Part shown: positions 1-55,306 of the stretch, piece by piece
How the letters are laid out: every line of letters begins with the position of its first letter
How positions within the stretch are numbered: position 1 is the first letter of the stretch
Made by a program: the position numbers and the translations under genes
IMG/VR virus record: IMGVR_UViG_650377933_000002
Length of the DNA: 55,306 nt
Reading direction: 5' to 3' (one strand)
DNA from: a virus
Lineage: Duplodnaviria > Heunggongvirae > Uroviricota > Caudoviricetes
Notes under the pieces: generated by a model
Seen by the model: the letters and a program-made list of their open reading frames with translations, nothing else
Database searches by the model: none
What the model was told of the DNA's origin: nothing

Positions 1-1143
1 CTATGCTGTTTTGATATCTACGATAATCCAGTCTTTACCACGATCATCATTGTATCGGTCGGTCATTTTTCTGGATTTATGGCCTAACAACTTTTGCGTA
101 TCCAGACCCTGTTCCCGATATAACCGTTCTGACAGAGATCGCTGCTCATGAAATGTGGGCGCAGTTCCTTGCTCCCATTTTATGCCACATTTTTCCCTGG
201 CCTTTTTAAAAGCCGTTGTCAGAGTATTCGCAGAAACCTGGTCTCCTCTGTTTGCTTGAGAGGTTGTGTGACGGTAATGGACCAGATATTTACTAACAAC
301 AGCATCCCTGCACTGAGATATAACTTCACGAAGGGTAATATTCAGAGCATCGCATTTCAGGTTAAGCGGAATAGCAAGTTTTGAACCGGTTTTTTCCTGA
401 GTAATGTGCAACATGTCGTCCCAGATATCAGAGAATTTCAAATTGCAGATATCGCCTAAACGTTGTCCAGTGACAAGAGCAAGTAGCATCCCGCATTTTA
501 AATAGGGCTGCCGTCTGCTTACGCTGTCAAATATTGCCTGCCATTCGGGCAGTGATAATCTTTGGCGGTTTACTCGATTTCGCGGTTGTTTTGTTGCCTG
601 CGCTGGGTTAAATCCTGGCGGAACATGTCCTGCGTGTTGTGCTTCTTTGAAGACGTCGATTAACACCATTCTCACGACTTGCGCCATCCTGTTATGACCT
701 TCAGCCTTTACAGCATCAATTATTTCGGCAATATCAAGTGCGGTAATATCCTTGAGGTGTTGCATTCCACAATGCTCACGGAAAAGACGAATGGGTTTGC
801 CTTTTTGCCGATAGGAGTTGGGTCTTAGTTCATTATGTTGCAGCCTGTCCTCCTGGATAGAAATATATTTATCAAGCCATTCTGTCACCGTAATGTCTGA
901 GCGCCTGCCTTTCATTCTTTCCAGACGCTCATTGACGCTTAATATTTGTCGGGTACGTTGTTCAGCAATAATGGTATTTGCTTCAGTAGCAACTTGTTTT
1001 GCTTCATTCTCATCAGTTCCTAAGCTATGAAAACGACCGGATAGTGGATGTTTGTATTGCCAATATACCTTTCCGGTTCGCTTATCTAATTTGCAATATA
1101 AATTGGGTATAGAGATTTTGTGAGATCGGGGTCTAGCAGCCAT
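1..1143 (-). CDS. int: phage tyrosine integrase
   Basis: 380-aa ORF with C-terminal tyrosine-recombinase-like region (..LLGHKSRKMTDRY..); its start overlaps the xis stop as in int-xis pairs; stop codon sits at the window edge. Confidence 0.85.
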   Translation of the reverse strand: MAARPRSHKISIPNLYCKLDKRTGKVYWQYKHPLSGRFHSLGTDENEAKQVATEANTIIAEQRTRQILSVNERLERMKGRRSDITVTEWLDKYISIQEDRLQHNELRPNSYRQKGKPIRLFREHCGMQHLKDITALDIAEIIDAVKAEGHNRMAQVVRMVLIDVFKEAQHAGHVPPGFNPAQATKQPRNRVNRQRLSLPEWQAIFDSVSRRQPYLKCGMLLALVTGQRLGDICNLKFSDIWDDMLHITQEKTGSKLAIPLNLKCDALNITLREVISQCRDAVVSKYLVHYRHTTSQANRGDQVSANTLTTAFKKAREKCGIKWEQGTAPTFHEQRSLSERLYREQGLDTQKLLGHKSRKMTDRYNDDRGKDWIIVDIKTA

Positions 1144-1369
1144 CAGCGATTATCCGTTGGAGTTTTGGGTTTGCGTTTATTGGGAGTTGCGGTTCTGCAA
1201 GCGTTCCTACAAAACGGGAATTTCGGTCAATCATCCAGTAGCGACCAACTTTTATAGCGGGTGGGGCCATCATTTTCCCTTGCGCGTATTTTTTCAGAAC
1301 TCGCTCACTTGGTGCTAAGTCCCCAAATTCTTCTTTAGCCCAGTCCTGTAAAGTGATTAGTCGAGACAT
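1133..1369 (-). CDS. xis: excisionase-like protein
   Basis: 78-aa ORF immediately upstream of and overlapping int; small basic protein typical of excisionase-like proteins; not lambda Xis. Confidence 0.6.
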   Translation of the reverse strand: MSRLITLQDWAKEEFGDLAPSERVLKKYAQGKMMAPPAIKVGRYWMIDRNSRFVGTLAEPQLPINANPKLQRIIADGC

Positions 1370-1508
1370 TTGTCCTCCTCTTAGCTACTGAGGGAGTTTG
1401 TGACCGATATATCTGACATGATATTAAGCTCATGGCAGGTACATCTCTTGACTGGTCATAGAGATAAATTTAATGCTGAGAAATGCAGTATTGAATTTAT
1501 CAATTTTT

Positions 1509-1748
1509 CTATTTCCTGCGTATGGCACGTAACTTCTTAATGTGTTCTGCTGTATCGATCTCTTCGGCTATCCGATCTGCATCAGCTTTATTCACAGGTT
1601 CAAAGTCATGATTAAAGCGGAACATGCTGGCGATACATGTTCTGCCTTTTCGGATGTAGTGAACTTTGTTGTGGGTAGAACGCAGGATTTTGCAGGGAGT
1701 GCCGTGGTGGTCGACGTACCAGGTGTTAGGAAAAATGATTCTGAACAT
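1509..1748 (-). CDS. hypothetical phage protein
   Basis: 79-aa ORF in the early-left operon between xis and a zinc-finger gene; no recognised motif. Confidence 0.35.
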   Translation of the reverse strand: MFRIIFPNTWYVDHHGTPCKILRSTHNKVHYIRKGRTCIASMFRFNHDFEPVNKADADRIAEEIDTAEHIKKLRAIRRK

Positions 1749-1795
1749 TTTTACACCTCAGTTGGACGATGTTGAAATTTGCTGCTTTGAGGCCA

Positions 1796-2014
1796 TCACA
1801 GTCCCCATTGTTTGTTCTTAAGTTCGATCTCCTCCTGGCAACTTGCACAAGTCCGACAACCCTGAACGGCCAGGCGTCTTCGTTCATCTATCGGATCGCC
1901 ACACTCACAACAATGAGTGGCAGATATAGCCTGGTGGTTCAGGCGGCGCATTTTTATTGCTGTGTTGCGCTGTAATTCTTCAATTTCTGATGCTGAATCA
2001 ATGATGTCTGCCAT
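1796..2014 (-). CDS. TraR/DksA-family C4 zinc-finger protein
   Basis: 72-aa ORF with CxxC..(17)..CxxC (CCECGDPIDERRRLAVQGCRTCASC), typical of phage TraR-like proteins. Confidence 0.7.
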   Translation of the reverse strand: MADIIDSASEIEELQRNTAIKMRRLNHQAISATHCCECGDPIDERRRLAVQGCRTCASCQEEIELKNKQWGL

Positions 2015-2112
2015 CTTTCATTAATCCCTGAATTGTTGGTTAATACGCTTGAGGGTGAATGCGAATAATAAAAAAGGAGCCTGTAGCTCCATGATGATTT
2101 TATTTTTCATGT

Positions 2113-2328
2113 TCACCGTTCCTTAAAGACGCCGTTTAACATGCCGATCGCCAGGCTTAAATGAGTCGGTGTGAATCCCATCAGCGTTACCGTTTCGCGG
2201 TGCTTCTTCAGTACGCTACGGCAAATGTCATCGACGTTTTTATCCGGAAACTGCTGTCTGGCTTTTTTGATTTCATAATTAGCCTGACGGGCAATACTGC
2301 GAAGGGCGTTTTCTTGCTGAGGTGTCAT
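2113..2328 (-). CDS. lambda orf61-like protein
   Basis: ORF 2113..2394; likely start at internal ATG (MTPQQENALRS..), giving 71 aa; position downstream of exo matches the lambda orf60a-orf63-orf61 series. Confidence 0.55.
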   Translation of the reverse strand: MTPQQENALRSIARQANYEIKKARQQFPDKNVDDICRSVLKKHRETVTLMGFTPTHLSLAIGMLNGVFKER

Positions 2329-2404
2329 TGAGCAAGTCCCATGTCGGCAAGCATAAGCACACAGAATATGAAGCCCGCTGCCAGAAAAATGCATTCAGTG
2401 GTTG

Positions 2405-2596
2405 TCATACCTGGTCTCTCTCATCTGCTTCTGCTTTCGCCACCATCATTTCCAGCTTTTGTGAAAGGGATGTGGCTAACGTATGAAATTCTTCGTCTGT
2501 TTCTACTGGTATTGGCACAAACCTGACTCCAATTTGAGCGAGGCTATGTGCCATCTCGATACTCGTTCTTAACTCAACGGGAGATGCTTTGTGCAT
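2405..2596 (-). CDS. lambda orf63-like protein
   Basis: 63-aa ORF ([23 protein letters not shown]..) matching my recollection of lambda orf63; same position. Confidence 0.6.
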   Translation of the reverse strand: MHKASPVELRTSIEMAHSLAQIGVRFVPIPVETDEEFHTLATSLSQKLEMMVAKAEADERDQV

Positions 2597-2757
2597 ACAG
2601 CCCCCCGTTTATTATTTATCTCCTCAGCCAGCCGCTGGGCTTTCAGTGGATTTTGGATAACAGAAAGGCCGGGAAATACCCAGCCTCGCTTTGTAACGGA
2701 GTAGACGAAAGTGATCGCGCCTACCCGGATATTATCGTGAGGATGCGTCATCGCCAT
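2569..2757 (-). CDS. lambda orf60a-like protein
   Basis: 62-aa ORF ([25 protein letters not shown]..) directly downstream of exo, matching lambda orf60a. Confidence 0.6.
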
Positions 2758-3428
2758 TGCTCCCCAAATACAAAACCAATTTCAGCCAGTGCCTCGTCCA
2801 TTTTTTCGATGAACTCCGGCACCATCTCGTCAAAACTCGCCATGTACTTTTCATCCCGCTCAACCACGACATAATGCAGTCCTTCACGCTTCATACGCGG
2901 GTCATAGTTGGCAAAGTACCAGGCATCTTTTCGCGTCACCCACATGCTGTACTGCACCTGGGCCATGTAAGCCGACTTTATGGCCTCGAAACCACCGAGC
3001 CGGAACTTCATGAAATCCCGGGAGGTAAACGGGCATTTCAGCTCAAGGCCATTGCCGTCACTGCATAAACCATCGGGAGAGCAGGCGGTGCGCATACTTT
3101 CGTCGCGATAGATGATCGGGGATTCAGTAACATTCACGCCGGAAGTGAATTTAAACAGGGTTCTGGCGTCGTTCTCGTACTGTTTTCCCCAGGCCAGCGC
3201 CTTAGCATTAACTTCCGGAGCCACACCGGTGCAAACCTCAGCCAGCAAGGTGTGGAAGTAGGACATTTTCATGTCAGGCCACTTCTTTCCTGAGCGGGGC
3301 TTTGCTATCACGTTGTGAACTTCTGAAGCGGTGATGACGCCGAGCCGTAATTTGTGCCATGCATCATCCCCCTGTTCGACAGCTCTCACGTCGATCCCGG
3401 TACGCTGCAGGATAATGTCCGGTGTCAT
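2748..3428 (-). CDS. exo: lambda exonuclease (Red alpha)
   Basis: 226-aa ORF near-identical over its length to recalled lambda Exo ([50 protein letters not shown]..). Confidence 0.95.
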
Positions 3429-4210
3429 GCTGCCACCTTCTGCTCAGTGGCTTTCTGTTTCAGGAATCCAAGAGCTTTCACTGCTTCGGCTTGTGTCAGT
3501 TCTGACGATGCGCGAATGTCGCGGCGAAATATCTGGGAACAGAGCGGCAATAAGTCGTCATCCCATGTTTTATCCAGGGCGATCAGCAGAGTGTTAATCT
3601 CCTGCATGGTTTCATCGTTAACCGGAGTGATGTCGCGTTCCGGCTGACGTTCCGCAGTGTATGCAGTATTTTCGACAATGCGCTCGGCTTCATCCTTGTC
3701 ATAGATACCAGCAAATCCGAAGGCCAGACGGGCACACTGAATCATGGCTTTATGCCGTAACATCCGTTTGGGATGCGACTGCCACGGCCCCGTGATTTCT
3801 CTGCCTTCGCGAGTTTTGAATGGTTCGCGGCGGCATTCATCCATCCATTCGGTAACGCAGATCGGATGATTGCGGTCTTTGCGGTAAATCCGGCACGTAC
3901 ATGATTCATTGTCCTGCTCAAAGTCCATGCCATCAAACTGCTGGTTTTCATTGATGATGCGGGACCAGCCATCAACGCCCACCACCGGAACGATGCCGTT
4001 CTGCTTATCAGGGAAGGCGTAAATTTCTTTCGTCCACGGATTAAGGCCGTACTGGTTGGCGACGATCAGCAATGCGATGAACTGCGCATCGCTGGCATCA
4101 CCTTTAAATGCCGTCTGACGAAGAGTGGTGATCAGTTCCTGTGGGTCGACAGAATCCATGCCGACACGTTCAGCCAGCTTCCCGGCTAGCGTTGCGAGTG
4201 CTGTACTCAT
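3425..4210 (-). CDS. bet: Red beta single-strand annealing protein
   Basis: 261-aa ORF matching lambda Beta ([66 protein letters not shown]..); overlaps the exo start. Confidence 0.95.
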
Positions 4211-4215
4211 CCGTT

Positions 4216-4512
4216 TTATACCTCTGAATCAATATCAACATGGTGGTGAGCAATGGTTTCAACCATGTACCGGATGTGTTCTGCCATGCGCTCCTGAAAC
4301 TCAACATCGTCATCAAACGCACGGGTAATGGCTTTTTTGTTGGCCCCGCAGCGTTGCAAATGATCGATGCAGAGTGATTCAAACAGGTGCTGTGGAAGAC
4401 CTTTTTCCATGTCGTCTGCCAGTTCTGCCTCTTTCTCTTCACGGGCGATCTGCTGGTAGTGACGCGCCCAGCTTTGAGCCTCAAGACGATCCTGAATGTA
4501 ATAAGCGTTCAT
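4216..4512 (-). CDS. gam: Gam, RecBCD inhibitor (short GamS form)
   Basis: 98-aa ORF matching the C-terminal 98 aa of lambda Gam ([30 protein letters not shown]). Confidence 0.9.
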
Positions 4513-4587
4513 GGCTGAACTCCTGAAAATGGCTGTGAAAATATCGCCTGCGAAATGCCGGGCTGATTAGGTAAACAGGAAAGGGGA

Positions 4588-4998
4588 TTAGTGATTCAGG
4601 CCGTTGCCGCGTCCGTCGAGAAAAACTTCCACGAGCAAATCACGGGTATAAGTGCGCTCGATGCCGCGATGCAGATAAAGCCGTCCGCGTAAATTAGCTG
4701 ATGCAGTCCAGGTACCATCTTTGTGTTTGACCAGCATTCCTGGCATGACCGCACCGCGATTAACGGTCTGCGTTCCGTAATGTTGATGAACCATAAAAAC
4801 TCCTGCCCGTAAGCTGGGCTGCTGAACATATAGAGACTTCTGCGCGTATTCAGGCGGTGGATGGCCACCGGTTGTCATAACTAAGCCGCCTCGTTGAAGC
4901 GACTGAGGTATGAGGTGTTGAGTTGATTTCAGCTGGTCACACCGACGTTCACGCGTCCGCTTCACCCCTCGCACTCCCCGGAGCCTGCTGAAATTCAA
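4588..4998 (-). CDS. hypothetical early-left protein, possibly Kil-like; start uncertain
   Basis: 136-aa ORF in the slot after gam; Arg-rich N-terminus, protein-like C-terminal half (..[46 protein letters not shown]..); an alternative-frame ORF 4596..4868 overlaps it, so the frame is not certain. Confidence 0.3.
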
Positions 4999-4999
4999 G

Positions 5000-5270
5000 C
5001 TGCGGATCTAAGCGGTCATCGCAACGGTGAATCAGGTGATTGCCGTATCGTTGTGTTGTTGCGACATGGTGATAATAGCTATTGCTATTGGCTGTATCAA
5101 TACTTATTGCTATTGATTGATGTGTTTTGATATTAACTGTTTGATAGCAAAAAGAATTAATTTTGTGACTTGTATCGCATAGCGATAACTGAAGGGAGGA
5201 TGTGGTGGTTTTTCGAACGGTTTGTGTGATGAGGGGACAAAAGAAAACCCGGCACGGTGGCCGGGATTCT
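5000..5270. promoter_or_regulatory. AT-rich intergenic region with TTGCTATTG repeats (candidate OL/pL-type operator-promoter)
   Basis: Non-coding AT-rich stretch with the TTGCTATTG motif at least twice (5040..5110); the same motif recurs between the repressor and cro-like gene. Confidence 0.4.
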
Positions 5271-5647
5271 TACGCAGGTAGGTAAAGATATGATTGTGGT
5301 GGCTTAATATTACTACCTAGAGCAGAGATAGGAATTGGTTCTTTATATCTTTCCACTTCACCAATTTTTATTGCGTAGGCCTTTTCTCTACCTGAATAAT
5401 ATGAGTCATAAAATTGCTTAGAAATACCTGCGTGTTTTTCCGTCTTTTTCCAAAGAGATTCCGGTTCGTCACTTAGTATTGATTCAATACGGAATTGACC
5501 AACAACTTTACCTAATGGCATCGTGGCATAAATAACAACGGTGCTAATTTGCGGATTTTTGAATATACCTTTACGAAACTCGAACCGCTTTGTTCCGTTC
5601 AATATTTTTTCTGCAAACTCAGGCTTAATGGATAATAAAACTTTCAT
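5270..5647 (-). CDS. ASCH-domain protein
   Basis: 125-aa ORF with the ASCH signature GxKxxExR near the N-terminus (NGTKRFEFRKG); ATG start overlaps the 3' end of the upstream gene by 23 nt (operon). Confidence 0.7.
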   Translation of the reverse strand: MKVLLSIKPEFAEKILNGTKRFEFRKGIFKNPQISTVVIYATMPLGKVVGQFRIESILSDEPESLWKKTEKHAGISKQFYDSYYSGREKAYAIKIGEVERYKEPIPISALGSNIKPPQSYLYLPA

Positions 5648-6698
5648 TTATCTTGCCTAACTCGATGATCTTTAAGAACTGCTCATTTGTGAGTTTAAAG
5701 TGACTCCATCGGAATGCACGCGAACCATTTAGCCCCACATGATCTATTAAAATAGCACGATTGGGTCTCTTTGACAAAGACAGATTGTATGTGAATCTTA
5801 TAATGAAAGGGTATCGACGTTCTTTATAGATTTTTCTGAGTTCATCTTCAGAAAATACGCTAAAACGAATACAATAGTCTACAAAACTATCTTCGCTTAA
5901 AAATTCAGAAATATTTTTTACGCTCTCAACTACACATAATGTACTGGCTACAGAACGATAGCGAGCTGGCCCTTTTTTGTCTCCGGTTCTATAGATGACA
6001 ATGATATCTCCTCTTTTCATTCCCATCACAGAACGCATTCCACATATGTAAATTTTATGAATGCTGTTAGCATGGGATATATCTTTGACAATATCTGGTG
6101 ATTCATTTACAAGTTTTGAATCAGGGAATAGTCTAGTGTGATATTCGGGATAAATCGCCAGTAAATATTTGTTGGCCCTTGATGTCATTATTCGAGGGTA
6201 ATCTAATAAAATATCACCATAAGGCTCATGCAAAGACCTCGCATATACAAACTCTTTCCCGTTATGTGTTTCTTTTTCACCATGAATGTAAAATCCGTAC
6301 GTTTGGAAAAGTTTTATTAGATGGACGTGTTTGTCGAAAACAGTAACATAAATATCATCAGATTTTGATGAAAATGCATGGTCAAACGCTTTTTTTAGAA
6401 ATCGTTGTCCGCGAAGGGTGCCTTTAGATTCAAATTTGAATGTTCCTATCTTTAGATGACGTCCTGGTGGGAGCGCTGGATTAATGTCATTTGCATCATC
6501 ATTTTCTTTTAGATACATAAAACCTTCGATTTTATGCTTGTCATCATAGAGCACATAAGCTGATTCTCCTTCTCTGGCTTTTTTTTCTAACCAAAGAGGA
6601 AACTCTTTATAATCTTTTTTTAAAGAGTCAAAAAATGGGTCATTGTGATCAAAATCAGAGAATTTCTCATATTTTAAAGTATCCATTAAGTTCTCCAT
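5625..6698 (-). CDS. hypothetical two-domain protein (N-terminal GNAT-like, C-terminal PUA/ASCH-like beta-barrel?)
   Basis: 357-aa ORF, AT-rich; probable true start at the second ATG (6686, MDTLKYEKF..) preceded by GGAGA; N-terminal region has a GNAT-like pattern (..KGTLRGQRFLKKAFDHAF....IYVTVFDKHVHLIKLFQTYGF); domain calls are from motif resemblance only. Confidence 0.55.
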   Translation of the reverse strand: MENLMDTLKYEKFSDFDHNDPFFDSLKKDYKEFPLWLEKKAREGESAYVLYDDKHKIEGFMYLKENDDANDINPALPPGRHLKIGTFKFESKGTLRGQRFLKKAFDHAFSSKSDDIYVTVFDKHVHLIKLFQTYGFYIHGEKETHNGKEFVYARSLHEPYGDILLDYPRIMTSRANKYLLAIYPEYHTRLFPDSKLVNESPDIVKDISHANSIHKIYICGMRSVMGMKRGDIIVIYRTGDKKGPARYRSVASTLCVVESVKNISEFLSEDSFVDYCIRFSVFSEDELRKIYKERRYPFIIRFTYNLSLSKRPNRAILIDHVGLNGSRAFRWSHFKLTNEQFLKIIELGKINESFIIH

Positions 6699-6766
6699 TC
6701 TAAAATGAATAATTAAGTTGTTTTACTGAATGAGCACAATGCCCGGTTGATAATTTTTAATTGGTA

Positions 6767-7459
6767 CTATCCATGCTTCCTATACGTCTGCGGCATGCTC
6801 CCAATAACTTTCCCGAAGATAAATACCCGGTTCATCTCATCTTTCTCGATCGGGTCCCACGGTGAGTAGCTTTTGTTATCAGAGATAACCAGCAGCTTAT
6901 CCTTCATCATTTGCAGGCGCTTTACATGGGCTGTGTCGTCGTACAGAAACGCATAGATACCATCACCGTCGAAAGATTTAACCGTGATATCAACGAATAG
7001 AAGATCACCAGGTTCAATCGTTCCTGACATGCTGTCACCGCGTACGTTAATGATGCGGATATTTTCTGCCTTCCTACCATCGAACATGTGACGAGCATCG
7101 TCAAACGAGTACTCAACCGAGCGTAGAACTTCTACAAACTCACGGTTGATGACTCCCGGCCCGGCACTCACTTCTATATCAAGAACGTCAATCTTGAAGT
7201 ATTTGGGATGGTTGGCAGTAGGCTTCCCTAATTGTTGACCGTCATTTCTCATCGGGCCTATGCCTGATGAGAGCCACTCTGTTCGAACACCCAATGCATT
7301 AGCTATTTCAACAATTTTTGTTGAGCCGCGCGCGTTGCCGCTTGTCAGTCTCCAGATTGTGGGTTGAGCTACGCCAGACGCCTTTGCAAGAGCGCCTTGA
7401 GACATTCCAGATTGTTCCATCGCTAGGTTTAAGCGATCAGCAAGAGTTTCTTTTTTCAT
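6767..7459 (-). CDS. CI-like repressor (HTH + LexA/S24 peptidase-like domain)
   Basis: ORF 6767..7495; ATG at 7459 (MKKETLADRLNLAMEQSGMSQGALAKASGVAQPTIWRL..) gives 230 aa with an N-terminal XRE-type HTH and a C-terminal S24-like region (..GDSMSGTIEPGDLLFVD..); the 7495 start would be TTG and would cover an operator-like palindrome; no SD, consistent with a leaderless repressor mRNA. Confidence 0.8.
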   Translation of the reverse strand: MKKETLADRLNLAMEQSGMSQGALAKASGVAQPTIWRLTSGNARGSTKIVEIANALGVRTEWLSSGIGPMRNDGQQLGKPTANHPKYFKIDVLDIEVSAGPGVINREFVEVLRSVEYSFDDARHMFDGRKAENIRIINVRGDSMSGTIEPGDLLFVDITVKSFDGDGIYAFLYDDTAHVKRLQMMKDKLLVISDNKSYSPWDPIEKDEMNRVFIFGKVIGSMPQTYRKHG

Positions 7460-7569
7460 AAGTTTTAATTTATACGCTTGCGTATTGATGGTCAAAACAC
7501 GTTTTGCTATTGTTATGATTAATACGCATTGCTATTATTTATTCATTGTAATACCAATAGGAATTAATA
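7460..7569. promoter_or_regulatory. OR-type operator-promoter region between divergent repressor and cro-like genes
   Basis: 110-bp AT-rich divergent intergenic region with palindrome TACGCTTGCGTA and TTGCTATTG/TTGCTATTA repeats. Confidence 0.55.
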
Positions 7570-7797
7570 ATGACAAATCAAACCATTCAACTCGCAATCA
7601 GTATTACAGGTAGTCAAAAACGACTGGCAGATCTATGCGGTGTAGCCCAGCCCACTGTTTGGCGTTGGCTACACGGTGGCGGAATTGATGCCCGCTATGT
7701 AATGAAAATTGTCTCAGCCACTGGTGGAAAGATTAAACCAGCAGATATTCGTCCCGACCTCGCACCATTGTTTAACGCGAGTAATTCTGCCGCCTAA
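7570..7797 (+). CDS. Cro/YdaS-like HTH regulator
   Basis: 75-aa ORF divergent from the repressor, with HTH (..QKRLADLCGVAQPTVWRWLHGG..); AGGA-type RBS upstream. Confidence 0.75.
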   Translation: MTNQTIQLAISITGSQKRLADLCGVAQPTVWRWLHGGGIDARYVMKIVSATGGKIKPADIRPDLAPLFNASNSAA

Positions 7798-7821
7798 TCT
7801 GCGGCGTTAACTGATAAGGCA

Positions 7822-8367
7822 ATGACTATGCAACCACTTACATACCAACAGACTAGCGGATTTAGCCCGACTGCGGTGATAAATCGTTCTCAAACAAAAC
7901 AGGCGCCAGGCCACGAAAAAATCCGTGATGCCGTTCGCGCCTGGTCGGCTGCAGATAATCAGGATGTTGTTGCCGCACTCATTGTGAATGAGTATCGGGA
8001 GCAGGGCGGCGGCACCATCGATTTTCCTGATGATGTCAGCCGTGCACGCCAGAAGCTGTTCCGCTTCCTCGATAACAAATTCGATTCTGAAAAATACCGA
8101 AATAACGTGCGTGAACTGACCCCGGCAATTCTGGCGGTACTACCGCTGGAATATCGCGGCCACCTGGTTGAGCAGGATAGCTTCATGGCTCGGCTGGCTG
8201 AAATGGAAAAGGAACTCAGTGAGGCAAAACAGGCTGTCATTCTCAACGCACCACGCCACCAGAAACTGAAGGAGATGAGTGAAGGCATTGTGTCGATGTT
8301 TCGTGTGGACCCGGATCTGGCTGGTCCACTGATGGCGATGGTCACCACCATGCTGGGGGCAATATGA
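7822..8367 (+). CDS. CII-position regulatory protein (YdaT-like?)
   Basis: 181-aa ORF between cro-like and O genes; family assignment from recollection only. Confidence 0.45.
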   Translation: MTMQPLTYQQTSGFSPTAVINRSQTKQAPGHEKIRDAVRAWSAADNQDVVAALIVNEYREQGGGTIDFPDDVSRARQKLFRFLDNKFDSEKYRNNVRELTPAILAVLPLEYRGHLVEQDSFMARLAEMEKELSEAKQAVILNAPRHQKLKEMSEGIVSMFRVDPDLAGPLMAMVTTMLGAI

Positions 8368-8453
8368 CAGGTTCGGAAATGGCGAAAGCCGGTCTGCGCG
8401 AACAGAACCGACTTTCAGGTGCAAATCGTAACACACTCATTGCGGGAGGAATT

Positions 8454-9383
8454 ATGGCAAACACTGCTGAGATATTCAATTTTCCAGTGCCGGATGTGGC
8501 ACAAAAGGAGCCGCGCGTGGCAGATCTCGATGATGGTTATACGCGCATTGCAAATGAGTTGCTGGAAGCTGTGATGCTGGCCGGATTAACACAGCACCAG
8601 CTTCTGGTCTTCCTGGCTGTCATGCGCAAAACATATGGCTTTAATAAAAAACTGGATTGGGTGAGCAACGAGCAACTTTCCGAGTTGACCGGGATATTGC
8701 CGCACAAGTGTTCTGCTGCAAAAAGTGTTCTGGTAAAGCGTGGGATTTTTATTCAGAGCGGGCGGAATATCGGCATTAATAATGTGGTCAGTGAATGGTC
8801 AACATTACCCGAATCAGGTAAGAAAAATAAAGTTTACCTGAAAGAGGTAAATTTACCTGAATCAGGTAAGAAAAGTTTACCCAAATCAGGTAAAGGCGTT
8901 TACCCGAATCAGGTAAACACAAAAGACAAACTAACAAAAGACAATATAAAACCTTTTTCGTCCGAGAATTCTGACGAATCCTCTGACCAGCCAGAAAACG
9001 ATCTTCCTGTGGTGAAACCGGATGCTGCAATTCAGAGCGGCAGCAAGTGGGGGACAGCAGAAGACCTGACCGCCGCAGAGTGGATGTTTGACATGGTGAA
9101 GACCATCGCGCCATCAGCCAGAAAACCAAATTTTGCAGGGTGGGCTAACGATATCCGCCTGATGCGTGAACGTGACGGACGTAACCACCGCGACATGTGC
9201 GTGCTGTTCCGCTGGGCATGCCAGGACAACTTCTGGTCCGGTAACGTGCTGAGTCCGGCCAAACTCCGCGACAAGTGGACTCAACTCGAAATCAACCGTA
9301 ACAAGCAACAGGCTGGCGTGACAGCCGGAAAATCAAAACTCGACCTGACAAACACTGACTGGATTTACGGGGTGGATTTATGA
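8454..9383 (+). CDS. O: replication initiator O-like protein
   Basis: ORF 8364..9383; alignment with lambda O N-terminus (MTNTAKILNF.. versus MANTAEIFNF..ADLDDGYTRIANELLEA..) puts the start at ATG 8454 with GGGAGGA RBS; contains the iteron array; overlaps the P start. Confidence 0.8.
   Translation: MANTAEIFNFPVPDVAQKEPRVADLDDGYTRIANELLEAVMLAGLTQHQLLVFLAVMRKTYGFNKKLDWVSNEQLSELTGILPHKCSAAKSVLVKRGIFIQSGRNIGINNVVSEWSTLPESGKKNKVYLKEVNLPESGKKSLPKSGKGVYPNQVNTKDKLTKDNIKPFSSENSDESSDQPENDLPVVKPDAAIQSGSKWGTAEDLTAAEWMFDMVKTIAPSARKPNFAGWANDIRLMRERDGRNHRDMCVLFRWACQDNFWSGNVLSPAKLRDKWTQLEINRNKQQAGVTAGKSKLDLTNTDWIYGVDL
8805..8955. repeat. phage replication origin: four to five iterons (TTTACCCGAATCAGGTAA) plus AT-rich segment, inside O
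   Basis: Repeats of TTTACC(C/T)GAATCAGGTAA at about 8805, 8834, 8852, 8876 and 8899, followed by an A-rich tract, as in lambda ori. Confidence 0.8.
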
Positions 9384-10081
9384 AAAACATCGCCGCACAG
9401 ATGGTTAACTTTGACCGTGAGCAGATGCGCCGGATCGCCAACAACATGCCGGAACAGTACGACGAAAAGCCGCAGGTACAGCAGGTAGCGCAGATCATCA
9501 ACGGTGTGTTCAGCCAGTTACTGGCAACTTTCCCGGCGAGTCTGGCTAACCGTGACCAGAACGAACTGAATGAAATCCGCCGCCAGTGGGTTCTGGCTTT
9601 CCGGGAAAACGGGATCACCACAATGGAACAGGTTAACGCAGGAATGCGCGTAGCCCGTCGGCAGAATCGACCATTTCTGCCATCACCCGGGCAGTTTGTT
9701 GCATGGTGCCGGGAAGAAGCATCCGTTATCGCCGGACTGCCAAACGTCAGCGAGCTGGTTGATATGGTTTACGAGTATTGCCGGAAGCGAGGCCTGTATC
9801 CGGATGCGGAGTCTTATCCGTGGAAATCAAACGCGCACTACTGGCTGGTTACCAACCTGTATCAGAACATGCGGGCCAATGCGCTTACTGATGCGGAATT
9901 ACGCCGTAAGGCCGCAGATGAGCTTGTCCATATGACTGCGAGAATTAACCGTGGTGAGGCGATCCCTGAACCAGTAAAACAACTTCCTGTCATGGGCGGT
10001 AGACCTCTAAATCGTGCACAGGCTCTGGCGAAGATCGCAGAAATCAAAGCTAAGTTCGGACTGAAAGGAGCAAGTGTATGA
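9380..10081 (+). CDS. P: replication protein P (DnaB loader)
   Basis: 233-aa ORF essentially identical to recalled lambda P (MKNIAAQMVNFDREQMRRIANNMPEQYDEKPQVQQVAQIINGVFSQLLATFPASLANRDQNE..). Confidence 0.95.
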   Translation: MKNIAAQMVNFDREQMRRIANNMPEQYDEKPQVQQVAQIINGVFSQLLATFPASLANRDQNELNEIRRQWVLAFRENGITTMEQVNAGMRVARRQNRPFLPSPGQFVAWCREEASVIAGLPNVSELVDMVYEYCRKRGLYPDAESYPWKSNAHYWLVTNLYQNMRANALTDAELRRKAADELVHMTARINRGEAIPEPVKQLPVMGGRPLNRAQALAKIAEIKAKFGLKGASV

Positions 10082-10380
10082 CGGGCAAAGAGGCAATTAT
10101 TCATTACCTGGGGACGCATAAGAGCTTCTGTGCACAGGACGTTGCCGCGGTAACAGGCGCAACCGTAACCAGCATAAATCAGGCTGTGGCTAAAATGGCG
10201 CGGGCAGGAATCCTGGTCGTTGATGGTAAGGTCTGGCGAACGGTGTATTATCGGTTCGCTACCAGAGAAGAACGGGAAGGAAAGGTGAGCGCGAATTTGA
10301 TTTTTAAGGAGTGTCGCCAGAGTGCCGCGATGAAACGGGTATTGAGGGTATATAAAAGAACATCAATGGGTACACAATGA
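10078..10380 (+). CDS. ren: Ren protein
   Basis: 100-aa ORF matching lambda Ren (MTGKEAIIHYLGTH.SFCA.DVAA.TGATVTSINQA.AKMARAG..). Confidence 0.85.
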   Translation: MTGKEAIIHYLGTHKSFCAQDVAAVTGATVTSINQAVAKMARAGILVVDGKVWRTVYYRFATREEREGKVSANLIFKECRQSAAMKRVLRVYKRTSMGTQ

Positions 10381-10447
10381 TGAAACAGGTGAGTTGAGTT
10401 CAAACTGTAGTACAATTCTCTCCAGTTTGAACAGGAAAGAATATGCT

Positions 10448-10780
10448 ATGAACCCTTATATTTATCTTGGTGGTGCAATACTTGCAGAGGTCATTGGTAC
10501 AACCTTAATGAAGTTTTCAGAAGGTTTTACACGGTTATGGCCATCTGTTGGTACAATTATTTGTTATTGTGCATCATTCTGGTTATTAGCTCAGACGCTG
10601 GCTTATATACCTACAGGGATTGCTTATGCTATCTGGTCAGGAGTCGGTATTGTCCTGATTAGCTTACTATCATGGGGATTTTTCGGCCAACGGTTGGACC
10701 TGCCAGCCATTATAGGCATGATGTTGATTTGTGCCGGTGTGTTGGTTATTAATTTATTGTCACGAAGCACACCACATTAA
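10448..10780 (+). CDS. emrE: SMR-family multidrug efflux transporter EmrE
   Basis: ORF 10394..10780; from ATG 10448 the 110-aa product matches EmrE (MNPYIYLGGAILAEVIGTTLMKFSEGFTRLWPSVGTIICYCASFWLLAQTLAYIPTGIAYAIWSGVGIVLISLLSWGFFGQRLDLPAIIGMMLICAGVL.INLLSRSTPH). Confidence 0.95.
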   Translation: MNPYIYLGGAILAEVIGTTLMKFSEGFTRLWPSVGTIICYCASFWLLAQTLAYIPTGIAYAIWSGVGIVLISLLSWGFFGQRLDLPAIIGMMLICAGVLVINLLSRSTPH

Positions 10781-11035
10781 AAATAATTTATTTTTAAACG
10801 ACTAAAATATGGAGGTTCGTATATTTGTATGGGCCTCGTTTTATGCTTTTTGTTAATGTCTTTAGTTTTTATTCATTCTTTTGATCTTTCAAGATCATGG
10901 TGTAAGAAAATTGCAATACGATTATTGTTGTATATTCAAGATAATGTGACCTTAATTGTCTTTTTAAATAAAAATTAAACAAAAATCATATCTCACCACT
11001 AAGGTTTATAAAAGCATACTTTAGCAGGTGTCACC

Positions 11036-12562
11036 ATGAAAAAAGCCATAGCATATATGCGATTTTCATCACCAGGTCAGATGTCTGGTGATTCATTAAA
11101 CCGCCAGAGAAGGCTTATTACTGAATGGCTAAAGGTAAATAGTGATTATTACCTTGATACCGTAACGTATGAAGATTTGGGGTTAAGCGCATTCAATGGA
11201 AAGCATGCACAATCAGGAGCTTTTTCGGAATTTTTAGATGCTATAGAACATGGTTACATATTGCCAGGGACTACATTGTTAGTTGAAAGTCTGGACAGAC
11301 TTTCAAGAGAAAAAGTCGGTGAAGCGATTGAGCGTCTGAAATTGATTTTGAATCACGGTATTGATGTTATAACTCTTTGCGATAATACAGTCTATAATAT
11401 AGACTCATTGAATGAGCCATATTCATTAATAAAAGCCATACTTATAGCACAAAGGGCAAATGAAGAAAGCGAGATAAAGTCAAGTCGGGTTAAATTATCA
11501 TGGAAGAAAAAACGGCAGGATGCACTGGAATCAGGCACGATTATGACGGCGTCTTGTCCGAGATGGCTCTCATTGGATGACAAAAGAACAGCTTTTATTC
11601 CAGACCCCGACAGGGTGAAAACGATTGAGCTAATTTTTAAACTCAGGATGGAAAGGCGATCATTGAATGCAATAGCTAAGTATTTAAATGATCATGCTGT
11701 AAAAAATTTTTCAGGAAAAGAAAGTGCATGGGGGCCTTCTGTAATTGAAAAATTATTAGCGAATAAAGCTCTGATAGGTATATGCGTACCTTCATATCGT
11801 GCAAGAGGGAAAGGGATAAGTGAAATCGCTGGCTATTATCCCAGAGTCATATCAGATGATTTGTTTTACGCTGTACAGGAAATTCGGTTGGCACCTTTTG
11901 GTATTAGCAATAGTAGCAAGAATCCTATGCTAATAAATCTACTTCGAACAGTTATGAAGTGTGAGGCTTGTGGTAATACCATGATTGTTCATGCGGTATC
12001 TGGACGTTTGCATGGCTATTATGTTTGTCCGATGAGAAGATTACATCGATGTGACAGGCCATCAATAAAAAGAGATTTGGTTGATTATAATATCATTAAT
12101 GAATTGCTTTTTAATTGTAGCAAAATTCAACCAGTTGAAAACAAGAAAGATGCTAATGAAACTTTAGAGTTAAAAATTATTGAGCTTCAGATGAAAATTA
12201 ATAATTTAATCGTTGCATTGTCTGTCGCGCCTGAAGTTACCGCTATAGCAGAGAAAATAAGACTATTAGATAAGGAATTACGAAGGGCTTCGGTATCATT
12301 AAAAACTTTGAAGAGTAAAGGGGTGAGTTCACTTGGTGATTTTCATGCTATTGATTTAACCAGTAAAAATGGGCGAGAGCTATGTCGTACACTTGCCTAT
12401 AAAATATTCGAAAAAATTATAATTAATACAGATAATAAAACCTGTGATATCTATTTTATGAATGGCATTGTTTTTAAACACTATCCTTTAATGAAAGTAA
12501 TATCCGCCCAGCAGGCGATAAGTACTCTTAAATATATGGTTGATGGTGAGGTTTATTTTTGA
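11036..12562 (+). CDS. ybcK: serine recombinase (resolvase N-terminal domain + recombinase domain), DLP12 YbcK-like
   Basis: 508-aa ORF; N-terminal resolvase-like region (..AYMRFSSPGQMSGDSLNRQRRLI..LLVESLDRLSRE..), Cys-rich zinc-ribbon-like segment and coiled-coil C-terminus; AT-rich; adjacent to emrE as in DLP12. Confidence 0.8.
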   Translation: MKKAIAYMRFSSPGQMSGDSLNRQRRLITEWLKVNSDYYLDTVTYEDLGLSAFNGKHAQSGAFSEFLDAIEHGYILPGTTLLVESLDRLSREKVGEAIERLKLILNHGIDVITLCDNTVYNIDSLNEPYSLIKAILIAQRANEESEIKSSRVKLSWKKKRQDALESGTIMTASCPRWLSLDDKRTAFIPDPDRVKTIELIFKLRMERRSLNAIAKYLNDHAVKNFSGKESAWGPSVIEKLLANKALIGICVPSYRARGKGISEIAGYYPRVISDDLFYAVQEIRLAPFGISNSSKNPMLINLLRTVMKCEACGNTMIVHAVSGRLHGYYVCPMRRLHRCDRPSIKRDLVDYNIINELLFNCSKIQPVENKKDANETLELKIIELQMKINNLIVALSVAPEVTAIAEKIRLLDKELRRASVSLKTLKSKGVSSLGDFHAIDLTSKNGRELCRTLAYKIFEKIIINTDNKTCDIYFMNGIVFKHYPLMKVISAQQAISTLKYMVDGEVYF

Positions 12563-12886
12563 GTAATAATCACTTTTTCAACCGTGCTATGGTATGAAAG
12601 TAAAGTAACTAATATGATATTAACTATCTTGAACGAAGCGCCCTGAGCTATAGTTTTACTATAGGCACTGTCACTGGATGTTGGCATTCTTGCTCTAGTA
12701 GCTCAACAATACCCAATCACAAAACAATTCACTGATAACAAACTTTGTGCACGTGCTTGGTTATGGCGAACAGGTGATGTTAACCTCTTGCCAGAATGCC
12801 ACTCCACTTCATTAAGTATCTGAGCACCGAGAGGCTGGTCACGCCCCCATTAAAAATAATTTCTTTTGAATCGAGTGAAATAGGTT

Positions 12887-12914
12887 AGCCCGCATAAGTG
12901 CGGGCTGCTTTTTA
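12887..12914. terminator. intrinsic terminator-like hairpin (probably bidirectional)
   Basis: AGCCCGCATAAGTGCGGGCT hairpin followed by GCTTTTTA on the plus strand; lies directly at the 3' end of the minus-strand esterase gene. Confidence 0.55.
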
Positions 12915-13955
12915 CAGGTCAGCGTTTGTTTTTTGTTGTTGGGTAGCGGTTTTTATGGGGGTTCCCAGGTTTTTAGTAAACCACTCAACAACTCTGTTTA
13001 TAATAATTGGCTGATACCATGTATTATCGCCATGCTCGGCCCCTTCTACCAGCACGTACTCAGCGTTATCACCGTTCTTCTTCAACATCCTGAATAGTTT
13101 GGCGCTTTGCTCAGGTGAAACCAGAGTGTCTTTGCTACCATGCATAATAAGAAATGGGGGTTTTACTCCTTTCATATGTCCGATTGGACTGGCGTTTAGC
13201 GCTTTTTCTTTTGACGCTGTGATGGGGGCTCCCGCAAAATTTCTGAATGCAGGGCCATTGATCATTAAGGCTTCGGTTACGGCAGGAGAGCGATGAACCT
13301 CCTGCACTGATTCAGGGAACCCCTCGCCAATATTCAACAAGTCAGAAATCCCATAAAGTGTGGCAACTGCCTGAACATCTGAGGATTGCTGAAGAAAGTC
13401 ACCTTTATCAAAGGTTTTGTCACCATTTGTAGTTCCCATCATCTGGGCAAGCCATCCACCGGCAGAGTCACCCAGAACTCCGATTCTTTGAGGATCAATC
13501 CCATAATTGCTGGCATGCTCTCTCAGGTAACGTATTGCAGCTTTTCCATCCTCAACTGGTGCTGGAAATGTATCAGGAATTGTTCTGTATTCTACAGCGG
13601 CCACAACAAAACCAGCTTCTGCCAGAGCCATTCTCATTTCAATAAATTTGTCATGTTCAGAAGACATGAATCCGCCGCCGGGATAATAAATAATGGCTGG
13701 TTTTAAATCATTTGTTCGCGGGACAAGAACTGACATGTGAAGCTGTCTGACAGAACGAGTTCCTTTTATCTGGGAATAAACAACATCACCAATGAGATCG
13801 ACCTGGTTTCTGGTCGGTGAAACACTAATGATATCTGCACCCGGGGTGTAACCAGGAAGATTAGTCTGGACAGGTGTTGCACAACTCCCGACCGACATGG
13901 CCATTGACATACCATACAATAGTGTTGCAGATGATAATATCTTGTTAATTTTCAT
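12912..13955 (-). CDS. secreted alpha/beta-hydrolase (esterase/lipase family)
   Basis: 347-aa ORF with N-terminal signal-peptide-like segment (MKINKILSSATLLYGMSMAMSVGSCA), HGGG-type oxyanion motif (YYPGGGF), nucleophile elbow GDSAGG, and a downstream His. Confidence 0.8.
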   Translation of the reverse strand: MKINKILSSATLLYGMSMAMSVGSCATPVQTNLPGYTPGADIISVSPTRNQVDLIGDVVYSQIKGTRSVRQLHMSVLVPRTNDLKPAIIYYPGGGFMSSEHDKFIEMRMALAEAGFVVAAVEYRTIPDTFPAPVEDGKAAIRYLREHASNYGIDPQRIGVLGDSAGGWLAQMMGTTNGDKTFDKGDFLQQSSDVQAVATLYGISDLLNIGEGFPESVQEVHRSPAVTEALMINGPAFRNFAGAPITASKEKALNASPIGHMKGVKPPFLIMHGSKDTLVSPEQSAKLFRMLKKNGDNAEYVLVEGAEHGDNTWYQPIIINRVVEWFTKNLGTPIKTATQQQKTNADL

Positions 13956-14402
13956 GTTTTACATGCCTTGACTTATCGGATGAAATTCTCTTACTGAATT
14001 TAACGGCAGTTTAATAGCCGTACAACTCGTGGTAGCCAGAGAAATATCCCAGTCGTGGTTAAGGTTGTACTTGACGGCTATTATTTCAACAATGCTTAAA
14101 GTGAGAGCTTAAGGTTATGCGTATGTTTTACAGTCCGAGTAGATTCTGACCAATAGCTTCTTTGTATAATTCTGTCAGAAATAAATCTTGGCTTGCATGA
14201 AGTTTGAGACCTTATCTTGTTTGATTATGAATAATCAATTCGCCATAATTGTATCACCGGAGCCTGAACAACTCCGGTGACTTCTGCGCTAAACGGGGAC
14301 GTTTATGCGCACACACAATCCAAACTCTCTTCTCCCTTCACAGATGCAGAAATGCACCTGCGTTTTTTTGCATCCAGCGTCTGACCTCTGTGGAGGTGAA
14401 GC

Positions 14403-14858
14403 GTGAACCTACCACAAGATGGCATCAAACTGCATCGCGGTAACTTCATCGCTATCGGCCAGCAGATCCAGCCTTATCTGGAGGACGGAAAATGCTTTCG
14501 CATGGTGCTTAAACCGTGGCGTGAGAAACGCAGTCTTTCCCAGAATGCACTCAGCCATATGTGGTACAGCGAAATCAGTGAATACCTCATCAGCAGGGGG
14601 AAATCGTTCGCTACCGCAGCATGGGTAAAAGATGCTCTCAAACACACATACCTCGGTTATGAAACCAAGGACCTGGTTGATGTCGTAACCGGCGAAATCA
14701 CTACTATCCAGTCGTTACGCCATACCTCCGATCTTGATACCGGAGAGATGTATGTCTTCCTGTGTAAGGTTGAAGCCTGGGCGATGAATATTGGCTGCCA
14801 CCTGACTATTCCGCAGAGCTGCGAGTTCCAGCTGCTGCGCGACAAGCAGGAGGCGTAA
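14403..14858 (+). CDS. ybcN: DLP12 YbcN-like protein (nin-region, DUF1367-type)
   Basis: 151-aa ORF matching recalled E. coli YbcN ([56 protein letters not shown]..). Confidence 0.8.
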
Positions 14859-15028
14859 TGGCTACACCGCTTATTCGTGTCATGAACGGACACATCTACA
14901 AAGTACCAAATCGTCGTAAGCGTAAACCTGAGCTGAAGCCATCCGAAATACCAACACTGCTCGGGTATACCGCCAGCCTGGTTGATAAAAAATGGTTGCG
15001 ACTGGCAGCAAGGAGGAATCATGGCTGA
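14858..15028 (+). CDS. ninE: NinE-like protein
   Basis: 56-codon ORF ([56 protein letters not shown]) starting on the ybcN stop codon (TAATG); absent from the ORF track because it is under 60 aa. Confidence 0.65.
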   Translation: MATPLIRVMNGHIYKVPNRRKRKPELKPSEIPTLLGYTASLVDKKWLRLAARRNHG

Positions 15029-15311
15029 TTTGAGAAAAGCAGCGCGTGGTCGGGAATGCCAGGTAAGAATCCCTGGCGTATGTAATGGCAATCCTGAAAC
15101 GTCAGTACTGGCACATATCCGGCTGGCTGGATTGTGCTGTACCGGTATCAAACCGCCAGACCTGATTGCCACCATTGCATGTTCTGCCTGCCACGACGAA
15201 ATCGACCGTCGCACGCATTTTGTTGACGCTGGATATGCAAAAGAATGCGCGCTGGAAGGTATGGCGAGAACACAGGTTATCTGGTTGAAAGAGGGGGTTA
15301 TTGAGGCGTGA
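15021..15311 (+). CDS. ybcO: YbcO-like protein (DUF1364, Cys-rich putative nuclease)
   Basis: ORF 14982..15311; ATG at 15021 ([35 protein letters not shown]..) gives 96 aa matching recalled YbcO; overlaps the ninE stop. Confidence 0.8.
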
Positions 15312-15670
15312 ATACCTACAGCATCACATTACCCTGGCCGCCGAGCAATAATCGCTATTACCGCCATAATCGCGGACGCACGCATATCAGCGCAGAGGGG
15401 CAGGCATACCGCGATAATGTCGCCCGAATCATTAAAAACGCAATGCTGGATATCGGCCTGGCTATTCCTGTGAAAATCAGCATTGAGTGCCACATGCCGG
15501 ATCGCCGTCGCCGTGACCTTGATAATCTGCAAAAGGCCGCTTTTGACGCACTCACCAAAGCAGGTTTCTGGCTGGATGATGCTCAGGTCGTTGATTACCG
15601 CGTTGTGAAGATGCCCGTTACCAAAGGTGGGAAGCTGGAGCTGACTATCACTGAACTGGGAGATGAATGA
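15308..15670 (+). CDS. rusA: Holliday junction resolvase RusA
   Basis: 120-aa ORF matching RusA ([49 protein letters not shown]..). Confidence 0.9.
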
Positions 15671-15807
15671 TGTTTGAGTCTTATATGGCAGAGCGTCTTC
15701 GCCGCCGCTGGGTGCGCCTGCGCTTATATCGTTTTCCTGGTTCTGTTTTGACCGATTACCGAATACTGAAGAATTACGCCAAAACCCTGACAGGAGCAGG
15801 AGTATGA
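15667..15807 (+). CDS. ylcG: YlcG-like small protein
   Basis: 46-codon ORF ([46 protein letters not shown]) overlapping the rusA stop; matches recalled YlcG; below the ORF-track size cutoff. Confidence 0.6.
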
Positions 15808-15892
15808 AGTCAGAGATAACAATCAACTAATACTGTTTTGTTGATTTTTGCTTGTAATTGGCGTTCTGGTCTGATTTTTGTGGAGTAAGTTG

Positions 15893-16276
15893 ATGCGTGA
15901 TATTCAGATGGTTCTTGAGCGTTGGGGAGCGTGGGCGGCTAATAATCATGAAGATGTGACCTGGTCGTCCGTTGCCGCCGGTTTTAAGGGATTAATTCCT
16001 TCAAAAGTAAAATCTCGCCCGCAATGTTGTGACGATGACGCGATGATCATTTGCGGGTGCATGGCCCGTCTGAAAAAGAACAACAGCGATTTACACGATT
16101 TATTAGTAGATTATTATGTATGTGGTATGACATTCATGTCACTGGCAAGTAAGCATTGCTGCTCGGATGGTTATATCGGGAAAAGGTTACAGAAGGCTGA
16201 GGGCATAATTGAAGGGATGTTAATGGCATTAGATATCCGGTTAGATATGGATATCGTTGCTAATAATTCTAATTGA
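15893..16276 (+). CDS. quuD: late-gene antiterminator Q (phage 21 / QuuD type)
   Basis: ORF 15878..16276; ATG at 15893 ([59 protein letters not shown]..) matches recalled DLP12 QuuD. Confidence 0.85.
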
Positions 16277-16300
16277 TATGCAATTGTTTACTAAAAGTTA

Positions 16301-16327
16301 TTAAAAATGGGGCGTGGAAACGCCCCC
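16301..16327 (-). terminator. intrinsic terminator downstream of the porin gene
   Basis: GGGGCGTGGAAACGCCCC hairpin; on the minus strand it is followed by a U-rich tract (AUUUUUAAUAAC). Confidence 0.55.
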
Positions 16328-16413
16328 AAAATAAAGGGTAATATATAACAGAAGGTTTATATAGTAAGAAGCAAGGTAGTGCTTCTAAAGGAAGTGGCTT
16401 GAGGGCTCCACTT

Positions 16414-16455
16414 ATATGTTGCGGAGGCAAAGCCTCCCGCAACATATCTTTTTCG
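16414..16455 (+). terminator. intrinsic terminator (plus strand, downstream of Q)
   Basis: Perfect 14-bp stem ATATGTTGCGGAGG / CCTCCGCAACATAT with CAAAG loop, followed by CTTTTTCG. Confidence 0.6.
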
Positions 16456-16464
16456 TAAGTCAGA

Positions 16465-17547
16465 TTAGAACTGATAAACCAGACCTACAGCGACGATGTC
16501 GTCGGTATCAATACCAGCTGTTTTGGTAAACTTACTATCGTCAATTAAGTTGATTTTGTAATCAACAAAAGTGGACATGTTTTTATTAAAGTAGTAAGTA
16601 GCACCGACATCGACATACTTGACTAAGTCTCGGTCACCATGAACACCAAGGTCTTTACCTTTTGACTGAAGGTAAGCAACAGATGGTCGCAGACCGAAGT
16701 CAAACTGATATTGTGCTACTGCTTCAAAGTTTTGTGCTTTGTTTGCAATATGGTTATTACCAAAAACGGTCATATTCTGAGTTTCAGAATATGTGGTAGC
16801 CAGATAGATATTGTTCGCATCATATTTCAGGCCTGCAGCCCATACTTCCGCATTTTTGCCGGAGGCATTGAATTTGCTCTTACCATAGGCGACCTGACCG
16901 TCAGTGCGATCTGATTTAGCATAGGTTGCACCCACGCCGAATCCTTCATACTCATAAGTAGTGGAGAAACCGAAACCATCACCATTGGCTTCAGTTACGT
17001 CAGTGCGGTCATTTTTACCCTGATACTGAGCAGCAAAGTTCAGGCCATCGACCAGACCAAAGAAGTCGTTGTTACGATAAGTTGCAACACCAGTAGTGCG
17101 ACCAGTCATGAACACATCTGTTTGGGTCCAGGTATCACCACCGAATTCTGGCAGGACGTCAGTCCACGCACCGATGTCGTATGCTACACCGTAGTTACGG
17201 CCGTAATCGATTGAGCCGTAATCACCAAATTTCAGGCCTGCAAATGCAAGACGGGTTTTGTCTTTGGAAGAACCTTGAGATTCAGCACGGTTGCCTTTGA
17301 ATTCATATTCCCACTGACCGAAACCAGTCAGTTGATCGTTGATTTGGGTTTCACCTTTGAAGCCAAGACGGGCATAAGTAGTATCACCATCATCTGCATC
17401 ATTAGAGGAGAAGTAGTGCTTGGCATTAACTTTCCCGTATAGATCCAGCTTGTTACTGTCTTTATTATAAATTTCAGCTGCCTGAGCAGACATCGCCATC
17501 AGTACTGATGCAGCTACAGCAGAAATTGCCACTGTTAATTTTTTCAT
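16465..17547 (-). CDS. nmpC: outer membrane porin (OmpC/NmpC family)
   Basis: 360-aa ORF with signal peptide ([23 protein letters not shown]), classical porin N-terminus ([16 protein letters not shown]...HYFS) and C-terminal aromatic residue (..VGLVYQF). Confidence 0.9.
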
Positions 17548-17974
17548 TGTACGCCCTTTTTTTTGAACTATTATTAAAAAATGATGTCACTGCGCGATAA
17601 ATATTCATCTAATCAATGCGATTATTTCAAGATGTAAGTTTTAGTTTCTCATTTAATTTGTGAAGTAGATCTCTATTTTTATCTGAACCTTTTCTATCTA
17701 ATCCTATTCATGGCTCTTGTTTGAACGAAAATAAATCTATTAGCTAATTTATATTAATGGCACTTATTTATAAGCACTCTATAATTCTTTAGCTTAATTT
17801 AAACAAACTAAAAATAACATCGGAAATTATTCATTGGTTATTTGTTGAAGTTTTCTTATGTATTTGTGGTGGTGTTTTGAACACTCGGTGGCATTCTCAC
17901 AAATATCATTTAGTAGTTTACGTACGTAAAAAATTGGTTATGCTGTTAAGAGTGGTTACTTCGTCACACAGCTT

Positions 17975-18005
17975 AAACCCGCCGTCGAGCGGGTTTTTCC
18001 ATTTT
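17975..18005 (+). terminator. tR'-like intrinsic terminator upstream of the lysis genes
   Basis: AAACCCGC CGTCGA GCGGGTTT hairpin followed by TTCCATTTTTTG, about 130 nt upstream of the holin gene, the position expected for tR' downstream of a Q-dependent late promoter. Confidence 0.55.
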
Positions 18006-18136
18006 TTGAGTCTCGATATTAGCTGATAACCCAATACCTGAGTTATTCACTGACTCCGAATCTGTTACGTTTCTGCCTTTATTGCGATACGTAGTATCCC
18101 CTTAATTTACACCCGCTTTGTCTGCGAGGTGGGGTT

Positions 18137-18352
18137 ATGAAATCCATGGATAAGTTAACAACGGGTGTCGCCTATGGCACCTCAGCAGGTAGTGCCGGGT
18201 ACTGGTTTTTACAGTTGCTCGATAAAGTCACGCCCTCACAGTGGGCGGCAATAGGTGTGCTGGGTAGCCTGGTATTTGGCCTGCTGACGTACCTGACAAA
18301 CCTTTATTTCAAGATTAAAGAAGATAAGCGTAAGGCTGCACGGGGAGAGTAA
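18137..18352 (+). CDS. essD: class II holin (pinholin, phage 21 S type)
   Basis: 71-aa ORF matching recalled EssD/S21 ([61 protein letters not shown]). Confidence 0.9.
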
Positions 18353-18356
18353 TTCA

Positions 18357-18671
18357 ATGACTCAAAACTATGAACTGATTGTGAAAGGGATCCGCAATTT
18401 TGAGAATAAAGTTACGGTAACTTTAGCGTTACGGGACAAAAAACGCTTTGACGGTGAAATTTTTGACCTGGACATCTCGCTGGACCGTGTTGAAGGTGCC
18501 GCGCTGGAGTTTTATGAGGCTGCAGCCAGAAGGAGCATCAGACAGGTCTTCCTGGATGTTGCTGCCGGGTTATGTGAAGGGGACGAGCTGTTGCCAGAAA
18601 CGCGCCCCTGTTCAGAGGCGCGGTATACCATAAAAATTAACAGTTCAGATAACTCGATTACTGGTTGTTAG
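18357..18671 (+). CDS. hypothetical protein between holin and endolysin
   Basis: 104-aa ORF 4 nt after the holin stop; no recognised motif. Confidence 0.4.
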   Translation: MTQNYELIVKGIRNFENKVTVTLALRDKKRFDGEIFDLDISLDRVEGAALEFYEAAARRSIRQVFLDVAAGLCEGDELLPETRPCSEARYTIKINSSDNSITGC

Positions 18672-18907
18672 CCTTTTGTTTCAGTTGGTTTTCCAATATC
18701 TTTCATTGGTAGCAGCATTTCCAGATTGCTTTTGATATATGGATTATTTACATGTTCATTTAATTGATGAATGATTCCATTTTTTTCATTCTGGTCCAAT
18801 ACGGAAAATATTACTGTAATCATATATTTAAGAGCTTCAATTTCTTTTGCTGTTGATGCAGGAGATGAGCAGTCAGCTGTAATATTGATAAAAACTTCTT
18901 TTTGCAT
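18668..18907 (-). CDS. hypothetical protein (AT-rich, opposite strand within the lysis cassette)
   Basis: 79-aa ORF in a markedly AT-rich segment, antisense to the flanking lysis genes. Confidence 0.3.
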   Translation of the reverse strand: MQKEVFINITADCSSPASTAKEIEALKYMITVIFSVLDQNEKNGIIHQLNEHVNNPYIKSNLEMLLPMKDIGKPTETKG

Positions 18908-19041
18908 ATCAAATCCTCAGATGGGGTAGCTCAGCCAGCATCCCCCATAATCCTTAACCAGAGCGCCAGTGTCCTACCACTGACGGGCTGAATGCTTAAC
19001 ATATCCAGGGTTCAGAAACCGATAAATCCTGATAAATATCC

Positions 19042-19575
19042 ATGAACGTAAAAATCAGATACGGCCTGTCGGCTGCTGTTCTGGCGCTGATTGCCGCAGG
19101 CGCGTCTGCTCCTCAGATACTTGACCAGTTTCTGGACGAAAAAGAGGGTAACCACACAAAGGCATACCGCGATGGTTCCGGCATATGGACCATTTGCCGG
19201 GGTGCCACGGTGGTGGATGGTAAACCTGTTATTCCGGGCATGAAACTGTCGAAGGAAAAATGCGCCCAGGTTAACGCCATTGAGCGGGATAAGGCGCTGG
19301 CATGGGTGGAGCGTAATATAAAAGTTCCACTGACCGAGCCACAAAAAGCAGGTATCGCGTCATTTTGCCCCTATAACATTGGCCCCGGTAAGTGTTTCCC
19401 GTCGACGTTTTATAAGCGGCTTAATGCCGGTGATCGTAAAGGTGCCTGTGAGTCGATTCGCTGGTGGATTAAGGACGGTGGGCGTGATTGCCGCACACGT
19501 TCAAATAACTGCTACGGACAGGTTATTCGTCGTGACCAGGAAAGCGCATTAGCCTGTTGGGGGATAGATCAGTGA
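19042..19575 (+). CDS. R: endolysin, lysozyme with SAR-type N-terminal signal-anchor
   Basis: 177-aa ORF; N-terminal Gly/Ala-rich weakly hydrophobic segment ([15 protein letters not shown]) followed by lysozyme-like region (..[22 protein letters not shown]..); stop overlaps the Rz start. Confidence 0.8.
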
Positions 19576-20033
19576 GAAGAGTTGCCGCGATTATCTCCGC
19601 TCTGGTTATCTGCATCATCGTCTGCCTGTCTTGGGCTGTTAATCATTACCGCGATAACGCGATTACCTACAAAGCCCAGCGCGACAAAAATGCCAGAGAA
19701 CTGACGCTGGCGAACGCGGCAATTACTGACATACAGATGCGTCAGCGTGATGTTGCTGCGCTCGATGCAAAATACACGAAGGAGTTAGCTGATGCGAAAG
19801 CTGAAAATGATGCTCTGCGTGATGATGTTGCCGCTGGTCGTCGTCGGTTGCACATCAAAGCAGTCTGTCAGTCAGTGCGTGAAGCCACCACCGCCTCCGG
19901 CGTGGATAATGCAGCCTCCCCCCGACTGGCAGACACCGCTGAACGGGATTATTTCACCCTCAGAGAGAGGCTGATCACTATGCAAAAACAACTGGAAGGA
20001 ACCCAGAAGTATATTAATGAGCAGTGCAGATAG
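19572..20033 (+). CDS. Rz: i-spanin Rz
   Basis: ORF 19557..20033 (TTG); GTG at 19572 gives a product matching lambda Rz (..[42 protein letters not shown]..); overlaps the endolysin stop. Confidence 0.85.
19792..19974 (+). CDS. Rz1: o-spanin Rz1 (lipoprotein, embedded in Rz in the +1 frame)
   Basis: 60-aa ORF matching lambda Rz1 ([59 protein letters not shown]) with lipobox VGC and Pro-rich tract. Confidence 0.85.
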
Positions 20034-20064
20034 AGCTGCCCATATCGATGGGCAACTCATGCAA

Positions 20065-20358
20065 CTATTGTGAGCAATATACCCGGGCTTCCAGCGGAGT
20101 ATAGATGCCAAAAGTGATAAAACCGAGCAATCCATTTACGAATGTTTGCTGAGTTTCTGTTTTAACAACATTTTCTGCACCGCCACAAATTTTGGCTGCA
20201 TCAACAGTTTTCTCTTGTCCAATTCCCGAAACGAAGAAATGATGAGTGATGGTTTCCTTTGGTGTTACTGCTGTCGGTTTGTTTCCAACAGTAAACGTTT
20301 GTTGAGCACATCCTGTAATAAGCATTGCCAGAGCGGCAGAAAATAACATTTTTTTCAT
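20065..20358 (-). CDS. bor: Bor lipoprotein (serum resistance)
   Basis: ORF 20065..20373; from MKKML the 97-aa product matches lambda Bor (..ITGCAQQTFTV.NKP.AV.PKETITHHFFVSGIGQ.KTVDAAKICGGAENVVKTETQQTFVNGLLGFIT.GIYTPLEARVYCSQ). Confidence 0.9.
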   Translation of the reverse strand: MKKMLFSAALAMLITGCAQQTFTVGNKPTAVTPKETITHHFFVSGIGQEKTVDAAKICGGAENVVKTETQQTFVNGLLGFITFGIYTPLEARVYCSQ

Positions 20359-20838
20359 CTTATTATCCTGCATTGTTAAAAACGGCAGAATCCTATGTCA
20401 TAATAATTAAACGATAGCTAAATGGATTGATGAAAATTAAAACTACACAGGTGGGCTCAGACTATTGGAGGAAGTTGGGGACACTCAGAATCCTGTGGAA
20501 TGAAATAAACCGGTCTATCCGTCCATTACCCTTTTAGCTGCGCTGTATCGTCGCCGTATTCCCGCATTAACCATGACCGTAGCCCGACGGGGAATTCCTT
20601 CTGCGTGAGTGTGCGGGAATAATTAAAAACGATGCACACCGGGTTTTTACCGCGTTAATGATTCGCGGGTTTATCCCGGTGCGATGGTGGAAGAAACAGG
20701 AAGCTGTATTACAGAAAGTGCTACTACTGTATCCCGATGCGATGTATGTAATGTGAGTCAGATAATGGCACAGGATGTGGTGATGTGGCAGTCTGGAACA
20801 CAGGATATATTGTCAGAATAAGACCCGTAGGAATAAAA

Positions 20839-21165
20839 ATGAAAAGACGCCTTTTACTACTTTTTCTGTTATCTGTCCTGGCAGTGGGATGCTCGCAGCA
20901 AAAAGCTGATGAGCCCCGGCAATTAGTGACGGTGTATCCACGATATCCGGAATATGCTGCAGCAAATTATATCAAGGGGCTGGTTGAGGTTAAGTTCGAT
21001 ATTGGTGCTGATGGGACTGTGACACGGATCGTTTTTCTCCGCTCAGAGCCTCATAATTTGTTTCGTGATGAAGTGGTGAAGGCCATGGCGAAATGGCGAT
21101 TTGAAAAGAATCGCCCCTGTCAGGGAGTGAAGAGACAATTTATCTTTACGCCGTCACGTCCTTGA
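20839..21165 (+). CDS. putative envelope lipoprotein (TonB C-terminal-like?)
   Basis: ORF 20785..21165; ATG at 20839 with upstream AGGA; signal peptide plus lipobox (MKRRLLLLFLLSVLAVGCSQ); domain call is tentative. Confidence 0.45.
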   Translation: MKRRLLLLFLLSVLAVGCSQQKADEPRQLVTVYPRYPEYAAANYIKGLVEVKFDIGADGTVTRIVFLRSEPHNLFRDEVVKAMAKWRFEKNRPCQGVKRQFIFTPSRP

Positions 21166-21287
21166 TGCTTCCAGGTAGAGAGGGGCTGGAAGCAGGAGAA
21201 AAATGAAAGAGCCAGCGGTTATATTTTTGTCATGGCTGACGAGGAATGATGGAAGAAGGCGTTGTATGCCACACAACGCCTCACTGT

Positions 21288-21467
21288 TCATTTCTTCTTT
21301 TTCTCTGGTGGAACCCGATGAATAAGAGTTGCACTGGTTTCCGATGAGATGGCGATATACTCGGGCAAAGTATGCTGGCAGTTTTCCAACTGGTCAAAAA
21401 TACCTGCTCTCGTCTGTTGCAATGCCTGCAGCATGCGGCGGCAATGCGCCTTGCTTTTACTAACCAT
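21288..21467 (-). CDS. hypothetical small protein (DLP12 YbcW-like?)
   Basis: ORF 21288..21641; plausible start at internal ATG (MVSKSKAHCRRMLQALQQTRAGIFDQLE..); overlaps another minus-strand ORF in a different frame, so uncertain. Confidence 0.3.
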   Translation of the reverse strand: MVSKSKAHCRRMLQALQQTRAGIFDQLENCQHTLPEYIAISSETSATLIHRVPPEKKKK

Positions 21468-21528
21468 CTTTCCTTCCTCTATCAGTCGCTGCGTGAACTC
21501 ATCATGGAATACCAGGTAAATGCGGATG

Positions 21529-21780
21529 TTATCGGTTTTGGCTACGCAGCATAGTACAAAACGGACAGGTGCATCCCGGGACGGGGGAGGCGTCACATGT
21601 CCCTGTGATGGTTGTTCCGGGTAATGTACTGTGTGGGGCATAAAAATGTCCGATAATTTTACTTTCTACCGCAGTTAGTTGATTCGTTGGTCCTGGTAGC
21701 ACATTGGGCGAGGATTTAAATGCCAGGCAACTGAAGGATGATGTCGCAAGGGAGATAGCGAGAATATTTCTGATTTTCAT
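21529..21780 (-). CDS. hypothetical secreted Cys-rich small protein
   Basis: ORF 21529..21849; from internal ATG at 21780 an 84-aa product with signal-peptide-like N-terminus (MKIRNILAISLATSSFSCLA) and Cys-rich C-terminus. Confidence 0.3.
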   Translation of the reverse strand: MKIRNILAISLATSSFSCLAFKSSPNVLPGPTNQLTAVESKIIGHFYAPHSTLPGTTITGTCDASPVPGCTCPFCTMLRSQNR

Positions 21781-21900
21781 TTGATGATGCCTCTGTGTGA
21801 AATGACGGTAAACGACGCACTTGTGCCGGCACATAATAGCAAGCACCATAATAGATCAGATTCGATTCTTGCTGTAAGTGATAATTATTCTCGTTTTCGG

Positions 21901-22117
21901 GTCCTTTCCGTCGATCCAACAGGTTACGGGGCGGCGACCTCGCGGGTTTTCGCTATTTATGAAAATTTTCCGGTTTAAGGCGTTTCCGTTCTTCTTCGCC
22001 GTAACCTAATGTTTTTATTTAAAACACCCCCTGAAAAGAAAGGAAACGACAGGTGCTGAAAACGGGCTTTTTAGCCTCTGTCGTTTCCTTTCTCTGTTTT
22101 TGTCCGTGGAATGAACA
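21901..22117 (+). other. phage cos site (cosQ-cosN-cosB); cosN cohesive-end sequence GGGCGGCGACCT at 21929..21940
   Basis: Matches lambda ..CAACAGGTTACG|GGGCGGCGACCTCGCGGGTTTTCGCTATTTATGAAAATTTTCCGGTTTAAGGCGTTTCCGTTCTTCTTCG.. immediately upstream of Nu1. Confidence 0.9.
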
Positions 22118-22637
22118 ATGGAAGTCAACAAAAAGCAGCTGGCTGACATTTTCGGTGCGAGTATCCGTACCATTCAGAACTGGCAGGAGCAGGGAATGCC
22201 CGTTCTGCGAGGTGGTGGGAAGGGTAATGAGGTGCTTTATGACTCTGCCGCCGTCATAAAATGGTATGCCGAAAGGGATGCTGAAATTGAGAACGAAAAG
22301 CTGCGCCGGGAGGTTGAAGAACTGCGGCAGGCCAGCGAGGCAGATCTCCAGCCAGGGACTATTGAGTACGAACGCCATCGACTTACGCGTGCGCAGGCCG
22401 ACGCACAGGAACTGAAGAATGCCAGAGACTCCGCTGAAGTGGTGGAAACCGCATTCTGTACTTTCGTGTTGTCGCGGATCGCAGGTGAAATTGCCAGTAT
22501 TCTCGACGGGCTCCCCCTGTCGGTGCAGCGGCGTTTTCCGGAACTGGAAAACCGACATGTTGATTTCCTGAAACGGGATATCATCAAAGCCATGAACAAA
22601 GCAGCCGCGCTGGATGAACTGATACCGGGGTTGCTGA

Positions 22638-22663
<26 letters not shown>
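22118..22663 (+). CDS. nu1: terminase small subunit Nu1
   Basis: 181-aa ORF identical to recalled lambda Nu1 (MEVNKKQLADIFGASIRTIQNWQEQGMPVLRGGGKGNEVLYDSAAVIKWYAERDAEIENEKLRREVEELRQ..). Confidence 0.95.
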
Positions 22664-26344
<3,681 letters not shown>

Positions 26345-26364
<20 letters not shown>

Positions 26365-27676
26365 TCTCCCGCATATTGCCAGCATGGCCTTTAATGAGCC
26401 GCTGATGCTTGAACCCGCCTATGCGCGGGTTTTCTTTTGTGCGCTTGCAGGCCAGCTTGGGATCAGCCGCCTGACGGATGCGGTGTCCGGCGACAGCCTG
26501 ACTGCCCAGGAGGCACTCGCGACGCTGGCATTATCCGGTGATGATGACGGACCACGACAGGCCCGGAGTTATCAGGTCATGAACGGCATCGCCGTGCTGC
26601 CGGTGTCCGGCACGCTGGTCAGCCGGACGCGGGCGCTGCAGCCGTACTCGGGGATGACCGGTTACAACGGCATTATCGCCCGTCTGCAACAGGCTGCCAG
26701 CGACCCGATGGTGGACGGCATTCTGCTCGATATGGACACGCCAGGCGGAATGGTGGCGGGGGCATTTGACTGCGCTGACATCATCGCCCGTGTGCGTGAC
26801 ATAAAACCGGTATGGGCGCTGGCCAACGACATGAACTGCAGTGCAGGTCAGCTGCTTGCCAGTGCCGCCTCCCGGCGTCTGGTCACGCAGACCGCCCGGA
26901 CAGGCTCCATCGGCGTCATGATGGCTCACAGTAATTACGGTGCTGTCCTGGAGAAACAGGGTGTGGAAATCACGCTGATTTACAGCGGCAGCCATAAGGT
27001 GGATGGCAATCCCTACAGCCATCTTCCGGATGACGTCCGGGAGACACTGCAGTCCCGGATGGACGCAACCCGCCAGATGTTTGCGCAGAAGGTGTCGGCA
27101 TATACCGGCCTGTCTGTGCAGGCTGTGCTGGATACCGAGGCTGCAGTGTACAGCGGTCAGGAGGCCATTGATGCCGGACTGGCTGATGAACTTGTTAACA
27201 GCAGCGATGCGATCACCGTCATGCGTGATGCACTGGATGCACGTAAATCCCGTCTCTCAGGAGGGCGAATGACCAAAGAGACTCAATCAACAACTGTTTC
27301 AGCCACTGCTTCGCAGGCTGACATCACCACCGTGGAGCCTGCGAAGGAGGGCGAAAACGCCAGCGCGGCGCAGCCGGATGTGAACGCACAGATCACCGCA
27401 GCGGTTGCGGCAGAAAACAGCCGCATTATGGGGATCCTCAACTGTGAGGAGGCTCACGGACGCGAAGAACAGGCGCGCGTTCTGGCAGAAACCCCCGGAA
27501 TGACCGTGGAAACGGCCCGCCGCATTCTGGCCGCAGCACCACAGAGTGCACAGGCGCGCAGTGACACTGCGCTGGATCGTCTGATGCAGGGTGCACCGGC
27601 ACCGCTGGCTGCAGGTAACCTGGCATCTGATACCAATAAAGAATTACTTAATACACCTGAAGCTTTACCGGTATAA
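26345..27676 (+). CDS. C: prohead protease/scaffold C (with in-frame nested Nu3 scaffold)
   Basis: ORF 26198..27676; GTG at 26345 (VTAELRNLPHIASMAFNEPLMLEPAYARVFF..) matches the lambda C start and overlaps the B stop; ClpP/S49-like region present. Confidence 0.9.
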
Positions 27677-27685
27677 GAGGCAGTT

Positions 27686-28018
27686 ATGGCGACAAAAGAA
27701 GAGTTTAACCATTACCAGCCGCTGGGTAACAGTGATCCGGCTCATACAGCAATTGCGCCTGGCGGATTGAGTGCGAAAACGCCTGCAATGACCCCACTGA
27801 TGCTGGATGGCACTACCCGTAAGCTGGTTGTGTGGGATGGCACCACCGACGGTGCAGCCGTTGGCATTCTTGCGGTTGCTGCTGACCAGACCAGCACCAC
27901 ACTGACGTTCTACAAGTCCGGCTCGTTCCGTTATGAGGATGTGCTCTGGCCGGAGGCTGCCAGCGACGAGACGAAAAAACGGACCGCGTTTGCCGGAACG
28001 GCAATCAGCATCGTTTAA
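27686..28018 (+). CDS. D: head decoration protein D
   Basis: 110-aa ORF matching lambda gpD (..[30 protein letters not shown]...[64 protein letters not shown]). Confidence 0.9.
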
Positions 28019-28037
28019 TCTTCCCCTTCATCAACAA

Positions 28038-28060
28038 AGGCCGCCTGTGCGGCTTTTTTT
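28038..28060 (+). terminator. short hairpin plus T7 run between D and E (weak terminator-like element)
   Basis: GCCGC CTGT GCGGC followed by TTTTTTT; the stem is only 5 bp, so function is doubtful. Confidence 0.3.
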
Positions 28061-28073
28061 ATGGAAATAATTT

Positions 28074-28349
28074 ATGTCTGTATATACAACTGCAGAATTA
28101 CTGGCATCGACCCAGCATCACTTTAAGTTCGATCCGCTGTTTCTGCGCCTGTTTTTCCGTGAAACCTATCCTTTCACCACGGAAAAAGTCTATCTCTCAC
28201 AAATTCCGGGACTGGTAAACATGGCGCTGTACGTTTCGCCGATTGTTTCCGGTGAGGTTATCCGATCCCGTGGCGGCTCCACCTCTGAATTTACGCCGGG
28301 TTATGTCAAACCCAAGCACTTAGCATGGCTTTCTGAGGCTTTCGTGTAG
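28074..28349 (+). pseudogene. E: major capsid protein E, 5' fragment (interrupted by insertion)
   Basis: First 82 codons match lambda E (MS.YTTA.LLA.....FKFDPLFLRLFFRE.YPFTTEKVYLSQIPGLVNMALYVSPIVSGEVIRSRGGSTSEFTPGYVKPKH), then 9 unrelated codons and a stop; the remainder of E resumes at 39388. Confidence 0.9.
28309..28318. repeat. left copy of 10-bp direct repeat AACCCAAGCA (candidate att core)
   Basis: Identical 10-mer at both E/insert junctions (28309..28318 and 39386..39395). Confidence 0.65.
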
Positions 28350-28481
28350 TTGCTGGTTTTTACACTTAATCTTTTGATAATAAAGAATAAGTTTATCTGG
28401 CGCTTTCACTGAATTTTCCTCGTTATCTGTGTGTTGCAATCATCTCTGTATTGCAGCTTGTATTGCTTTTTGGGGCTAAAA

Positions 28482-29717
28482 ATGGCTGGCGAGAACAAAC
28501 TGAGCGACAAAGCGCTTAAAGGATATCTGGGGAAACCCAGAGAAAAGCAGATCACCATTGCTGATGGAAAGGGGCTTTCTATTCGTGTGAGTACTAAAGG
28601 GGCTGTGAGCTTTGTTTTCTTCTACAGGTTAGCAGGTGGCCGGGATGCTCCGGTCTGGCTAACGTTGGGTAAATATCCTGATATGTCACTCAAACAGGCA
28701 AGGGAAAAGCGCGACGAGTGCCGTGGTTGGTTGGCTGACAAACGTGATCCGCGTATCCAGATTAAGATTCAGGCTGAAGAACGCTTAAAGCCGGTCACAG
28801 TGGAGGATGCACTAAATTACTGGTATGAAAATTACTGTAAGGTGCGTCGTAAAACTCATGCTGTAACGCTTGGCAGATTTCGAAAGCATATCTTTCCCTA
28901 TATCGGTCATTTGCCCGTAAATGACACTCACCTATATGAATGGCTGGACTGTTTTGACCGAATTAAACGTAATGCACCAGTTATGGCGGCGTATGTTTTT
29001 TCTGACACTAAATTAGCTCTTCGTTTTTGTCGGGTACGCCAGTACGCGACGTGTGATGCTTTAAAGGATTTGCGCATGAGTGATGTGGGGCAGATTGCAG
29101 GTAAGCGGGATCGGGTTCTGGATGAAGCCGAACTGGGCCAGCTCTGGAAGGCAATTTTTGTCGAGCCTGATTTAAAACTAATGTCTGAATACACGCGAAA
29201 AATGTTTGTGCTTTGTACAGTATTTGGATGTCGAATGAGTGAAGCCCGATTATCTGAATGGAGCGAATGGGATCTCGAAAGTTGGGTTTGGACTGTACCA
29301 AAAGATCACTCAAAAACTGGTGTTGAAATCGTCAGACCAGTACCTGAAATTCTACGACAGTGGGTAACGGATGTTCACGAAGAGACAAAACATACTGGTT
29401 ATGTGCTGGGAAGTCTGCGAATTAGAGAAAGCGTAAGCAAGATTGGGGGGAAAATCGGTAAACGTTTGGGCCATGAAAAACAATGGTCACTACACGACCT
29501 TAGAAGAACGCTATCTACTCATCTAAGTGATCTCGGTGTTGAATTTTATGTAGTAGAACAACTGTTAGGCCATGCGCTACCTGGCGTGGCAGGTGTTTAC
29601 AACCGGAGTAAGTTTATGGCTAAAAAACTGGATGCTCTGGAACTCTGGACTACATATCTCAATAGCATCGCAGGTGCTGATTCAAAAGTGACAATCCTCA
29701 AACAAAAGGCTGGTTAA
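28482..29717 (+). CDS. int: P4-type tyrosine integrase of the inserted element
   Basis: ORF 28431..29717; plausible ATG at 28482 (MAGENKLSDKALKGYLGKP..); C-terminal catalytic region (..WSLHDLRRTLSTHLSDLGV....LLGHALPGVAGVYNRS..). Confidence 0.85.
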   Translation: MAGENKLSDKALKGYLGKPREKQITIADGKGLSIRVSTKGAVSFVFFYRLAGGRDAPVWLTLGKYPDMSLKQAREKRDECRGWLADKRDPRIQIKIQAEERLKPVTVEDALNYWYENYCKVRRKTHAVTLGRFRKHIFPYIGHLPVNDTHLYEWLDCFDRIKRNAPVMAAYVFSDTKLALRFCRVRQYATCDALKDLRMSDVGQIAGKRDRVLDEAELGQLWKAIFVEPDLKLMSEYTRKMFVLCTVFGCRMSEARLSEWSEWDLESWVWTVPKDHSKTGVEIVRPVPEILRQWVTDVHEETKHTGYVLGSLRIRESVSKIGGKIGKRLGHEKQWSLHDLRRTLSTHLSDLGVEFYVVEQLLGHALPGVAGVYNRSKFMAKKLDALELWTTYLNSIAGADSKVTILKQKAG

Positions 29718-29718
29718 C

Positions 29719-29946
29719 ATGAAAAAAATGGCAATTGTTGATAAAAAGGGTCTGGAGTACATTCCTAACATCGATCGTATGATCCGTGAGAAAGAATGTC
29801 GGGAGCTAACCACTCTTGCAAACAGCACACGCTGGAAGCTGGAGAAGGAAGGAAAATTTCCTAAGCGGATCAAGATTGGTTCCACTGCTGTTGCATATCG
29901 TCTTTCAGAAGTGCAGGCATGGATTCGAGGTGAGTGGGTAGTTTAA
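29719..29946 (+). CDS. alpA: AlpA-family transcriptional regulator/excisionase
   Basis: 75-aa ORF 1 nt after the int stop, with AlpA-like HTH (..RELTTLANSTRWKLEKEGKFPKRIKIGSTAVAYRLSEVQAWI..). Confidence 0.8.
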   Translation: MKKMAIVDKKGLEYIPNIDRMIREKECRELTTLANSTRWKLEKEGKFPKRIKIGSTAVAYRLSEVQAWIRGEWVV

Positions 29947-30015
29947 ATTATCTCAGAATAAAATATTATGAATTACTGATTTGAGAATTTGTACTCAAAT
30001 CAGTAATAACATTCT

Positions 30016-30552
30016 TTATAAGAGATTAAATCCAAATAAAGAGTAATCATATACCGGGGTGCATTGCATCCCACTGAATATGCTGATGTTTTTTTCTGTT
30101 TCTATCCTTTTTTCAATAAGTTGTTGTATATTTTTACAGTACAATTTGTGTGTGATGTTATTATCGTAAGCCTGATATAGCAACGTCAATGTTGACGCTA
30201 GGAAACATACAGATAAAATTAAAATAATATATGCAGTTTTTTTATTTTTTGTCCATGATCTATTTGTTTGTGAAATATAAAGAATTCTGAGGTGGATAAT
30301 GGTGAGAGACAATAGCAGGCCACTCAATAAAATAAGTATTGGGTTTGCGTATTTTATTAATGGTTGAGAGCAAAAAACTATTATAGCTCCTGTGACTGCG
30401 TATGAGAAAAAGGAGTGATTAAACTTCTTACTCCTTCTCTCAAGTATTTTAATTTCATCTTGCGTGGGGGTTTTAGATGCCTCTAATATAAGTTTATTGA
30501 ATTTTTCTGTTATCTTGTTTTTTGTGTTTGTGGCTATTTTTTTTAGATTCAT
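30016..30552 (-). CDS. hypothetical membrane protein (AT-rich accessory gene)
   Basis: 178-aa ORF in a very AT-rich segment; at least three hydrophobic helices (..VTGAIIVFCSQPLI..ILILLSGLLLSLTIIHL..AYIILILSVCFLASTLTLLY..). Confidence 0.45.
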   Translation of the reverse strand: MNLKKIATNTKNKITEKFNKLILEASKTPTQDEIKILERRSKKFNHSFFSYAVTGAIIVFCSQPLIKYANPILILLSGLLLSLTIIHLRILYISQTNRSWTKNKKTAYIILILSVCFLASTLTLLYQAYDNNITHKLYCKNIQQLIEKRIETEKNISIFSGMQCTPVYDYSLFGFNLL

Positions 30553-30902
30553 AGCATTCTAACTCCCTTAACTTATTTATTACTTTCTCTTTATGATAAG
30601 AGAGGGGAATGACTTGGTAAAGTGATTTGTCATTAATAATGATAATCCTTGCGATAAATATTTCTGCAAGTTATTTATCTGTTTGTTGCTATCTTGTTAA
30701 GCGTTGGGTGTGGTTTATGTTTGGAGTGACTTTATTTAATCGTGATTTTATGGATTTATATTTATATCCTGTAAGATAAGCGCATGTTAGTTCAGGAGTA
30801 GTGTCAGATAAAATTATTCGGAGTAGAACTACCTTTTCTGTTTATTGCCAGTATTTACATAGCAATGCGCCGTAGTTACTCACATCACGGCGCTGATACT
30901 AA

Positions 30903-31205
30903 TTATTCAGATTCTTTGGCTTTACGCCGCTGGAGTTCTTCACGAGCGACGGCTACGAGTTGCCCGATTTCCTCCGCTACCTTGATGCCGATTTGTTCGA
31001 CCTTAGCTAAGGCATCCAGTGAAGACACGAGGGGATTTTCTCCGCTTCCTTCTGCCTGGCGGCGGGCGATCTCACCGCGCATGGCGGTTACTATGAATCC
31101 GGCGTTGCTTTCGCCGTCCAGTTTTACGGATTCCATGCCCTCCATAACATCGTGGGGAACCCTGATCGTTGTCATTTGCGATTTTGCATTTTTGTATACA
31201 GACAT
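30903..31205 (-). CDS. putative transcriptional regulator of the element
   Basis: 100-aa ORF divergent from the replication operon and separated from it by an operator-like repeat region; charged coiled-coil-like C-terminus; function inferred from position only. Confidence 0.4.
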   Translation of the reverse strand: MSVYKNAKSQMTTIRVPHDVMEGMESVKLDGESNAGFIVTAMRGEIARRQAEGSGENPLVSSLDALAKVEQIGIKVAEEIGQLVAVAREELQRRKAKESE

Positions 31206-31413
31206 AGTTAATCACCAATTTGTTATGTGTATATCACTATACACAAAAGTGAGATATAAAAACACTTGCAATGTATATCACCACAATATAATGTATATCT
31301 CACATTATGGTCGCTATGTATCTCACAATGATCGATTCATAAAAACGACGAAACCCGGCAGTGCGCGAACACTAACCGGGCTTCTAACCAAACCGTTAAA
31401 CGAGGTAACGACT
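31206..31413. promoter_or_regulatory. divergent promoter region with repeated TGTATATC(A/T)CA operator-like motifs
   Basis: Four or more copies/inverted copies of GTGTATATCAC, GTGAGATATA, TGTATATCACC, TGTATATCTCACA, TGTATCTCACA within about 110 bp. Confidence 0.5.
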
Positions 31414-31704
31414 ATGGCTGGAACACAGCATACCCAAACTCACCCTAAATTTATATACATCTTTCTGGCGCTACATCGCGATCGCATAGCAGATGGAGCA
31501 ACTACGGTACATGTAGCCGCTGACACGCTGTTTATTCAGAAATGTGAAAACAATTTCATCTGGCGTTTTATCGCCCTGAGTACGGCACAACCGCGCGTGA
31601 TTACCATCGAGGCCACCAGCGAACAGGAAGCCCGCCAGCAATCCCCAACTGGCTGCGTGATGATATTCGCCGCCCGTATTCGTCAGGAGGTGTGCCATGA
31701 ATGA
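31414..31704 (+). CDS. hypothetical protein (first gene of the rightward operon)
   Basis: ORF 30865..31704 is long only because of an upstream GC-rich read-through; ATG at 31414 with GAGG RBS gives 96 aa; stop overlaps the next start. Confidence 0.4.
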   Translation: MAGTQHTQTHPKFIYIFLALHRDRIADGATTVHVAADTLFIQKCENNFIWRFIALSTAQPRVITIEATSEQEARQQSPTGCVMIFAARIRQEVCHE

Positions 31705-31921
31705 TCTTTATTTTAAAGTGCTGACACATGCTGAAAACGCGCTCGTTTGTGGCAAAAATATGCGAGAAATCTTATCAACCTGGCTTGATGGGACAACAAA
31801 TGCGGAACACGATGAACGGGATGCTAATTTAGCTGGAGCGTTAATTACGTTACTTGATCCTGTCATCAAAGAGCTGGATGAAGCTATAAAAATACACGAC
31901 CAGAGCTATACCGGAGAATAA
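31697..31921 (+). CDS. hypothetical protein
   Basis: 74-aa ORF, start overlapping the previous stop (translational coupling). Confidence 0.4.
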   Translation: MNDLYFKVLTHAENALVCGKNMREILSTWLDGTTNAEHDERDANLAGALITLLDPVIKELDEAIKIHDQSYTGE

Positions 31922-31923
31922 AA

Positions 31924-32211
31924 ATGAAAAATAAATTTTCTGGCTTTATTGCCAGCGGTCAAACTCATTCAAAAATCAGCCTTGGGGATATTTTCAAAGA
32001 TAGCTATGGCTATCGAGTAAAGATTATTTCGGTTGATGATCGCCGTGTCTCTTATTTGCGTGATGGTTATGATTTTGAATGTGTTATGCCGCGTCAGCAG
32101 TTCGAAAGAGATTTCATTCTGGTAAAAAATTGCAAGACAGATAATCAGAGGCGTTCCGCAGGCTATATCCGCAAAATTCGGGCAATGTTAGTTGCCGGAG
32201 GTAACAAATGA
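31924..32211 (+). CDS. hypothetical protein
   Basis: 95-aa ORF; stop overlaps the primase start. Confidence 0.4.
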   Translation: MKNKFSGFIASGQTHSKISLGDIFKDSYGYRVKIISVDDRRVSYLRDGYDFECVMPRQQFERDFILVKNCKTDNQRRSAGYIRKIRAMLVAGGNK

Positions 32212-34028
32212 AACGTGCTCCGAACTTAAAATACCAACCGCGCGACAAAATGACAGAAGTCATCATTTTTGCTGGCAGTGATGCCTGGAGCCATGCAAAA
32301 GAATGGAATGAATGGGCGGGTAAGCATATTGCAGCAGATGATACACCACCAGTCATTCTGGGTACGGAACAACTGGAAAACCTGGATGATATGCAAATTA
32401 TCGATGAAGGCCGTCATTATGTGCGTGTTTATCGTGCCGGAAAGATCGCAGAGAAAAATCTGACGAAGGTTGCGACATTACTTGCTATTGCAGGCGTAAA
32501 GGAAGCACGTTGTTACCGTAGCTTTGTTGATCGAGAGCCTGAAGACTGGACTCCGCGCCTTGTCGGCCTAAAAGCTGAAGCGGAGCATGGGGAAAGTCTG
32601 GTGATTGAACTGCCAGTGAAGAAGGCAGAGCGCAAAAATGACGAGCGTGCTTCATCTTTGGCGTTGAATCAGATGGGGGCCAGCCAGCGCGGTGAAGTTC
32701 TCCTGGCACATTACGGCGGCGAACTGGCAATCAATGCCGACTCTGACACCGTTCATCATTACAACGGCGTTGTATGGGAGCCGGTTCAGGATAAAGAGTT
32801 ACAGCGTGCTATGGCGCAGATTTTCATTGATGCGGAGATCAGCTATTCGCAGAACGCCATTAAATCGGCGGTAGATACCATGAAGTTAAGTTTGCCTGTA
32901 ATGGGGAATACAGCCCGTAACCTGATTGGATTCAGTAACGGGGTATTTGATACCAGAACTGGTAATTTTCGGGAGCATAACAAAAACGACTGGTTGTTAA
33001 TTGCCAGTGAATTACCTTTCAGCCCACCAGCAGAGGGGGAAACGCTGGCAACACATGCGCCGAATTTCTGGAAGTGGTTGCGCCGTTCGGTGGCTGAGAA
33101 TGACCGCAAGGCAGATCGCGTACTGGCGGCATTATTCATGGTGCTGGCGAACCGGTACGACTGGCAGTTATTCATTGAGGTAACAGGGCCGGGGGGAAGT
33201 GGTAAAAGTGTGATGGCGGAGATTTGCACCATGCTGGCGGGTAAGGCTAATACAGTATCAGCAAGCATGAAGGCGCTGGAAGATGCAAGGGAACGTGCGT
33301 TAGTGGTTGGCTTTTCGCTGATTATCATGCCGGATATGACCCGCTACGCTGGTGATGGGGCAGGGATTAAGGCCATTACAGGCGGTGACAAGGTGGCAAT
33401 TGACCCGAAACACAAAGCCCCCTATTCAACGCGTATTCCGGCAGTAGTGCTGGCGGTTAACAATAACGCCATGTCATTCAGTGACCGCAGCGGGGGGATC
33501 TCACGTCGTCGGGTGATATTCAATTTTTCGGAAGTTGTACCGGAGAACGAACGCGATTCGATGCTGGCGGAAAAAATAGAAGGTGAGCTGGCGGTAGTGA
33601 TTCGCCATCTGCTTACACGGTTTGCTGATCAGGACGAAGCCAGACGCCTGTTATATGAGCAGCAGAAATCTGAAGAAGCACTGGCGATAAAGCGAGAGGG
33701 GGATTCGCTGGTGGACTTCTGCGGCTATCTCATGGCATCGGTAATGTGTGATGGCCTGTTAGTGGGTAATGCTGAAATTGTGCCATTCAGCCCACGCAGG
33801 TATCTCTATCATGCCTATCTGGCTTATATGAGGGCACATGGGTTTGGTAAACCTGTAACACTGACGCGCTTCGGTAAAGATATGCCGGGGGCAATGGCGG
33901 AATATGGCAGGGAGTATATGAAACGGAAAACGAAGCACGGTTTGCGTTCAAACGTGACACTGACGGAGGAATCAGAAGACTGGATGCCATCATGTGTATC
34001 GGTCACTAATGACGATAGCAAAAATTAA
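32208..34028 (+). CDS. primase/helicase (P4-alpha-like, SF3-type P-loop NTPase)
   Basis: 606-aa ORF with GGAGG RBS; Walker A VTGPGGSGKS and downstream Walker B-like acidic stretch (LIIMPDMT); followed by an iteron array. Confidence 0.8.
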   Translation: MKRAPNLKYQPRDKMTEVIIFAGSDAWSHAKEWNEWAGKHIAADDTPPVILGTEQLENLDDMQIIDEGRHYVRVYRAGKIAEKNLTKVATLLAIAGVKEARCYRSFVDREPEDWTPRLVGLKAEAEHGESLVIELPVKKAERKNDERASSLALNQMGASQRGEVLLAHYGGELAINADSDTVHHYNGVVWEPVQDKELQRAMAQIFIDAEISYSQNAIKSAVDTMKLSLPVMGNTARNLIGFSNGVFDTRTGNFREHNKNDWLLIASELPFSPPAEGETLATHAPNFWKWLRRSVAENDRKADRVLAALFMVLANRYDWQLFIEVTGPGGSGKSVMAEICTMLAGKANTVSASMKALEDARERALVVGFSLIIMPDMTRYAGDGAGIKAITGGDKVAIDPKHKAPYSTRIPAVVLAVNNNAMSFSDRSGGISRRRVIFNFSEVVPENERDSMLAEKIEGELAVVIRHLLTRFADQDEARRLLYEQQKSEEALAIKREGDSLVDFCGYLMASVMCDGLLVGNAEIVPFSPRRYLYHAYLAYMRAHGFGKPVTLTRFGKDMPGAMAEYGREYMKRKTKHGLRSNVTLTEESEDWMPSCVSVTNDDSKN

Positions 34029-34039
34029 ACTTATGGAAT

Positions 34040-34275
34040 AACTGTTCACCACTGTTCACCCTGTCATAAATATCTTTTATATCAGTATATTATAGGGTGA
34101 ACAGTTATTTATGAACTGTTCACCAAACTATTCACTGTTCACCTTTTTGATTGTTTATTGAGCTTCAAGGGTGAACAGTAGTGAACAGTTGGTGAATAGT
34201 TTTTGTGAAACTGTTCACCCATTAACATTATGAATTAAAAGAGAAAATATCAAAAGGTGAACAGGTGAAGGGTTA
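34040..34275. repeat. iteron array (about 9 copies of CTGTTCACC in both orientations), candidate replication origin of the element
   Basis: ACTGTTCACC at 34041 and 34051, GGGTGAACAGTT at 34095, AACTGTTCACC at 34114, CACTGTTCACC at 34133, GGGTGAACAGTAGTGAACAGTTGGTGAATAG at 34169..34199, CTGTTCACCC at 34211, GGTGAACAGGTGAAG at 34257. Confidence 0.75.
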
Positions 34276-34315
34276 AAACGCAAAAATTTTAATTTACTGC
34301 TGTGAGATAAAGCCT

Positions 34316-34561
34316 ATGACAGCGAAGCACACAAAAAAATCACAATCGCACGCCCTTGATTTGACGGAACACTGGTTAAGGGTGTCGATAAAAATCATCG
34401 ACCGCAACGCCGGGGAAGGATACGCGAAAGCACATCCCGAACTGATTAGCGCATTCATGACAACGGCGGCTGCAAACTTTGCCACTCTGACCGAACGGGA
34501 GATTGCTGAAGCGGAGGAAGTGACAACAATCAATATTAAGTCCGGAGAGCAGGCAGCATGA
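34316..34561 (+). CDS. hypothetical protein
   Basis: 81-aa ORF; stop overlaps the start of the downstream SSB-like gene (ATGA). Confidence 0.4.
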   Translation: MTAKHTKKSQSHALDLTEHWLRVSIKIIDRNAGEGYAKAHPELISAFMTTAAANFATLTEREIAEAEEVTTINIKSGEQAA

Positions 34562-35007
34562 CGGCGCAAATATCAGTTTACGGGCGGTTGGTGGACGACC
34601 CGCAGACAAAACAGACCAGCAAGGGCACCCCCATGACGCTGGCGCGTATGGCGTTATCACTGCCCTGCAGTCAGTCGGATGACGGTCAGGCGACGATGTG
34701 GTTATCTGTCCTGGCGTTTGGCAGACAAGCCGACGCGCTGGCAAAGCATCACAAAGGCGAACTCCTGAGCGTGGCGGGTAATATGCAGGTGAGCCAGTGG
34801 ACTGGACAGAACGGTGAAACGCGGCAGGGCTGGCAGGTTATCGCAGACAGCGTAATCAGTGCGCGAACGGTGCGACCGGGCGGCAAAAAAGGTCAACAGG
34901 GTCAGGCTACTGACGCACTGAACAGAGCAAAACAACAGGCAGATCAGCAAGGAAGCCATCCACCAGTGGGAGATAATGAACAATGGGGAGATGATATTCC
35001 GTTTTAA
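34558..35007 (+). CDS. SSB-like single-stranded DNA-binding protein
   Basis: 149-aa ORF ending in the canonical SSB acidic tail ..DDIPF preceded by a Gly/Gln-rich linker. Confidence 0.7.
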   Translation: MTAQISVYGRLVDDPQTKQTSKGTPMTLARMALSLPCSQSDDGQATMWLSVLAFGRQADALAKHHKGELLSVAGNMQVSQWTGQNGETRQGWQVIADSVISARTVRPGGKKGQQGQATDALNRAKQQADQQGSHPPVGDNEQWGDDIPF

Positions 35008-35224
35008 ATATTGCCAATAAAAAAGGCCGGAAAAAAATAAATTTTCCGGCATGCTACATAAATCCCGACCAAAGGGAGTGAAGATATTAACACTAATTAT
35101 CCGCGCTGAAGTTGTTATCCCAAAACTTTATACAACATTGCACTCGGTTGCATGTATTCGCATGACAAATATCGGTGATAGCATATATCCACAATTATTT
35201 TTAATGAATGCAAAGAGGATGCGT

Positions 35225-36265
35225 ATGGTTGATTTATATTCGCCTACCCAGCTTGTACAGGTGGTTAATGCTGTAGATGTACAAAAACAACTAAATGCGT
35301 TGTTTACCAGTTTGTTTTTTACTCGCTCGGTAATGTTTGAATCGCGCGATATTATTCTTGATACAATCGACGATCCAAATATCCCAATTGCAGCGTTTTG
35401 TTCTCCTATGGTGGGTAGTAAAGTTTCACGTGACGAAGGGTACGAATCAAAAACAATTCGTCCAGGCTATATGAAGCCGAAAAGCAGCATTGATCCAAAT
35501 AAGTTAGCTGTGCGCCCTGCTGGTGTATCACCTGAGCAATACAATGCTTTTGGAGCGCGTAATATTAAAGTTAAACAGGCGATTGTAAATCAGGCTAAAG
35601 CTATTCGTGCACGTATTGAATGGCTTGCCGTTCAGGCAATCACAACGGGGAAAAATATCATTGAGGGCGATGGTATTGAACGTTATGAGCTGGACTGGAA
35701 TATTAAACCACAAAATATCATCACTCAGTCTGGCGGTGCTGAGTGGTCAGGTAAGGATAAAGAAACTTTTGATCCAAATGATGATATTGAGAGCTACGCA
35801 GAATTTAGTGAGGGCGTCACTAATATCATCATTATGGGCGGTAATGTATGGAAGAAATACCGTTCATTCAGAGCGATAAAAGAGGCTCTGGATACCCGTC
35901 GTGGTTCTAATTCCGAACTGGAAACGGCTCTTAAAGACCTTGGTGATTCGGTGAGTTTTAAAGGGTATATGGGCGATGTTGCGATTGTTGTATACAGCGG
36001 GCGTTATACCGACGAGGACGGAACTGAAAAACATTTCCTTGATCCTGATTTGATGGTGCTTGGCAATACGGCTCTTCAGGGGATTGTCGCCTATGGCGGT
36101 ATTCAGGATCCGGAGCTAATCCGAATGGGGCTGACTAAAGCCGAACTTGCACCGAAAAACTATATTGTGCCTGGTGATCCGGCTATTGAATATGTGCAGA
36201 CACATTCAGCACCACAGCCAATACCGGCCCGCATCAATCGTTTTGTTACCGTTCGCATTGGCTAA
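35225..36265 (+). CDS. lambda E-like major capsid protein encoded by the inserted element
   Basis: ORF 35051..36265; ATG at 35225 with AAGAGG RBS gives 346 aa; clear homology to lambda E (RPGYMKPKSSIDP / ITQSGGAEWSGKDKETFDPNDDIESYAE / DTRRGSNSELETALKDLGDSVSFKGYMGDVAIVVYSGRY versus lambda TPGYVKPKHEVNP / ITQSGGTEWSKRDKSTYDPTDDIEAYAL / DTRRGSNSELETAVKDLGKAVSYKGMYGDVAIVVYSGQY). Confidence 0.8.
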   Translation: MVDLYSPTQLVQVVNAVDVQKQLNALFTSLFFTRSVMFESRDIILDTIDDPNIPIAAFCSPMVGSKVSRDEGYESKTIRPGYMKPKSSIDPNKLAVRPAGVSPEQYNAFGARNIKVKQAIVNQAKAIRARIEWLAVQAITTGKNIIEGDGIERYELDWNIKPQNIITQSGGAEWSGKDKETFDPNDDIESYAEFSEGVTNIIIMGGNVWKKYRSFRAIKEALDTRRGSNSELETALKDLGDSVSFKGYMGDVAIVVYSGRYTDEDGTEKHFLDPDLMVLGNTALQGIVAYGGIQDPELIRMGLTKAELAPKNYIVPGDPAIEYVQTHSAPQPIPARINRFVTVRIG

Positions 36266-36274
36266 GGGGGAGCA

Positions 36275-36616
36275 ATGGCTACTCATTACACTGAACTCAT
36301 GGCTGGCACTGAAGCACTGGTGACTACGCTGGGGATATTTTCAGCTAATAAAGGGGTAATTCCTGCATTTACGCCACTGATGCAGGAAGATGCAACAGGT
36401 GCACTGGTGGTATGGGATGGTTCGAGCGTAGGTAAAGCGGTTTATGTTTCCGCTGTACAAATCGACACCGCGAAAAAAACACAGGCTCAGGTCTATAAGA
36501 CAGGTGTCTTAAATGTTGATGCTCTGAACTGGCCTGAGTCTGTAAAAGAACTGTCAGTAAAGATTGCAGCGTTTGTTGGCTCAGGTATTTCTGTTCAGCC
36601 GCTGGCTCGTGTGTAA
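36275..36616 (+). CDS. D-like head decoration protein encoded by the inserted element
   Basis: 113-aa ORF directly after the E-like gene; weaker similarity to lambda D (..ALVVWDGSSVGKAVYVSAV.. / ..AAFVGSGISV.. versus ..[19 protein letters not shown].. / ..[11 protein letters not shown]). Confidence 0.55.
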   Translation: MATHYTELMAGTEALVTTLGIFSANKGVIPAFTPLMQEDATGALVVWDGSSVGKAVYVSAVQIDTAKKTQAQVYKTGVLNVDALNWPESVKELSVKIAAFVGSGISVQPLARV

Positions 36617-36627
36617 AGGGGGATACA

Positions 36628-37011
36628 ATGCAGAATGATTACAATGACCTTAAGCCAATTGCCGAAATGATGTACCCGAATCCAGCTGTAGAGGAATTAA
36701 AAGCTATCGCTGACAAAATGTGTTTAAGCGAGCGCCTTGTTGATATGAATCAGGTGATGGAAATTACAACCCTGAGTCGGCGTACACTGCTAAACCTTGA
36801 GGCTAGTGGAGAGTTCCCGGAGCGTGTGCAGGTTACGGAAGGGCGTAAGGCCTGGTATTTAAGTGAAGTGATCGACTGGATAAATAATATTCCTCGCGCT
36901 TCTGAATATTGCCGCGTACCTGTCCCAAAAAAGCCAGATGCGGCGCTATGCCTCAAGATTGAGCGTGTACGCCGCAATGCACGGGATGGTCGCTATAAGC
37001 TGATTGGTTGA
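36628..37011 (+). CDS. AlpA-like HTH DNA-binding protein directly upstream of the element cos site
   Basis: 127-aa ORF; central AlpA-like motif (..MNQVMEITTLSRRTLLNLEASGEFPERVQVTEGRKAWYLSEVIDWI..). Confidence 0.5.
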   Translation: MQNDYNDLKPIAEMMYPNPAVEELKAIADKMCLSERLVDMNQVMEITTLSRRTLLNLEASGEFPERVQVTEGRKAWYLSEVIDWINNIPRASEYCRVPVPKKPDAALCLKIERVRRNARDGRYKLIG

Positions 37012-37019
37012 TGAAATTA

Positions 37020-37256
37020 GGGCCCGCTCTGGCTGGCGGGTCCTTTCCGGCGATCTGACAGGCTACGGGGCGTCAGGCGCGCAGTTTTTCTCTATTTATG
37101 GAAATTTTCCGGTTTAAGGCATTTCCGTTCTTCTTCGCCGTAACTTTATGTTTTTATTTAAAATACCCCCTGAAAAGAAAGGAAATGACAGGCGCTGAAA
37201 ACGGGCATTTTGGCCTCTGTCGTTTCCTTTCTCTGTTTTTGTCCGTGGAATGAACA
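37020..37256 (+). other. second cos-like site carried by the inserted element (divergent cosN, conserved cosB)
   Basis: About 215 bp homologous to the phage cos/Nu1 leader at 21901..22117; cosB side nearly identical (..TATTTATG.AAATTTTCCGGTTTAAGGC.TTTCCGTTCTTCTTCGCCGTAAC..GAAAAGAAAGGAAA.GACAGG.GCTGAAAACGGGC.TTTT.GCCTCTGTCGTTTCCTTTCTCTGTTTTTGTCCGTGGAATGAACAATG) but the cosN segment differs (ACGGGGCGTCAGGCGCGCAG versus ACGGGGCGGCGACCTCGCGG). Confidence 0.8.
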
Positions 37257-37451
37257 ATGGAAGTCAACAAAGATCAACTGGCTGACATTTTGGGCAAGAG
37301 TTGTGCAATACTTTTGTCAGACGTAAATATTTTTGAGGAACATTATTATATTGATGTAATTAGAGATATGTTTGATAGGACTAGAAATAAAGCAGACGCC
37401 TTAGTTATGTCAATTGCTGAAATAATAAAGGAAAATAGCAATGATAAATAG
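37257..37451 (+). pseudogene. Nu1 5' remnant fused to unrelated AT-rich sequence
   Basis: First about 12 codons resemble Nu1 (MEVNKDQLADILG versus MEVNKKQLADIFG) then diverge into AT-rich sequence; 64-codon ORF ends at a convergent terminator. Confidence 0.5.
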
Positions 37452-37453
37452 AA

Positions 37454-37477
37454 AAAAGCGGTCACGCGACCGCTTTT
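37454..37477. terminator. bidirectional intrinsic terminator between convergent genes
   Basis: AAAAGCGGTC ACG CGACCGCTTTT palindromic hairpin flanked by A-run and T-run. Confidence 0.65.
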
Positions 37478-37514
37478 ATTATTTGCAAGTTATTTTTTTG
37501 CTGGAGATAAACTA

Positions 37515-38063
37515 TTACTGTTCACCAATTTGCTCTCTAAACTGTGTACTGAACGTATCTAGTTGAGAGACAAATGAATGTGCATTTAAAAATTTATTAT
37601 AAATCTCTTCAGCTGTGCTTTCTAATACAAAAGTAGCATAATTATTATGTGCTAATTTATTTCTTAGCTCTCCGATTTCCATAAAATCAGAGATAGACTT
37701 GGTCAACTCTGTGCTTGATTTTACCTTCTCAATCATAAACTCTTTAAATTTTGGGCCAAAAAAGGAAAAAAACTGGTTTGCATTCCTTTTTTTCCAATCA
37801 AAGAGTGTATGATACTGCCTGGTTAGGGCCTTATTATCGATAAAATCGTGTGTAAGATTACATTGGCTTGGGTTAAGCATACAATGTATCTTAGTTACAA
37901 CTAAAGTTTCAAAATAGCTAGCACATGCTAATAGCATTACTTTTGAAAATTGTGATTTGTAATCATTAGCAAAACTAATCTCATTATGAGTTAGAAGAAA
38001 ATCATAATAACACTTATAGTTATTAAACATACTTTCAATAGAAGTATATCCCATATCCTCCAT
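37515..38063 (-). CDS. HEPN-like protein (Rx4H motif), downstream gene of the DUF262 operon
   Basis: ORF 37515..38096 (GTG); ATG at 38063 lies 4 nt after the upstream stop; C-terminal ..EIGELRNKLAHNNY.. fits the HEPN Rx4-6H motif; strongly AT-rich. Confidence 0.5.
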   Translation of the reverse strand: MEDMGYTSIESMFNNYKCYYDFLLTHNEISFANDYKSQFSKVMLLACASYFETLVVTKIHCMLNPSQCNLTHDFIDNKALTRQYHTLFDWKKRNANQFFSFFGPKFKEFMIEKVKSSTELTKSISDFMEIGELRNKLAHNNYATFVLESTAEEIYNKFLNAHSFVSQLDTFSTQFREQIGEQ

Positions 38064-38067
38064 TATT

Positions 38068-39231
38068 TTACATTCCCTCCAAAATTGTTCTTGCACGTTC
38101 TAGACGTCCAATTACATGCTCTCTTCTTGTTGTTTTATCAGTACTAAATGTCAGAAATTCAGGATCATTTTTAAGCTTATCGATGTAATTCACCGTCACT
38201 TGTCTTATTTTTAGATCTTTATCTTTAAATGAGTCATAAGTTGCAGCATAAAAAATTGACTCAAATAAAGTTATACTCATACGATTCCCACCAGTTCTGA
38301 AATTGATTTCATCAATTCCATCAACACTATCCATAAATTCATTCCATATATTACTAAATAAAGTTATGTCTTTAGTGTCGTAGTTTTTTGCATAATTTGA
38401 GAAATTGTTCAAAAAACCGCTAACTGAGCTTTTGTATTGAGATGTAAAAAGGGACATAGCAAATGTGCGCAATATCGCTTCAATATCACTCAATCGCATG
38501 TCAACAACATTTTTTGAAAGAATTTTTCTCCATGTCTTGTTTTCATTCAATGAAACAAGATTTGAAAGAAAGTCTGAGTGATATAAACTCATACGAATTT
38601 CTTGAGGAGAAAGGTTCATTCCCCCACTATTTAGGCGGTTAAATATTTCAAACATTGCACCATCTTCCGAATCTTGTGCAACCGGTTTGATTACCATATT
38701 TCGTATGGTTGCCAGATTTAAAGTGGTTTGAAATTCGTTTAATGTTTCATAGTTTTTCCCATTAAACTTGTTTTTTTGGGTGTCTGATAGACCATCAAGT
38801 TTTAGGTTGAACTTTGTGAAGTATTCATCATTGTGAAGAATGTTTTCTGGAATGTTTCCATTATCTTCAAAGATTTTTCTCAGTTCAGAACGTTTCTCTT
38901 TTCTAGGGAATACACCATTTACAAAGTAATAAAGGGTCATTAATCTCTGCTGACCATCTATCACTAAAAATTCATTTTTATCTTGTTCATATAAAAATAT
39001 TTGAGGTATAGGAAGGCCTATTAAAAGAGATTCAATGAGTTTTGATGCTCGTTTGATATCCCAAACATAATGCCTTTGAAAGTTAGGGATTTTAAAAACT
39101 TTTGATTTAATAAAACTTATAATTGTGATTATATTAAAATCATTGGGCGTAGTAGTAAGTTGAAACTCATCAATTGGATAGGATTCTGGCTCATCCTCGT
39201 ATTGCTTTTCTTCATAATCTTCTGGTTGCAT
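38068..39231 (-). CDS. DUF262 (ParB-like nuclease/NTPase superfamily) protein
   Basis: ORF 38068..39279 (GTG); ATG at 39231 (MQPEDYEE..) preceded by AAGGA; hallmark DUF262 motif ..FLVIDGQQRLMTLYYF..; strongly AT-rich. Confidence 0.7.
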   Translation of the reverse strand: MQPEDYEEKQYEDEPESYPIDEFQLTTTPNDFNIITIISFIKSKVFKIPNFQRHYVWDIKRASKLIESLLIGLPIPQIFLYEQDKNEFLVIDGQQRLMTLYYFVNGVFPRKEKRSELRKIFEDNGNIPENILHNDEYFTKFNLKLDGLSDTQKNKFNGKNYETLNEFQTTLNLATIRNMVIKPVAQDSEDGAMFEIFNRLNSGGMNLSPQEIRMSLYHSDFLSNLVSLNENKTWRKILSKNVVDMRLSDIEAILRTFAMSLFTSQYKSSVSGFLNNFSNYAKNYDTKDITLFSNIWNEFMDSVDGIDEINFRTGGNRMSITLFESIFYAATYDSFKDKDLKIRQVTVNYIDKLKNDPEFLTFSTDKTTRREHVIGRLERARTILEGM

Positions 39232-39385
39232 CGTGTCATCCTTTTTCTTCGTGAATATGGTTTTTAGACAAGTCCTCACTACACATATCTGTATTGCAGA
39301 AAGTATTGCAGTGATAGGAGTTGCGTAGATATATAAACCACAAAGCTAAGTGAAATCAAATAGTTCTTTCGGGATTGACTCATGT

Positions 39386-39395
39386 AACCCAAGCA
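39386..39395. repeat. right copy of 10-bp direct repeat AACCCAAGCA (candidate att core)
   Basis: Identical to 28309..28318; immediately followed by the in-frame continuation of E. Confidence 0.65.
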
Positions 39396-40176
39396 TGAGG
39401 TGAATCCGCAGATGACCCTGCGTCGCCTGCCGGATGAAGATCCGCAGAACCTGGCTGACCCGGCTTACCGTCGTCGCCGTATTATTCGGCAGAATATGCT
39501 GGATGAAAATCTGGCGATTGCCCAGGTCGAAGAGATGCAGGCAGTTTCTGCCGTGCTTAAGGGCAAATATACCATGACCGGTGAAGCCTTCGATCCGGTT
39601 GAGGTGGATATGGGCCGCAGTGAGGCGAATAACATCACGCAGTCCGGCGGCACGGAGTGGAGCAAGCGTGACAAGTCCACGTATGACCCGACCGACGATA
39701 TCGAAGCCTACGCGCTGAACGCCAGCGGTGTGGTGAATATCATCGTGTTTGATCCGAAAGGCTGGGCGCTGTTCCGTTCCTTCAAAGCCGTCAAGGAGAA
39801 GCTGGATACCCGTCGCGGCTCTCATTCCGAGCTGGAGACAGCGGTAAAAGACCTGGGCAAAGCGGTGTCTTATAAGGGAATGTATGGCGATGTGGCCATC
39901 GTCGTGTATTCCGGACAGTACGTGGAAAACGGCGTCAAAAAGAACTTCCTGCCGGACAACACGATGGTGCTGGGGAACACTCAGGCACGCGGTCTGCGCA
40001 CCTATGGTTGCATTCAGGATGCGGACGCACAGCGCGAAGGCATTAACGCCTCTGCCCGTTACCCGAAAAACTGGGTGACCACCGGCGACCCGGCGCGTGA
40101 GTTCACCATGATTCAGTCAGCACCGCTGATGCTGCTGGCTGACCCTGATGAGTTCGTGTCTGTACAACTGGCGTAA
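39388..40176 (+). pseudogene. E: major capsid protein E, 3' fragment (codons 80-341)
   Basis: In-frame from CCC AAG CAT GAG GTG AAT CCG CAG (PKHEVNPQMTLRRLPDEDPQNLADPAYRRRRII..SVQLA), matching the lambda E C-terminal 259 aa; joined to 28074..28319 it gives a full 341-aa E. Confidence 0.9.
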
Positions 40177-40217
40177 TCATGGCCCTTCGGGGCCATTGTT
40201 TCTCTGTGGAGGAGTCC

Positions 40218-40613
40218 ATGACGAAAGATGAACTGATTGCCCGTCTCCGCTCGCTGGGTGAACAACTGAACCGTGATATCAGCCTGACGGGGACGAAAGA
40301 AGAACTGGCGCTCCGTGTGGCAGAACTGGAAGAAGAGCTTGATGACACGGGCGACACTGCCGGTCAGGATATCCCTCTCAGCCCGGAAAATGTGCTGACC
40401 GGACATGAAAATGAGGTTGTATCAGCGCAGCCGGATACCGTGACTGATACGGCTGATCTGGTCACGGTTGTGGCACTGGTGACGCTGCATACTGATGCAC
40501 TTCACGCCACGCGGGATGAGGCTGTGGCATTTGTGCTGCCGGGAACGGCGTTCCGTGTCTCTGCCGGTGTGGCAGCTGAAATGACAGAGCGCGGCCTGGC
40601 CAGAATACAATAA
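40218..40613 (+). CDS. FI: DNA packaging protein FI
   Basis: ORF 40179..40613; ATG at 40218 (MTKDELIARLRSLGEQLNRD.SLTGTKEELALRVAEL..) matches lambda FI. Confidence 0.9.
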   Translation: MTKDELIARLRSLGEQLNRDISLTGTKEELALRVAELEEELDDTGDTAGQDIPLSPENVLTGHENEVVSAQPDTVTDTADLVTVVALVTLHTDALHATRDEAVAFVLPGTAFRVSAGVAAEMTERGLARIQ

Positions 40614-40624
40614 CGGGAGGCGCT

Positions 40625-40978
40625 GTGGCTGATTTCGATAACCTGTTCGATGCTGCCATTGCCTGCGCCGATGAAACGATACACGGGTACATGGGAACGT
40701 CAGCCACCATGACATCCGGTGAGCAGTCCGGTGCTGTGATACGTGGTGTTTTTGATGACCCTGAAAATATCAGCTATGCCGGACAGGGCGTGCGCGTTGA
40801 AGGCTCCAGCCCGTCCCTGTTTGTCCGGACTGATGATGTGCGGCAGCTGCGGCGCGGCGACACGCTGACCATCGGTGAGGAAAACTTCTGGATAGACCGG
40901 ATTTCGCCGGATGATGGCGGAAGCTGTCATCTCTGGCTTGGGCGGGGCGTACCGCCTGCCGTTAACCGTCGCCGCTGA
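40625..40978 (+). CDS. FII: head-tail connector FII
   Basis: 117-aa ORF matching lambda FII (MADFDNLFDAAIA.ADETI.GYMG..). Confidence 0.9.
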   Translation: MADFDNLFDAAIACADETIHGYMGTSATMTSGEQSGAVIRGVFDDPENISYAGQGVRVEGSSPSLFVRTDDVRQLRRGDTLTIGEENFWIDRISPDDGGSCHLWLGRGVPPAVNRRR

Positions 40979-40989
40979 AAGGGGGATGT

Positions 40990-41568
40990 ATGGCCATAAA
41001 AGGTCTTGAGCAGGCCGTTGAAAACCTCAGCCGTATCAGCAGAACGGCGGTGCCCGGTGCCGCCGCAATGGCCATTAACCGCGTTGCTTCATCCGCGATA
41101 TCGCAGTCGGTGGCACAGGTTGCCCGTGAGACAAAGGTACGCCGGAAACTGGTAAAGGAAAGGGCCAGGCTGAAAAGGGCCACAGTCAAAAATCCGCAGG
41201 CCAGAATCAAAGTTAACCGGGGGGATTTGCCCGTAATCAGGCTGGGTAACGCGCGGGTTGTCCTGTCCCGACGCAGGCGTCGTAAAAAGGGGCAGCGTTC
41301 ATCCCTGAAAGGTGGCGGCAGCGTGCTTGTGGTGGGAAACCGTCGTATTCCCGGCGCGTTTATTCAGCAACTGAAAAATGGCCGCTGGCATGTCATGCAG
41401 CGTGTGGCCGGGAAAAACCGTTACCCCATTGATGTGGTGAAAATTCCGATGGCGGTGCCGCTGACCACGGCGTTTAAACAGAATATTGAGCGGATACGGC
41501 GTGAGCGTCTTCCGAAAGAGCTGGGCTATGCGCTGCAGCATCAACTGAGGATGGTAATAAAGCGATGA
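40990..41568 (+). CDS. Z: tail completion protein Z
   Basis: 192-aa ORF matching lambda Z (MAIKGLEQAVENLSRIS.TAVPGAAAMAINRVASSAISQS..). Confidence 0.9.
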   Translation: MAIKGLEQAVENLSRISRTAVPGAAAMAINRVASSAISQSVAQVARETKVRRKLVKERARLKRATVKNPQARIKVNRGDLPVIRLGNARVVLSRRRRRKKGQRSSLKGGGSVLVVGNRRIPGAFIQQLKNGRWHVMQRVAGKNRYPIDVVKIPMAVPLTTAFKQNIERIRRERLPKELGYALQHQLRMVIKR

Positions 41569-41960
41569 AACATACTGAACTCCGTGCAGCCGTACTGGAT
41601 GCACTGGAAAAATATGACACCGGGGCGACGCTTTTTGATGGTCGCCCCGCTGTTTTTGATGAGGCGGATTTTCCGGCAATTGCCGTTTATCTCACCGGCG
41701 CTGAATACACGGGCGAAGAGCTGGACAGCGATACCTGGCAGGCGGAGCTGCATATTGAAGTTTTCCTGCCTGCTCAGGTGCCGGATTCAGCGCTGGATTC
41801 GTGGATGGAGTCCCGGATTTATCCGGTGATGAGCGATATCCCGGCACTGTCAGATTTGATCACCAGTATGGTGGCCAGTGGCTATGACTACCGACGCGAC
41901 GATGATGCGGGCCTGTGGAGTTCAGCCGATCTGACTTATGTCATTACCTATGAAATGTGA
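41565..41960 (+). CDS. U: tail terminator U
   Basis: 131-aa ORF matching lambda U ([68 protein letters not shown]..). Confidence 0.9.
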
Positions 41961-41967
41961 GGACGAT

Positions 41968-42708
41968 ATGCCTGTACCAAATCCTACAATGCCGGTGAAA
42001 GGTGCCGGGACCACACTGTGGGTTTATAAGGGGAACGGTGACCCTTATGCGAACCCGCTTTCAGACGTGGACTGGTCGCGTCTGGCAAAAGTTAAAGACC
42101 TGACGCCCGGCGAACTGACCGCTGAGTCCTATGACGACAGCTATCTCGATGATGAAGATGCGGACTGGACTGCGACCGGGCAGGGGCAGAAATCAGCCGG
42201 AGATACCAGCTTCACGCTGGCGTGGATGCCCGGAGAACAGGGGCAGCAGGCGCTGCTGGCGTGGTTTAATGAAGGTGATACCCGTGCCTATAAAATCCGC
42301 TTCCCGAACGGCACGGTCGATGTGTTCCGTGGCTGGGTCAGCAGTATCGGTAAAGCGGTGACGGCGAAGGAAGTGATCACCCGCACGGTGAAGGTCACCA
42401 ATGTGGGACGCCCGTCGATGGCAGAAGATCGCAGCACGGTCACAGCGGCAACCGGCATGACCGTGACGCCTGCCAGCACCTCGGTGGTGAAAGGGCAGAG
42501 CACGACGCTGACCGTGGCATTCCAGCCGGAAGGCGCAACCGACAAGAGCTTCCGTGCGGTGTCTGCGGATAAAACAAAAGCCACCGTGTCGGTCAGTGGT
42601 ATGACCATCACCGTGAACGGCGTTGCTGCAGGCAGGGTCAACATTCCGGTTGTATCCGGTAATGGTGAGTTTGCTGCGGTTGCAGAAATCACCGTCACCG
42701 CCAGTTAA
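41968..42708 (+). CDS. V: major tail protein V
   Basis: ORF 41938..42708; ATG at 41968 ([49 protein letters not shown]..) matches lambda V, 246 aa. Confidence 0.9.
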
Positions 42709-42723
42709 TCCGGAGAGTCAGCG

Positions 42724-43146
42724 ATGTTCCTGAAAACCGAATCATTTGAACATAACGGCGTGACCGTCACGCTTTCTGAACTGTCAGCCCTGCAGCGTAT
42801 TGAGCATCTTGCCCTGATGAAACGGCAGGCAGAACAGGCGGAGTCAGACAGCAACCGGCAGGTTACTGTGGAAGACGTCATCAGAACCGGTGCTTTTGTG
42901 GTGGCGATGTCCCTGTGGCATAACCATCCGAAGAAGACGCAGATGCCGTCCATGAATGAGGCCGTTAAACAGATTGAGCAGGAAGTGCTTACCACCTGGC
43001 CCACAGAGGCAATTTCTCATGCTGAAAACGTGGTGTACCGGCTGTCCGGTATGTCTGAGTTTGTGGTGAATAATGCCCCTGAACAGGCAGAGGACGCCGG
43101 GCCTGCAGAGCCTGTTTCTGCGGGAAAGTGTTCGACGGTGAGCTGA
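42724..43146 (+). CDS. G: tail assembly chaperone G
   Basis: 140-aa ORF matching lambda G; contains the slippery heptamer near its 3' end. Confidence 0.9.
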   Translation: MFLKTESFEHNGVTVTLSELSALQRIEHLALMKRQAEQAESDSNRQVTVEDVIRTGAFVVAMSLWHNHPKKTQMPSMNEAVKQIEQEVLTTWPTEAISHAENVVYRLSGMSEFVVNNAPEQAEDAGPAEPVSAGKCSTVS

Positions 43147-43562
43147 GTTTTGCCCTGAAACTGGCGCGTGAGATGGGGCGACCCGACTGGCGCGCCATGC
43201 TTGCCGGGATGTCATCCACGGAGTATGCCGACTGGCACCGCTTTTACAGTACCCACTATTTTCATGATGTTCTGCTGGATATGCACTTTTCCGGGCTGAC
43301 GTACACCGTACTCAGCCTGTTTTTCAGCGATCCGGATATGCATCCGCTGGATTTCAGTCTGCTGAACCGGCGTGAGGCTGACGAAGAGCCTGAAGATGAT
43401 GTGCTGATGCAGAAAGCGGCAGGGCTTGCCGGAGGCGTCCGCTTTGACCCGGACGGGAATGAAGTTATCCCCGCTTCCCCGGATGTGACGGGCATGACGG
43501 AGGATGACGTAATGCTGATGACAGTATCAGAAGGGATCGCAGGAGGAGTCCGGTATGGCTGA
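43128..43562 (+). CDS. T: T segment of the G-T fusion (made by -1 programmed frameshift from G)
   Basis: Open -1 frame downstream of the slippery site GGGAAAG (43122..43128), matching lambda gpT; it has no independent start (the ORF-track start is a GTG artefact). Confidence 0.8.
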   Translation: MFDGELSFALKLAREMGRPDWRAMLAGMSSTEYADWHRFYSTHYFHDVLLDMHFSGLTYTVLSLFFSDPDMHPLDFSLLNRREADEEPEDDVLMQKAAGLAGGVRFDPDGNEVIPASPDVTGMTEDDVMLMTVSEGIAGGVRYG

Positions 43563-46116
43563 ACCGGTAGGCGATCTGGTCGTTGATTTAAGTCTGGATG
43601 CGGCCAGATTTGACGAGCAGATGGCCAGAGTCAGGCGTCATTTTTCCGGTACGGAAACTGATGCGAAAAAAACAGCGGCAGTCGTTGAACAGTCGATGAA
43701 CCGGCAGGCGCTGGCTGCACAGAAAGCGGGGATTTCCGTCGGGCAGTATAAAGCTGCCATGCGTATGCTGCCTGCGCAGTTCACCGACGTGGCCACGCAG
43801 CTTGCAGGCGGGCAAAGTCCGTGGCTGATCCTGCTGCAACAGGGTGGTCAGGTTAAGGACTCCTTCGGCGGGATGATCCCCATGTTCCGGGGGCTTGCCG
43901 GTGCGATCACCCTGCCGATGGTCGGGGCCACCTCGCTGGCGGTGGCGACCGGTGCGCTGGCGTATGCCTGGTATCAGGGTAACTCAACCCTGTCCGATTT
44001 CAACAAAACGCTGGTCCTTTCCGGTAATCAGTCGGGTCTGACGGCAGATCGTATGCTGGTCCTGTCCAGAGCCGGGCAGGCGGCAGGGCTGACGTTTAAC
44101 CAGACCAGCGAGTCACTCAGTGCACTGGTTAAGGCGGGGGTAAGCGGTGAGGCTCAGATTGCGTCCATCAGCCAGAGTGTGGCGCGTTTCTCCTCTGCAT
44201 CCGGCGTGGAGGTGGACAAGGTCGCTGAAGCCTTCGGGAAGCTGACCACTGACCCGACGTCGGGGCTGACGGCGATGGCGCGCCAGTTCCATAACGTGAC
44301 GGCGGAGCAAATTGCGTATGTTGCTCAGTTGCAGCGTTCCGGCGATGAGGCCGGGGCATTGCAGGCAGCGAACGAGGCCGCAACGAAAGGGTTTGATGAC
44401 CAGACCCGCCGCCTGAAAGAGAACATGGGCACGCTGGAGACCTGGGCAGACAGGACTGCGCGGGCATTCAAATCCATGTGGGATGCGGTGCTGGATATTG
44501 GTCGTCCTGATACCGCGCAGGAGATGCTGATTAAGGCAGAGGCTGCGTTTAAGAAAGCAGACGACATCTGGAATCTGCGCAAGGATGATTATTTTGTTAA
44601 CGATGAAGCGCGGGCGCGTTACTGGGATGATCGTGAAAAGGCCCGTCTTGCGCTTGAAGCCGCCCGAAAGAAGGCTGAACAGCAGAGTCAACAGGACAAA
44701 AATGCGCAGCAGCAGAGCGATACCGAAGCGTCACGGCTGAAATATACCGAAGAGGCGCAGAAGGCTTACGAACGGCTGCAGACGCCGCTGGAGAAATATG
44801 CCGCCCGTCAGGAAGAACTGAATAAGGCCCTGAAAGACGGAAAAATCCTGCAGGCAGATTACAACACGCTGATGGCGGCAGCGAAAAAGGACTATGAAAC
44901 GACACTGAAAAAGCCGAAGCAGTCCGGCGTGAAGGTGTCTGCGGGCGATCGTCAGGAAGACAGTGCTCATGCTGCCCTGCTGACGCTTCAGGCTGAACTC
45001 CGGACGCTGGAGAAGCATGCCGGAGCAAATGAGAAAATCAGCCAGCAGCGCCGGGATTTGTGGAAGGCGGAGAGTCAGTTCGCGGTACTGGAGGAGGCGG
45101 CGCAACGTCGCCAGCTGTCTGCACAGGAGAAATCCCTGCTGGCGCATAAAGATGAGACGCTGGAGTACAAACGCCAGCTGGCTGCACTTGGCGACAAGGT
45201 TACGTATCAGGAGCGCCTGAACGCGCTGGCGCAGCAGGCGGATAAATTCGCACAGCAGCAACGGGCAAAACGGGCCGCCATTGATGCGAAAAGCCGGGGG
45301 CTGACTGACCGGCAGGCAGAACGGGAAGCCACGGAACAGCGCCTGAAGGAACAGTATGGCGATAATCCGCTGGCGCTGAATAACGTCATGTCAGAGCAGA
45401 AAAAGACCTGGGCGGCTGAAGACCAGCTTCGCGGGAACTGGATGGCAGGCCTGAAGTCCGGCTGGAGTGAGTGGGAAGAGAGCGCCACGGACAGTATGTC
45501 GCAGGTAAAAAGTGCAGCCACGCAGACCTTTGATGGTATTGCACAGAATATGGCGGCGATGCTGACCGGCAGTGAGCAGAACTGGCGCAGCTTCACCCGT
45601 TCCGTGCTGTCCATGATGACAGAAATTCTGCTTAAGCAGGCAATGGTGGGGATTGTCGGGAGTATCGGCAGCGCCATTGGCGGGGCTGTTGGTGGCGGCG
45701 CATCCGCGTCAGGCGGTACAGCCATTCAGGCCGCTGCGGCGAAATTCCATTTTGCAACCGGAGGATTTACGGGAACCGGCGGCAAATATGAGCCAGCGGG
45801 GATTGTTCACCGTGGTGAGTTTGTCTTCACGAAGGAGGCAACCAGCCGGATTGGCGTGGGGAATCTTTACCGGCTGATGCGCGGCTATGCCACCGGCGGT
45901 TATGTCGGTACACCGGGCAGCATGGCAGACAGCCGGTCGCAGGCGTCCGGGACGTTTGAGCAGAATAACCATGTGGTGATTAACAACGACGGCACGAACG
46001 GGCAGATAGGTCCGGCTGCTCTGAAGGCGGTGTATGACATGGCCCGCAAGGGTGCCCGTGATGAAATTCAGACACAGATGCGTGATGGTGGCCTGTTCTC
46101 CGGAGGTGGACGATGA
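43555..46116 (+). CDS. H: tail tape measure protein H
   Basis: 853-aa ORF, same length and sequence character as lambda gpH; overlaps the T end and M start. Confidence 0.95.
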   Translation: MAEPVGDLVVDLSLDAARFDEQMARVRRHFSGTETDAKKTAAVVEQSMNRQALAAQKAGISVGQYKAAMRMLPAQFTDVATQLAGGQSPWLILLQQGGQVKDSFGGMIPMFRGLAGAITLPMVGATSLAVATGALAYAWYQGNSTLSDFNKTLVLSGNQSGLTADRMLVLSRAGQAAGLTFNQTSESLSALVKAGVSGEAQIASISQSVARFSSASGVEVDKVAEAFGKLTTDPTSGLTAMARQFHNVTAEQIAYVAQLQRSGDEAGALQAANEAATKGFDDQTRRLKENMGTLETWADRTARAFKSMWDAVLDIGRPDTAQEMLIKAEAAFKKADDIWNLRKDDYFVNDEARARYWDDREKARLALEAARKKAEQQSQQDKNAQQQSDTEASRLKYTEEAQKAYERLQTPLEKYAARQEELNKALKDGKILQADYNTLMAAAKKDYETTLKKPKQSGVKVSAGDRQEDSAHAALLTLQAELRTLEKHAGANEKISQQRRDLWKAESQFAVLEEAAQRRQLSAQEKSLLAHKDETLEYKRQLAALGDKVTYQERLNALAQQADKFAQQQRAKRAAIDAKSRGLTDRQAEREATEQRLKEQYGDNPLALNNVMSEQKKTWAAEDQLRGNWMAGLKSGWSEWEESATDSMSQVKSAATQTFDGIAQNMAAMLTGSEQNWRSFTRSVLSMMTEILLKQAMVGIVGSIGSAIGGAVGGGASASGGTAIQAAAAKFHFATGGFTGTGGKYEPAGIVHRGEFVFTKEATSRIGVGNLYRLMRGYATGGYVGTPGSMADSRSQASGTFEQNNHVVINNDGTNGQIGPAALKAVYDMARKGARDEIQTQMRDGGLFSGGGR

Positions 46117-46442
46117 AGACCTTCCGCTGGAAAGTGAAACCCGGTATGGATGTGGCTTCGGTCCCTTCTGTAAGAAAGGTGCGCTTTGGTGATGGCTATT
46201 CTCAGCGAGCGCCTGCCGGGCTGAATGCCAACCTGAAAACGTACAGCGTGACGCTTTCTGTCCCCCGTGAGGAGGCCACGGTACTGGAGTCGTTTCTGGA
46301 AGAGCACGGGGGCTGGAAATCCTTTCTGTGGACGCCGCCTTATGAGTGGCGGCAGATAAAGGTGACCTGCGCAAAATGGTCGTCGCGGGTCAGTATGCTG
46401 CGTGTTGAGTTCAGCGCAGAGTTTGAACAGGTGGTGAACTGA
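46113..46442 (+). CDS. M: tail tip protein M
   Basis: 109-aa ORF matching lambda M (MKTFRWKVKPGMDVASVPSVRKVRFGDGYSQRAPAGLNANLKTYSVTLSVPREEATVLESFLEEHGGWKSFLWTPPYEWRQIKVTCAKWSSRVSMLRVEFSAEFEQVVN). Confidence 0.9.
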   Translation: MKTFRWKVKPGMDVASVPSVRKVRFGDGYSQRAPAGLNANLKTYSVTLSVPREEATVLESFLEEHGGWKSFLWTPPYEWRQIKVTCAKWSSRVSMLRVEFSAEFEQVVN

Positions 46443-47140
46443 TGCAGGATATCCGGCAGGAAACACTGAATGAATGCACCCGTGCGGAGCAGTCGGCCAG
46501 CGTGGTGCTCTGGGAAATCGACCTGACAGAGGTCGGTGGAGAACGTTATTTTTTCTGTAATGAGCAGAACGAAAAAGGTGAGCCGGTCACCTGGCAGGGG
46601 CGACAGTATCAGCCGTATCCCATTCAGGGGAGCGGTTTTGAACTGAATGGCAAAGGCACCAGTACGCGCCCCACGCTGACGGTTTCTAACCTGTACGGTA
46701 TGGTCACCGGGATGGCGGAAGATCTGCAGAGTCTGGTCGGCGGAACGGTGGTCCGGCGTAAGGTTTACGCCCGTTTTCTGGATGCGGTGAACTTCGTCAA
46801 CGGAAACAGTTATGCCGATCCGGAGCAGGAGGTGATCAGCCGCTGGCGCATTGAGCAGTGCAGCGAACTGAGCGCGGTGAGTGCCTCCTTTGTACTGTCC
46901 ACGCCGACGGAAACGGATGGCGCTGTTTTTCCGGGACGTATCATGCTGGCCAACACCTGCACCTGGACCTATCGCGGTGACGAGTGCGGTTATAGCGGTC
47001 CGGCTGTCGCGGATGAATATGACCAGCCAACGTCCGATATCACGAAGGATAAATGCAGCAAATGCCTGAGCGGTTGTAAGTTCCGCAATAACGTCGGCAA
47101 CTTTGGCGGCTTCCTTTCCATTAACAAACTTTCGCAGTAA
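46442..47140 (+). CDS. L: tail tip protein L
   Basis: 232-aa ORF matching lambda L, including the Cys-rich C-terminal region. Confidence 0.9.
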   Translation: MQDIRQETLNECTRAEQSASVVLWEIDLTEVGGERYFFCNEQNEKGEPVTWQGRQYQPYPIQGSGFELNGKGTSTRPTLTVSNLYGMVTGMAEDLQSLVGGTVVRRKVYARFLDAVNFVNGNSYADPEQEVISRWRIEQCSELSAVSASFVLSTPTETDGAVFPGRIMLANTCTWTYRGDECGYSGPAVADEYDQPTSDITKDKCSKCLSGCKFRNNVGNFGGFLSINKLSQ

Positions 47141-47144
47141 TCCC

Positions 47145-47888
47145 ATGACACAGACAGAATCAGCGATTCTGGCGCACGCCCGGCGATGTGCGCCAGCGGA
47201 GTCGTGTGGCTTCGTGGTGAGAACGCCGAAGGGGGAAAGATATTTTCCCTGCGTGAATATCTCCGGTGAGCCGGAGGCGTATTTCCGGATGTCGCCGGAG
47301 GACTGGCTGCGGGCAGAGATGCAGGGTGAGATTGTGGCGCTGGTCCACAGCCACCCCGGTGGTCTGCCCTGGCTGAGTGAGGCTGACAGGCGGCTGCAGG
47401 TGCAGAGCGATTTGCCGTGGTGGCTGGTCTGCCGGGGTGAGATTCATAAATTCCGCTGTGTGCCGCATCTTACCGGGCGGCGCTTTGAGCACGGGGTGAC
47501 GGACTGTTACACGCTGTTCCGGGATGCTTATCATCTGGCGGGGATTGAGATGCCGGATTTTCATCGCGGGGATGACTGGTGGCGTCACGGTCAGAATCTC
47601 TATCTGGATAATCTGGAGGCCACAGGGCTGTATCAGGTGCCGTTGTCATCAGCACAACCGGGCGATGTGCTGCTGTGCTGTTTTGGTTCATCGGTGCCGA
47701 ATCATGCCGCCATTTACTGTGGTGATGGCGAGCTGCTGCACCATATTCCTGAACAACTGAGCAAACGAGAGAGGTATACCGACAAATGGCAGCGACGCAC
47801 ACACTCCCTCTGGCGTCACCGGGCATGGCGCGCATCTGCCTTTACGGGGATTTACAACGATTTGGCCGCCGCATCGACCTTCGTGTGA
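47145..47888 (+). CDS. K: tail tip assembly protein K (MPN/JAMM + NlpC/P60-like)
   Basis: ORF 47103..47888; ATG at 47145 (MTQTESAILAHARRCAPAESCGFVV..ALVHSHPGG..) includes the full JAMM motif; the shorter lambda-annotated start would be the internal Met (..EMQGEIVALVHSHP..); overlaps I by about 100 nt as in lambda. Confidence 0.85.
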   Translation: MTQTESAILAHARRCAPAESCGFVVRTPKGERYFPCVNISGEPEAYFRMSPEDWLRAEMQGEIVALVHSHPGGLPWLSEADRRLQVQSDLPWWLVCRGEIHKFRCVPHLTGRRFEHGVTDCYTLFRDAYHLAGIEMPDFHRGDDWWRHGQNLYLDNLEATGLYQVPLSSAQPGDVLLCCFGSSVPNHAAIYCGDGELLHHIPEQLSKRERYTDKWQRRTHSLWRHRAWRASAFTGIYNDLAAASTFV

Positions 47889-48457
47889 AAACGGGGGCTG
47901 AAGCCATCCGGGCGCTGGCCACACAGCTCCCGGCGTTTCGTCAGAAACTGAGCGACGGCTGGTATCAGGTACGGATTGCCGGGCGGGACGTCAGCACGTC
48001 CGGATTGACGGCGCAGTTACATGAGGTTCTGCCTGACGGCGCTGTGATTCATATTGTTCCCAGAGTCGCCGGGGCCAAGTCAGGGGGCGTATTCCAGATT
48101 GTTCTGGGGGCTACCGCCATTGCCGGATCATTCTTTACTGCCGGAGCCACCCTTGCAGCATGGGGGGCAGCCATTGGGGCCGGTGGTATGACCGGTATCC
48201 TGTTTTCTCTCGGTGCCAGTATGGTACTTGGTGGTGTGGCGCAGATGCTGGCACCGAAAGCTAGAACTCCCCGTACACAGACAACGGATAACGGTAAGCA
48301 GAACACCTATTTCTCCTCACTGGATAACATGGTTGCCCAGGGCAATGTTCTGCCTGTTCTGTACGGTGAAATGCGCGTGGGGTCGCGGGTGGCTTCTCAG
48401 GAGATCAGCACGGCAGACGAGGGGGACGGTGGTCAGGTTGTGGTGATTGGTCGTTGA
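47786..48457 (+). CDS. I: tail assembly protein I
   Basis: 223-aa ORF matching lambda I, with Gly/Ala-rich hydrophobic C-terminal half. Confidence 0.9.
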   Translation: MAATHTLPLASPGMARICLYGDLQRFGRRIDLRVKTGAEAIRALATQLPAFRQKLSDGWYQVRIAGRDVSTSGLTAQLHEVLPDGAVIHIVPRVAGAKSGGVFQIVLGATAIAGSFFTAGATLAAWGAAIGAGGMTGILFSLGASMVLGGVAQMLAPKARTPRTQTTDNGKQNTYFSSLDNMVAQGNVLPVLYGEMRVGSRVASQEISTADEGDGGQVVVIGR

Positions 48458-48517
48458 TGAAAAACGTTTTATGTGAAACCGCCTCAGGGCGGTTTTGTCG
48501 TTTCTGGAGCGTGAGGA

Positions 48518-51500
48518 ATGGGTAAAGGCAGCAGTAAGGGGCATACCCCGCGCGAAGCGAAGGACAACCTGAAGTCCACGCAGATGCTGAGCGTGATAGA
48601 CGCCATCAGTGAAGGGCCGATTGAAGGTCCGGTGGACGGATTAAAAAGTGTGCTGCTGAACAGTACGCCAGTGCTGGACAGTGAGGGGAATACCAATATC
48701 TCCGGTGTCACGGTGGTTTTCCGGGCAGGTGAGCAGGAGCAGACACCGCCGGAGGGATTTGAATCCTCCGGCTCCGAGACGGTGCTGGGTACGGAAGTGA
48801 AGTACGACACGCCGATTACCCGGACCATCACGTCTGCAAACATCGACCGTCTGCGCTTTACCTTCGGTGTGCAGGCACTGGTGGAAACCACCTCAAAGGG
48901 GGACCGGAATCCGTCGGAAGTCCGCCTGCTGGTTCAGATACAGCGTAACGGTGGCTGGGTGACGGAAAAAGACATCACCATTAAAGGCAAAACCACCTCA
49001 CAGTATCTGGCATCGGTGGTGGTGGGTAACCTGCCGCCGCGCCCGTTTAATATCCGGATGCGCAGGATGACACCGGACAGCACCACAGACCAGCTGCAGA
49101 ACAAAACGCTCTGGTCGTCATACACCGAAATCATCGATGTGAAACAGTGCTACCCGAACACGGCACTGGTCGGCGTGCAGGTGGACTCGGAACAGTTCGG
49201 CAGCCAGCAGGTGAGTCGTAATTATCATCTTCGCGGGCGCATTCTGCAGGTGCCGTCGAACTATAACCCGCAGACGCGACAATACAGCGGTATCTGGGAC
49301 GGAACGTTTAAGCCAGCATACAGCAACAACATGGCCTGGTGTCTGTGGGATATGCTGACCCATCCGCGCTACGGCATGGGAAAACGTCTTGGTGCGTCGG
49401 ATGTGGATAAATGGGCGCTGTATGTCATCGGCCAGTACTGCGACCAGTCGGTGCCGGACGGCTTTGGCGGCACGGAGCCGCGCATCACCTGTAATGCCTG
49501 GCTGACCACGCAGCGTAAGGCGTGGGATGTGCTCAGTGATTTCTGCTCGGCGATGCGCTGTATGCCGGTATGGAACGGGCAGACGCTGACGTTCGTGCAG
49601 GACCGACCATCAGATAAGGTGTGGACCTATAACCGCAGTAATGTGGTGATGCCGGATGATGGCGCGCCGTTCCGCTACAGCTTCAGCGCCCTGAAGGACC
49701 GCCATAATGCCGTTGAGGTGAACTGGATTGACCCGAACAACGGCTGGGAGACGGCGACAGAGCTTGTGGAGGATACGCAGGCCATTGCCCGTTACGGTCG
49801 TAATGTCACGAAGATGGATGCCTTTGGCTGTACCAGCCGGGGGCAGGCACACCGCGCCGGGCTGTGGCTGATTAAAACGGAACTGCTGGAGACGCAGACC
49901 GTGGATTTCAGCGTGGGTGCTGAAGGGCTTCGCCATGTACCGGGCGATGTCATTGAAATCTGCGATGATGACTATGCCGGTATCAGCACCGGTGGTCGCG
50001 TGCTGGCGGTGAACAGCCAGACCCGGACGCTGACGCTCGACCGTGAAATCACGCTGCCATCCTCCGGTACCACGCTGATAAGCCTGGTTGACGGAAGTGG
50101 TAATCCGGTCAGCGTGGAGGTTCAGTCCGTCACCGACGGACTTAAGGTGAAAGTGAATCGGGTTCCTGACGGCGTTGCAGAATACAGTGTGTGGGGGCTG
50201 AAGTTGCCGACGTTGCGTCAGCGCCTGTTCCGCTGTGTGAGTATCCGTGAGAACGATGACGGCACGTATGCCATCACTGCCGTGCAGCATGTACCGGAAA
50301 AAGAAGCCATCGTGGATAACGGGGCGCACTTTGACGGCGACCAGAGCGGCACGGTGAATGGTGTCACGCCGCCAGCGGTGCAGCACCTGACCGCCGAAGT
50401 CACCGCAGACAGCGGGGAATACCAGGTGCTGGCGCGCTGGGATACGCCGAAGGTGGTGAAGGGCGTGAGCTTTATGCTTCGCCTGACCGTGGCAGCGGAT
50501 GACGGCAGTGAGCGGCTGGTCAGCACGGCCCGGACGACGGAAACCACATACCGCTTCAGGCAGCTGGCTCTGGGAAATTACAGTCTGACAGTCCGGGCGG
50601 TAAATGCGTGGGGGCAGCAGGGCGATCCGGCGTCGGTATCGTTCCGGATTGCCGCACCGGCAGCACCATCGCGGATTGAGCTGACGCCGGGCTATTTTCA
50701 GATAACCGCCACGCCGCATCTTGCGGTTTATGATCCGACGGTACAGTTTGAGTTCTGGTTCTCGGAAAAGCGGATTACCGATATCAGGCAGGTTGAAACC
50801 ACAGCCCGCTATCTTGGTACGGCGCTGTACTGGATAGCCGCCAGTATCAATATCAAACCGGGCCATGATTATTACTTTTATATCCGCAGTGTGAACACCG
50901 TTGGCAAATCGGCATTCGTGGAGGCCGTCGGTCGGGCGAGCGATGATGCGGAAGGTTACCTGGATTTTTTCAAAGGCAAGATAACCGAATCCCATCTCGG
51001 CAAGGAGCTGCTGGAAAAAGTCGAGCTGACGGAGGATAACGCCAGCAGACTGGAGGAGTTTTCGAAAGAGTGGAAGGACGCCAACGATAAGTGGAATGCC
51101 ATGTGGGGCGTCAAAATTGAGCAGACCAAAGACGGCAAACATTATGTCGCGGGTATTGGCCTCAGCATGGAGGACACGGAGGAAGGCAAACTGAGTCAGT
51201 TTCTGGTTGCCGCTAACCGTATCGCATTTATTGACCCGGCAAACGGGAATGAAACGCCGATGTTTGTGGCGCAGGGCAATCAGATATTCATGAACGACGT
51301 GTTCCTGAAGCGCCTGACGGCCCCCACCATTACCAGTGGTGGCAGTCCTCCGGTATTTTCCCTGACATCAGACGGAAAGCTGACCGCTAAAAATGCGGAT
51401 ATCAGTGGCAGTGTGAATGCGAACGCCGGGACGCTCAACAATGTCACGGTAAATGAAAACTGTACGATTAAGGGCATGCTGGAGGCGACTCAGGTCAGAG

Positions 51501-51931
51501 GTGACTTCGTTAAAGCTGTATCCAAATCATTTCCGAAACAGGCTGGTACGTGGGGTAACACGGAAACACCAAACGGGACGGTTACAGTCACCATCAGCGA
51601 TGATCATAACTTTGACCGTCAAATCATTATTCCGCCCATTATCTTTAACGGAATAGCGTATAGCGATCCGGGAAGTGGTAATAACCCGGGAGGTACAAGA
51701 TACACGGGTTATGGTTTTGAAGTTCGCAAAAACGGTGTATTAATCGCATCCAGAGAAACTAAAGGGGCCATTCCCGGTAGCTACAGTGCGGTTATTGATA
51801 TGCCGAGTGGCAGGGGAAGCGTCACTCTGGAGTTTAAGGTTTTCCATAAAGGCAATCAGTGGGCAGGTAATATCACCGACTGTACGGTGATTGTGACCAA
51901 AAAAGCCGCTTCCGGCATCAGTATTCGTTGA
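48518..51931 (+). CDS. J: central tail fiber / host specificity protein J
   Basis: 1137-aa ORF; length, position and sequence character match lambda gpJ (1132 aa). Confidence 0.95.
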
Positions 51932-52000
51932 AATTGTTATAACCCATATAAGGGCACCAGAAATGGTGCCTTTTTTATTGCAGAAAAGCGAGAGGTAATT

Positions 52001-52600
52001 ATGCGTAAACTTTATGCCGCCATTTTGTCCGCAGCCATTTGTCTGGCCGTATCCGGTGCGCCTGCATGGGCATCTGAACATCAGTCCACGCTGAGCGCGG
52101 GGTATCTTCATGCCTCGACGAACGTTCCCGGCAGCGATGATCTTAACGGGATTAACGTGAAATACCGTTATGAGTTTACGGACACACTGGGGCTGGTGAC
52201 GTCATTCAGCTATGCAGGAGACAAGAATCGCCAGCTTACCCGTTACAGCGATACCCGCTGGCATGAAGATTCCGTGCGTAACCGCTGGTTCAGCGTGATG
52301 GTGGGGCCGTCTGTGCGCGTGAATGAATGGTTCAGCGCGTATGCGATGGCGGGTATGGCTTACAGCCGTGTGTCGACTTTCTCCGGGGATTATCTCCGCG
52401 TAACTGACAACAAGGGGAAAACGCACGACGTGCTGACCGGAAGTGATGACGGTCGCCACAGCAACACGTCTCTGGCGTGGGGAGCTGGCGTGCAGTTTAA
52501 CCCGACCGAATCCGTGGCCATTGATATTGCTTATGAAGGCTCCGGCAGTGGCGACTGGCGCACTGACGGTTTCATCGTGGGTGTCGGTTATAAGTTCTGA
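52001..52600 (+). CDS. lom: outer membrane protein Lom (Ail/Lom family)
   Basis: 199-aa ORF with signal peptide ([24 protein letters not shown]) and beta-barrel C-terminus ending ..VGVGYKF, as in lambda Lom. Confidence 0.9.
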
Positions 52601-52626
52601 TTAGCCAGGTAACACAGTGTTATGAC

Positions 52627-52655
52627 AGCCCGCCGGTTCAGGCGGGCTTTTTTGT
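52627..52655 (+). terminator. intrinsic terminator after lom
   Basis: AGCCCGCC GGTTCA GGCGGGCT hairpin followed by TTTTTTG. Confidence 0.7.
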
Positions 52656-52664
52656 GGGGTGAAT

Positions 52665-54725
52665 ATGGCAGTAAAGATTTCAGGTGTACTGAAAGACGGC
52701 ACAGGAAAACCGGTACAGAACTGCACAATCCAGCTGAAAGCAAAACGTAACAGCACCACAGTTGTGGTGAACACGGTGGCCTCAGAAAATCCGGATGAAG
52801 CCGGACGTTACAGCATGGATGTTGAGTATGGCCAGTACAGCGTCGCCCTGCTGGTTGAAGGTTTTCCGCCTTCACATGCCGGGACCATCACCGTGTATGA
52901 GGATTCTAAGCCGGGGACATTGAATGATTTTCTGGGCGCTGCAACAGAAGATGATGTTTGTCCGGAGGCACTGTATCGTTTTGAAAAGATGGTGGAAGAG
53001 GCGGCACGCAACGCTGAAGCCGCCTCTCAGAGCGCAGCGGCAGCAAAGAAATCAGAAACAGCAGCGGCATCGTCCAGGAACGCGGCGAAAACATCAGAGA
53101 CGAATGCAGGTAACAGCGCGAAAGCGGCAGCTTCTTCAAAAACAGCCGCACAAAACGCAGCAACAGCGGCAGAACGTTCAGAGACAAATGCCCGTGCGTC
53201 AGAAGAAGCCTCCGCAGACAGTGAAGAGGCTTCCCGCCGTAATGCAGAGTCAGCCGCTGAAAATGCCGGAGTCGCCACCACAAAAGCGCGGGAGGCCGCA
53301 GCAGACGCAACAAAGGCCGGGCAGAAAAAGGATGAGGCTCTGTCGGCAGCGACACGAGCTGAAAAGGCGGCAGACCGCGCAGAAGCCGCAGCGGAAGTGA
53401 CTGCAGAGCCCTGTGCGAATATAGTGCCGCCGCTGCCTGATGTGTGGATACCGTTTAACGATTCACTGGATATGATTGCGGGTTTTTCTCCGGGCTATAA
53501 AAAAATAGCTATTGGTGACGATGTGGTTCAGGTCGCCAGTGATAAACAGGTTAATTTCAGTCGCGCATCAACGGCAACATATATCAACAAATCTGGCGAA
53601 CTGAAAACGGCGGAAATTAATGAGCCGCGATTTGAGTGTGATGGCCTGCTTATTGAGGGACAAAGAACGAACTACATGCTCAATTCGGAAAGTCCAGCCA
53701 GCTGGGGGAAGTCATCAAACATGGATGTGCCCGAAACCGGGACGGATAGTTTTGGTTTTACTTATGGAAAGTTTGTCTGCAACGATTCTCTGGTTGGGCA
53801 AACTTCGGCTATTAATATGGCATCAATTGCTGCAACAAAGTCAGTTGATGTCTCAGGCGATAACAAGTACGTGACAACCTCATGCCGTTTTAAAACAGAA
53901 CGACAGGTAAGGTTACGTATACGGTTTGATAAGTATGATGGTAGTGCAACAACTTTTCTTGGCGATGCGTACATTGATACGCAAACGCTTGAAATTAGTA
54001 TGACAGGTGGTGCTGCCGGCAGAATTACGGCACGAGTCAGGAAGGATAAGACCACGGGCTGGATTTTTGCAGAGGCAACGATTCAGGCAATTGATGGTGA
54101 GTTAAAAATAGGCTCTCAGATACAGTATTCTCCTGGGCAGGGTGGGGCAACAGTATCTGGTGACTATATTTATCTTGCCACCCCACAAGTAGAGAATGGG
54201 CCGTGTGTATCATCATTTATTATTTCAGGAGGCAGCGCAACGACAAGAGCCAGTGATTTGGTTAGTATCCCCACCAGAAATAATCTTTATAAGTTACCAT
54301 TTACTTTTTTACTTGAGATTCATAAAAACTGGGATATTGCACCAAACGCCGCACCCCGCGTGTGGGATATAGCAGCAGCCAATACCGGGCAATCAGCAAT
54401 TGCAGCAATCAACAGAGGTAGTGGTAAGTTATATATGAGTCTGTCAAACCCTTCAGGCTCGTATGTTAATAGCGCAGCGACAGATGTATTTGCAGAGAAA
54501 ACCACATTTGGATGTATTGCAAAAGCTGATGGTCACTTTCATGTGGTGACAAATGGTAAAGCGGTTAATGAAGTTTATTGTGAATATAATGGCGTGACCG
54601 CTGATAAAAATATCCGATTTGGAGGGCAGACGAATACTGGAGAACGACATCTGTTTGGCCATATTCGCAATTTCCGCATATGGCATAAAGAATTAAATGA
54701 CAGGCAATTAAAAGAGGTCGTATGA
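52665..54725 (+). CDS. stf: side tail fiber protein (lambda Stf-like N-terminus, divergent C-terminal receptor-binding region)
   Basis: ORF 52659..54725; ATG at 52665 (MAVKISGVLKDGTGKPVQNCTIQLKAKRNSTTVVVNTV.SENPDEAGRYSMDVEYGQYSV..) matches the lambda Stf N-terminus, followed by an Ala/Ser-rich repeat shaft and an AT-richer C-terminal domain unlike lambda Stf. Confidence 0.8.
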   Translation: MAVKISGVLKDGTGKPVQNCTIQLKAKRNSTTVVVNTVASENPDEAGRYSMDVEYGQYSVALLVEGFPPSHAGTITVYEDSKPGTLNDFLGAATEDDVCPEALYRFEKMVEEAARNAEAASQSAAAAKKSETAAASSRNAAKTSETNAGNSAKAAASSKTAAQNAATAAERSETNARASEEASADSEEASRRNAESAAENAGVATTKAREAAADATKAGQKKDEALSAATRAEKAADRAEAAAEVTAEPCANIVPPLPDVWIPFNDSLDMIAGFSPGYKKIAIGDDVVQVASDKQVNFSRASTATYINKSGELKTAEINEPRFECDGLLIEGQRTNYMLNSESPASWGKSSNMDVPETGTDSFGFTYGKFVCNDSLVGQTSAINMASIAATKSVDVSGDNKYVTTSCRFKTERQVRLRIRFDKYDGSATTFLGDAYIDTQTLEISMTGGAAGRITARVRKDKTTGWIFAEATIQAIDGELKIGSQIQYSPGQGGATVSGDYIYLATPQVENGPCVSSFIISGGSATTRASDLVSIPTRNNLYKLPFTFLLEIHKNWDIAPNAAPRVWDIAAANTGQSAIAAINRGSGKLYMSLSNPSGSYVNSAATDVFAEKTTFGCIAKADGHFHVVTNGKAVNEVYCEYNGVTADKNIRFGGQTNTGERHLFGHIRNFRIWHKELNDRQLKEVV

Positions 54726-55000
54726 AAGATTTAACTTTGAAGTTTCATGACAAACTGCAGTTTAAGGCCTTCCTGTCATCTCTTGGCTGGGCGGAAGATG
54801 AAGACCTCCAGAATAAACTGTTAGTTGATGAAATTGGTTTCACCTACACAGAAACAGGGGTAACAGAAGAGGGAGAACCTGTCTGTATCCGGAATGATGG
54901 TTATTTTGTCAACATTCGCATTCTTGATGACTTGTTTGATGTTTCTGTATTCTCTGATTATGTCGTGGAGCTGGAAACACCGCTTCGGGAATGGAGCTGA
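54722..55000 (+). CDS. hypothetical protein in the tail-fiber-assembly (tfa) position
   Basis: 92-aa acidic ORF overlapping the stf stop; no resemblance to lambda Tfa that I can recognise. Confidence 0.35.
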   Translation: MKDLTLKFHDKLQFKAFLSSLGWAEDEDLQNKLLVDEIGFTYTETGVTEEGEPVCIRNDGYFVNIRILDDLFDVSVFSDYVVELETPLREWS

Positions 55001-55012
55001 AAGGAGGAAATA

Positions 55013-55306
55013 ATGGATATAAGCCCCTTACTTCATGCACTTTGTGCTGTGGCTGCGCAGATACTGGTTGGTCTTTTTACCGGAAACTGGGCTTACGGAG
55101 CGATAGCCGGTTGTACGTTCTTCATTGCGCGTGAACATACCCAGGCAGAATATCGCTGGATTGAAATGTTCGGGCATGGCAAGCGAATGAATATGCCGTG
55201 GTGGGGCGGTTTTGATCCGCGAGCTTGGGATGTGGCAAGCCTGATGGATTTTGCTGTGCCGGTGGTGGCGTGTCTGCTGGTCTGGCTGTTGGTTAATCGT
55301 GGGTGA
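55013..55306 (+). CDS. hypothetical membrane protein
   Basis: 97-aa ORF with two hydrophobic segments (..LCAVAAQILVGLF.. and ..FAVPVVACLLVWLLV..); stop codon at the window end. Confidence 0.35.
   Translation: MDISPLLHALCAVAAQILVGLFTGNWAYGAIAGCTFFIAREHTQAEYRWIEMFGHGKRMNMPWWGGFDPRAWDVASLMDFAVPVVACLLVWLLVNRG

Follow-up and report, generated by a model that had tools for sequence, protein, structure and literature searches.

The DNA analysed here, referred to as the window, is a stretch of 55,306 nucleotides from a Caudoviricetes record in IMG/VR (IMGVR_UViG_650377933_000002), in which a satellite of ~11 kb breaks the major capsid gene of a lambdoid prophage and is co-oriented with it (Table 1). 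The leading part of the satellite carries int, alpA, a leftward membrane ORF, and a leftward gene for a 100-aa protein. A rightward operon comprises genes for an Icd-like protein, orf74, DUF4222, a D5/P4-type primase, orf81, and SSB; the remaining genes encode a lambda gpE-like capsid protein, a gpD-like decoration protein, a second AlpA-like protein, and a leftward HEPN/DUF262 pair. The split capsid gene hence encloses int, alpA, primase, SSB, and the satellite's own capsid gene, which identifies the element as a helper-embedded PICI. This capsid-inserted arrangement is already known, as it fits the published type at the capsid-E site ('11capE'; Tommasini et al. 2023, PMC10111431). An 802-bp query from the window, reaching from the regulator to icd, finds a 100% match in E. 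coli L1PEag1 (NZ_CP145513). At the right end of the satellite, the HEPN-domain gene and the DUF262 gene overlap by 29 bp and likely constitute an accessory anti-phage defence. A strong GC hairpin flanked by A/U runs (AAAAAGCGGUCACGCGACCGCUUUU) at 37441-37534 is probably a bidirectional terminator between convergent genes; a sub-threshold Rfam match to MicX at the same position is explained by this hairpin and was dismissed.

Table 1. Positions in the window of the satellite, its genes, and the observed or predicted elements of its control region.
Feature	Position	Strand	Remarks
Satellite	about 28431-39400		
Major capsid gene of the prophage, halves	28074-28349 and 39400-40176		
alpA	29719-29946		1.3 kb upstream of the repeats
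100-aa YlcI/YnfO-family gene	30903-31205	-	putative repressor
Site A	31227-31237	+	GTGTATATCAC; overlaps the -10/start region of P_L
Putative -10 of leftward promoter P_L	31236-31241	-	TATAGT on the minus strand
Site B	31249-31259	- (inverted)	TTATATCTCAC on the minus strand; between the two promoters
Putative -35 of rightward promoter P_R	31266-31271	+	TTGCAA; TTGACn in most relatives
Site C	31271-31281	+	ATGTATATCAC; occupies the P_R spacer at its 5' side
Putative -10 of P_R	31289-31294	+	TAATGT; 17-nt spacer
Site D	31293-31303	+	GTATATCTCAC; overlaps the -10 and predicted start of P_R
Site E	31316-31326	+	ATGTATCTCAC; early transcribed leader
Predicted cis-antisense RNA, ~80 nt	31340-31419	-	over the Icd-like Shine-Dalgarno sequence and start codon
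Stem-loop 2 of antisense RNA	31350-31384	-	with U-rich tail; predicted terminator
Stem-loop 1 of antisense RNA	31386-31419	-	anti-Shine-Dalgarno CCUC in loop; pairs over AUG
Icd-like gene, 96 aa	31414-31704	+	first of the rightward operon; Shine-Dalgarno GAGG at 31402-31405
Putative -10 of antisense RNA promoter	31427-31432	-	TATGCT, inside Icd-like codons 5-7
D5/P4-type primase gene	32208-34028	+	reached by the operon starting at 31414
gpE-like capsid gene of the satellite	35051/35223-36265		
gpD-like decoration gene	36275-36616		
Second AlpA-like gene	36628-37011		
HEPN-domain and DUF262 genes	37515-39279	-	

The 100-aa gene and the Icd-like gene are separated by a gap of 208 bp. For this interval (31206-31413), a first-pass annotation had claimed at least four repeats within about 110 bp, lying between a leftward gene for a 100-aa protein and a rightward operon that leads to the primase. 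Both flanking genes are as claimed and the number of repeats is slightly exceeded: Five copies of an 11-bp site with the consensus (G/A)T(G/A)-TAT(A/C)T-CAC, four direct and one inverted, occupy the 100 bp from 31227 to 31326, and their centres are 22, 22, 22, and 23 bp apart, which corresponds to about two helical turns. The cluster is not a product of chance, as judged by a mismatch-tolerant motif count and by shuffling: With at most one mismatch, TGTATATCWCA has six matches in the 55-kb window, five of them at 31228-31327, where 1.39 are expected, and a count of six is reached in none of 100 shuffles. The core TATMTCAC yields nine exact matches, five of which fall within 98 bp (31230-31326), versus 2.2 expected for the whole window, and a separate repeat search recovers the same copies. 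The repeats are confined to the left part of the annotated interval; its right third (31340-31413) holds the predicted gene of a structured antisense RNA instead, which the first-pass annotation had overlooked. We discarded a sixth candidate at 31450-31460 (ATGTATATAAA, minus strand), whose sequence does not end in CAC and is also present in two loci of other operator classes (L002 and L003); it therefore reflects conservation of the coding sequence or of the antisense promoter.

Two putative back-to-back promoters, P_L and P_R, can be placed among these sites. A consensus scan of 30800-31800 for promoters and terminators called neither of them because their hexamers in the window are weak, P_R matching just 7 of 12 consensus positions; we assigned both by alignment with related loci, from which we infer that they act as promoters. 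At the -10 position of P_L, nearly all loci have a TATACA/TATACT box; a recognisable -35 for P_L was not found in the window. The assignment of P_R draws on the 70 non-redundant loci scored, in which TTGNNN is followed immediately 3' by site C; in the window, site C starts on the last base of the -35 hexamer. Loci of the same operator class carry TATTTT, TAAAGT, or TAACGT as -10 of P_R at the same spacing. An alternative -10, TATAAT at 31287-31292 with a 15-nt spacer, was set aside because same-class loci do not keep it. As a separate observation, a perfect DnaA box TTATCCACA followed by GGT(A/G)A..CACAGG lies just downstream of site D in L009, L010, L012, L013, and L015. This box is conserved where the rightward leader begins, in satellites of five genera, with none in the window, and DnaA may modulate the rightward promoter in the elements that have it.

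The protein encoded to the left of the sites belongs to the YlcI/YnfO family (NCBIfam NF041551, 70.7 bits versus a cut-off of 30, residues 8-49), and the identical RefSeq protein is likewise annotated YlcI/YnfO. It consists of an N-terminal ribbon-helix-helix (RHH)-like domain (residues ~8-53) and a long C-terminal helix (residues 58-99). The N-terminal domain is modelled with the topology of an RHH protein, that is strand/helix/helix within ~45 residues and a G-x-S/T/N turn between the helices, and its motif RxPxEV…G(E)S(N) aligns with RWPREV…NGRSVN of Arc; hhalign against Arc gives a probability of 7% and an E-value of 0.005. Some homologues are named 'Arc-like DNA binding domain' in UniRef. 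Searches of Pfam returned no family at E <= 0.01; with thresholds relaxed, PF07704 is matched weakly by 21 of the 28 homologues, the best E-value being 0.0011, which does not reach the cut-off of that family. A sequence search of the PDB with the family profile gave nothing useful, and no curated RHH family model scores above threshold. For the latter reason, we grade the RHH fold as moderately supported and do not claim membership in a named RHH family. A C-terminal segment LDALAKVEQIGIKVAEEIGQLV (residues ~62-85; window 30951-31022) shows a weak helix-hairpin-helix likeness to Hef (E 0.059), and AlphaFold2 places it inside one long helix. In the literature searched, from which most subscription journals are absent, we found no functional account of the YlcI/YnfO family; its members are termed 'prophage-associated' there and are noted beside Icd in Enterobacter cf-PICIs. 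In several relatives, the regulator is adjoined by AntA/AntB, BRO-N, or ORF6N genes.

The comparison across related loci is based on 22 homologous loci, drawn from complete genomes of E. coli and from a set with one genome per species; five loci found by exact-protein look-up and about 114 stretches from IMG/VR were added. One and the same gap layout recurs in ~90 loci from Enterobacterales genomes and IMG/VR contigs, spanning E. coli, Yersinia, Enterobacter, Xenorhabdus, Photorhabdus, Serratia, Pantoea, and Lelliottia: The regulator start codon is followed by ~20 nt, a site, the TATACA box, a second site, an A-tract, TTGACn, a third site, ~10 nt with TAAnnT, and a further site, and the spacing of the sites is ~22-23 bp in every class. 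The sites share the general frame TG-N5-CAC with a 5-nt core which is uniform within a locus and variable between loci. This core tracks the N-terminal strand of the adjacent YlcI-like protein over 17 strand classes, related loci inflating the apparent covariation. Additional copies of the site-C core of a locus occur on average 2.17 times in its own region versus 0.38 times in regions of other classes. The same strand class goes along with the same core in separate genera: KSQLTTVRVP with TGTGTTTCA in E. coli and Xenorhabdus/Photorhabdus, KSKQISIRIP with TGTGATTCA in E. coli and Yersinia, and the class of the window, KSQMTT[ILV]R[VI]P, with GTAT(A/C)TC(T)CAC in E. coli, Yersinia, and Enterobacter. 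Further pairs are KSQSLTARIP with TGTAAGCCAC, KSQTVAARVP with TGTT(C/T)AACAC, KSQALKARVP with TGGGCCACAC, and KSTQIASRVP with TGGTTAGCAC. An exception is KSQQLNARFP, for which two cores were seen, TGGTATTCAC and TGCGATTCAC; these two sets of loci are distinguished by the residue that opens helix B (N or Q). Consequently, the strand is not the sole determinant, and the code from strand to site is not one to one.

Within the class of the window, represented by loci from Yersinia enterocolitica, Enterobacter ludwigii, other E. coli, and IMG/VR, all five sites are kept in order and orientation while the spacers diverge. Site A is retained in same-class loci L024-L028 and L038/52/60/67, sites B and D are kept as well, and site E is kept although the sequence between D and E varies. 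Sites D and E are direct repeats in this class; site D is inverted in most other classes.

The covariation bears directly on the question of which protein reads the repeats, for which the first-pass annotation had named two candidates, the 100-aa protein and AlpA. Particularly informative is the locus of APEC E12049 (L021): Between 29401 and about 31100 of the window, from the end of int via alpA and the membrane ORF through the C-terminal two thirds of the regulator gene, the two sequences are ~99% identical. From ~31100-31150 onward, that is inside the 100-aa gene, the identity collapses: The regulator strand of L021 is KSQLTTVRVP and its sites are TGTGTTTCA, whereas the sites of the window are TGTATATCAC. 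A near-identical alpA gene together with a different regulator N-terminus and different sites means that the sites travel with the N-terminus of the regulator and not with AlpA. This sharp recombination junction separates the predicted DNA-binding N-terminus and the putative operators from the conserved C-terminal helix and, as read from these sequences, shows a route by which specificity would be exchanged. Of the two candidate binders, the 100-aa protein is thus favoured. That AlpA should occupy the repeats as an activator and switch the rightward operon on is suggested by the proximity of alpA, by the presence of a second AlpA-like gene, and by the activation of PICI genes by AlpA in EcCICFT073 (PMC6092414). 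We nonetheless consider this very unlikely, given that L021 encodes AlpA under the same protein accession (WP_000737991.1) next to other sites and another YlcI N-terminus, and that an overlap with spacer, -10, and start is the typical position of a repressor.

The same positions speak to the direction of regulation, which had initially been left open as repression or activation. Sites C and D lie within the core promoter in every class, and for this reason repression is favoured over activation. The known RHH proteins at such positions, for instance Arc, Mnt, CopG, and omega, are repressors. It is unlikely, if less so than a role of AlpA, that the YlcI-like protein binds the sites as an activator or dual regulator of P_R, for example by offsetting its weak -10: While P_R is weak by consensus and site B is located just upstream of the -35, in the place of a class I activator, the 17-nt spacer of P_R is not of the MerR type (19-20 nt), and the location of sites C and D is that of a repressor in all classes.

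Short phased repeats in A+T-rich intergenic DNA could also be iterons of a replication origin which are bound by the primase or an initiator, and the DnaA box just downstream of site D in several relatives would fit such a role. The repeats of the gap lie, however, upstream of the operon, and it is the YlcI N-terminus and not the primase that they covary with; L002 and L016 have a RepA-type helicase in place of the primase with the layout unchanged. Moreover, a separate and denser cluster, in which ACTGTTCACC / GGTGAACAGT recurs in at least 10 copies and both orientations, is located at 34037-34266 directly downstream of the primase gene, and PICI origins have been reported downstream of pri (PMC10111431). 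This second cluster is probably the replication origin of the satellite, and an iteron function of the repeats in the gap appears extremely improbable. Rfam matches to miRNA families at 34100-34216 were dismissed, as they are caused by the inverted repeats of the origin. Finally, the sites might be read by a regulator of the helper phage, which would then control the satellite directly. Such a reading is attractive insofar as the satellite resides inside the late operon of its helper, to which its induction has to be linked (PMC10111431); it is made very improbable by the occurrence of the same site classes at unrelated integration sites (L002 beside tRNA-Pro, others beside different integrases), and by the fact that these classes go with the regulator encoded on the satellite itself.

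Conservation in the region is highest in the right-hand part of the gap, and many partial matches of the 802-bp query (H16-H39) fall on or near query positions 441-567. On the minus strand, this part is predicted to encode a cis-antisense RNA that folds into two hairpins, the first of which presents CCUC opposite the GAGG Shine-Dalgarno sequence of the Icd-like gene. Folding of the minus strand yields an MFE of -30.8 kcal/mol (z -4.73), compared with -19.1 kcal/mol (z -1.45) for the plus strand, and all of the first 18 loci display this asymmetry in favour of the minus strand. In a covariation set of 95 distinct sequences, which comprises two register subclasses, 1059 of 1100 and 1075 of 1079 pair cells are canonical on the minus strand versus 935 and 885 on the plus strand; the 95 sequences further contain 323 G·U versus 9 A·C cells and compensatory changes at 13 pair positions (8 + 5 per subclass). 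The G·U and A·C counts together with the canonical pairs identify the minus strand as the functional one. Hairpins of the plus strand, either as a leader structure or as a sense RNA of the c4/CI type, were rejected, as they are contradicted by the G·U/A·C counts and the folding energies. A putative promoter for the RNA lies within the target: Of 62 distinct sequences, 61 have a TAnnnT hexamer exactly 7 nt upstream of the 5' 'AGC' of the RNA, and such a hexamer is very rare at adjacent offsets. The conserved hexamer takes forms such as TATGCT, TATGAT, TATAAT, and TAGACT, is retained where the overlapping codons encode other residues, and is without a good -35.

With respect to its family, the RNA matches the Rfam model symR (RF01809) over its full length (minus strand, 31347-31419) with 33.6 bits, the gathering score being 61; full-length matches on the antisense strand recur in L004, L012, L013, L024, and L027 with 30.0-38.7 bits, likewise below threshold. 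The C4 and isrK models were without a match both in 28000-40000 (E <= 1) and in 16 related loci (E <= 10). The RNA has the form of SymR, namely that of a two-hairpin cis-antisense RNA which covers 5' UTR, Shine-Dalgarno sequence, and start codon and whose putative promoter resides in the coding sequence of the target; this target is Icd-like (NCBIfam NF033153, 78.5 bits versus a cut-off of 25, with the same annotation on the identical record), not a symE gene with an AbrB fold. Because the form is shared while the score remains below 61 bits and the target is unrelated, we call the RNA SymR-like and do not assign it to the Rfam family. It is SymR-like in form and probably also in action, which would consist in a block of translation and possibly in mRNA decay.

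Taken together, we consider it likely that the five repeats are operators of the 100-aa protein, which would act as a repressor that silences P_R and autoregulates P_L, and that the antisense RNA backs up this repression. The original reading of the repeats, as sites by which the satellite's own regulator gates the replication operon, gains support from the covariation and the promoter anatomy. Mechanistically, the 100-aa protein would bind DNA via its predicted Arc/Mnt-like RHH domain, and its long helix would probably join dimers. Dimers bound to the five pseudo-palindromic sites would be positioned on one face of the DNA and, linked by their C-terminal helices, might coat ~100 bp. Occupation of sites C and D would occlude spacer, -10, and start of P_R, thereby keeping the operon from the Icd-like gene via DUF4222, primase, and SSB to the capsid gene silent as long as the satellite remains in the chromosome of its host prophage; sites A and B would cover P_L and allow the repressor to regulate its own synthesis. 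Site E possibly adds cooperativity or serves as a roadblock. The antisense RNA (31419→~31340) would be made constitutively and pair with the leader, the Shine-Dalgarno sequence, and the AUG of the Icd-like mRNA, which would stop the translation of leaky or read-through transcripts and thus provide a probable second lock. As candidates for derepression we envisage an antirepressor encoded by the helper or the satellite, AlpA, or read-through from the late operon of the helper into the embedded satellite.

Several established systems resemble parts of this arrangement. The immI region of P22 comprises the RHH repressors Mnt and Arc as well as the sar antisense RNA, and Mnt combines an N-terminal RHH with a C-terminal helical oligomerisation domain. 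The parallels to the satellite are a divergently encoded small repressor, predicted here to be of the RHH type, with operators inside the core promoter, a short antisense RNA over the ribosome-binding site of the downstream gene, and, with regard to Mnt, the RHH-plus-helix layout predicted for the 100-aa protein. In contrast to the one 21-bp operator of P22, the satellite has five phased 11-bp sites over 100 bp, and it differs further by its many exchangeable specificity classes, its location on a satellite rather than a phage, a sequence similarity to Arc that is not significant, and an RNA that targets the first gene and resembles SymR, not sar. The omega repressor of inc18 plasmids is an RHH protein that binds arrays of 7-bp repeats in direct or inverted orientation. 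Multiple short repeats of mixed orientation and a cooperative coating of promoters by RHH dimers, the latter proposed here, are common to both, and the TATCAC end of the site in the window is similar to the omega heptad WATCACW; the heptads are, however, contiguous whereas the sites are 22 bp apart, and the genetic context is another. In P1, immI is organised as c4 RNA, icd, and ant. A comparable CI immunity RNA exists in P4, and immunity RNAs are known in Gram-negative PICIs (PMC10111431). As predicted for the satellite, a small RNA in P1 and P4 blocks the icd-type first gene of an early operon; c4 and CI are, however, processed from the sense transcript and have short target sites, while the RNA described here would originate from the opposite strand.

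Similar in form is the SymR RNA of E. coli K-12, an antisense RNA of 77 nt that is transcribed from a promoter within symE and together with LexA keeps SymE off (Kawano et al. 2007, PMC1891008). Both are cis-antisense RNAs of ~77-80 nt with a promoter inside the first codons of the target, as predicted here; both start with 5' AG(U/C)CAUA antisense to the AUG, form two hairpins with an anti-Shine-Dalgarno sequence in or near the first loop, and share the linker UUGUG(A/G)UUAG and the loop GUGUU.GCGCAC. The two RNAs fit one consensus fold in which 11 of 27 pairs are changed on both sides. The target promoter is also controlled by a protein repressor at an upstream operator, which is LexA in K-12 and, according to our prediction, an element-encoded protein in the satellite. 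The context of the latter is a mobile satellite, and a BLASTP comparison of SymE with the Icd-like protein gave no match. With respect to the life cycle of the element, the counterparts are Stl/Rpr, the master repressors of Gram-positive PICIs such as SaPIs; for Gram-negative PICIs, a global repressor has been described as unclear (PMC6092414). The proposed repressor would correspond to Stl/Rpr as a divergently encoded protein between integration and replication modules that holds the island quiescent. Stl/Rpr differ in being larger and of a different protein type, and derepression by helper proteins is established for Stl whereas it is a guess here.

The design as such, in which a small RHH repressor acts on operators at divergent promoters and an antisense RNA provides back-up, is already familiar from P22 immI and from symE/LexA/SymR. 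What appears to be new within the literature searched is the putative role of a YlcI/YnfO protein as an operator-binding regulator of Gram-negative satellites, the many seemingly exchangeable specificities with a predicted operator of five sites phased at 22 bp, and a SymR-like cassette, present in a large proportion of E. coli genomes, that would guard the Icd-like gene at the head of the operon. In this literature, which omits most subscription journals, we found no description of the repressor and its operators or of the antisense RNA in satellites. The putative repressor matters because the presence of one in such Gram-negative satellites was unclear. On a larger scale it is possible, and put forward here tentatively, that the YlcI/YnfO RHH protein is the missing master repressor of a large group of Gram-negative PICIs and related satellites and thereby the functional counterpart of Stl/Rpr, that it exists in at least 17 interchangeable immunity types generated by intragenic recombination and is accompanied by a SymR-family RNA, and that symE-SymR of K-12 is a diverged relative of the satellite cassette. 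If the 100-aa protein is the repressor, this would provide a direct handle on the silence of satellites and their waking by helpers, explain the mosaic 'immunity' region with its many specificities, and supply a collection of small, mutually orthogonal repressor/operator pairs. With the antisense RNA, SymR-type control would no longer be confined to a single chromosomal toxin gene but extend to a mobile cassette that is widespread, which suggests a possible source of symE-SymR.

Among 5426 complete E. coli genomes, 1851 match the 802-bp query at least in part, but just 104 contain 80% or more of its length, and many of the partial matches span merely the Icd-like gene or the RNA. Among the 114 IMG/VR stretches with the RNA pattern, 45 are without a YlcI-type strand motif nearby, a few of these being chance matches of the pattern; the RNA/Icd-like cassette thus seemingly also occurs with other or no neighbouring regulators. 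Two copies of the module formed by SymR-like RNA and leader are present in L016 (1492-1620 and 2362-2480) and in L038 (9714 and 10500), where one copy belongs to a truncated second regulator-icd unit, which suggests tandem or decayed satellites.

Follow-up and report, generated by a model that had tools for sequence, protein, structure and literature searches.

The segment at positions 34040-35007 of the window (the whole 55,306-nucleotide stretch of viral DNA analyzed here) is, with a probability that we put at about 0.8, the replication module of a Gram-negative PICI that is helper-embedded in the capsid gene of a lambdoid prophage. Behind the initiator gene rep, the segment contains an iteron array, which is the putative origin of replication (ori), and the gene pair orf81-ssb. 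Our confidence in the role proposed below for the single-stranded DNA-binding protein (SSB) is lower than that in the origin. The features of the module and its surroundings are as follows.

28309..39395, plus strand: helper-embedded PICI (HE-PICI) that owns the module, 11.1 kb, bounded by the 10-bp repeat AACCCAAGCA
32208..34028, plus strand: Rep initiator, 606 aa, annotated as "DNA primase family protein"; phrog_864
32208..32600, plus strand: N-terminal domain of Rep, aa 1 to ~130, weak Toprim-like fold
33699..33989, plus strand: C-terminal winged-helix origin-binding domain of Rep, aa 498-594
34042..34264, no strand assigned: iteron array and putative ori, CTGTTCACC copies in both orientations
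34061..34095: AT-rich spacer 1, 35 bp, 80% A+T, between convergent iterons; candidate DNA-unwinding element
34220..34255: AT-rich spacer 2, 36 bp, 83% A+T, "ATTAAAAGAGAAAA", between convergent iterons
34316..34561, plus strand: orf81, small helical protein, 81 aa; phrog_1231, E=2e-48
34558..35007, plus strand: ssb, 149 aa; OB fold at aa 4-99, short linker, acidic tip GDDIPF
35026..35050, no strand assigned: G+C-rich hairpin between ssb and the island capsid gene, with a T-run on the minus-strand side only

In the lambdoid prophage that harbors it, the island interrupts the lambda-E-like major capsid gene and has the same orientation as this gene. The two capsid gene fragments lie at 28074-28318 and ~39396-40176, and AACCCAAGCA is present at both junctions. 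This location, inside a co-oriented late gene of a prophage and with a short block of att identity, is that of an HE-PICI, and the unidirectional arrangement from int and alpA to pri, in an island within the range of ~10-20 kb, is that of a Gram-negative PICI. The genes are arranged in the order int, alpA, a YlcI-like gene on the reverse strand, icd-like, DUF4222, Rep, ori, orf81 and ssb, followed by capsid E, decoration D, an alpA-like gene and HEPN/DUF262. An Rfam scan of positions 27500-40500 returned nothing, with no P4 CI-, C4- or isrK-like RNAs at the gathering score. The island is 100% identical to one in E. coli L1PEag1, and its relatives differ mainly in their defence cargo. Among 5426 complete E. 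coli genomes, 667 contain the iteron region at a coverage of at least 80%, with no annotation for it. The main value of the present analysis is accordingly one of correct annotation, as the ori of a widespread island type is unannotated in RefSeq. Moreover, the 10.8-kb circular record pZ1323HEC0475-3 is a PICI with the same Rep/ori type, and its circularity is consistent with an episomal form.

How is the putative origin organized? The original prediction of about nine iterons in about 235 bp, immediately after the initiator gene, agrees well with our count of 10-12 sites in about 223-230 bp, the first of which lies 13 bp past the Rep stop codon. Within 34042-34264 (223 bp), CTGTTCACC occurs in eight exact copies, located on the plus strand (starting at 34042, 34052, 34116, 34135, and 34211) and on the minus strand (starting at 34096, 34170, and 34256). 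Two copies with one mismatch, both on the minus strand, lie at 34180 and 34191, and a relaxed-pattern scan adds two sites, the two-mismatch copy CTATTCACT (34128) and the half-site TTCACC (34264). The tandem iterons are spaced by 10-11 bp. The G+C content of the array is 28-35%, as compared to ~50% in the flanking genes, and neither a DnaA box, nor GATC, nor an IHF core is present in the iteron region. Only two exact CTGTTCACC copies exist in the remaining 55 kb of the window, the other exact TGTTCACC 8-mers in the window are isolated, and the island contains no second iteron cluster.

The AT-richness of the array, taken alone, speaks for the repeats having arisen by chance or from the low complexity of AT-rich intergenic DNA. 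However, the observed CTGTTCACC count was reached by none of 100 shuffles, and the same was true of the 8-mer TGTTCACC. In PICIs with ori regions that are 76-78% identical, the iterons are invariant and the spacers have drifted, and in the comparison of 80 loci described below different species share the array at this position, with 8-mers that depend on the lineage. On these grounds a chance origin of the repeats is practically negligible, and we rejected it. The array was also considered as a packaging site, and this was rejected because the lambda cosN sequence was not found in the island and the same array recurs across related loci.

The 8-mer within these repeats is the replication repeat of satellite phage P4. 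The P4 GenBank record X51522 annotates TGTTCACC as "ori type 1 repeat", and the window iteron thus consists of the P4 repeat plus an additional conserved base at its flank. In P4, TGTTCACC occurs both in ori and in crr, a region that is required in cis for replication and immediately follows the alpha gene, and P4 and the island carry the identical, clustered 8-mer in both orientations, as expected for a P4-type replicon. The similarity extends beyond the 8-mer: the distal part of the island array aligns with the 120-bp P4 crr unit, including its AT-rich center "AATTAAAAGAGAAA", with which spacer 2 (34220..34255) aligns, and its terminal GGTGAACAG-GTGAA pair. A full-text literature search for "TGTTCACC" returned unrelated primer sequences only.

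The initiator gene is likewise related to that of P4. Rep shares 51% identity over 449 aa (E=1e-162) with residues 323-771 of P4 alpha, which constitute the helicase and origin-binding part of that protein. It contains the Pfam domains D5_N, DUF5906, and Pox_D5, and is an SF3 helicase with the Walker A motif GPGGSGKS. The C-terminal residues 498-594 match the P4 alpha origin-binding domain (PDB 1KA8; phmmer E=1.9e-24), and Rep thus joins a P4 alpha-homologous SF3 helicase to a 1KA8-type winged-helix domain. The P4 repeat, the 1KA8-type domain, and the same gene order in the PICI EcCICFT073 support the assignment of the repeats as putative origin-type iterons that belong to the adjacent initiator Rep, as had been supposed at the outset. 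Judged by these homologies, the putative ori of this island type can now be labelled a P4-type iteron origin.

In order to compare the initiators with their iterons, we used a profile of the helicase and origin-binding domain, which found 80 loci in other species; two of these loci come from Zobellella and Oceanisphaera, and most from Enterobacterales. In ~67 of the 80 loci, at least four TGTTCACC-like sites lie within 450 bp after the Rep stop codon, and there are essentially none elsewhere in these 9-kb loci. The remaining lineages have the same array layout with other 8-mers, namely TGTCTACC, TCTCCACC, TGTCCGCC, TGTCCACC, and TATCTACC. These switches of the iteron type coincide with changes in the loop of the origin-binding domain that follows the conserved "EYGxxY" motif; in the TGTC-type lineages, this loop carries a 5-residue insertion, and the domain is otherwise conserved. 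Such covariation, which is a correlation and not a proof, is the pattern expected if the origin-binding domain reads the iterons. The repeated switches of iteron specificity, together with the changes in one Rep loop, would provide a natural set of orthogonal Rep/ori pairs.

Does Rep also act as a primase? The upstream gene had been taken for a primase-helicase, and the helicase half of this label is well founded (D5_N and DUF5906). The primase half lacks both a catalytic motif and a Pfam match, as the N-terminal domain of Rep has zero Pfam matches. This domain has no BLAST similarity to residues 1-322 of P4 alpha, and its profile-profile comparison with the P4 Toprim region yields an hhalign probability of 0.06, i.e., no similarity. 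Its invariant columns do not contain the E...DxD signature, and it has no zinc ribbon. Accordingly, the N-terminal domain presents neither the Glu and DxD ligands nor the zinc-binding domain of a DnaG/Toprim-type primase, and Rep does not contain the zinc-ribbon and EGYATA Toprim primase of a P4-type replicon. A hand alignment that placed Ala22 of Rep at the Glu of EGYATA was discarded and does not constitute evidence, because the profile-profile comparison shows no similarity. Overall, no primase catalytic domain is recognizable in the Rep sequence, and the "primase" label of the family appears doubtful, since it rests on the helicase and D5 domains and not on an active site. A non-canonical primase activity of Rep is possible; the primase-less view is built on the absence of motifs and a weak fold match.

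We propose the following mechanism for replication of the island. The winged-helix domain of Rep would bind the 10-12 TGTTCACC iterons, which are arranged in convergent sets around the two ~35-bp AT-rich stretches. Rep would then oligomerize across the convergent sets, melt one of the AT-rich stretches, and load itself as the replicative SF3 helicase. This loading would be DnaA-independent, because the region has no DnaA box. Host DnaG would probably prime the unwound DNA, since no primase active site is recognizable in Rep, and host Pol III would perform the synthesis. The orf81-ssb pair would be an accessory cassette expressed from the same rightward transcript as Rep, because neither a consensus sigma-70 promoter nor a plus-strand terminator is present between Rep and ssb. 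The SSB would coat the unwound strands, and its D-x-IPF tip would recruit the host factors that dock on E. coli SSB (chi, PriA, DnaG, and others).

The island origin, which follows pri directly on the 3' side and has iteron sets around an AT-rich region, conforms to the description of Gram-negative PICI origins by Fillol-Salom et al. (2018, PMC6092414), who give the same position and two iteron sets with an AT-rich region between them. The pri-ori segment of EcCICFT073 maintains a plasmid in E. coli DH5alpha without a helper, and deletion of rep or ori impairs this maintenance (PMC6092414). Because the rep-ori segment of this homologue maintains a plasmid, the pri-ori plasmid experiment has in essence already been done. 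The supplements of that paper do not list the iteron sequences as text.

Is the array itself the origin, or mainly a crr-like control element? As a control element, the array would limit copy number by handcuffing, sequester Rep, or form either a transcriptional roadblock or an operator that governs orf81-ssb and the late genes, and the island would be replicated chiefly passively by the helper prophage. Both the position and the sequence of the array match P4 crr and not P4 ori. In addition, because the stretch from Rep to orf81 has neither a terminator nor a consensus promoter, the transcription of orf81-ssb must cross the Rep-bound array. A related island, Eco567.11capE (11capE), is an 11-kb helper-embedded PICI in a capsid gene, and according to the available passages of the paper describing it, its attP after excision was about equal to attB in two experiments out of three, with 1.6-1.9 in the remaining one, and emphasis is placed there on passive replication driven by the helper (Tommasini, Mageeney and Williams 2023, PMC10111431). 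However, the island has no second iteron cluster that could act as the true ori, and two AT-rich stretches between convergent iterons are typical of an unwinding site. Moreover, deletion of the equivalent region in EcCICFT073 reduces plasmid maintenance (PMC6092414). We consider it quite unlikely that control is the main function of the array, and the control and origin roles are not mutually exclusive. The prediction of autonomous replication is thereby supported in one respect, as the EcCICFT073 homologue of Rep, with 44% identity, replicates a plasmid, and weakened in another, as 11capE replicated little after excision in the passages cited above.

The preferred reading of the array as an origin leaves the function of the two genes downstream to be considered. 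The 149-aa protein is a true SSB by family. Its OB fold scores above the curated cut-offs of PF00436 (E=1e-15, 58.1 bits; cut-off 26) and TIGR00621 (67 bits; cut-off 53.95), it matches many solved SSBs in the PDB, and its C-terminus is an acidic, IPF-ending tip, ...WGDDIPF, with the tip codons at 34990-35004. Both the DDIPF tail and the translational coupling of this gene to a small upstream ORF had been noticed in the original prediction; consistently, the stop codon of orf81 overlaps the start codon of ssb in the sequence ATGA at 34558-34561. Binding of ssDNA and oligomerization are predicted. As compared to E. coli SSB, the island protein shares the OB fold, the ...DDIPF tip, and the equivalents of Trp54, Phe60, and Trp88, while the equivalents of Trp40 and His55 are not conserved, the identity is 24%, and the protein is shorter (149 versus 178 aa), with a shorter linker.

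Among the matches listed, ~104 of 120 C-termini in the SSB family end with IPF, VPF, or LPF, and the common tail variants, xD[NDGE]IPF, retain an acidic residue four positions from the end. This conservation across the family therefore indicates that the tip is under constraint. The C-terminal tip of E. coli SSB binds the chi subunit of Pol III, PriA, DnaG, RecQ, and others, and it is a sound inference from the shared tip that the island SSB may bind these host partners. The orf81 protein has no match in Pfam, NCBIfam, or PADLOC. Its homologues form 159 clusters, in which every name is "hypothetical", and the records listed for them are from Escherichia, Shigella, and Citrobacter. With a pLDDT of 63 and a pTM of 0.32, the AF2 model of this protein is poor and therefore unfit for a fold search.

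The distribution of the gene pair differs from that of the array. Of the 80 cross-species P4-type loci, only 3 have an ssb gene downstream of Rep, and the other 77 lack it there. A pair of a small ORF and ssb also follows a RepA-family helicase with iterons of a very different sequence, AAAAGTGAGG (locus L088), and a DUF5906 Rep in a capsid-forming PICI (cf-PICI; locus L089), and the 4-nt overlap between the two genes is present in EcCICFT073, L088, and L089. As it is rare beside P4-type Rep and found after unrelated initiators with unrelated iterons, orf81-ssb is a portable accessory cassette that is placed after origins. In EcCICFT073, the replication construct is described as rep and ori, with ssb unmentioned (PMC6092414). 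The earlier notion that the SSB is part of the origin module is thus not sustained, and the role of the SSB in replication is not essential, because the gene is absent from most P4-type replicons and unmentioned in this construct.

The portability of the cassette, its absence from these 77 replicons, and its going unnamed in the replicating construct also lend themselves to a different interpretation, in which orf81-ssb serves the conflict among satellite, helper, and host. It would titrate host SSB-interacting proteins from the helper, protect satellite ssDNA, or modulate a defence that senses SSB or ssDNA. In the literature searched, the only mention of a PICI SSB is its grouping with the replication genes: in the available passages of the HE-PICI paper, Primase, SSB, and DUF5906 make up the "Replication" category adjoining the mapped origins (PMC10111431). 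However, the cassette is always the next element after the ori and points in the same direction as Rep, and the defence-system models gave no match. Furthermore, it is established knowledge that replication modules of phages and plasmids often have an SSB gene beside the origin. We regard a primary function in conflict as unlikely, and favor an accessory function in replication.

As a separate observation on these genes, three independent PICIs carry in-frame fusions of an N-terminal Rep fragment to the SSB. The Rep fragments are ~55, 80, and 142 aa in length, and all three fusions join the SSB immediately before SVLAFGRQ, at residue ~50. The helicase, the ori, orf81, and the start of ssb are deleted in these fusions.

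Two further ideas are conceivable, if somewhat unlikely. In one, orf81-ssb would be a replisome adaptor that brings host DnaG and Pol III, via the SSB tip, to a primase-dead Rep, which would account for the presence of one and the same cassette behind unrelated initiators. In the other, P4-like satellites and this PICI would undergo cross-talk via their shared iterons: with identical TGTTCACC repeats and similar origin-binding domains, their Reps could fire or block each other's origins in a shared cell.

How does the module compare with known systems? P4 shares its iteron 8-mer with the island. In both P4 and the island, an array lies directly downstream of the initiator gene, with crr in the position of the island array and with similar repeat units, and both are without DnaA boxes. 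In contrast, P4 has two separated clusters, ori and crr, whereas the island has only one, and the island has no terminator between the Rep gene and the array. P4 replication needs both ori and crr, and the single island array probably combines the roles that P4 splits between them. The initiators differ in their N-terminal parts, where the 322-aa zinc-ribbon/EGYATA Toprim primase domain of alpha is replaced in Rep by an unrelated 148-aa domain, and P4 has no adjacent ssb gene. Since the Gram-negative PICI ori is homologous to P4 crr, it is not unique to PICIs, which contradicts a statement in the 2018 paper (PMC6092414).

EcCICFT073 shares the gene order of the island, with DUF4222, pri, an iteron region of 288 bp, an ORF of 85 aa, ssb (with the 4-nt overlap), capsid E, and decoration D. 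Over the full length, including the N-terminal domain, Pri of EcCICFT073 is 44% identical to Rep, its orf85 is 83% identical to orf81, and its SSB is 68% identical to the island SSB, with the GDDIPF tip. However, the EcCICFT073 iterons are TGTCTACC/TATCTACC, in contrast to TGTTCACC in the island, and EcCICFT073 is chromosomal, near phoQ, whereas the window island lies inside a prophage gene. Replication was demonstrated experimentally for EcCICFT073, while the window island is known from its sequence.

Eco567.11capE, compared by its description in the available passages of PMC10111431, resembles the window island in its length of 11 kb, its insertion into a lambda-E-like capsid gene, its 10-bp block of att identity, and the possession of a capsid gene of its own; these passages differ from the present description in giving neither the iteron sequence nor the link to P4. 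The Rep of the SaPIs (Gram-positive PICIs; PDB 7OLA) matches the island Rep with E=2.6e-10 over the helicase core only, and its origin-binding domain and iterons are unlike those of the window island. The P4 alpha/iteron replicon, the pri-ori module of Gram-negative PICIs, and the HE-PICI type are thus already published, and the SSB has been annotated and categorized. To these, the present analysis adds the homology between the PICI ori and P4 crr, the switches of iteron type that accompany changes in the loop of the origin-binding domain, and the doubt about the primase label of the initiator.

How is the replication module of the island rearranged among its relatives? First, the origin changes its repeat while keeping its architecture. 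Arrays with an unchanged layout but other 8-mers (TGTCTACC, TCTCCACC, TGTCCGCC, TGTCCACC and TATCTACC) follow related Rep genes, in the first 300 bp past the Rep stop codon in loci L015, L016, L018, L020, L022-L026 and L076-L078, and at 18997-19284 in L091. These switches are accompanied by changes in one loop of the Rep origin-binding domain, including a 5-aa insertion. Second, the small ORF and ssb, with their 4-nt overlap, occur after other initiators (L088, 3334-5593; L089, 2841-5569), being preceded by a RepA-family helicase with the unrelated iterons AAAAGTGAGG and, in a capsid-forming PICI, by a DUF5906 Rep. The pair is therefore a cassette that moves between replicon types.

Finally, different PICIs repeatedly show SSB fused in frame behind an N-terminal piece of Rep, of about 55, 80 or 142 aa (L092/L093, 4001-4702; L094/L095, 4001-4519; proteins P0016, P0010 and P0059), with the helicase, the ori and orf81 deleted. 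The SSB sequence is joined at the identical point in all of them, residue ~50 ('|SVLAFGRQ'), which corresponds to window ~34700-34715. The right-hand breakpoint of the fusions is fixed.

The 10,790-bp circular record L087 (NZ_CP148328.1), labelled a plasmid by its depositors, is an entire PICI carrying int, alpA, an icd-like gene, DUF4222, a Rep of the window-island type, the ori and a protease-capsid fusion, which suggests that it is the assembled, excised episomal form of such an element. The lambda cosN core GGGCGGCGACCT is matched exactly in the helper prophage (window 21929-21940), and is absent from the island with up to two mismatches allowed, save for a chance match inside Rep.

Features in and around the island (window coordinates; strand where assigned)
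28074-28318 and ~39396-40176: fragments of the split capsid gene
28309-28318 and 39386-39395: 10-bp att repeats, AACCCAAGCA, one on each side of the island
30016-30552, minus: hydrophobic-looking 178-aa ORF between alpA and the YlcI-like gene
30903-31205, minus: YlcI/YnfO-like gene
31414-31704, plus: Icd-like gene
35026-35050: G+C-rich hairpin between ssb and the capsid gene
35237-36265: the island's own capsid-E homologue
36275-36616: its decoration-D homologue
36628-37011: its second AlpA-like gene
37515-39279, minus: HEPN and DUF262 proteins, island 3′ end

The HEPN/DUF262 pair matches PADLOC NsnA (9e-60) and PD-T4-2_A/B, and is likely anti-phage cargo. Its position is a variable defence slot, since in close relatives of the island it is filled by TIR, Abi or DUF2971 genes. 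The 178-aa ORF has no match in PHROGs or PADLOC, and the corresponding stretch in relatives holds other genes, such as TIR. The hairpin has its T-run on the minus-strand side, and would thus terminate leftward rather than rightward transcription.

The YlcI/YnfO-like and Icd-like genes lie where P4 has its immunity region; Rfam detects no C4/isrK-type RNA at the gathering score. The island's capsid-E and decoration-D genes have their counterparts in c1499/c1500 of EcCICFT073, the deletion of which had no phenotypic effect in the study of 2018 (PMC6092414). E precedes D in the island, whereas lambda has the opposite order. The overall arrangement is the helper-embedded PICI type published for 11capE; the island matches the configuration described there (PMC10111431), including the 10-bp flanking repeat.

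Follow-up and report, generated by a model that had tools for sequence, protein, structure and literature searches.

An E-like capsid gene and a D-like decoration gene carried by a helper-embedded PICI of Escherichia coli NRG857c

INTRODUCTION

Capsid genes are retained by the majority of Gram-negative PICIs (21 of the 29 reference elements in the literature), and pairs of E-like capsid and D-like decoration genes have been described in these satellites since 2018 (PMC6092414). Knockout data come from EcCICFT073 only. Deletion of either gene of its pair, c1499 or c1500, leaves both transfer by the resident helper and interference with lambda unchanged, the packaged DNA is all phage-sized, and the authors report that no phenotype was found for c1499 (PMC6092414). 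In the satellite SaPIbov5, the capsid homologue Ccm co-assembles with the helper capsid protein and takes up the pentamer positions of capsids built by the helper (Hawkins et al. 2021, PMC8569155). In 2023, Tommasini, Mageeney, and Williams described Eco567.11capE, at the site E:Phage_cap_E:80, as the founding member of the helper-embedded PICIs (HE-PICIs) and noted its own capsid gene (PMC10111431).

An earlier note on the DNA analyzed here, made from the sequence alone, regarded a satellite with its own E-like and D-like genes as different from both described models known to it, namely, capsid-size redirection by P4 and PICIs and capsid-forming PICIs with full head modules. The literature does not bear out this novelty: the element had already been published with its own capsid gene (PMC10111431), E-D pairs in Gram-negative PICIs had been on record for years, and Ccm of SaPIbov5 provides a third described model. 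The presence of an E-D pair on a satellite is thus a known and common feature of these elements. The analysis presented here adds that the pair forms an old satellite-specific lineage, that its gene order is reversed relative to phages, that it is under strong purifying selection, and that it is found at many integration sites.

RESULTS

Identity and gene content of the element. The window, that is, the whole 55,306-nt stretch of Caudoviricetes DNA under analysis (IMG/VR record IMGVR_UViG_650377933_000002), is 99.8 to 100% identical to NC_017634.1 and represents E. coli NRG857c. Judged by its sequence, which shows no difference from the published one, the element within the window is Eco567.11capE: it shares with the description in PMC10111431 the strain, the 10-bp att block, a position near codon 80 of helper E, a capsid gene of its own, and a 258-bp, 90% cos match. 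The satellite spans 11.08 kb from att core to att core and has the features of a Gram-negative PICI (about 10 to 15 kb, mostly unidirectional; Fillol-Salom 2018), including Int, AlpA, a D5-type primase, and SSB; no tail or lysis genes were found among the satellite ORFs in Pfam and PHROG scans. It also fits the definition of a helper-embedded PICI, lying near codon 80 of E, a late gene of the helper, in the same orientation as this gene and with no replacement sequence. The att core, AACCCAAGCA, is the only block of at least 10 nt shared by the two junction regions and corresponds to nucleotides 236 to 245 of helper E (codons 79 to 82). The reading frame of the N-terminal E fragment continues into 9 unrelated codons and then stops, and joining the two helper flanks restores an in-frame E of 341 aa. 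When the composite was induced, satellite excision was observed and virions of the NRG857c helper were not detected (PMC10111431). The features of the satellite and its flanks are as follows.

27686..28018, + strand: helper prophage head decoration gene D, intact (Pfam HDPD, 7.1e-21; annotated as head decoration protein)
28074..28318, + strand: 5' fragment (codons 1-82) of helper major capsid gene E, which the satellite interrupts (Phage_cap_E profile 1-78; phrog_6020 positions 1-82; RefSeq pseudogene "missing C-terminus")
28309..28318, no strand: attL core AACCCAAGCA, 10 bp (matches the 10-bp identity block of PMC10111431)
28431..29717, + strand: satellite tyrosine integrase, RefSeq start 28482 (Pfam Arm-DNA-bind_3 and Phage_integrase; annotation)
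29719..29946, + strand: AlpA, excisionase/regulator (Pfam Phage_AlpA, 2.8e-15)
32208..34028, + strand: satellite primase/D5-type helicase (Pfam D5_N, DUF5906, and Pox_D5; phrog_864, 3.9e-186)
34558..35007, + strand: satellite SSB (Pfam SSB, 1e-15)
35225..36265, + strand: satellite E-like major capsid gene, 346 aa (Pfam Phage_cap_E, 1.4e-41)
36275..36616, + strand: satellite D-like head decoration gene, 113 aa (Pfam HDPD, 4.4e-15)
36628..37011, + strand: second AlpA-like HTH gene (Pfam Phage_AlpA, 7.6e-9; phrog_2790, 1.1e-49)
37037..37294, + strand: satellite cos region, cosQ/cosN/cosB-like (233 of 258 nt, 90%, identical to helper cos at 21898-22155)
37257..37301, + strand: 5' remnant of a Nu1-like small terminase gene, 15 codons, at the start of ORF 37257-37451 (tblastn with helper Nu1 residues 1-15, 80% identity)
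37515..39231, - strand: cargo, a two-gene HEPN + DUF262/GmrSD_N defense candidate (Pfam HEPN_RiboL-PSP and GmrSD_N)
39386..39395, no strand: attR core AACCCAAGCA (junction comparison)
39396..40176, + strand: 3' fragment of helper E, codons 83-341 (phrog_6020 positions 84-340, 1.6e-156)

The E and D genes of the satellite are the standard "late-zone" capsid/decoration module of a Gram-negative PICI. The cos region downstream of them, whose 258-bp, 90% match to helper cos is also given in PMC10111431, has the cosN sequence GGGCGTCAGGCG, compared with GGGCGGCGACCT in the helper. The earlier note is silent on two points, the location of the element inside helper E and the lambda-type cos at 37037-37294. 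The candidate defense cargo matches the PADLOC profiles NsnA (2e-59), PD-T4-2_A (7e-39), and PD-T4-2_B (2e-4). An Rfam scan of positions 28000 to 40200 (E ≤ 0.01) returned only symR, MIR5380, and MicX, all far below their gathering scores and none credible, and detected no C4/isrK immunity RNA. Around the E-D pair, promoter-like sites were fewer than in shuffled sequence in a promoter and terminator scan, with nothing convincing upstream of E.

The E-like and D-like proteins. The two ORFs reported from the sequence alone, a 346-aa ORF diverged from but clearly homologous to lambda E and a 113-aa D-like ORF behind it, were located exactly at 35225-36265 and 36275-36616; E is preceded by the Shine-Dalgarno sequence AAGAGGA, 6 nt upstream, and D starts 9 nt past the E stop codon. 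Satellite E scores 143.1 bits against Pfam PF03864 (Phage_cap_E; cut-off, 22.9), covering profile positions 4 to 327 of 329, and matches phrog_29, "major head protein" (3.4e-89). It is 42% identical to helper/lambda E over 328 aa and 55% identical to c1499 of EcCICFT073, with a match to PDB 3BQW at 2.6e-121. An AlphaFold2 model built from a 20-sequence alignment was unusable (pLDDT, 49.6); the prediction was repeated with 70 sequences and gave a pLDDT of 80.8 and a pTM of 0.81. In this model, which provides the structural comparison suggested in the earlier note, the predicted HK97 fold is complete, with Foldseek TM scores of 0.83 to 0.86 to lambda gpE (7VI9/7SJ5) and of 0.91 to 3BQW, the EcCICFT073 capsid protein. 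On the basis of the profile matches and the model, satellite E is a member of the lambda gpE family (PF03864) with a predicted HK97 fold. Across the satellite-type and phage-type E clades, 33 residues are invariant, and the two clades differ most in the N-arm (28% identity), the spine helix (28%), and the E-loop region (38%). The possibility that satellite E avoids the att core by synonymous recoding of KPK codons was considered and rejected, as there was no consistent pattern and the exact core is absent from lambda itself.

Satellite D scores 56.3 bits against Pfam HDPD (PF02924; cut-off, 29.1) and matches phrog_49, "head decoration" (1.2e-25), PDB 1TD0 (6e-16), and lambda gpD (1e-11); it is 41% identical to helper D over 78 aa and 54% identical to c1500 of EcCICFT073. 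The N-terminus of gpD forms a beta-sheet with the E-loop and N-arm of gpE (PMC5701804). The phage-type motif of this capsid-binding strand is absent from the satellite D proteins, whose N-terminal 25 residues are clade specific (HYTEL.AGTE.LV.TLG) and 4 residues shorter than in the phage type; a C-terminal extension, SVQPL, is clade specific as well. These sequence patterns suggest that satellite D and E are most likely a matched, co-diverged pair.

No portal, protease, or terminase had been noticed in the element, and for the NRG857c copy this holds in tblastn, Pfam, and PHROG searches. When helper Nu1, A, W, B, C, D, FI, and FII were compared by tblastn with the element (28319-39395), only the D-like gene and the 15-codon Nu1 remnant were recovered, with no homologues of A, W, B, C/Nu3, FI, or FII, and none of the other satellite ORFs had head or packaging matches in Pfam and PHROG scans. 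Relatives carry more: in sibling L002, a complete Nu1 homologue of 183 aa lies beside cos (Pfam Phage_Nu1, 8e-82; 73% identical to helper Nu1), and in L060, a C-like S49 protease/scaffold gene is added after D. The occurrence of the C-like S49 gene in some relatives fits a structural role of the module.

Lineage, gene order, and distribution. The split between satellite-type and phage-type sequences, computed without the chimera P0044, was recovered in 200 of 200 neighbor-joining bootstraps; identity is 48 to 99% within the satellite type and 33 to 47% between the types. P0044 had the appearance of an intermediate lineage (support, 148/200) but is actually a helper-E/satellite-E chimera on one metagenome scaffold, with the crossover in the conserved LDTRRGSNSELETA stretch, and none of 5,426 complete E. 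coli genomes contains its junction. No closer phage source was found among 50,697 phage genomes, where the best tblastn matches reached 42% (E) and 40% (D). In all 14 satellite loci examined, E precedes D with a gap of 8 to 14 nt (in L065 the two overlap); in phage loci, D comes first. The order of the module is constant, namely, E, D, AlpA-like gene, and cos; the AlpA-like gene lies directly downstream of D in L005-L008, L058, and L061-L065.

Elements that carry the module are integrated at fis (L058 and L060), roxA/phoQ (CFT073), tRNA-Pro, and cspD/clpS; L059 lies within the portal gene of a helper whose D and E are intact, and L065 lies within a P2-like prophage. Among the 5,426 E. coli genomes, 395 carry the E-D pair and only 172 have the attL junction of the E site, so that at least 223 of the 395 carriers lack it. 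A scan of species-representative genomes returned mostly lambda-type E, in many cases lambda DNA contaminating assemblies of Bacillus, Streptomyces, and others; it yielded four satellite-type loci, and further contexts were obtained through exact-protein look-ups. As judged from these comparisons, the E-D module forms an old branch, specific to satellites, within the lambda E/D families and is not a product of recent copying from helpers.

Selection. For unsaturated E. coli pairs, dN/dS is 0.036 to 0.089 for E and 0.056 to 0.24 for D. Between genera, synonymous sites are saturated (pS, 0.63 to 0.84) and pN is only 0.04 to 0.12 for E. The E and D ORFs are all intact, across at least 8 genera. 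One pair differs in dS between E and D (1.24 versus 0.24), which points to recombination. By these substitution estimates, E and D are kept intact by strong purifying selection; such selection means that the proteins matter and is silent on what they do.

DISCUSSION

The earlier note suggested that the satellite proteins could substitute for or join the helper shell on helper-encoded portal, scaffold, and terminase, for example, to build capsids of altered size or stability. The first part of this proposal stands as the most plausible function, given the complete predicted fold, the selection on both genes, and the clade-matched D; the second part, altered size or stability, is weighed against by EcCICFT073. 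Particles like those of the helper, together with a deletion that has no effect, were named in the note as an outcome that would count against it, and something close to this was reported for c1499/c1500, where deletion had no effect and the DNA was phage-sized (PMC6092414). Because c1499 and c1500 are only 54 to 55% identical to the proteins studied here and belong to a non-embedded PICI, this result does not settle the matter for the NRG857c element.

To the following explanation, taken as a whole, we give roughly even chances: E and D would be shell and cement proteins matched to each other that work with the machinery of the helper. After induction, the two genes would be transcribed along with the remaining co-oriented satellite genes from a satellite AlpA-dependent promoter and, when the element is embedded, probably also by read-through from helper late transcription. 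Satellite E would act as an assembly-competent HK97-fold shell subunit and satellite D as its cognate trimeric cement, the capsid-binding N-terminal strand of D having presumably diverged jointly with the N-arm and E-loop of its partner. Together, the two proteins would supplement helper E and D, or substitute for part of them, in capsids that would be nucleated by the helper portal, shaped by the helper scaffold and protease, and filled by the helper terminase from the satellite cos. With lambda-like helpers in laboratory conditions, the contribution of the pair would be redundant, which would explain the phenotype-free EcCICFT073 knockouts; these knockouts imply that a structural role, if any, is dispensable there. 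The capsid family of the P2-like prophage that hosts L065 is unrelated, and this location is awkward for a model with portal and scaffold of the lambda type unless the prophage is only an integration site.

Several other explanations deserve consideration. The pair may, although we think it unlikely, suffice by itself as a shell module, building on helper portals capsids that contain satellite shell proteins only and taking over capsid production when embedded in E. If so, helper E stays split while helper late transcription enters the satellite, the first procapsids would consist of satellite E and D, and these would be filled preferentially from the satellite cos, with the cohesive end GGGCGTCAGGCG unlike that of the helper; the absence of knockout effects in EcCICFT073 would, on this view, come from its non-embedded state and from the choice of helpers. 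A related idea, raised for captured late genes by Tommasini et al. (PMC10111431), is that of a backup copy, satellite E (with D) replacing the helper E that the satellite splits, so that capsids could be made before or without excision. It draws on the interruption of helper E at codons 79 to 82, which leaves the gene not expressible until excision, and on the co-orientation of satellite E with the helper late genes, by which it would be transcribed through late read-through. We regard this as improbable and set it aside on distribution grounds, since the same module resides in PICIs that interrupt no capsid gene (those at fis, roxA/phoQ, tRNA-Pro, and cspD/clpS, in the portal gene, and in the P2-like prophage) and at least 223 of the 395 E. 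coli carriers have no E-site junction. The pair at so many integration sites is not merely a backup for a split helper E. Moreover, at 40 to 42% identity to helper E/D and in a separate clade, satellite E is no copy of the interrupted gene, and the satellite carries D although helper D is intact.

It is likewise doubtful that E and D act as Ccm does in SaPIbov5, poisoning helper shells or forcing smaller T=4/T=3 shells that fit satellite DNA and exclude helper DNA. Precedents are a satellite-encoded capsid homologue that sits in the pentamers and alters the geometry of the capsid (PMC8569155) and the small capsids made by PmCI172 of Pasteurella, a PICI with a gene for a capsid homologue (PMC6092414). 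The N-arm, E-loop, and spine helix, which are richest in inter-subunit contacts, are also the regions most diverged from phage E. However, under the established packaging limits of the lambda head, four copies of the 11.08-kb element, 44 kb in total, fit a head of normal size. Furthermore, DNA packaged with EcCICFT073 is all phage-sized, deletion of c1499 or c1500 does not relieve interference with lambda (PMC6092414), and the interference by this PICI is accounted for by the action of Rpp on TerS (PMC6739421). Finally, E and D could be functionless passengers, leftovers of helper late-gene capture that are kept only as recombination homology with helper late operons. The late zones of PICIs do capture helper late genes (PMC10111431), the EcCICFT073 knockouts have revealed no phenotype (PMC6092414), the helper-E/satellite-E chimera with its crossover in LDTRRGSNSELETA is present on one metagenome scaffold, and E and D diverged unequally in one pair (dS, 1.24 versus 0.24). 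Nevertheless, this explanation is very improbable: dN/dS values of 0.04 to 0.24, intact ORFs in at least 8 genera, and saturated synonymous sites are incompatible with neutral decay, the 50,697 phage genomes contain no close source, and the chimera junction is missing from the 5,426 complete E. coli genomes.

With the decoration gene following the capsid gene in every satellite locus examined, and with knockouts that show no phenotype, the reason that satellites keep E and D is a question in satellite biology. The present findings narrow it: the genes are neither decaying captures nor a patch for an interrupted helper gene but an old lineage that belongs to the satellites, in which selection is as strong as on essential genes of phages and D co-diverged with E.

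Among known systems, EcCICFT073 (PMC6092414) is alike in that DUF4222, the primase, a hypothetical gene, SSB, E, and D are followed by one more gene (AlpA-like in the window), and its pair belongs to the same satellite clade (55% and 54% identity; TM score, 0.91). Unlike the NRG857c element, it is chromosomal, beside roxA/phoQ and outside its helper, and it has Rpp and a non-lambda cosB, whereas cosB of the element in the window is lambda-like and only a remnant of Nu1 is left. Ccm of SaPIbov5 (PMC8569155) exemplifies the mechanism proposed in the earlier note, and, from its genes alone, the window element resembles this type: both satellites encode a capsid homologue without a portal or terminase of their own. 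Conversely, SaPIbov5 is a Gram-positive cos SaPI, Ccm belongs to an unrelated sequence family and has no decoration partner, and Ccm alters capsid shape and size, a change not seen for the EcCICFT073 homologue (PMC6092414). The cf-PICIs, as summarized by their authors (Alqurainy et al. 2023, bioRxiv 10.1101/2022.09.08.507074), also have their own capsid protein but encode all proteins for making and filling small capsids of their own and depend on the helper for tails only; of their complete head module (capsid, protease/scaffold, portal, connectors, and small terminase), the window element has only the E-like and D-like genes and the 15-codon Nu1 remnant. No element ORF has a Pfam or PHROG match to the external scaffold Sid or the decoration protein Psu of P4-type size redirection. 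Lambda gpE/gpD and phage 21 SHP share Pfam families, fold, and approximate length with the satellite proteins but differ in identity (40 to 42%), gene order (reversed), and D termini, and satellite E/D are unlinked to Nu1-A-W-B-C. Compared with PMC10111431, which regards the capsid genes of PICIs as late genes captured from helpers and as a potential backup, the present comparison instead places the pair in a separate, old satellite lineage of reversed gene order that is independent of the integration site.

A satellite integrated in the helper capsid gene

The helper, a lambdoid prophage, has Nu1, A, W, B, C and D at 22118-28018, followed from 40218 by FI, FII, Z, U, V and the tail genes. Its major capsid gene E is interrupted at codons 79-82 by the satellite, and the same 10-bp direct repeat, AACCCAAGCA (the att core), is found at both junctions. 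Joining the flanks yields an in-frame E of 341 aa that is 96% identical to a lambda E sequence in agreement with the lambda-type protein P0047; excision of the satellite would, from the sequence, restore the 341-aa helper E. The split gene, already published as the HE-PICI configuration, is absent from the earlier note, yet no other feature here is as striking. The element between the repeats spans 11.08 kb and encodes, in order, an integrase, AlpA, a small regulatory region, a D5-type primase, a conserved hypothetical gene, SSB, the E-like and D-like genes, a second AlpA-like gene, the cos region, and a reverse-oriented HEPN and DUF262 pair.

Features of the satellite and its junctions
28074-28318, helper E 5' fragment, codons 1-82
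35225-36265, + strand, satellite E-like gene (346-aa frame in the ORF listing)
36275-36616, + strand, satellite D-like gene (113-aa frame in the ORF listing)
37037-37294, satellite cos region, 90% identical to helper cos (21898-22155)
37257-37451, truncated Nu1-like gene, 15 codons fused to unrelated sequence
37515-39231, - strand, cargo HEPN and DUF262/GmrSD_N pair, with PADLOC matches to NsnA and PD-T4-2 A/B
39396-40176, helper E 3' fragment, codons 83-341
L002:15334-15885, Nu1-like small terminase gene of a sibling element, 183 aa

E. coli O83:H1 NRG857c (NC_017634.1) matches a 12-kb stretch of the window at 99.8% identity. The element is Eco567.11capE, from the identical strain, the founding helper-embedded PICI (Tommasini, Mageeney and Williams 2023, PMC10111431). 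The published 10-bp att identity block, with insertion at codon 80 of the Phage_cap_E profile, and the 258-bp stretch 90% identical to helper cos (PMC10111431) were reproduced independently in the window. The same study lists 201 elements at the E site and a further 491 helper-embedded PICIs distributed over 14 sites; upon induction, the composite excised and replicated, after which the satellite excised, and virions were not detectable (PMC10111431).

Capsid and decoration genes of the satellite

The E-like and D-like frames are separated by 9 nt, and a Shine-Dalgarno motif, AAGAGGA, lies immediately 5' of E. The E protein matches nearly the full Pfam Phage_cap_E profile (E=1.4e-41) and PHROG 29, major head protein (3.4e-89), whereas the D protein matches Pfam HDPD (4.4e-15) and PHROG 49, head decoration (1.2e-25). 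By BLASTP, satellite E is 42% identical to helper and lambda E over 328 residues, and satellite D is 41% identical to helper D over 78 residues. The earlier note thus placed and named both genes correctly, far beyond chance. Its statement that the element lacks portal and protease genes also holds: helper Nu1, A, W, B, C, D, FI and FII searched against the element by tblastn matched only the D-like gene and 15 Nu1 codons, and Pfam and PHROG scans detected no head or packaging genes among its other ORFs.

An AlphaFold2 model of satellite E, built from a 70-sequence alignment (pLDDT 80.8, pTM 0.81), has the typical HK97 layout, with N-arm helices and A- and P-domain sheets; residues 103-141 form the spine helix, and the tip of the E-loop is poorly ordered. 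In Foldseek, the comparison with lambda gpE that the earlier note had called for gave TM scores of 0.83-0.86, and the score against 3BQW was 0.91. Across the satellite and phage E clades, 33 residues are invariant; the two clades are least alike in the N-arm (28% identity), the spine helix (28%) and the E-loop region (38%), and most alike over residues 226-290 (54%). The satellite D proteins have in common a 25-residue N-terminus of their own and, at the C-terminus, an SVQPL extension absent from phage D proteins. Lambda gpD completes, through its N-terminus, a four-stranded sheet to which one gpE contributes its E-loop and another its N-arm (PMC5701804). Taken with these contacts, the diverged N-arm and E-loop and the distinct D N-terminus make satellite E and D look like a co-evolved pair, which would explain why the satellite carries D despite the intact helper D.

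An old satellite-resident lineage

Among 50,697 phage genomes, the best match of satellite E is a lambda-type E (42%) and that of satellite D reaches 40%. A protein search with satellite E returned an unbroken series from 99% to ∼50% identity (Escherichia, Cedecea, Scandinavium, Serratia, Edwardsiella, Salmonella and Lelliottia), followed by a drop to phage-type sequences at 38-44%. All 14 upper-series loci inspected for DNA context are satellites with integrase, AlpA and replication genes, and none has its own A, B or tail genes; the lower-series loci all lie within full lambda-like head operons. In a neighbour-joining tree, the satellite and phage types split in 200/200 bootstraps once one chimeric sequence was removed, identity being 48-99% among satellite-type sequences and 33-47% from one type to the other. 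Every satellite has E before D, whereas phages have D before E. The clade split, the identity step and the reversed order together argue that the pair is an old satellite-resident lineage and not a recent capture from a helper.

Several other loci merit description. In a Lelliottia fis-site PICI (L060:11409-12752), an S49 peptidase gene (lambda C-like protease/scaffold) follows satellite E and D, an order of E, D, C that is the phage order C, D, E reversed. On an ENA metagenome scaffold (L064:2801-3829), a capsid gene is of lambda type from residue 1 to ∼228 and of satellite type from ∼229 to 342, with the crossover in the conserved LDTRRGSNSELETA stretch, helper-type C and D upstream, and satellite D and an AlpA-like gene downstream. 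Because this junction was not found in 5,426 complete E. coli genomes, the locus must be an assembly chimera or else a rare recombinant between helper and satellite. Near-identical lambda head-gene contigs (L010-L025 and other loci) in assemblies of unrelated organisms, including Neobacillus, Kitasatospora, Shewanella, Pseudomonas and an Akkermansia MAG, are most likely lambda DNA contamination of sequencing libraries.

cos, Nu1 and cargo

The match between satellite and helper cos takes in cosB and the first Nu1 codons. The cosN cohesive ends (GGGCGTCAGGCG in the satellite, GGGCGGCGACCT in the helper) differ at 5/12 positions, so that the two would not anneal to each other; the sibling L002 has the same variant as the window satellite. 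Sibling elements encode a full Nu1 homologue next to cos, 73% identical to helper Nu1, near-identical over the N-terminal 100 residues and diverged over the C-terminal 80. Since the window copy is cut to 15 codons, the earlier note's "no terminase" applies to this copy but not to the family. The truncated gene adjoins the HEPN/DUF262 defence cargo, which in turn adjoins attR; at this position siblings carry TIR, Abi or DUF2971 genes, and from this gene content the site is a variable defence hotspot.

Role of the capsid pair

Unsaturated comparisons among E. coli elements give dN/dS values of 0.036-0.089 (satellite E) and 0.056-0.24 (D). From genus to genus, synonymous sites have reached saturation (pS 0.63-0.84), yet E shows a non-synonymous divergence of just 0.04-0.12; ORF lengths are kept throughout (E, 343-351 codons; D, 110-113 codons). 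By these substitution patterns, both proteins are clearly under selection for function, and a functionless passenger is very improbable. Synonymous divergence between the window and another element, L061, is 1.24 in E and 0.24 in the adjacent D, a difference that indicates a recombination breakpoint between the genes.

The pair might instead serve as a backup for the split helper E, which we consider unlikely, although such compensation could bring an added advantage while the satellite is embedded. The module adjoins fis in Serratia and Lelliottia and roxA/phoQ in CFT073, occurs at tRNA-Pro and cspD/clpS in E. coli, and lies inside a P2-like prophage in Salmonella and inside the portal gene of an Edwardsiella helper whose D and E are intact. 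Moreover, 395 of the 5,426 complete E. coli genomes have the E-D pair, but only 172 have the helper E/integrase junction. Compensation for an interrupted E therefore cannot be the general reason to carry the pair. The Salmonella enterica element (L065:4283-14260), a PICI with the satellite-type E, D, AlpA module, lies in a P2-like myovirus prophage, with the tail-fibre genes on one side and, on the other, a fragment of the tail sheath gene that encodes 301 aa of the C-terminal part. The element may thus be helper-embedded in a sheath gene of P2 type, which is not among the 14 lambda-cognate sites of PMC10111431.

We prefer the reading of the earlier note that the satellite E/D shell works with helper machinery; it is plausible and, with a clause for redundancy included, has about an even chance. 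The only experiments, on a homologue with 55% identity, ended in the result which that note had named as refuting it: deletion of c1499 or c1500, the capsid and head decoration genes of EcCICFT073, left both resident-helper transfer and lambda interference unchanged (PMC6092414). Interference resembling that of SaPIbov5 Ccm, or redirection of capsid size, is a minor candidate: packaged EcCICFT073 DNA was all phage-sized, the authors state that they found no phenotype for c1499 (PMC6092414), and Rpp, through its action on the small terminase of the helper, accounts for interference in EcCICFT073 (PMC6739421). The rest of the probability falls to a function not yet imagined. The remaining interest lies in why satellites conserve capsid and decoration genes so strongly.

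Comparison with known satellites

The E/D finding is real, but the element is already in the literature, and the feature is known and common among Gram-negative PICIs, 21/29 of the reference elements having capsid genes (PMC10111431). The earlier note's claim of a difference from described models is contradicted by that element and by two further systems. EcCICFT073 carries its pair in the same gene order, with 55% (c1499) and 54% (c1500) identity to the window proteins, and the crystal structure of c1499 is PDB 3BQW. A co-assembling satellite capsid homologue is likewise already known: Ccm of SaPIbov5 co-assembles with the helper capsid protein, in pentamers (PMC8569155).

Follow-up and report, generated by a model that had tools for sequence, protein, structure and literature searches.

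A lambda-type cos site with a variant cohesive end and a small-terminase remnant in the embedded E. coli satellite Eco567.11capE

The 55,306-nucleotide stretch of DNA analysed here ("the window") contains two cos sites, one in a lambda-like prophage and one in a satellite that is embedded in that prophage. The satellite site reproduces the subsites of a lambda-type packaging site at unaltered spacing, but its cosN has diverged from that of the helper, and it is followed by a stump of the small-terminase gene terS. It is probable that this cos is a lambda-type packaging site at which the terminase subunits of the helper, Nu1 and gpA, suffice to process the variant cosN without the participation of any satellite factor. 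The odd sticky end of the satellite is, on comparison of the available sequences, an ordinary allelic variant, which also occurs in phages whose terminase is nearly identical to that of the helper.

The novel content of these observations is modest, and consists of the five differences among the twelve bases of the sticky end between satellite and helper, the terS stump, which records a replacement by cargo, and the several configurations of cos and terS found in the satellite family. The results fit the known genetics of lambda cosN, and they do not overturn current understanding.

The satellite and its helper prophage

The window corresponds to the composite element 61icd of E. coli NRG857c, in which the PICI Eco567.11capE ("11capE") is embedded in the prophage 50icd, as described by Tommasini, Mageeney and Williams (bioRxiv 2022; NAR Genom Bioinform 2023, PMC10111431). 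The cos segment gives a 100% match to the NRG857c genome (NC_017634.1), and the element in the window is the same as the published one, with the insertion in capsid gene E, a capsid gene of its own and the integrase-alpA-primase order. Its authors found that 11capE and 50icd share 258 bp at 90% identity at the position of the lambda cos, presumed that 11capE is packaged by its helper through cos, and detected no plaques or virions of either element from NRG857c (PMC10111431). The cos copy of 11capE is therefore already published. The difference in cosN, the cosB subsites, the terS remnant, the second AlpA-like gene and the family-wide polymorphism of cos are absent from that paper, and both the cosN difference and the terS stump have ordinary explanations.

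The host prophage is lambda-like, with Nu1, A, W, B, C and D followed by the tail genes, and its major capsid gene E is interrupted at 28349/39400 by the 10.9-kb satellite. A comparison over 130 residues shows no difference between the Nu1 proteins of helper and lambda, and phages with other cosN alleles have a gpA that is 99-100% identical to that of the helper. The satellite encodes an integrase, AlpA, a D5_N primase, an SSB, homologues of the capsid protein E and the head-decoration protein D, and an AlpA-like protein of 127 aa, which is followed by the cos copy; two further genes, on the minus strand, lie in DNA that is AT-rich. The presence of int (28431-29717), alpA (29719-29946) and the D5_N primase gene (32208-34028), all on the + strand, places the element among the HE-PICI/HES satellites. 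The features that define the composite are as follows.

21897-22117, + strand: cos of the helper prophage (50icd), with cosQ GGGTCCT at 21899-21905, the cohesive end GGGCGGCGACCT at 21929-21940, and a lambda-type cosB that extends up to the start of Nu1
22118-24563, + strand: helper terminase genes, Nu1 at 22118-22663 and A at 22638-24563 (Pfam Phage_Nu1, E 2.5e-100)
28441-28466, + strand: attL-side repeat of the satellite, which splits helper E (N-terminal fragment 28074-28349; Pfam Phage_cap_E matches both E fragments)
39284-39309, + strand: attR-side repeat of the satellite, after which helper E resumes (39400-40176)

Anatomy of the satellite cos site

The helper cos recurs in the satellite as an ungapped direct repeat of 274 nt at 88% identity (21889-22162 and 37028-37301; repeat search and pairwise alignment), and a regular-expression scan of the window finds only these two cos sites. 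The initial annotation had described this duplication, with cosB kept and cosN diverged, and the region lies where it was placed, except that the start of the homology is here corrected to about 37036, at cosQ and about 221 bp ahead of the ATG at 37257 (37036-37301 pairs with 21897-22162). With lambda record L163 as the reference and the subsite positions taken from Murialdo and Feiss (2022), the identity between satellite and helper amounts to 27/33 in the cosQ region (positions -33 to -1), 11/18 in cosN (positions 1 to 18, GGGCGGCGACCTCGCGGG compared to GGGCGTCAGGCGCGCAGT), 29/31 at positions 19 to 49, 24/24 at positions 166 to 189, and 34/39 nt over Nu1 codons 1-13, while past position 229 the similarity is random (9/32 and 14/70). 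The identity outside cosN taken as a whole is 222/243 (91%), and positions 6-18 account for 7 of the 28 mismatches, a concentration for which the hypergeometric P is about 9e-5 with an interval that was picked after the data had been seen. The subsites of the satellite cos are listed below.

37038-37044, + strand: cosQ GGGTCCT, at -30 to -24 from the top-strand nick, the same position as in lambda record L163
37066-37081, + strand: cosN CG/GGGCGTCAGGCG/CG, with a predicted 12-nt cohesive end at 37068-37079
37117-37132, + strand: R3 AGGCATTTCCGTTCTT, positions 50-65, 15/16 identical to the helper, with a single change at position 54
37133-37174, + strand: spacer between R3 and R2 with the I1 (IHF) region, 39/42 identical to the helper and of equal length
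37175-37190, + strand: R2, inverted, AAGAAAGGAAATGACA, 15/16 identical to the helper
37217-37232, + strand: R1 CTGTCGTTTCCTTTCT, 16/16 identical to the helper

The cohesive ends of satellite and helper differ at positions 6, 8, 9, 10 and 12, and positions 1-5 are kept together with the CG dinucleotides that flank the nicks. Four of these five differences lie within bp 7-12, and the fifth, a change from G to T at position 6, lies in the left half. The spacing of all the subsites is that of the helper and of lambda, with zero indels. Bases 55-63 of R3, which form the stretch contacted by TerS, are unchanged in the satellite, and the one altered base, at position 54, lies outside that stretch (the extent of R3 and its contacts are those given in PMC9026076). 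The elements of a lambda-type cos that the satellite possesses are thus the cosQ heptamer, the stagger and left half of cosN (except for position 6, under the conservation rule of PMC4669245), and a cosB with R3, the IHF spacer, an inverted R2, and R1.

A G-to-A change replaces CGTTTCC by CATTTCC in both R3 (37121) and R2 (37186), with R1 unchanged. The change in R2 is common among the relatives, and the change in R3 is confined to satellites of the window type. These substitutions were considered as a possible mark of altered TerS specificity, but the case is weak, since the R2 change is so widespread and position 54 falls outside the contacted bases.

Because the satellite cosB has lambda-type subsites and spacing and the helper Nu1 is identical to that of lambda over the residues compared, the satellite cosB should be cognate for the small terminase of the helper; and because the satellite terS is reduced to 13 codons, 11capE should depend on helper Nu1 for the recognition of cosB. 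On the preferred reading, the satellite cos (37036-37256, comprising cosQ, cosN, R3, I1, R2 and R1) would have been acquired, along with a small-terminase gene, from a lambda-like phage, and a two-gene defence cassette would have taken the place of that gene, leaving 13 drifting codons. Helper Nu1 and IHF would assemble on the satellite R3, R2 and R1, and helper gpA would be positioned to nick between 37067 and 37068 on the top strand and between 37079 and 37080 on the bottom strand. This nicking would yield 12-nt ends GGGCGTCAGGCG, and no satellite-encoded specificity factor would be required. Binding, cutting and packaging at the satellite cos in NRG857c are in this sense predictions read from the DNA. 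The recruitment of the helper terminase through an intact lambda-type cosB, which the initial annotation had suggested, emerges as the most plausible course, given the agreement of R3 (15/16), R2 (15/16) and R1 (16/16) with the helper. The G-to-A changes in R3 and R2 must be counted against it, as must the fact that the authors who described 11capE detected no virions.

The satellites of this family may be divided into "class I", which have the lambda-type R3-I1-R2-R1 cosB, and "class II", whose cosB is of another type and whose TerS is full-length and a distant relative of Nu1. A copied lambda cosB combined with reliance on helper Nu1 predicts that the helper range of an element like 11capE is limited to phages of lambda specificity, and the class-I satellites for which the helper can be read lie, in three cases of three (the window, L003/L134 and E. 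coli ECA64), in helpers with a lambda-type Nu1 and cosB. Satellites that carry a helper-type cos and are packaged by an unmodified helper terminase are exemplified by P4 with P2 and by SaPIbov5 with cos phages, and the strategy of 11capE would be the same. To our knowledge, the cohesive ends of P4 and SaPIbov5 are identical to those of their helpers, and neither satellite is integrated inside its helper.

Cohesive-end alleles in satellites and phages

An exact search of IMG/VR with the satellite cosN followed by CGCAG returned 37 contigs, all of which belong to the family of the satellite and have capE, gpD and an AlpA-like gene at -439 to -59 from cos, as well as a fragment of helper E about 2 kb downstream. 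An exact-match search is circular with respect to cosN, and it was therefore repeated with an anchor outside cosN, a 22-mer that spans cosQ and ends upstream of cosN, which recovered 100 loci, about 96 of them satellites. The cohesive end in these approximately 96 satellites is GGGCGTCAGGCG in 53, GGGCGGCGACCT in 37, GGGCGGAAGGCG in 4, GGGCGGCAGACG in 1 and GGGCGGCTGACG in 1. The bases ACG/GGGCG are invariant across these loci, and the five alleles vary only at positions 6-12. The family comparison constitutes a natural data set on the cosN positions at which terminase tolerates change. Among the satellites of the IMG/VR sample, a lambda-type cosB is always paired with the variant cosN.

The phage cos sites recovered with one complementary anchor carry GGGCGGCGACCT in 56 of 56 contigs, in combination with at least six types of cosB. 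The first 37 exact hits, all of which are satellites, could have suggested that the variant cosN allele is specific to satellites, but this is ruled out by an exact search with the variant followed by CGCGG, which returned four phage contigs (L167-L170, assumed here to represent viable phages), each with GGGCGTCAGGCG followed by a lambda-type cosB. Three of the four reach the terminase genes, where Nu1 is 98-99% and gpA 99-100% identical to that of the helper over the part covered. L169, which alone spans the whole of the terminase genes, has three differences in Nu1 and six in gpA relative to the helper, and the D and E genes that follow are intact. The end GGGCGGAAGGCG is found in two N15-like phage-plasmids (L038 and L039), together with a gpA that differs from that of the helper at 4-6 residues, and most of these differences are also present in phages with the lambda end. 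Since a near-identical gpA accompanies GGGCGGCGACCT, GGGCGTCAGGCG and GGGCGGAAGGCG, one type of terminase serves three cohesive-end alleles in nature.

It has been reported that natural variation occurs at bp 7-12 of cosN and that most mutations there have minimal effect (PMC4669245, citing earlier mutants), that the yields obtained with lambda TerL are the same for cosN-lambda as for the right-half variant cosN-N15 (Feiss et al. 2015, PMC4669245), that cosQ and the CG pairs beside the nicks are conserved, and that anchoring by cosB renders the adjacent nick insensitive to sequence (PMC4669245). The difference in the satellite cosN should be tolerated by terminase because the cosB-proximal nick is set by this anchoring, and not by the sequence of bp 7-12. 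The cases of N15, phiD326 and Gifsy-1 (Feiss et al. 2015, PMC4669245) resemble that of the satellite in that cosN varies naturally and terminase is not specific for it. The satellite allele has five differences, including one in the left half at position 6, where N15 has two and Gifsy-1 three, and, unlike in those three cases, the variant sits in a satellite that is embedded in a helper with the canonical end. The initial annotation had supposed that a diverged cosN might be cut differently or only with the help of a satellite factor; the occurrence of the same allele in phages with 98-100% identical Nu1 and gpA, together with the results of Feiss et al. (2015), speaks against this. The change from G to T at position 6, which is found mostly in satellites and in the four phage contigs, might also tune the ease with which terminase cuts, but this is unlikely. 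A full-text literature search for the cohesive-end sequence returned nothing relevant.

The difference between the sticky ends could in principle be adaptive. Ends that are mismatched at 5 of 12 positions would block the joining or co-cyclisation of satellite and helper, and chimeras with mixed cos ends arising from an unexcised composite would be dead ends; the cohesive-end alleles would then act as compatibility groups, and selection would favour those embedded satellites whose 12-nt ends are unable to anneal to the ends of the helper. Compatibility groups, if they exist, would explain why over half of the satellites have ends other than the lambda end while the one-anchor phage sites have GGGCGGCGACCT, since the variant end occurs in 53 of about 96 satellites, compared to the lambda end in 56 of 56 phage cos sites from one anchor. 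It is also known that a 2-bp mismatch cuts the yield about 4-fold (PMC4669245), and among the five helper-satellite pairs that can be read, a helper with the lambda end is combined with a satellite with the variant end in four (the window, L134/L003, L127/L052 and E. coli ECA64). Four mismatched pairs in five, however, are no more than is predicted from independent allele frequencies, and the loci are phylogenetically non-independent. Moreover, 37 satellites have the lambda end, the variant allele occurs in phages too, the satellite and helper cos of E. coli A37 are of the same type, cosN included, and the geometry yields no clear benefit to the satellite. An adaptive origin of the difference is unlikely on this evidence, and the division of the alleles into compatibility groups is equally doubtful.

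The terS remnant and the defence cargo

The region between the satellite cos and the attR-side repeat contains the following features.

37257-37451, + strand: 64-aa ORF, of which codons 1-13 (37257-37295) are a 5' remnant of Nu1/terS with the changes K6D and F12L, and the remainder is unrelated and AT-rich
37454-37477, bidirectional: intrinsic-terminator-like hairpin with a 10-bp stem, between the 64-aa ORF and the convergent cargo
37515-39279, - strand: cargo that replaces terS, HEPN (RiboL-PSP) and DUF262/GmrSD_N (Pfam, PADLOC), with a GC content of 31-35%

The 64-aa ORF is best regarded as a remnant, and not as a terminase subunit. It begins with MEVNKDQLADILG, compared to MEVNKKQLADIFG in Nu1, and its likeness to Nu1 covers residues 1-13 only, which stops short of the recognition helix (residues 17-24) and the wing that characterize Nu1/PF07471; the ORF has no Pfam hit. 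The stump contains five substitutions in 39 nt, two of which appear as amino-acid changes, beside 40 unchanged bases directly upstream, a pattern that fits a loss of constraint. The terminator hairpin follows the end of the ORF after a gap of 2 nt, and the arrangement given in the initial annotation, in which a 5' remnant of Nu1 runs into unrelated, AT-rich DNA up to a terminator, is thereby confirmed, with a length of 13 codons. PADLOC scores the cargo pair as NsnA (9e-60) and PD-T4-2_A/B, that is, as a PD-T4-2-like or NsnA-like defence pair.

The slot between cos and attR is occupied in other members of the family by TIR-like, restriction-endonuclease-like or DUF2971 genes, or by terS. A full-length terS lies at +190 from cos in several class-I satellites (L002, L006, L028, L031, L058, L060, L074 and L092); the class-I product is a protein of 183 aa whose N-terminal half is identical to that of lambda and whose C-terminal part has diverged, and in E. 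coli ECA64 the satellite terS carries the RefSeq annotation of terminase small subunit. Other class-I relatives diverge straight after R1, whereas the window type retains 13 codons. Because the relatives hold either a full-length terS or varied cargo at this place, the stump is what remains of a terS that the satellite once carried and that cargo has displaced. Behind cos lies a hotspot for defence cargo, and the satellites of this family exchange their cos-terS end as a module, in which some members have a terS of their own, of lambda or of distant type, and others have none.

The same remnant raises the question of whether the whole site is in decay. If the satellite cos were a relic that has lost terS and cannot be packaged by this helper, 11capE would be inherited only vertically, with the prophage. 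The drift of the Nu1 remnant (five changes in 39 nt, two of them at the amino-acid level), the point changes in R3 and R2, the lack of detectable virions from NRG857c (PMC10111431), and the degraded context of the copy in E. coli IAI39 all fit such a history. Yet cosQ, the nick context, R1 and all of the spacings are intact, in a module just outside which the sequence is unrelated, and an identical segment of 461 bp is found in at least 20 E. coli genomes, in varied hosts and places. In addition, the block formed by the late zone, cos and cargo occurs in combination with more than one integrase and primase backbone, as L024 illustrates, and this implies recent mobility and recombination. It is therefore improbable that the site is a decaying relic, and a working lambda-type site served by the helper terminase remains the preferred reading.

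The AlpA-like protein

The last gene of the late zone lies directly upstream of cos and encodes a protein that was a candidate for a packaging function.

36628-37011, + strand: AlpA-family winged-HTH protein, 127 aa

The identification of this HTH gene as AlpA-like in the initial annotation is borne out by a match to Pfam Phage_AlpA (PF05930, E 7.6e-9, 35.8 bits compared to a cut-off of 21, residues 36-85) and by a match to the AlpA-family protein of PDB entry 8c3t (E 2e-9); a single-sequence AlphaFold model has a pLDDT of 39, too low to be informative on the fold. The gene lies at -439 to -59 from cos in all of the approximately 96 relatives, whatever their type of cos, and it is also present in Kluyvera, Superficieibacter and Cedecea (64-69% identity), where the cos module stays beside capE-gpD-AlpA127.

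The initial annotation had further proposed that this protein is an analogue of the Rpp proteins, in which case it would be an Rpp/TerS-like specificity factor that acts at cos or on Nu1, either because the variant cosN could not otherwise be cut or so as to divert the terminase from the helper. AlpA, Xis and MerR-type winged HTH domains belong to the same general fold class as the DNA-binding domain of Nu1. This shared fold class speaks for the proposal, as do the constant position of the gene directly upstream of cos in the relatives and in three other genera, and a non-significant BLASTP alignment of the protein to Nu1 residues 3-49 (E 0.12). The protein, however, gives no BLASTP alignment to RppA up to E 100, and no Rpp or Nu1 chain up to E 10 in a sequence search of the PDB. 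Its gene is on the wrong side of cos, since an Rpp gene follows cos and occupies the place of terS, in combination with a non-helper cosB (PMC6739421, PMC9026076). Its allele groups (95-100% and 76-79% identity) do not co-vary with the type of cos, but are scattered over several cosN alleles, the commoner group occurring with both classes of cosB. Finally, the same cosN allele is found in phages that do not have the AlpA-like protein, and redirection would be needless because the satellite cosB already matches the helper.

A comparison with an established Rpp-type element leads in the same direction. In the CFT073 genome, cos1 of EcCICFT073 has the cohesive end GGGCGGCGACCT, an unrelated sequence in the place of cosB and, immediately after it, rppA (144 aa) in the position of terS, with an inverted cos2 further on, a layout that agrees with Fillol-Salom et al. 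(2018, 2019) and with Murialdo and Feiss (2022, PMC9026076). EcCICFT073 and 11capE are both E. coli PICIs in which a capsid gene, a head-decoration gene and a small gene precede cos, both rely on the TerS and TerL of a lambda-like helper, and in both the late zone ends on the right with cos, beside accessory genes. They differ in that EcCICFT073 has the cosQ and cosN of its helper with an unrelated cosB, and an Rpp at the terS position that re-targets TerS, whereas 11capE has a helper-like cosB with a differing cosN, and a terS stump in place of an Rpp. A tblastn search with RppA found nothing in the relatives of the window, and one with c1501, the gene upstream of the EcCICFT073 cos, gave no match in any HES locus. 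The window accordingly shows none of the marks of an Rpp-type system, namely an Rpp downstream of cos, an unrelated cosB with a shared cosN, and homology of the AlpA-like protein to Rpp. The packaging class to which 11capE belongs is unlike that of the Rpp-type E. coli PICIs, in that the cosB of the helper has been copied and the small terminase of the helper is relied on. A packaging role of the AlpA-like protein is thus unlikely, its action as an Rpp/TerS-like specificity factor is highly improbable, and the default reading is that it is a regulator or directionality factor.

Other features of the element and its relatives

The capsid E homologue of the satellite (35051-36616) is 48% identical to the C-terminal fragment of helper E, and the gpD homologue is likewise the satellite's own. 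The capsid ORF has 404 aa when it is delimited mechanically, and 346 aa in relatives for which a later RefSeq start is given. An AT-rich ORF (about 33% GC) of 178 aa that is membrane-like lies on the - strand between alpA and the replication genes (30016-30552), with no significant match in Pfam or PADLOC, and a scan of the satellite against Rfam gave no family at threshold.

The class-II satellites, which account for many of the loci L041-L103 (for example L043, L047 and L050), have a cosB of another sequence (GGTGGTGGTTTTGTTG...) at +45 to +170, and a TerS gene at +190 to +730 from cos whose product is 35-40% identical to lambda Nu1, which amounts to a strategy with a satellite-encoded small terminase. 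Further cohesive-end alleles, GGGCGTCGACCT and GGGCGTAAGACG, occur in Superficieibacter (L161) and Cedecea (L162), respectively, and a T at position 6 is recurrent in satellites of several genera.

The satellite copy in E. coli IAI39 (L165, NC_011750.1) is located outside any prophage, where it adjoins a tRNA-Arg gene, an IS3 element and a broken integrase gene, and its primase gene has an internal stop. In E. coli A37 (L166, NZ_CP029327.1, positions 2014 and 17548), a 21-like cos is present in both helper and satellite, and the satellite encodes its own terS, which looks like the result of a recent exchange of the whole cos-terS module with the helper. The idea that embedded satellites avoid a fully helper-like cos was considered as well, and is ruled out by E. 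coli A37 and by the Kluyvera locus L160. Repeated, palindromic units of the form GGTGAACAGTT...AACTGTTCACC are found at 34038-34219, just 3' of the D5_N primase gene, and probably constitute the replication origin of the satellite.

Follow-up and report, generated by a model that had tools for sequence, protein, structure and literature searches.

A DUF262-HEPN gene pair in the 3' cargo slot of a helper-embedded satellite of Escherichia coli, a probable PD-T4-2-type anti-phage system

What is the role of two AT-rich genes that lie at the right end of a phage satellite, on the strand opposite to that of its other genes? The window analysed here, a stretch of 55,306 nucleotides deposited as a Caudoviricetes record (IMG/VR, IMGVR_UViG_650377933_000002), is 100% identical to E. 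coli NRG857c, and within it the two genes are the final cargo genes of an integrase-bearing element of 11 kb. This carrier has been published as Eco567.11capE (hereafter 11capE), the founding helper-embedded PICI, and the 10-bp identity block reported for it is the same as the att core AACCCAAGCA delimiting the element in the window (PMC10111431). In that description DUF262, HEPN and cargo go unmentioned, and the oppositely oriented genes are treated as hypothetical (PMC10111431). A first-pass annotation of the sequence had proposed that the two genes form a defence or toxin module; a literature search for the corresponding RefSeq proteins, WP_001182199.1 and WP_000389900.1, returned no papers. 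In this work, we followed up that proposal by profile searches, comparison with sister satellites and a survey of homologous loci.

Organization of the operon and of its slot in the satellite

The operon consists of an upstream gene, here called A, and a downstream gene, B, both on the minus strand and enclosed in a variable cassette. The features are located as follows.

28309-28318, no strand assigned: attL core copy of AACCCAAGCA, in a lambda-like major capsid gene
37295..39328, no strand assigned: complete cargo cassette, variable and AT-rich, ~2.0 kb with a GC of 0.316 (boundaries by blastn)
37454..37477, no strand assigned: bidirectional intrinsic-terminator hairpin (terminator scan and inverted repeat)
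37515..38063, minus strand: gene B, ATG start, 182 aa (ORF listing and sequence)
38064..38067, minus strand: A-B junction of 4 nt; in homologues, anything from 8 nt of overlap to a gap of 3 nt
38068..39231, minus strand: gene A, ATG start, 387 aa (ORF listing and sequence)
39232..39328, minus strand: cassette-specific upstream region with the ribosome-binding site AAGGA, expected to hold the operon promoter
39386..39395, no strand assigned: attR core AACCCAAGCA, within a lambda-like major capsid gene

The ATG of gene A is preceded by AAGGA, and a GTG-extended version of 403 aa is likewise open. Its TAA stop ends at 38068 and the ATG of gene B lies at 38063, leaving 4 nt between the two genes, and a GGAGG that lies within gene A near its 3' end, ahead of gene B, points to their probable translational coupling. 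A longer B of 193 aa, starting from a GTG at 38096 and overlapping A by 29 nt, was discarded, as the N-termini of homologues start at MEDxGY instead; the 4-nt spacing is favoured because these N-termini (MEDxGY...) and the lengths annotated in RefSeq (387 aa for WP_001182199.1, 182 aa for WP_000389900.1) agree. The pair of coupled minus-strand genes described by the first-pass annotation was thus recovered, with the shorter of its two possible B proteins. Both frames are far longer than chance would allow, the probability of meeting no stop at the local composition being ~4e-15 for 387 codons and ~2e-7 for 182 codons. The AT-richness ascribed to the operon also holds against its surroundings, with a GC content of 0.313 compared to 0.445 for the rest of the satellite and 0.55-0.56 for the flanking lambda-like DNA.

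Downstream, the terminator hairpin lies 38 nt past the stop codon of B; it has a perfect 10-bp stem with 5 GC pairs, is bordered by A and T runs on either side, and scores on both strands in the terminator scan. Upstream of A, the promoter scan found no consensus sigma-70 site. A TTGATT-18-TATATA arrangement at 39359-39330 is weak, falls below the scan criteria and is not claimed as a promoter. No tandem repeats were found in the cassette, and Rfam gave no match above the gathering score.

The position of the operon between the cos copy and the right junction was borne out. On its left, at ~37060-37294, lies a lambda-like cos copy together with the truncated start of a Nu1-like gene, and on its right the attR core. 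When the satellite was compared by blastn with six sister elements, homology ended at 37100-37294 and was picked up again at 39329-39388. Most of the Nu1-like small-terminase gene, which the sister satellites retain, has been lost at the left edge of the cassette. Further, all other annotated 11capE genes, and the helper late operon as well, run in the direction opposite to that of the operon. The capsid-decoration-AlpA block of the satellite occurs in 366 complete E. coli genomes, and the operon, at >=99% identity, in only 31. In sister satellites the same slot is occupied by other minus-strand genes, namely a TIR-domain gene in IAI39 and Rb-23, a DUF2971 gene in 382634_2f, and a gene of the 'abortive infection family' in ST69. 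That the slot at the 3' end of the satellite is a variable cargo hotspot is well supported by these observations, and the earlier suggestion that the operon represents hotspot cargo of a satellite terminus agrees with the TIR, Abi-family and DUF2971 genes found in its place. Immune systems have been reported at the 5' or 3' ends of PICIs (PMC11364771), and the slot studied here resembles the PICI, P4 and P2 hotspots (Fillol-Salom 2022; Rousset 2022) in being a variable, AT-rich, oppositely oriented site near the cos/att end whose immune genes change from one isolate to another; it differs from them in its carrier, a helper-embedded PICI lying inside the capsid gene of the helper.

The two proteins and the spread of the pair

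Both domain assignments made from short motifs in the first-pass annotation were confirmed by Pfam searches, in which each protein exceeded the curated threshold. Protein A, which had been assigned to DUF262 for its IDGQQRL motif, matches GmrSD_N/DUF262 (1.9e-35; 123 bits, with a threshold of 33), with VIDGQQRL at residues 90-97; nothing else in Pfam scored above threshold in A, and no DUF1524/HNH nuclease was found. Across 42 A-family sequences from many phyla, the nucleotide-binding DGQQR motif, an FQR motif and a RLN..GG..QE.R block are invariant. Among PADLOC models, the best score of A was obtained with NsnA (9e-60, 200 bits, profile positions 22-380 of 385), followed over its full length by PD-T4-2_A (1e-38, 131 bits), while the match to the GmrSD-like models HEC-05/06 and SspE was confined to the first 50-110 residues. 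Protein A consists of a ParB-like DUF262 NTPase domain followed by a helical C-terminal domain, in an NsnA-like architecture. NCBIfam models matched neither A nor B, and a sequence search of the PDB gave marginal matches alone (BrxU, 0.044; Csm6, 0.054).

Protein B, for which a HEPN-type Rx4H motif had been noted, matches HEPN_RiboL-PSP (PF18735; 1.9e-13; 51 bits, with a threshold of 28.4). Its ELRNKLAH motif spans residues 132-139, including R134 and H139, and R134, N135 and H139 are invariant in B-family alignments of 40, 44 and 76 sequences. B is a stand-alone HEPN of the RiboL-PSP family and the predicted RNase effector. The family is large, with at least 864 clusters at 50% identity in the profile search, 391 of them at E <= 1e-30 and nearly all of ~180 aa.

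The association between the two genes was assessed in 46 B loci from a one-genome-per-species scan covering at least 8 phyla, using an HMM built from A. Of these, 45 have an A-family ORF directly adjoining B on its upstream side and in the same orientation, and they come from Gammaproteobacteria, Alphaproteobacteria, Streptomyces, Dehalococcoidia, Bacteroidota, Firmicutes, Verrucomicrobia and Leptospira; the single unpaired locus has an unrelated SEC-C/ParE-like gene upstream of B. Mean column identity across phyla was ~54% for A compared to ~45% for B. Directly upstream of each of the distant B homologues from Aeromonas, Aquirhabdus, Candidatus Albibeggiatoa and a Bacteroidota MAG lies a GmrSD_N gene of ~385-400 aa; the surrounding genes are otherwise unrelated, and the unit has no third gene. 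Restriction-modification genes adjoin the pair in Aquirhabdus (Eco57I-type) and in the Bacteroidota MAG (a Dcm methylase and an HNH gene).

Related pairs are also found on other mobile elements. A helper-embedded satellite of E. hormaechei carries a 93%-identical pair in the same slot, and the region 39232..39328 is 82% conserved in that copy; a relaxase-bearing mobilisable element of Salmonella carries a 67% pair adjoining the integrase; and the Akkermansia phage Chambord carries a 40%/37% pair adjoining a methylase. A megablast search of the operon against phage genomes gave no match. The A-B pair is a self-contained mobile two-gene module. Two natural variants were encountered as well: strain MSHS 133 has an IS2 inserted ~100 nt ahead of A, and in strain CT282 the HEPN gene is split and A intact. 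Together they hint at a cost of carriage and decide nothing.

Relation to PD-T4-2 and to other DUF262 and HEPN systems

The first-pass annotation had not recognised the domain pairing as a named system, a point on which it has to be corrected. PD-T4-2, described in E. coli ECOR65 (Vassallo 2022), is listed as 'DUF262, HEPN' (PMC9519451), and HHpred assigned its component A to PF03235 and its component B to PF18735, the latter at 97.8% (Vassallo 2022 Tables S1-S3, PMC9519451). Earlier still, the RiboL-PSP-HEPN family had been described as 'in operon with ParB' (Anantharaman et al. 2013). When cloned, PD-T4-2 protects against T4, and its deletion from the native ECOR65 raises T4 plaquing (PMC9519451); its proteins in that strain are RCO39066.1 and an unannotated partner, encoded at QOYX01000002:338334-339873. 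The operon shares with it a two-gene organization, a DUF262 protein without DUF1524 together with a small stand-alone PF18735 HEPN, and residence in the accessory genome of E. coli. On both sides the defining features were found, A having PF03235 and lacking DUF1524, and B being a small stand-alone PF18735 HEPN with the Rx4-6H motif. The two differ in length (1540 bp for PD-T4-2 and 1717 bp here) and in that protection against T4 is shown for PD-T4-2 alone.

A PADLOC comparison, proposed in the first-pass annotation, came out unevenly. The match of A to PD-T4-2_A held over the full length, whereas B reached 19 bits (2e-4) on PD-T4-2_B, a model that matches 17 of 44 and 16 of 76 B-family members, weakly, with best E-values of 7e-7 and 8e-5, respectively. 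The PD-T4-2_B models thus largely miss the clade, and the profile sets under-detect DUF262-HEPN systems. The scores of A have to be read with the breadth of the models in mind: the NsnA-like DUF262 proteins tested, including those of IncX1 plasmids and of phage P2_4B2, reached ~120-160 bits on PD-T4-2_A and scored higher on NsnA, and since all of them rank alike, the scores of A on NsnA and PD-T4-2_A indicate a common architecture and not orthology. Judging by the weak profile scores, the clade is a remote relative of PD-T4-2 itself, possibly a distant sister clade, and because B barely resembles the PD-T4-2_B model, the PD-T4-2 phenotype is not simply transferable to it. The operon is best described as representing a putative new, broadly distributed clade within the PD-T4-2-type ParB/DUF262-HEPN class.

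Other members of this broad class were retrieved when A was searched by tblastn against phages and plasmids, namely the DUF262 + HEPN_MAE_28990 pair of phage P2_4B2 and the DUF262 + PF18735 HEPN pair of IncX1 plasmids; none of these sibling variants was PD-T4-2 by PADLOC score, and by BLASTP their HEPN partners had no detectable similarity to B. The class of RiboL-PSP-HEPN or MAE_28990-HEPN with ParB operons defined by Anantharaman et al. (2013) already predicts the arrangement observed here.

Among the remaining systems, Menshen is similar in A (Millman 2022; Bell et al. NAR 2025), as its NsnA likewise joins a ParB-DUF262 domain to a helical 'ParBDB' C-terminal domain, which is reflected in the NsnA score of A. 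In place of the NsnB ATPase (ABC-ATPase/DUF3696) and the NsnC inPIN/BECR effector, however, the operon has one HEPN gene of 182 aa downstream of A, followed by the terminator. In GmrSD, BrxU and SspE, a single chain combines both functions: modified DNA is sensed by DUF262, whose NTPase activity turns on a DUF1524 HNH DNase fused at the C-terminus, and this DNase cuts or nicks the modified DNA. A has no such fusion and, at 387 aa, is shorter than BrxU and SspE (560-600 aa); the effector predicted here is an RNase encoded by a gene of its own. A reading of the operon as GmrSD-type type IV restriction was rejected, as the defining DUF1524 nuclease is absent. PD-lambda-5 differs in including a methyltransferase as well. 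As for toxin-antitoxin types built on HEPN proteins, the partner of B is a DUF262 protein and not the MNT of type II HEPN-MNT modules, and the cassette has no upstream tandem-repeat RNA of the kind that serves as RNA antitoxin in type III AbiF-like HEPN systems.

Proposed function, alternative readings and significance

We consider that the operon is probably a two-component anti-phage system of PD-T4-2 type that 11capE carries, as exchangeable cargo, in its 3' accessory slot, and a defence reading is reasonable on the features of the two proteins. By analogy, A would be the sensor and switch, a ParB-fold DUF262 NTPase with a C-terminal helical domain of DNA-binding type. As in GmrSD, BrxU and SspE, it might recognise the DNA of an incoming phage, which may be modified; binding or hydrolysing NTP at its DGQQR site would then alter the conformation of A and thereby license the separately encoded HEPN B in place of a fused DUF1524 DNase. 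The Rx4H site of B would cleave RNA (tRNA, rRNA or mRNA), and this cleavage would stop translation, aborting or stalling the infection. Such a model fits because the NTPase motif of A is invariant, because the DNase is replaced by a HEPN whose Rx4H site is intact and whose translation is probably coupled to that of A, and because A and B are strictly co-inherited. We infer from sequence and analogy the defence phenotype of the clade, its trigger, the A-B contact, the RNA target and the abortive outcome. According to reviews, PD-T4-2, Menshen and Dazbog are DUF262 systems without DUF1524 that are uncharacterised (PMC12065111), and given this status of PD-T4-2 the sensor/effector model rests on the analogies with GmrSD, BrxU, SspE and Menshen, for which it has been suggested (Bell et al. 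NAR 2025) that NsnA senses DNA and acts upstream of an RNase effector.

The tight coupling of A and B would also fit a toxin-antitoxin or addiction module stabilising the satellite, in which B would be a constitutively active toxin and A its antitoxin, loss of the element would kill the cell, and defence, if any, would be a by-product; the split HEPN with intact A in CT282 is likewise what a costly B would lead to. Nonetheless, A is large, lies upstream and is the better conserved of the two proteins, with an invariant NTPase motif, all of which is atypical of labile antitoxins; its architecture is that of the sensor in GmrSD, BrxU and SspE, and of the proposed sensor in Menshen, and PD-T4-2 is absent from the TA-like systems of Vassallo et al. 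We therefore regard addiction as quite unlikely. A role in the life cycle of the satellite itself, that is, interference directed at the helper or at lambdoid competitors, or tuning of helper late expression with the antisense position in the helper late operon being part of the regulation, appears very unlikely to us. It would account for the location of the operon inside a helper-embedded PICI and on the strand opposite to the other 11capE genes and the helper late operon, as well as for the loss of most of the Nu1-like gene at the left edge of the cassette. Against it, the pair is found at chromosomal sites with no nearby phage or satellite (Aeromonas, Albibeggiatoa) and in the relaxase-bearing mobilisable element, so that its function is not tied to the satellite, and in sister satellites the same slot is filled by unrelated defence-type genes.

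The higher score of A on NsnA than on PD-T4-2_A could also be taken as the trace of a degraded Menshen, an NsnA that has lost NsnB and NsnC and stands by chance beside an unrelated HEPN gene. However, this ranking is common to all the NsnA-like DUF262 proteins tested, neither protein of the operon matches the NsnB or NsnC models, the RefSeq-annotated flanking genes include no ATPase or further nuclease gene, and the same pairing of A with HEPN, with no third gene, recurs across phyla at nearly every locus surveyed; we consider such a remnant highly improbable.

Returning to the operon as a PD-T4-2-type defence system, the domain pairing, the carrier element and the hotspot principle were already known, and the carriage of immune genes in satellite accessory slots is an established theme that is repeated here. 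What is modestly new is a clade distinct from PD-T4-2 proper, its broad spread with near-perfect synteny, its poor detection by existing effector models, and its antisense placement in a helper-embedded satellite. In the published model of 11capE, helper late transcription continues into the satellite (PMC10111431). A more far-reaching proposal, which we put forward as an unlikely one, combines a large, phylum-spanning DUF262-HEPN sister clade with an antisense operon that is silenced by transcriptional collision with the helper late operon. If true, the collision would disarm a potentially suicidal RNase system as its own helper enters the late phase, and would leave it armed against foreign phages.

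Taken at its own strength, the defence reading assigns a probable function to genes undiscussed in the description of 11capE. The clade may represent a well-conserved second lineage beside the validated PD-T4-2-type system, with clear catalytic residues, and natural variants of it are available, including the split HEPN, the upstream IS2, and the copies at 93%, 67% and 40% on other mobile elements.

Natural variants and other DUF262 + HEPN pairs

Natural variants of the operon were found in E. coli MSHS 133 (locus L064), where an IS2 insertion lies about 100 nt 5' of gene A (the DUF262 gene), and in E. coli CT282 (L065), where the HEPN gene is broken into two ORFs and gene A is intact. Fused proteins were also present among the representatives of the B family, i.e., the relatives of the HEPN protein retrieved by exhaustive profile search: in P0272 (403 aa), the B-family part is followed by a C-terminal region that weakly matches the uracil-DNA-glycosylase superfamily (0.0031, below the Pfam cutoff), and P0252 carries a winged-helix HTH at its C-terminus.

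DUF262 genes were further found paired with unrelated HEPNs in the following records:

Phage P2_4B2 (L062), 30104-31979: DUF262 + HEPN_MAE_28990 pair
IncX1 plasmid p573-5 (L070), 28361-30001: DUF262 + PF18735 HEPN pair

In the P2-like phage, the pair is terminal in the genome and comes just after the genes for replication and for a DNA methyltransferase; in conjugative IncX1 plasmids of E. coli and Salmonella, it is found directly 3' of the replication gene. Neither HEPN partner was recognised by PD-T4-2_B, the PADLOC model for the HEPN component of the PD-T4-2 system.

Low-GC genes of the prophage

Outside the satellite, the prophage holds several low-GC genes, listed here together with the neighbours of one of them:

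5270-5647: 125-aa ORF overlapping the 357-aa gene
5625-6698, minus strand: AT-rich gene, 357 aa
6767-7495: cI-like repressor (HTH + S24 peptidase)
11036-12562, plus strand: large serine recombinase, low-GC
12912-13955, minus strand: BD-FAE/alpha-beta-hydrolase esterase, low-GC
16465-17547, minus strand: Gram-negative porin, low-GC

The 357-aa gene adjoins the cI-like repressor of the prophage. No Pfam domain was found in it, and its full length is covered by a match to PDC-M11A, a candidate defence family in PADLOC (1.9e-133); the 125-aa ORF may be its partner.

The carrier satellite and its accessory zone

The operon is carried by a satellite identified as Eco567.11capE of E. coli NRG857c, a published helper-embedded PICI (PMC10111431):

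28309-39395: whole carrier satellite, 11capE
30016-30552, minus strand: AT-rich patch (GC about 0.31) with an orphan gene, 178 aa

The element interrupts the lambda-like major capsid gene E, is bounded at each end by a 10-bp att core, AACCCAAGCA, and bears E-like capsid and D-like decoration genes of its own. Sister elements that share its late block are integrated in a portal gene, beside clpS, or beside tRNA-Ile. The orphan gene occupies a second AT-rich patch, located in the 5' accessory zone of the satellite, and had no match in Pfam or PADLOC; in the corresponding zone, sister satellites carry either a BRO-N gene or one encoding a TIR domain. Near both satellite ends, the 12-mer TCTGTATTGCAG was found (28445-28456 and 39288-39299), and TGCAATAC forms a direct repeat at 39291-39310, just upstream of gene A; these repeats may serve as arm-type sites for the integrase or as an operator of the cargo promoter.

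The small-terminase remnant at the left edge of the cassette

At the left edge of the AT-rich cassette that holds the operon lies a short chimeric reading frame:

37257-37451, plus strand: chimeric ORF, 64 aa

Its first ~13 codons (MEVNKDQLADILG) presumably resemble the start of lambda Nu1, and the intergenic stretch just 5' of this start (~37060-37250), which contains an imperfect 25-nt inverted repeat at 37176-37232, looks by eye like a lambda cos copy. By blastn, the match of the ORF to the small-terminase gene of one sister satellite stops at 37294, and the remainder is AT-rich cassette sequence. Sister satellites keep an intact Nu1-like small-terminase gene (168-180 aa) at the same place, so most of the gene has been lost from 11capE, either when the cassette arrived or through a later deletion, and this loss might affect the packaging of 11capE.

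Follow-up and report, generated by a model that had tools for sequence, protein, structure and literature searches.

The 92-aa protein encoded directly downstream of the side tail fibre gene in the DNA analysed here (a stretch of 55,306 nt, hereafter the window) belongs to a family, orf92, that in the loci examined is strictly linked to one type of fibre head module across phage groups without tracking the allele carried in the interior of that head. The reading favoured here, to which we would give a probability of about one half, is that a lambda-type anchor and shaft carry lectin-type, glycan-binding heads and that orf92 acts as a generic, allele-independent partner of the fibre. The features of the region are the following.

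48518-51931, J (ORF list)
52001-52600, lom (ORF list)
52627..52648, plus strand, terminator-like hairpin after lom and upstream of stf, stem-loop AGCCCGCCGGTTCAGGCGGGCT followed by a T-run
52665..54725, plus strand, stf, side tail fibre of 686 aa (ORF list)
52665..53057, plus strand, StfN, lambda-type N-terminal collar/anchor domain and linker (PF08400)
52968..53414, plus strand, Ala/Glu/Ser-rich coiled-coil shaft, about residues 102-250 (composition; lambda alignment)
53421..53534, plus strand, Pro-rich neck 'IVPPLPDVWIPFNDSLD...', start of the transferable head module (identity onset)
53535..54251, plus strand, D1, GTA-head-spike-fibre/CBM-like beta domain (NF048003; Rcc01080)
53663..54613, plus strand, hypervariable exchanged head interior, Stf residues about 334-650 (comparison with Lambda_2G7a and 80 IMG/VR loci)
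54342..54725, plus strand, D2, probable LamG/concanavalin-A-like C-terminal domain ending in '...IRNFRIWHKELNDRQLKEVV' (PF13385; fold matches)
54713..54725, plus strand, Shine-Dalgarno AGAGG (54713-54717) and ATGA stop/start overlap (54722-54725) (sequence reading)
54722..55000, plus strand, orf92, 92-aa acidic alpha/beta protein (PHROG 1361)
55013..55306, plus strand, orf97, 97-aa small membrane protein gene (PHROG 1443)

The locus is the end of the side-tail-fibre operon of a lambdoid prophage of the phage-21/Perceval type. Positions 52665-55000 are 100% identical in DNA to phage Perceval, a prophage of E. coli LF82 (PERCE_22 for stf), and classical phage 21 shows 98% identity at the amino acid level (side tail fibre CPT_21_22). 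The J protein shares 89% identity with lambda J, Lom matches PF06316 (E 1e-119), and stf is placed after both genes in the lambdoid tail operon, as in lambda. Phage 21 (OL657228) and Perceval (OV696612) do not differ structurally from the window, the same fibre being followed by the same orf92 and orf97 and then by sitDCBA; their records name the fibre simply 'side tail fiber' or 'tail fiber protein' and list orf92 as a hypothetical protein. The locus was therefore already known as sequence and represents an ordinary, very common fibre type: of 5426 complete E. coli genomes, 1713 (about a third) have matches to the segment made of tip and orf92, and in 451 a match covers at least 80% of it. 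Mosaicism of tail fibres is itself textbook knowledge. Fibre tip and orf92 are not discussed in the phage 21 genome announcement or the LF82 prophage paper, and the tip or orf92 of phage 21/Perceval is not mentioned in the two BASEL papers, the DT57C structure paper (in which the two fibre genes bear consecutive numbers and no small ORF is listed between them), the Eligo base-editing paper (in which the chimeric fibres used are other ones), the Alteromonas chaperone-cap paper or the AKFV33 proteomics paper (in which analysis was limited to four large gel bands).

Translation of stf probably starts at the ATG at 52665 (MAVKISG..., which is also how the lambda and phage 21 proteins begin), just preceded by GGGGTG, while an alternative in-frame GTG at 52659 would give a Stf of 688 aa. 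The sequence of the upstream hairpin occurs identically in L001 (positions 6627-6648); terminator-like sites numbered 4 against 3.9 in shuffled sequence, and the hairpin call is one of position-based context.

Stf falls in PHROG 1419 ('tail protein', E = 0). The initial annotation had likened its first 100 or so residues to lambda Stf, which is correct but too short: residues 1-158 are 75% identical to lambda orf-401, and PF08400 is matched by residues 3-133 (E 6.3e-68; score 227 bits, cut-off 26.6). A Stf profile also matches PDB 9e7m 'Tail fiber protein' over residues 1-94 (E 1e-38). Residues 1-91 of StfN form a collar on the tail tip of Ur-lambda, and the proximal coiled coil of lambda comprises residues 102-393 (PMC12617516). 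The shaft of the window, about 140 residues shorter than that of lambda Stf, is 53% identical to the latter over 107 residues; Ala, Glu and Ser make up 35%, 14% and 11%, respectively, of residues 101-250. Its earlier description as an Ala/Ser/Glu-rich repeat shaft is thus right as to composition, while no tandem repeats were found in it at the DNA level, so that 'repeat' holds only for a compositional or heptad-like pattern. Relatives in which stf is disrupted by an IS have still been obtained as phages, which suggests that the fibre is an accessory adsorption device; an accessory role in adsorption is also expected to be common to this fibre and to lambda (Ur-lambda) Stf, which occupies the same genomic slot (J-lom-stf-accessory gene) and has a homologous collar and Ala-rich coiled coil.

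Beyond the shaft, the C-terminal region is indeed unlike lambda Stf and AT-richer, as initially described. Residues 251-686 resemble no part of lambda Stf, BLASTP gave no alignment of the distal half with lambda orf-314 (the C-terminal half of Stf, with its T4 gp37-like tip) better than E 5.6, and the GC content of the tip is 0.438 as against 0.553-0.558 for the N-terminal part of stf, lom and J. The junction is located near residue 250 (about 53415-53421), at the end of the coiled coil, where GC falls from 0.55 to 0.44. The GC content of orf92 is 0.420, and the low GC common to tip and orf92 fits a shared origin.

In P2-type, T1-type and T5-type fibres, identity to Stf starts exactly at the neck, the P, D, V, W and P residues of which are invariant across 25 diverse tips. 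D1 matches NCBIfam NF048003 (GTA_spike_fiber; residues 329-529, 56.8 bits against a cut-off of 36) and Rcc01080 of the Rhodobacter capsulatus gene transfer agent (RcGTA), with E 3e-10 for the single protein and E 1.7e-41 for the profile; other matches to the profile were PDB chains labelled triplex gp45 and baseplate wedge gp46 and, in its C-terminal appendage, the distal tail protein gp17 of Sf11 (9occ). D2 matches PF13385 (Laminin_G_3) with E 1.4e-5 to 3e-5 and 24.6-25.7 bits, below the gathering score of 27.6. The same family is matched by 16 of the 25 homologous tips (E <= 0.01; best E 6.7e-11), the conserved C-terminal motif 'RN[FL]RIWH..LT..Q' is present in D2, and a profile search gave weak pentraxin matches. 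Structure prediction of the tip, suggested along with the initial annotation, yielded an all-beta AF2 model from a shallow alignment of closely related sequences; its pLDDT is only 50, and the picture of two lectin domains therefore rests on the profile matches. With this low-confidence model, Foldseek retrieved the botulinum toxin lectin domain, CBM40, C-reactive protein, galectin-8 and neurexin LNS, each match being to one domain with a low whole-query TM-score. For the homologous tip of IrisVonRoten Gp22, AlphaFold models have been described in which a galectin-like domain protrudes at the fibre end as a possible extra receptor-binding domain (PMC11990801). Neck, D1 and probable D2 are thus likely, as far as can be predicted from sequence, to form a glycan-binding head.

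The head could instead bind a protein receptor, as reported for lambda Stf with OmpC (PMC12617516), or be enzymatic. LamG and jelly-roll folds are also able to bind proteins; however, the sole characterised homologue, Rcc01080, serves RcGTA as a flexible appendage on its surface by which it adsorbs to capsule polysaccharide (PMC7296036; PMC5026251), and the fold relatives of the head are CBMs, pentraxins, galectin and toxin lectin domains. Its hypervariability (see below) is moreover of the type that the BASEL authors tie to O-antigen-targeting lateral fibres, and no catalytic domain was found in the head by Pfam or NCBIfam. A protein-binding or enzymatic head is thus considered quite unlikely, the glycan receptor being deduced from the fold family.

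The same tip, starting with the 'PPLPDVWIP' neck, also occurs on a P2 gpH-type N-terminus (88% identity) and on further unrelated shafts, and the tips of IrisVonRoten (E 2e-196) and of tonn and KarlJaspers (E 1e-149 to 1e-165) match that of Stf. Together with the drop in GC at the junction, this supports the earlier proposal of a receptor-binding module swapped relative to lambda, by which host range could plausibly have been altered.

The acidic 92-aa ORF that had been noted at the position of a tail fibre chaperone gene (pI 4.17; 20 Asp+Glu against 8 Lys+Arg) directly follows stf, and the Shine-Dalgarno sequence and ATGA overlap indicate that its translation is coupled to that of stf; in every locus checked, the member of this family likewise abuts or overlaps the stop codon of the fibre gene. 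Nearly its whole length (residues 1-91 of 92) matches PHROG 1361 ('unknown function'; E 3.2e-42), and its AF2 model has a pLDDT of 90. The family displays the motifs M[KR]DLxL[KR]F ... GY[FH]VN[IL]R ... PxR[VE]W[AS]-end, and orf92 itself, with a dN/dS of 0.24, is under purifying selection. That this gene is not a tfa also proved accurate, since no BLASTP alignment was obtained with lambda Tfa and no Pfam family was matched at E <= 0.1. No match was found among PDB sequences, and Foldseek against BFVD returned uncharacterised phage proteins only; telomerase p19, which appeared with E 0.18 in the PDB profile search, was judged noise.

In all loci examined (about 100, from at least eight phage groups), orf92 is the companion of the head-module family, being encoded directly 3' of the tip-bearing fibre gene. 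These include lambdoid, P2-like, rV5-like, T5-like and T1-like phages, AKFV33, a third siphovirus type, environmental loci and enterobacterial prophages, among them those of Leclercia, Silvania and Atlantibacter; in Dhillonvirus and Queuovirinae the placement is the same according to annotations. A tip-bearing fibre gene precedes orf92 in 80 of 80 IMG/VR loci, and adjacency and stop/start overlap persist in siphoviruses and myoviruses, temperate as well as virulent, even where identity has fallen to about 30%. In a P2-like prophage, tip and orf92 stand in place of the P2-type Tfa, of which a 74-aa Caudo_TAP remnant is left. GenBank phage records with a member of the family number 147 and, among 60 sampled rows, every annotated match but one lies next to a feature described as tail, tail-fibre or side-tail-fibre protein. 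RcGTA Rcc01080 and Sf11 gp17, which have D1 only, are without an orf92 partner. No fusion of tip and orf92 was seen among the proteins examined.

An orf92 profile retrieved 86 relatives from a library of 1.84 billion proteins. The four long matches checked were PKD or TPR repeat proteins, hence spurious and not Rosetta-stone fusions. Searches with narrower orf92 alignments gave mostly loci of a single clade, together with five enterobacterial prophage loci; two archaeal matches were discarded as spurious.

Close relatives exchange the head interior only (about 53663-54613) and retain orf92. In Lambda_2G7a, a DNA identity of about 94% to the window is confined to 52648-53662 and 54614-55306; across residues 351-650 of the head interior protein identity is 20-50%, with orf92 being 90% identical. 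In 80 related metagenomic phages (IMG/VR), orf92 homologues average 89% identity and head interiors 21-35%, and the two identities are not correlated (Spearman about 0). These data bear on the initial view of orf92 as a chaperone cognate to the swapped tip, that is an allele-specific chaperone or adhesin for the receptor-binding surface, of the kind represented by lambda Tfa, Mu U, P2 G or T4 gp38. What remains of it is the Tfa position, the translational coupling, the linkage to the tip type in all loci examined, the arrival with the tip in the P2-like prophage, where a P2-type Tfa was displaced, and a GC content as low as that of the tip. The allele-specific part does not agree with the above identities, co-transfer with the head concerning the module family as a whole and not its single alleles, and orf92 has no similarity in sequence or fold to Caudo_TAP, gp38, S74 or any solved chaperone. 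Autonomous beta-sandwich domains also often fold without help, which further weakens a chaperone role. A cognate chaperone is therefore regarded as very unlikely.

The lack of covariation between orf92 and head would also fit a gene that merely lies inside the conserved right-hand recombination flank, such as a hitch-hiking accessory gene unrelated to the fibre (e.g. for anti-defence or host takeover). No functional annotation of orf92 was found in Pfam, PHROG, NCBIfam or GenBank records, and the neighbouring orf97 does behave as an independent gene. However, adjacency and overlap have been retained across the diverse phages listed above, a linkage of a strictness that morons seldom hold, and no PADLOC defence-system model was matched by orf92 (nor by orf97 or the tip), making an unrelated passenger highly improbable.

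As for orf97 (PHROG 1443, unknown function), it is annotated in phage 21 as 'putative membrane protein, 2 TMDs' and is 81% identical in the P2-like cassette. It was rejected as a part of the module because of its backbone-like GC content (0.529), its absence beside orf92 in the virulent-phage loci examined (only temperate phages have it as a neighbour) and its occurrence in the P22-like Gally, where it follows the tailspike gene without tip or orf92. It is probably an independent neighbour.

Another function suggested by gene order is that of an adaptor docking a second, distal fibre onto the first to give a branched fibre, orf92 being a leftover or plain cap in phage 21 and Perceval. A Peptidase_S74 (intramolecular-chaperone) fibre or a short S74 protein is encoded next after orf92 in the loci examined from T5-like, T1-like and metagenomic siphoviruses and in one prophage type; in AKFV33 a second tail-fibre gene, known by annotation, follows the orf92 homologue. 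In the model of Humolli et al. (PMC11990801), the distal T-shaped fibre Gp24 of IrisVonRoten is attached to the tip-bearing proximal Gp22, and the orf92 homologue is the gene between the two. Of six proteins encoded after orf92 that were compared, four (T1-like, T5-like and one prophage type) start with a similar short motif, T..IP.DIT.LK. On the other hand, phage 21, Perceval, the P2-like prophage, L093 and L094 have no distal fibre gene after orf92, which is nevertheless under purifying selection there (omega 0.24-0.27). The proximal and distal fibres of AnnaHegner are numbered consecutively as Gp9 and Gp10 (PMC11990801). A docking adaptor is thus unlikely.

Homology shows that residues 1-250 (collar and trimeric coiled coil) plug the fibre into the tail tip and are followed by the Pro-rich neck, by D1 and by the probable D2 where lambda has its T4-gp37-like tip. 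Under the favoured reading of a generic, allele-independent partner, each of the three chains of a fibre would end in its own lectin-type head. Binding of the heads to surface polysaccharide (O-antigen, LPS or capsule) would be reversible and multivalent, helping the phage to hold onto or cross the glycan layer before J meets its outer-membrane receptor. Specificity would reside in the hypervariable D1/D2 interior, which may recombine between conserved flanks, and orf92 would bind the conserved frame of the module (neck or conserved D2 end) instead of the variable receptor-binding surface, being a generic assembly factor or a small cap subunit at the fibre end and not an allele-matched chaperone. 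More tentatively, orf92 may form a previously unrecognised pan-phage family and serve, whatever the allele, as the indispensable partner (assembly factor, cap or docking adaptor) of the portable neck, CBM-like and LamG module used by lambdoid, P2-like, rV5-like, T5-like and T1-like phages, with the conservation of orf92 and neck providing both frame and homology arms for swaps of the interior; this, if true, would constitute a natural plug-and-play system for host-range change.

The locus thus exemplifies a very common fibre type that combines a lambda-type anchor and lectin-type heads with a non-Tfa accessory gene not tracking receptor specificity. Should the fibre prove to depend on orf92, this gene would have to be included with any engineered or chimeric fibres of this type that are designed for phage therapy or delivery particles. 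The natural exchange boundaries at about 53663 and 54613 suggest sites for swapping receptor-binding interiors. Phage 21 on E. coli K-12 offers a tractable model for a domain family otherwise functionally known only from the Rhodobacter gene transfer agent.

When compared to known systems, the distal half of lambda Stf is a T4 gp37-like tip, replaced here by unrelated lectin-type beta domains. Rcc01080 (GhsB; PDB 6TB9 sequence; NF048003), of which only residues 2-10 are resolved in the structure, has a homologous D1 but lacks the neck motif and the LamG-like D2, and is followed by capsule genes; it is located on the head with one subunit per spike (PMC7296036; PMC5026251), whereas Stf is a tail fibre. 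The same neck, D1 and D2 tip is carried on a different N-terminal anchor by the proximal lateral fibre Gp22 of the T5-like phage IrisVonRoten (Bas32) and, again on different anchors, by the lateral fibres of T1-like, Dhillonvirus and Queuovirinae coliphages of the BASEL collection. In all of these an orf92 homologue of about 50% identity comes next, and these phages have a distal S74-type fibre gene after it that phage 21 and Perceval lack. With the known fibre chaperones, namely Tfa/Caudo_TAP (lambda, Mu U, P2 G), T4 gp38/gp57A, intramolecular S74 chaperones and the Alteromonas caps, orf92 has in common that it is small, encoded directly 3' of a fibre tip and transferred together with it. The trans-acting 'chaperone caps' of Alteromonas phages V22 and A5 are described as cognate to their fibres, whereas orf92 shows no covariation; these caps, of about 176 aa and IMC-like, belong to a family different from that of orf92.

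ORF calling placed a lambda-type tail end on the + strand in the final 7 kb of the window, with the following features.

48518-51931, + strand: J, ORF
51450-51931, + strand: divergent J C-terminus, J residues ~985-1137, GC down to ~0.45
51950-51973: terminator-like hairpin after J, at the position annotated in phage 21
52001-52600, + strand: lom, ORF
52627-52648: terminator-like hairpin after lom, at the position annotated in phage 21
52665 (52659)-54725, + strand: stf, the side tail fibre gene, ORF of 686/688 aa
53421, + strand: start of the Pro-rich neck IVPPLPDVWIPFNDSLD of Stf, at residue 251
54722-55000, + strand: orf92, 92-aa ORF whose start overlaps the preceding stop codon (ATGA)
55013-55306, + strand: orf97, 97-aa ORF whose 3' end is exactly the window edge

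Translation of stf most likely starts at the ATG at 52665, giving a product that begins MAVKISG..., like those of lambda and phage 21; upstream of this codon lie the lom terminator hairpin and GGGGTG. Terminator-like sites are no more numerous than in shuffled controls, and none was detected in the window between stf, orf92 and orf97. A 510-aa antisense ORF inside J (49610-51142, minus strand) and several shorter ones inside stf were taken to be chance ORFs of GC-rich coding sequence.

The fibre type is already known and common. Escherichia phage Perceval (OV696612; an E. coli LF82 prophage) is 100% identical to window 52001-55306 and classical phage 21 (OL657228) is 98.6% identical from 52648 onward, the three products being annotated in these phages as "tail fiber protein" or "side tail fiber", "hypothetical protein" and "putative membrane protein". 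The phage 21 genome announcement and the LF82 prophage paper are both silent on the fibre tip. By megablast, 1713 of 5426 complete E. coli genomes contain matches to the tip and orf92 segment, and in 451 of them a match covers at least 80% of it. In both phages, the sitDCBA iron/manganese transporter operon occurs directly after orf97, on the opposite strand and just past the position of the window end (9398-12847 in the Perceval locus, 7752-11201 in that of phage 21); according to the LF82 prophage paper, LF82 lysogens express it as a moron.

The mosaic side tail fibre proposed in the initial annotation is real and was correctly described. Its lambda Stf-like N-terminus was borne out, with 75% identity to lambda orf-401 over residues 1-158 and Pfam PF08400 spanning residues 3-133 (E 6e-68); the lambda Stf collar domain, whose structure is solved (PDB 9e7m), is also matched by the N-terminal part (E 1e-38). 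In Ur-lambda, whose virion has four trimeric side fibres, the collar on the tail tip corresponds to Stf residues 1-91 and is followed by a linker and a trimeric coiled coil (PMC12617516). The shaft, initially read as an Ala/Ser/Glu-rich repeat, has that composition (35% Ala, 11% Ser, 14% Glu) and is still alignable with the lambda coiled coil (53% identity), but no DNA tandem repeat was found in it. From about residue 250 on, homology searches gave no similarity to lambda Stf, orf-314 included, and GC, which is 0.557-0.558 in lom and J and 0.553 in the 5' part of stf, falls to 0.438 in the tip and 0.420 in orf92. The C-terminal region is thus AT-richer and unlike lambda Stf, as had been claimed, and relative to lambda it was rightly called a swapped receptor-binding module.

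In fibres having wholly different N-termini, identity to the window Stf starts exactly at the neck. This applies to a P2 gpH-type fibre (88% over 433 aa), to the fibre of a third siphovirus type (54%) and likewise to T1-like and T5-like lateral fibres. After the neck, a domain designated D1 scores 56.8 bits against the NCBIfam "GTA_spike_fiber" model, above its cut-off of 36, and matches the RcGTA head spike fibre Rcc01080 with E 3e-10 as a single sequence and E 1.7e-41 with a 25-sequence profile. Also matched by this profile are two PDB chains, named triplex gp45 and baseplate wedge gp46, and the distal tail protein of Shigella phage Sf11, where the match falls on an unexplained C-terminal appendage. 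The last ~130 residues (D2), which end with a conserved motif RN[FL]RIWH..LT..Q, gave a sub-threshold Laminin_G_3 match in the window protein and a clear one in 16 of 25 homologous tips. AF2 gave a poor model of the tip (pLDDT 50); its Foldseek matches (botulinum-toxin lectin domain, CBM40, C-reactive protein, galectin-8 and neurexin LNS) agree with ConA-like beta sandwiches and are given little weight. No catalytic domain was detected in Stf with Pfam and NCBIfam. In an environmental Logan contig (L093, SRR5125608; 1691-5297), two tandem proteins carrying this neck, D1 and D2 module precede an orf92 homologue, one of 679 aa with a shaft and one of 416 aa that has no shaft of its own and only ~23 residues ahead of the module.

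The downstream orf92 is a real gene. It encodes an acidic protein (pI 4.17) with a confident alpha/beta model (pLDDT 90) and shows a dN/dS of 0.24 against the copy in a P2-like prophage. The prediction of a non-Tfa gene was confirmed, as the protein matched neither lambda Tfa nor any Pfam family; it belongs to PHROG 1361, a family without functional annotation, and neither sequence nor fold searches detected a known relative. A profile search of 1.84 billion proteins gave 86 matches, those retrieved being of ~85-110 aa, and relatives share the motifs M[KR]DLxL[KR]F, GY[FH]VN[IL]R and C-terminal PxRVW[A]. Long PKD/TPR repeat proteins also occurred among the matches and those checked were spurious.

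All family members whose context was examined lie directly after a fibre gene ending in neck, D1 and D2, usually with a stop/start codon overlap. These include the phages tonn, KarlJaspers and IrisVonRoten, two environmental contigs, prophages of Leclercia, Silvania and Atlantibacter, T5-like AKFV33 and one rV5-like myovirus, as well as another prophage type in which the tip-bearing fibre gene sits upstream of the tail tube gene. All 80 IMG/VR loci with ~30%-identical relatives fit this linkage; the representative examined has a tail-tip-fibre gene upstream and a fibre gene with the S74 intramolecular chaperone domain downstream. The family occurs in 147 GenBank phage records, Dhillonvirus and Queuovirinae among them, where it is annotated as hypothetical almost everywhere, and in all but one of the sampled annotated rows the match adjoins a tail, tail-fibre or side-tail-fibre feature. 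In the P2-like prophage (GCA_031791655; 5001-7836), the gpH-type fibre carrying the module is followed by orf92, orf97 and a 74-aa Caudo_TAP remnant of the P2-type Tfa, which looks like the footprint of a cassette that replaced the P2-type tip and its Tfa. D1 alone comes without orf92: RcGTA rcc01080 is followed by capsule genes, and no orf92-like partner has been described for the D1-bearing Sf11 distal tail protein, gp17. In Leclercia adecarboxylata NCTC13032 (2840-4501), a decaying fibre gene consists of four ORF fragments that all match the tip profile, yet the downstream orf92 homologue is intact.

Whether orf92 is matched to particular head alleles was addressed by regional identities between the window and Lambda_2G7a, a close phage 21 relative.

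Identity of Lambda_2G7a to the window
Stf residues 1-250: 94-100%
Stf residues 251-350: about 75%
Stf residues 351-650: 20-50%
Stf residues 651-686: 81%
orf92: 90%
orf97: 100%

Since DNA similarity (~94%) is restricted to the flanks, window 52648-53662 and 54614-55306, the naturally exchanged unit is the D1/D2 interior, with orf92 sitting in the conserved right flank. Across the 80 IMG/VR loci, mean identity was 89% for orf92 homologues, 74% for the first 100 residues of the module, 21% for its middle and 35% for its C-terminal region, with rank correlations near zero; across lineages, orf92 divergence follows the neck better than the variable regions. Of the "cognate chaperone" initially proposed, one part holds: the gene accompanies the module as a whole and, relative to lambda, has taken the place of Tfa. 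The comparison of alleles argues that it is not an allele-matched chaperone, orf92 being 90% identical where the head interior is 20-50% identical.

On the best reading, orf92 would bind the conserved frame of the head module and act as a generic assembly factor or small cap. The main rival casts orf92 as an adaptor that would dock a second fibre: the gene after it encodes an S74-type fibre or a short S74 protein in the T1-like, T5-like and metagenomic loci examined, another fibre gene is annotated after the AKFV33 homologue, and in the IrisVonRoten model the distal fibre is attached to the proximal one that bears the tip (Humolli et al. 2025). The S74-domain genes, whose product is a distal fibre or a short S74 protein, were located after the orf92 homologue in T1-like, T5-like and prophage loci as follows.

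L090: 5270-5947
L091: 5289-7013
L092: 4792-5466
L007: 5341-6369
L011: 4315-5313

However, phage 21, Perceval, the P2-like prophage and two environmental contigs (L093 and L094) lack a distal fibre gene after orf92, and orf92 is still under purifying selection there. A similar N-terminal motif, T..IP.DIT.LK, occurs in four of six downstream proteins compared and might be a docking peptide. That orf92 is a pure hitch-hiker is hard to square with an adjacency that is strict across very diverse phages.

The product of orf97 is a small membrane protein (PHROG 1443, no functional annotation; two TMDs in the phage 21 annotation) whose gene, with a GC of 0.53, differs from the tip and orf92. Prophages of the lambdoid and P2-like kinds carry it together with both. 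In P22-like phage Gally, a 79% homologue follows the tailspike gene on its own, and Halomonas and Aeromonas phages have weaker homologues close to fibre genes.

Rcc01080, the sole characterised relative, is a flexible appendage required for GTA adsorption to capsular polysaccharide (PMC7296036; PMC5026251). The IrisVonRoten Gp22 tip, which matches the window tip profile at E 2e-196, was described from AlphaFold models as a galectin-like domain that protrudes where the fibre ends and may be an additional receptor-binding domain (Humolli et al. 2025), and the BASEL papers argue that hypervariable siphovirus lateral fibres of this kind target O-antigen or related glycans. From homology we infer that the three heads per fibre would bind a glycan multivalently and reversibly; adsorption specificity has likely changed relative to lambda. 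The fibre is probably accessory, because phages 4A7, 1W, 3W and D2 were isolated although an insertion sequence cuts Stf near residue 643. These phages are natural stf knock-outs, in which the downstream orf92 and orf97 remain 100% identical. In 4A7 (NC_049946; 2876-5292) the insertion, in the stf 3' end, has three transposase ORFs; Lambda_4C10 also carries it. Overall, J shares 89% identity with lambda J, with its last ~150 residues diverging strongly and showing several gaps. This indicates a receptor-binding domain of the central fibre that is a different allele than that of lambda, and therefore central-fibre specificity may differ as well.

What the analysis adds is that the head domains are assigned, that mosaicism is mapped at two nested levels and that the 92-aa proteins are recognised as an uncharacterised partner family, strictly linked yet allele-independent. 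When compared to lambda Stf, the window protein retains the lambda anchor, while its coiled coil is shorter.
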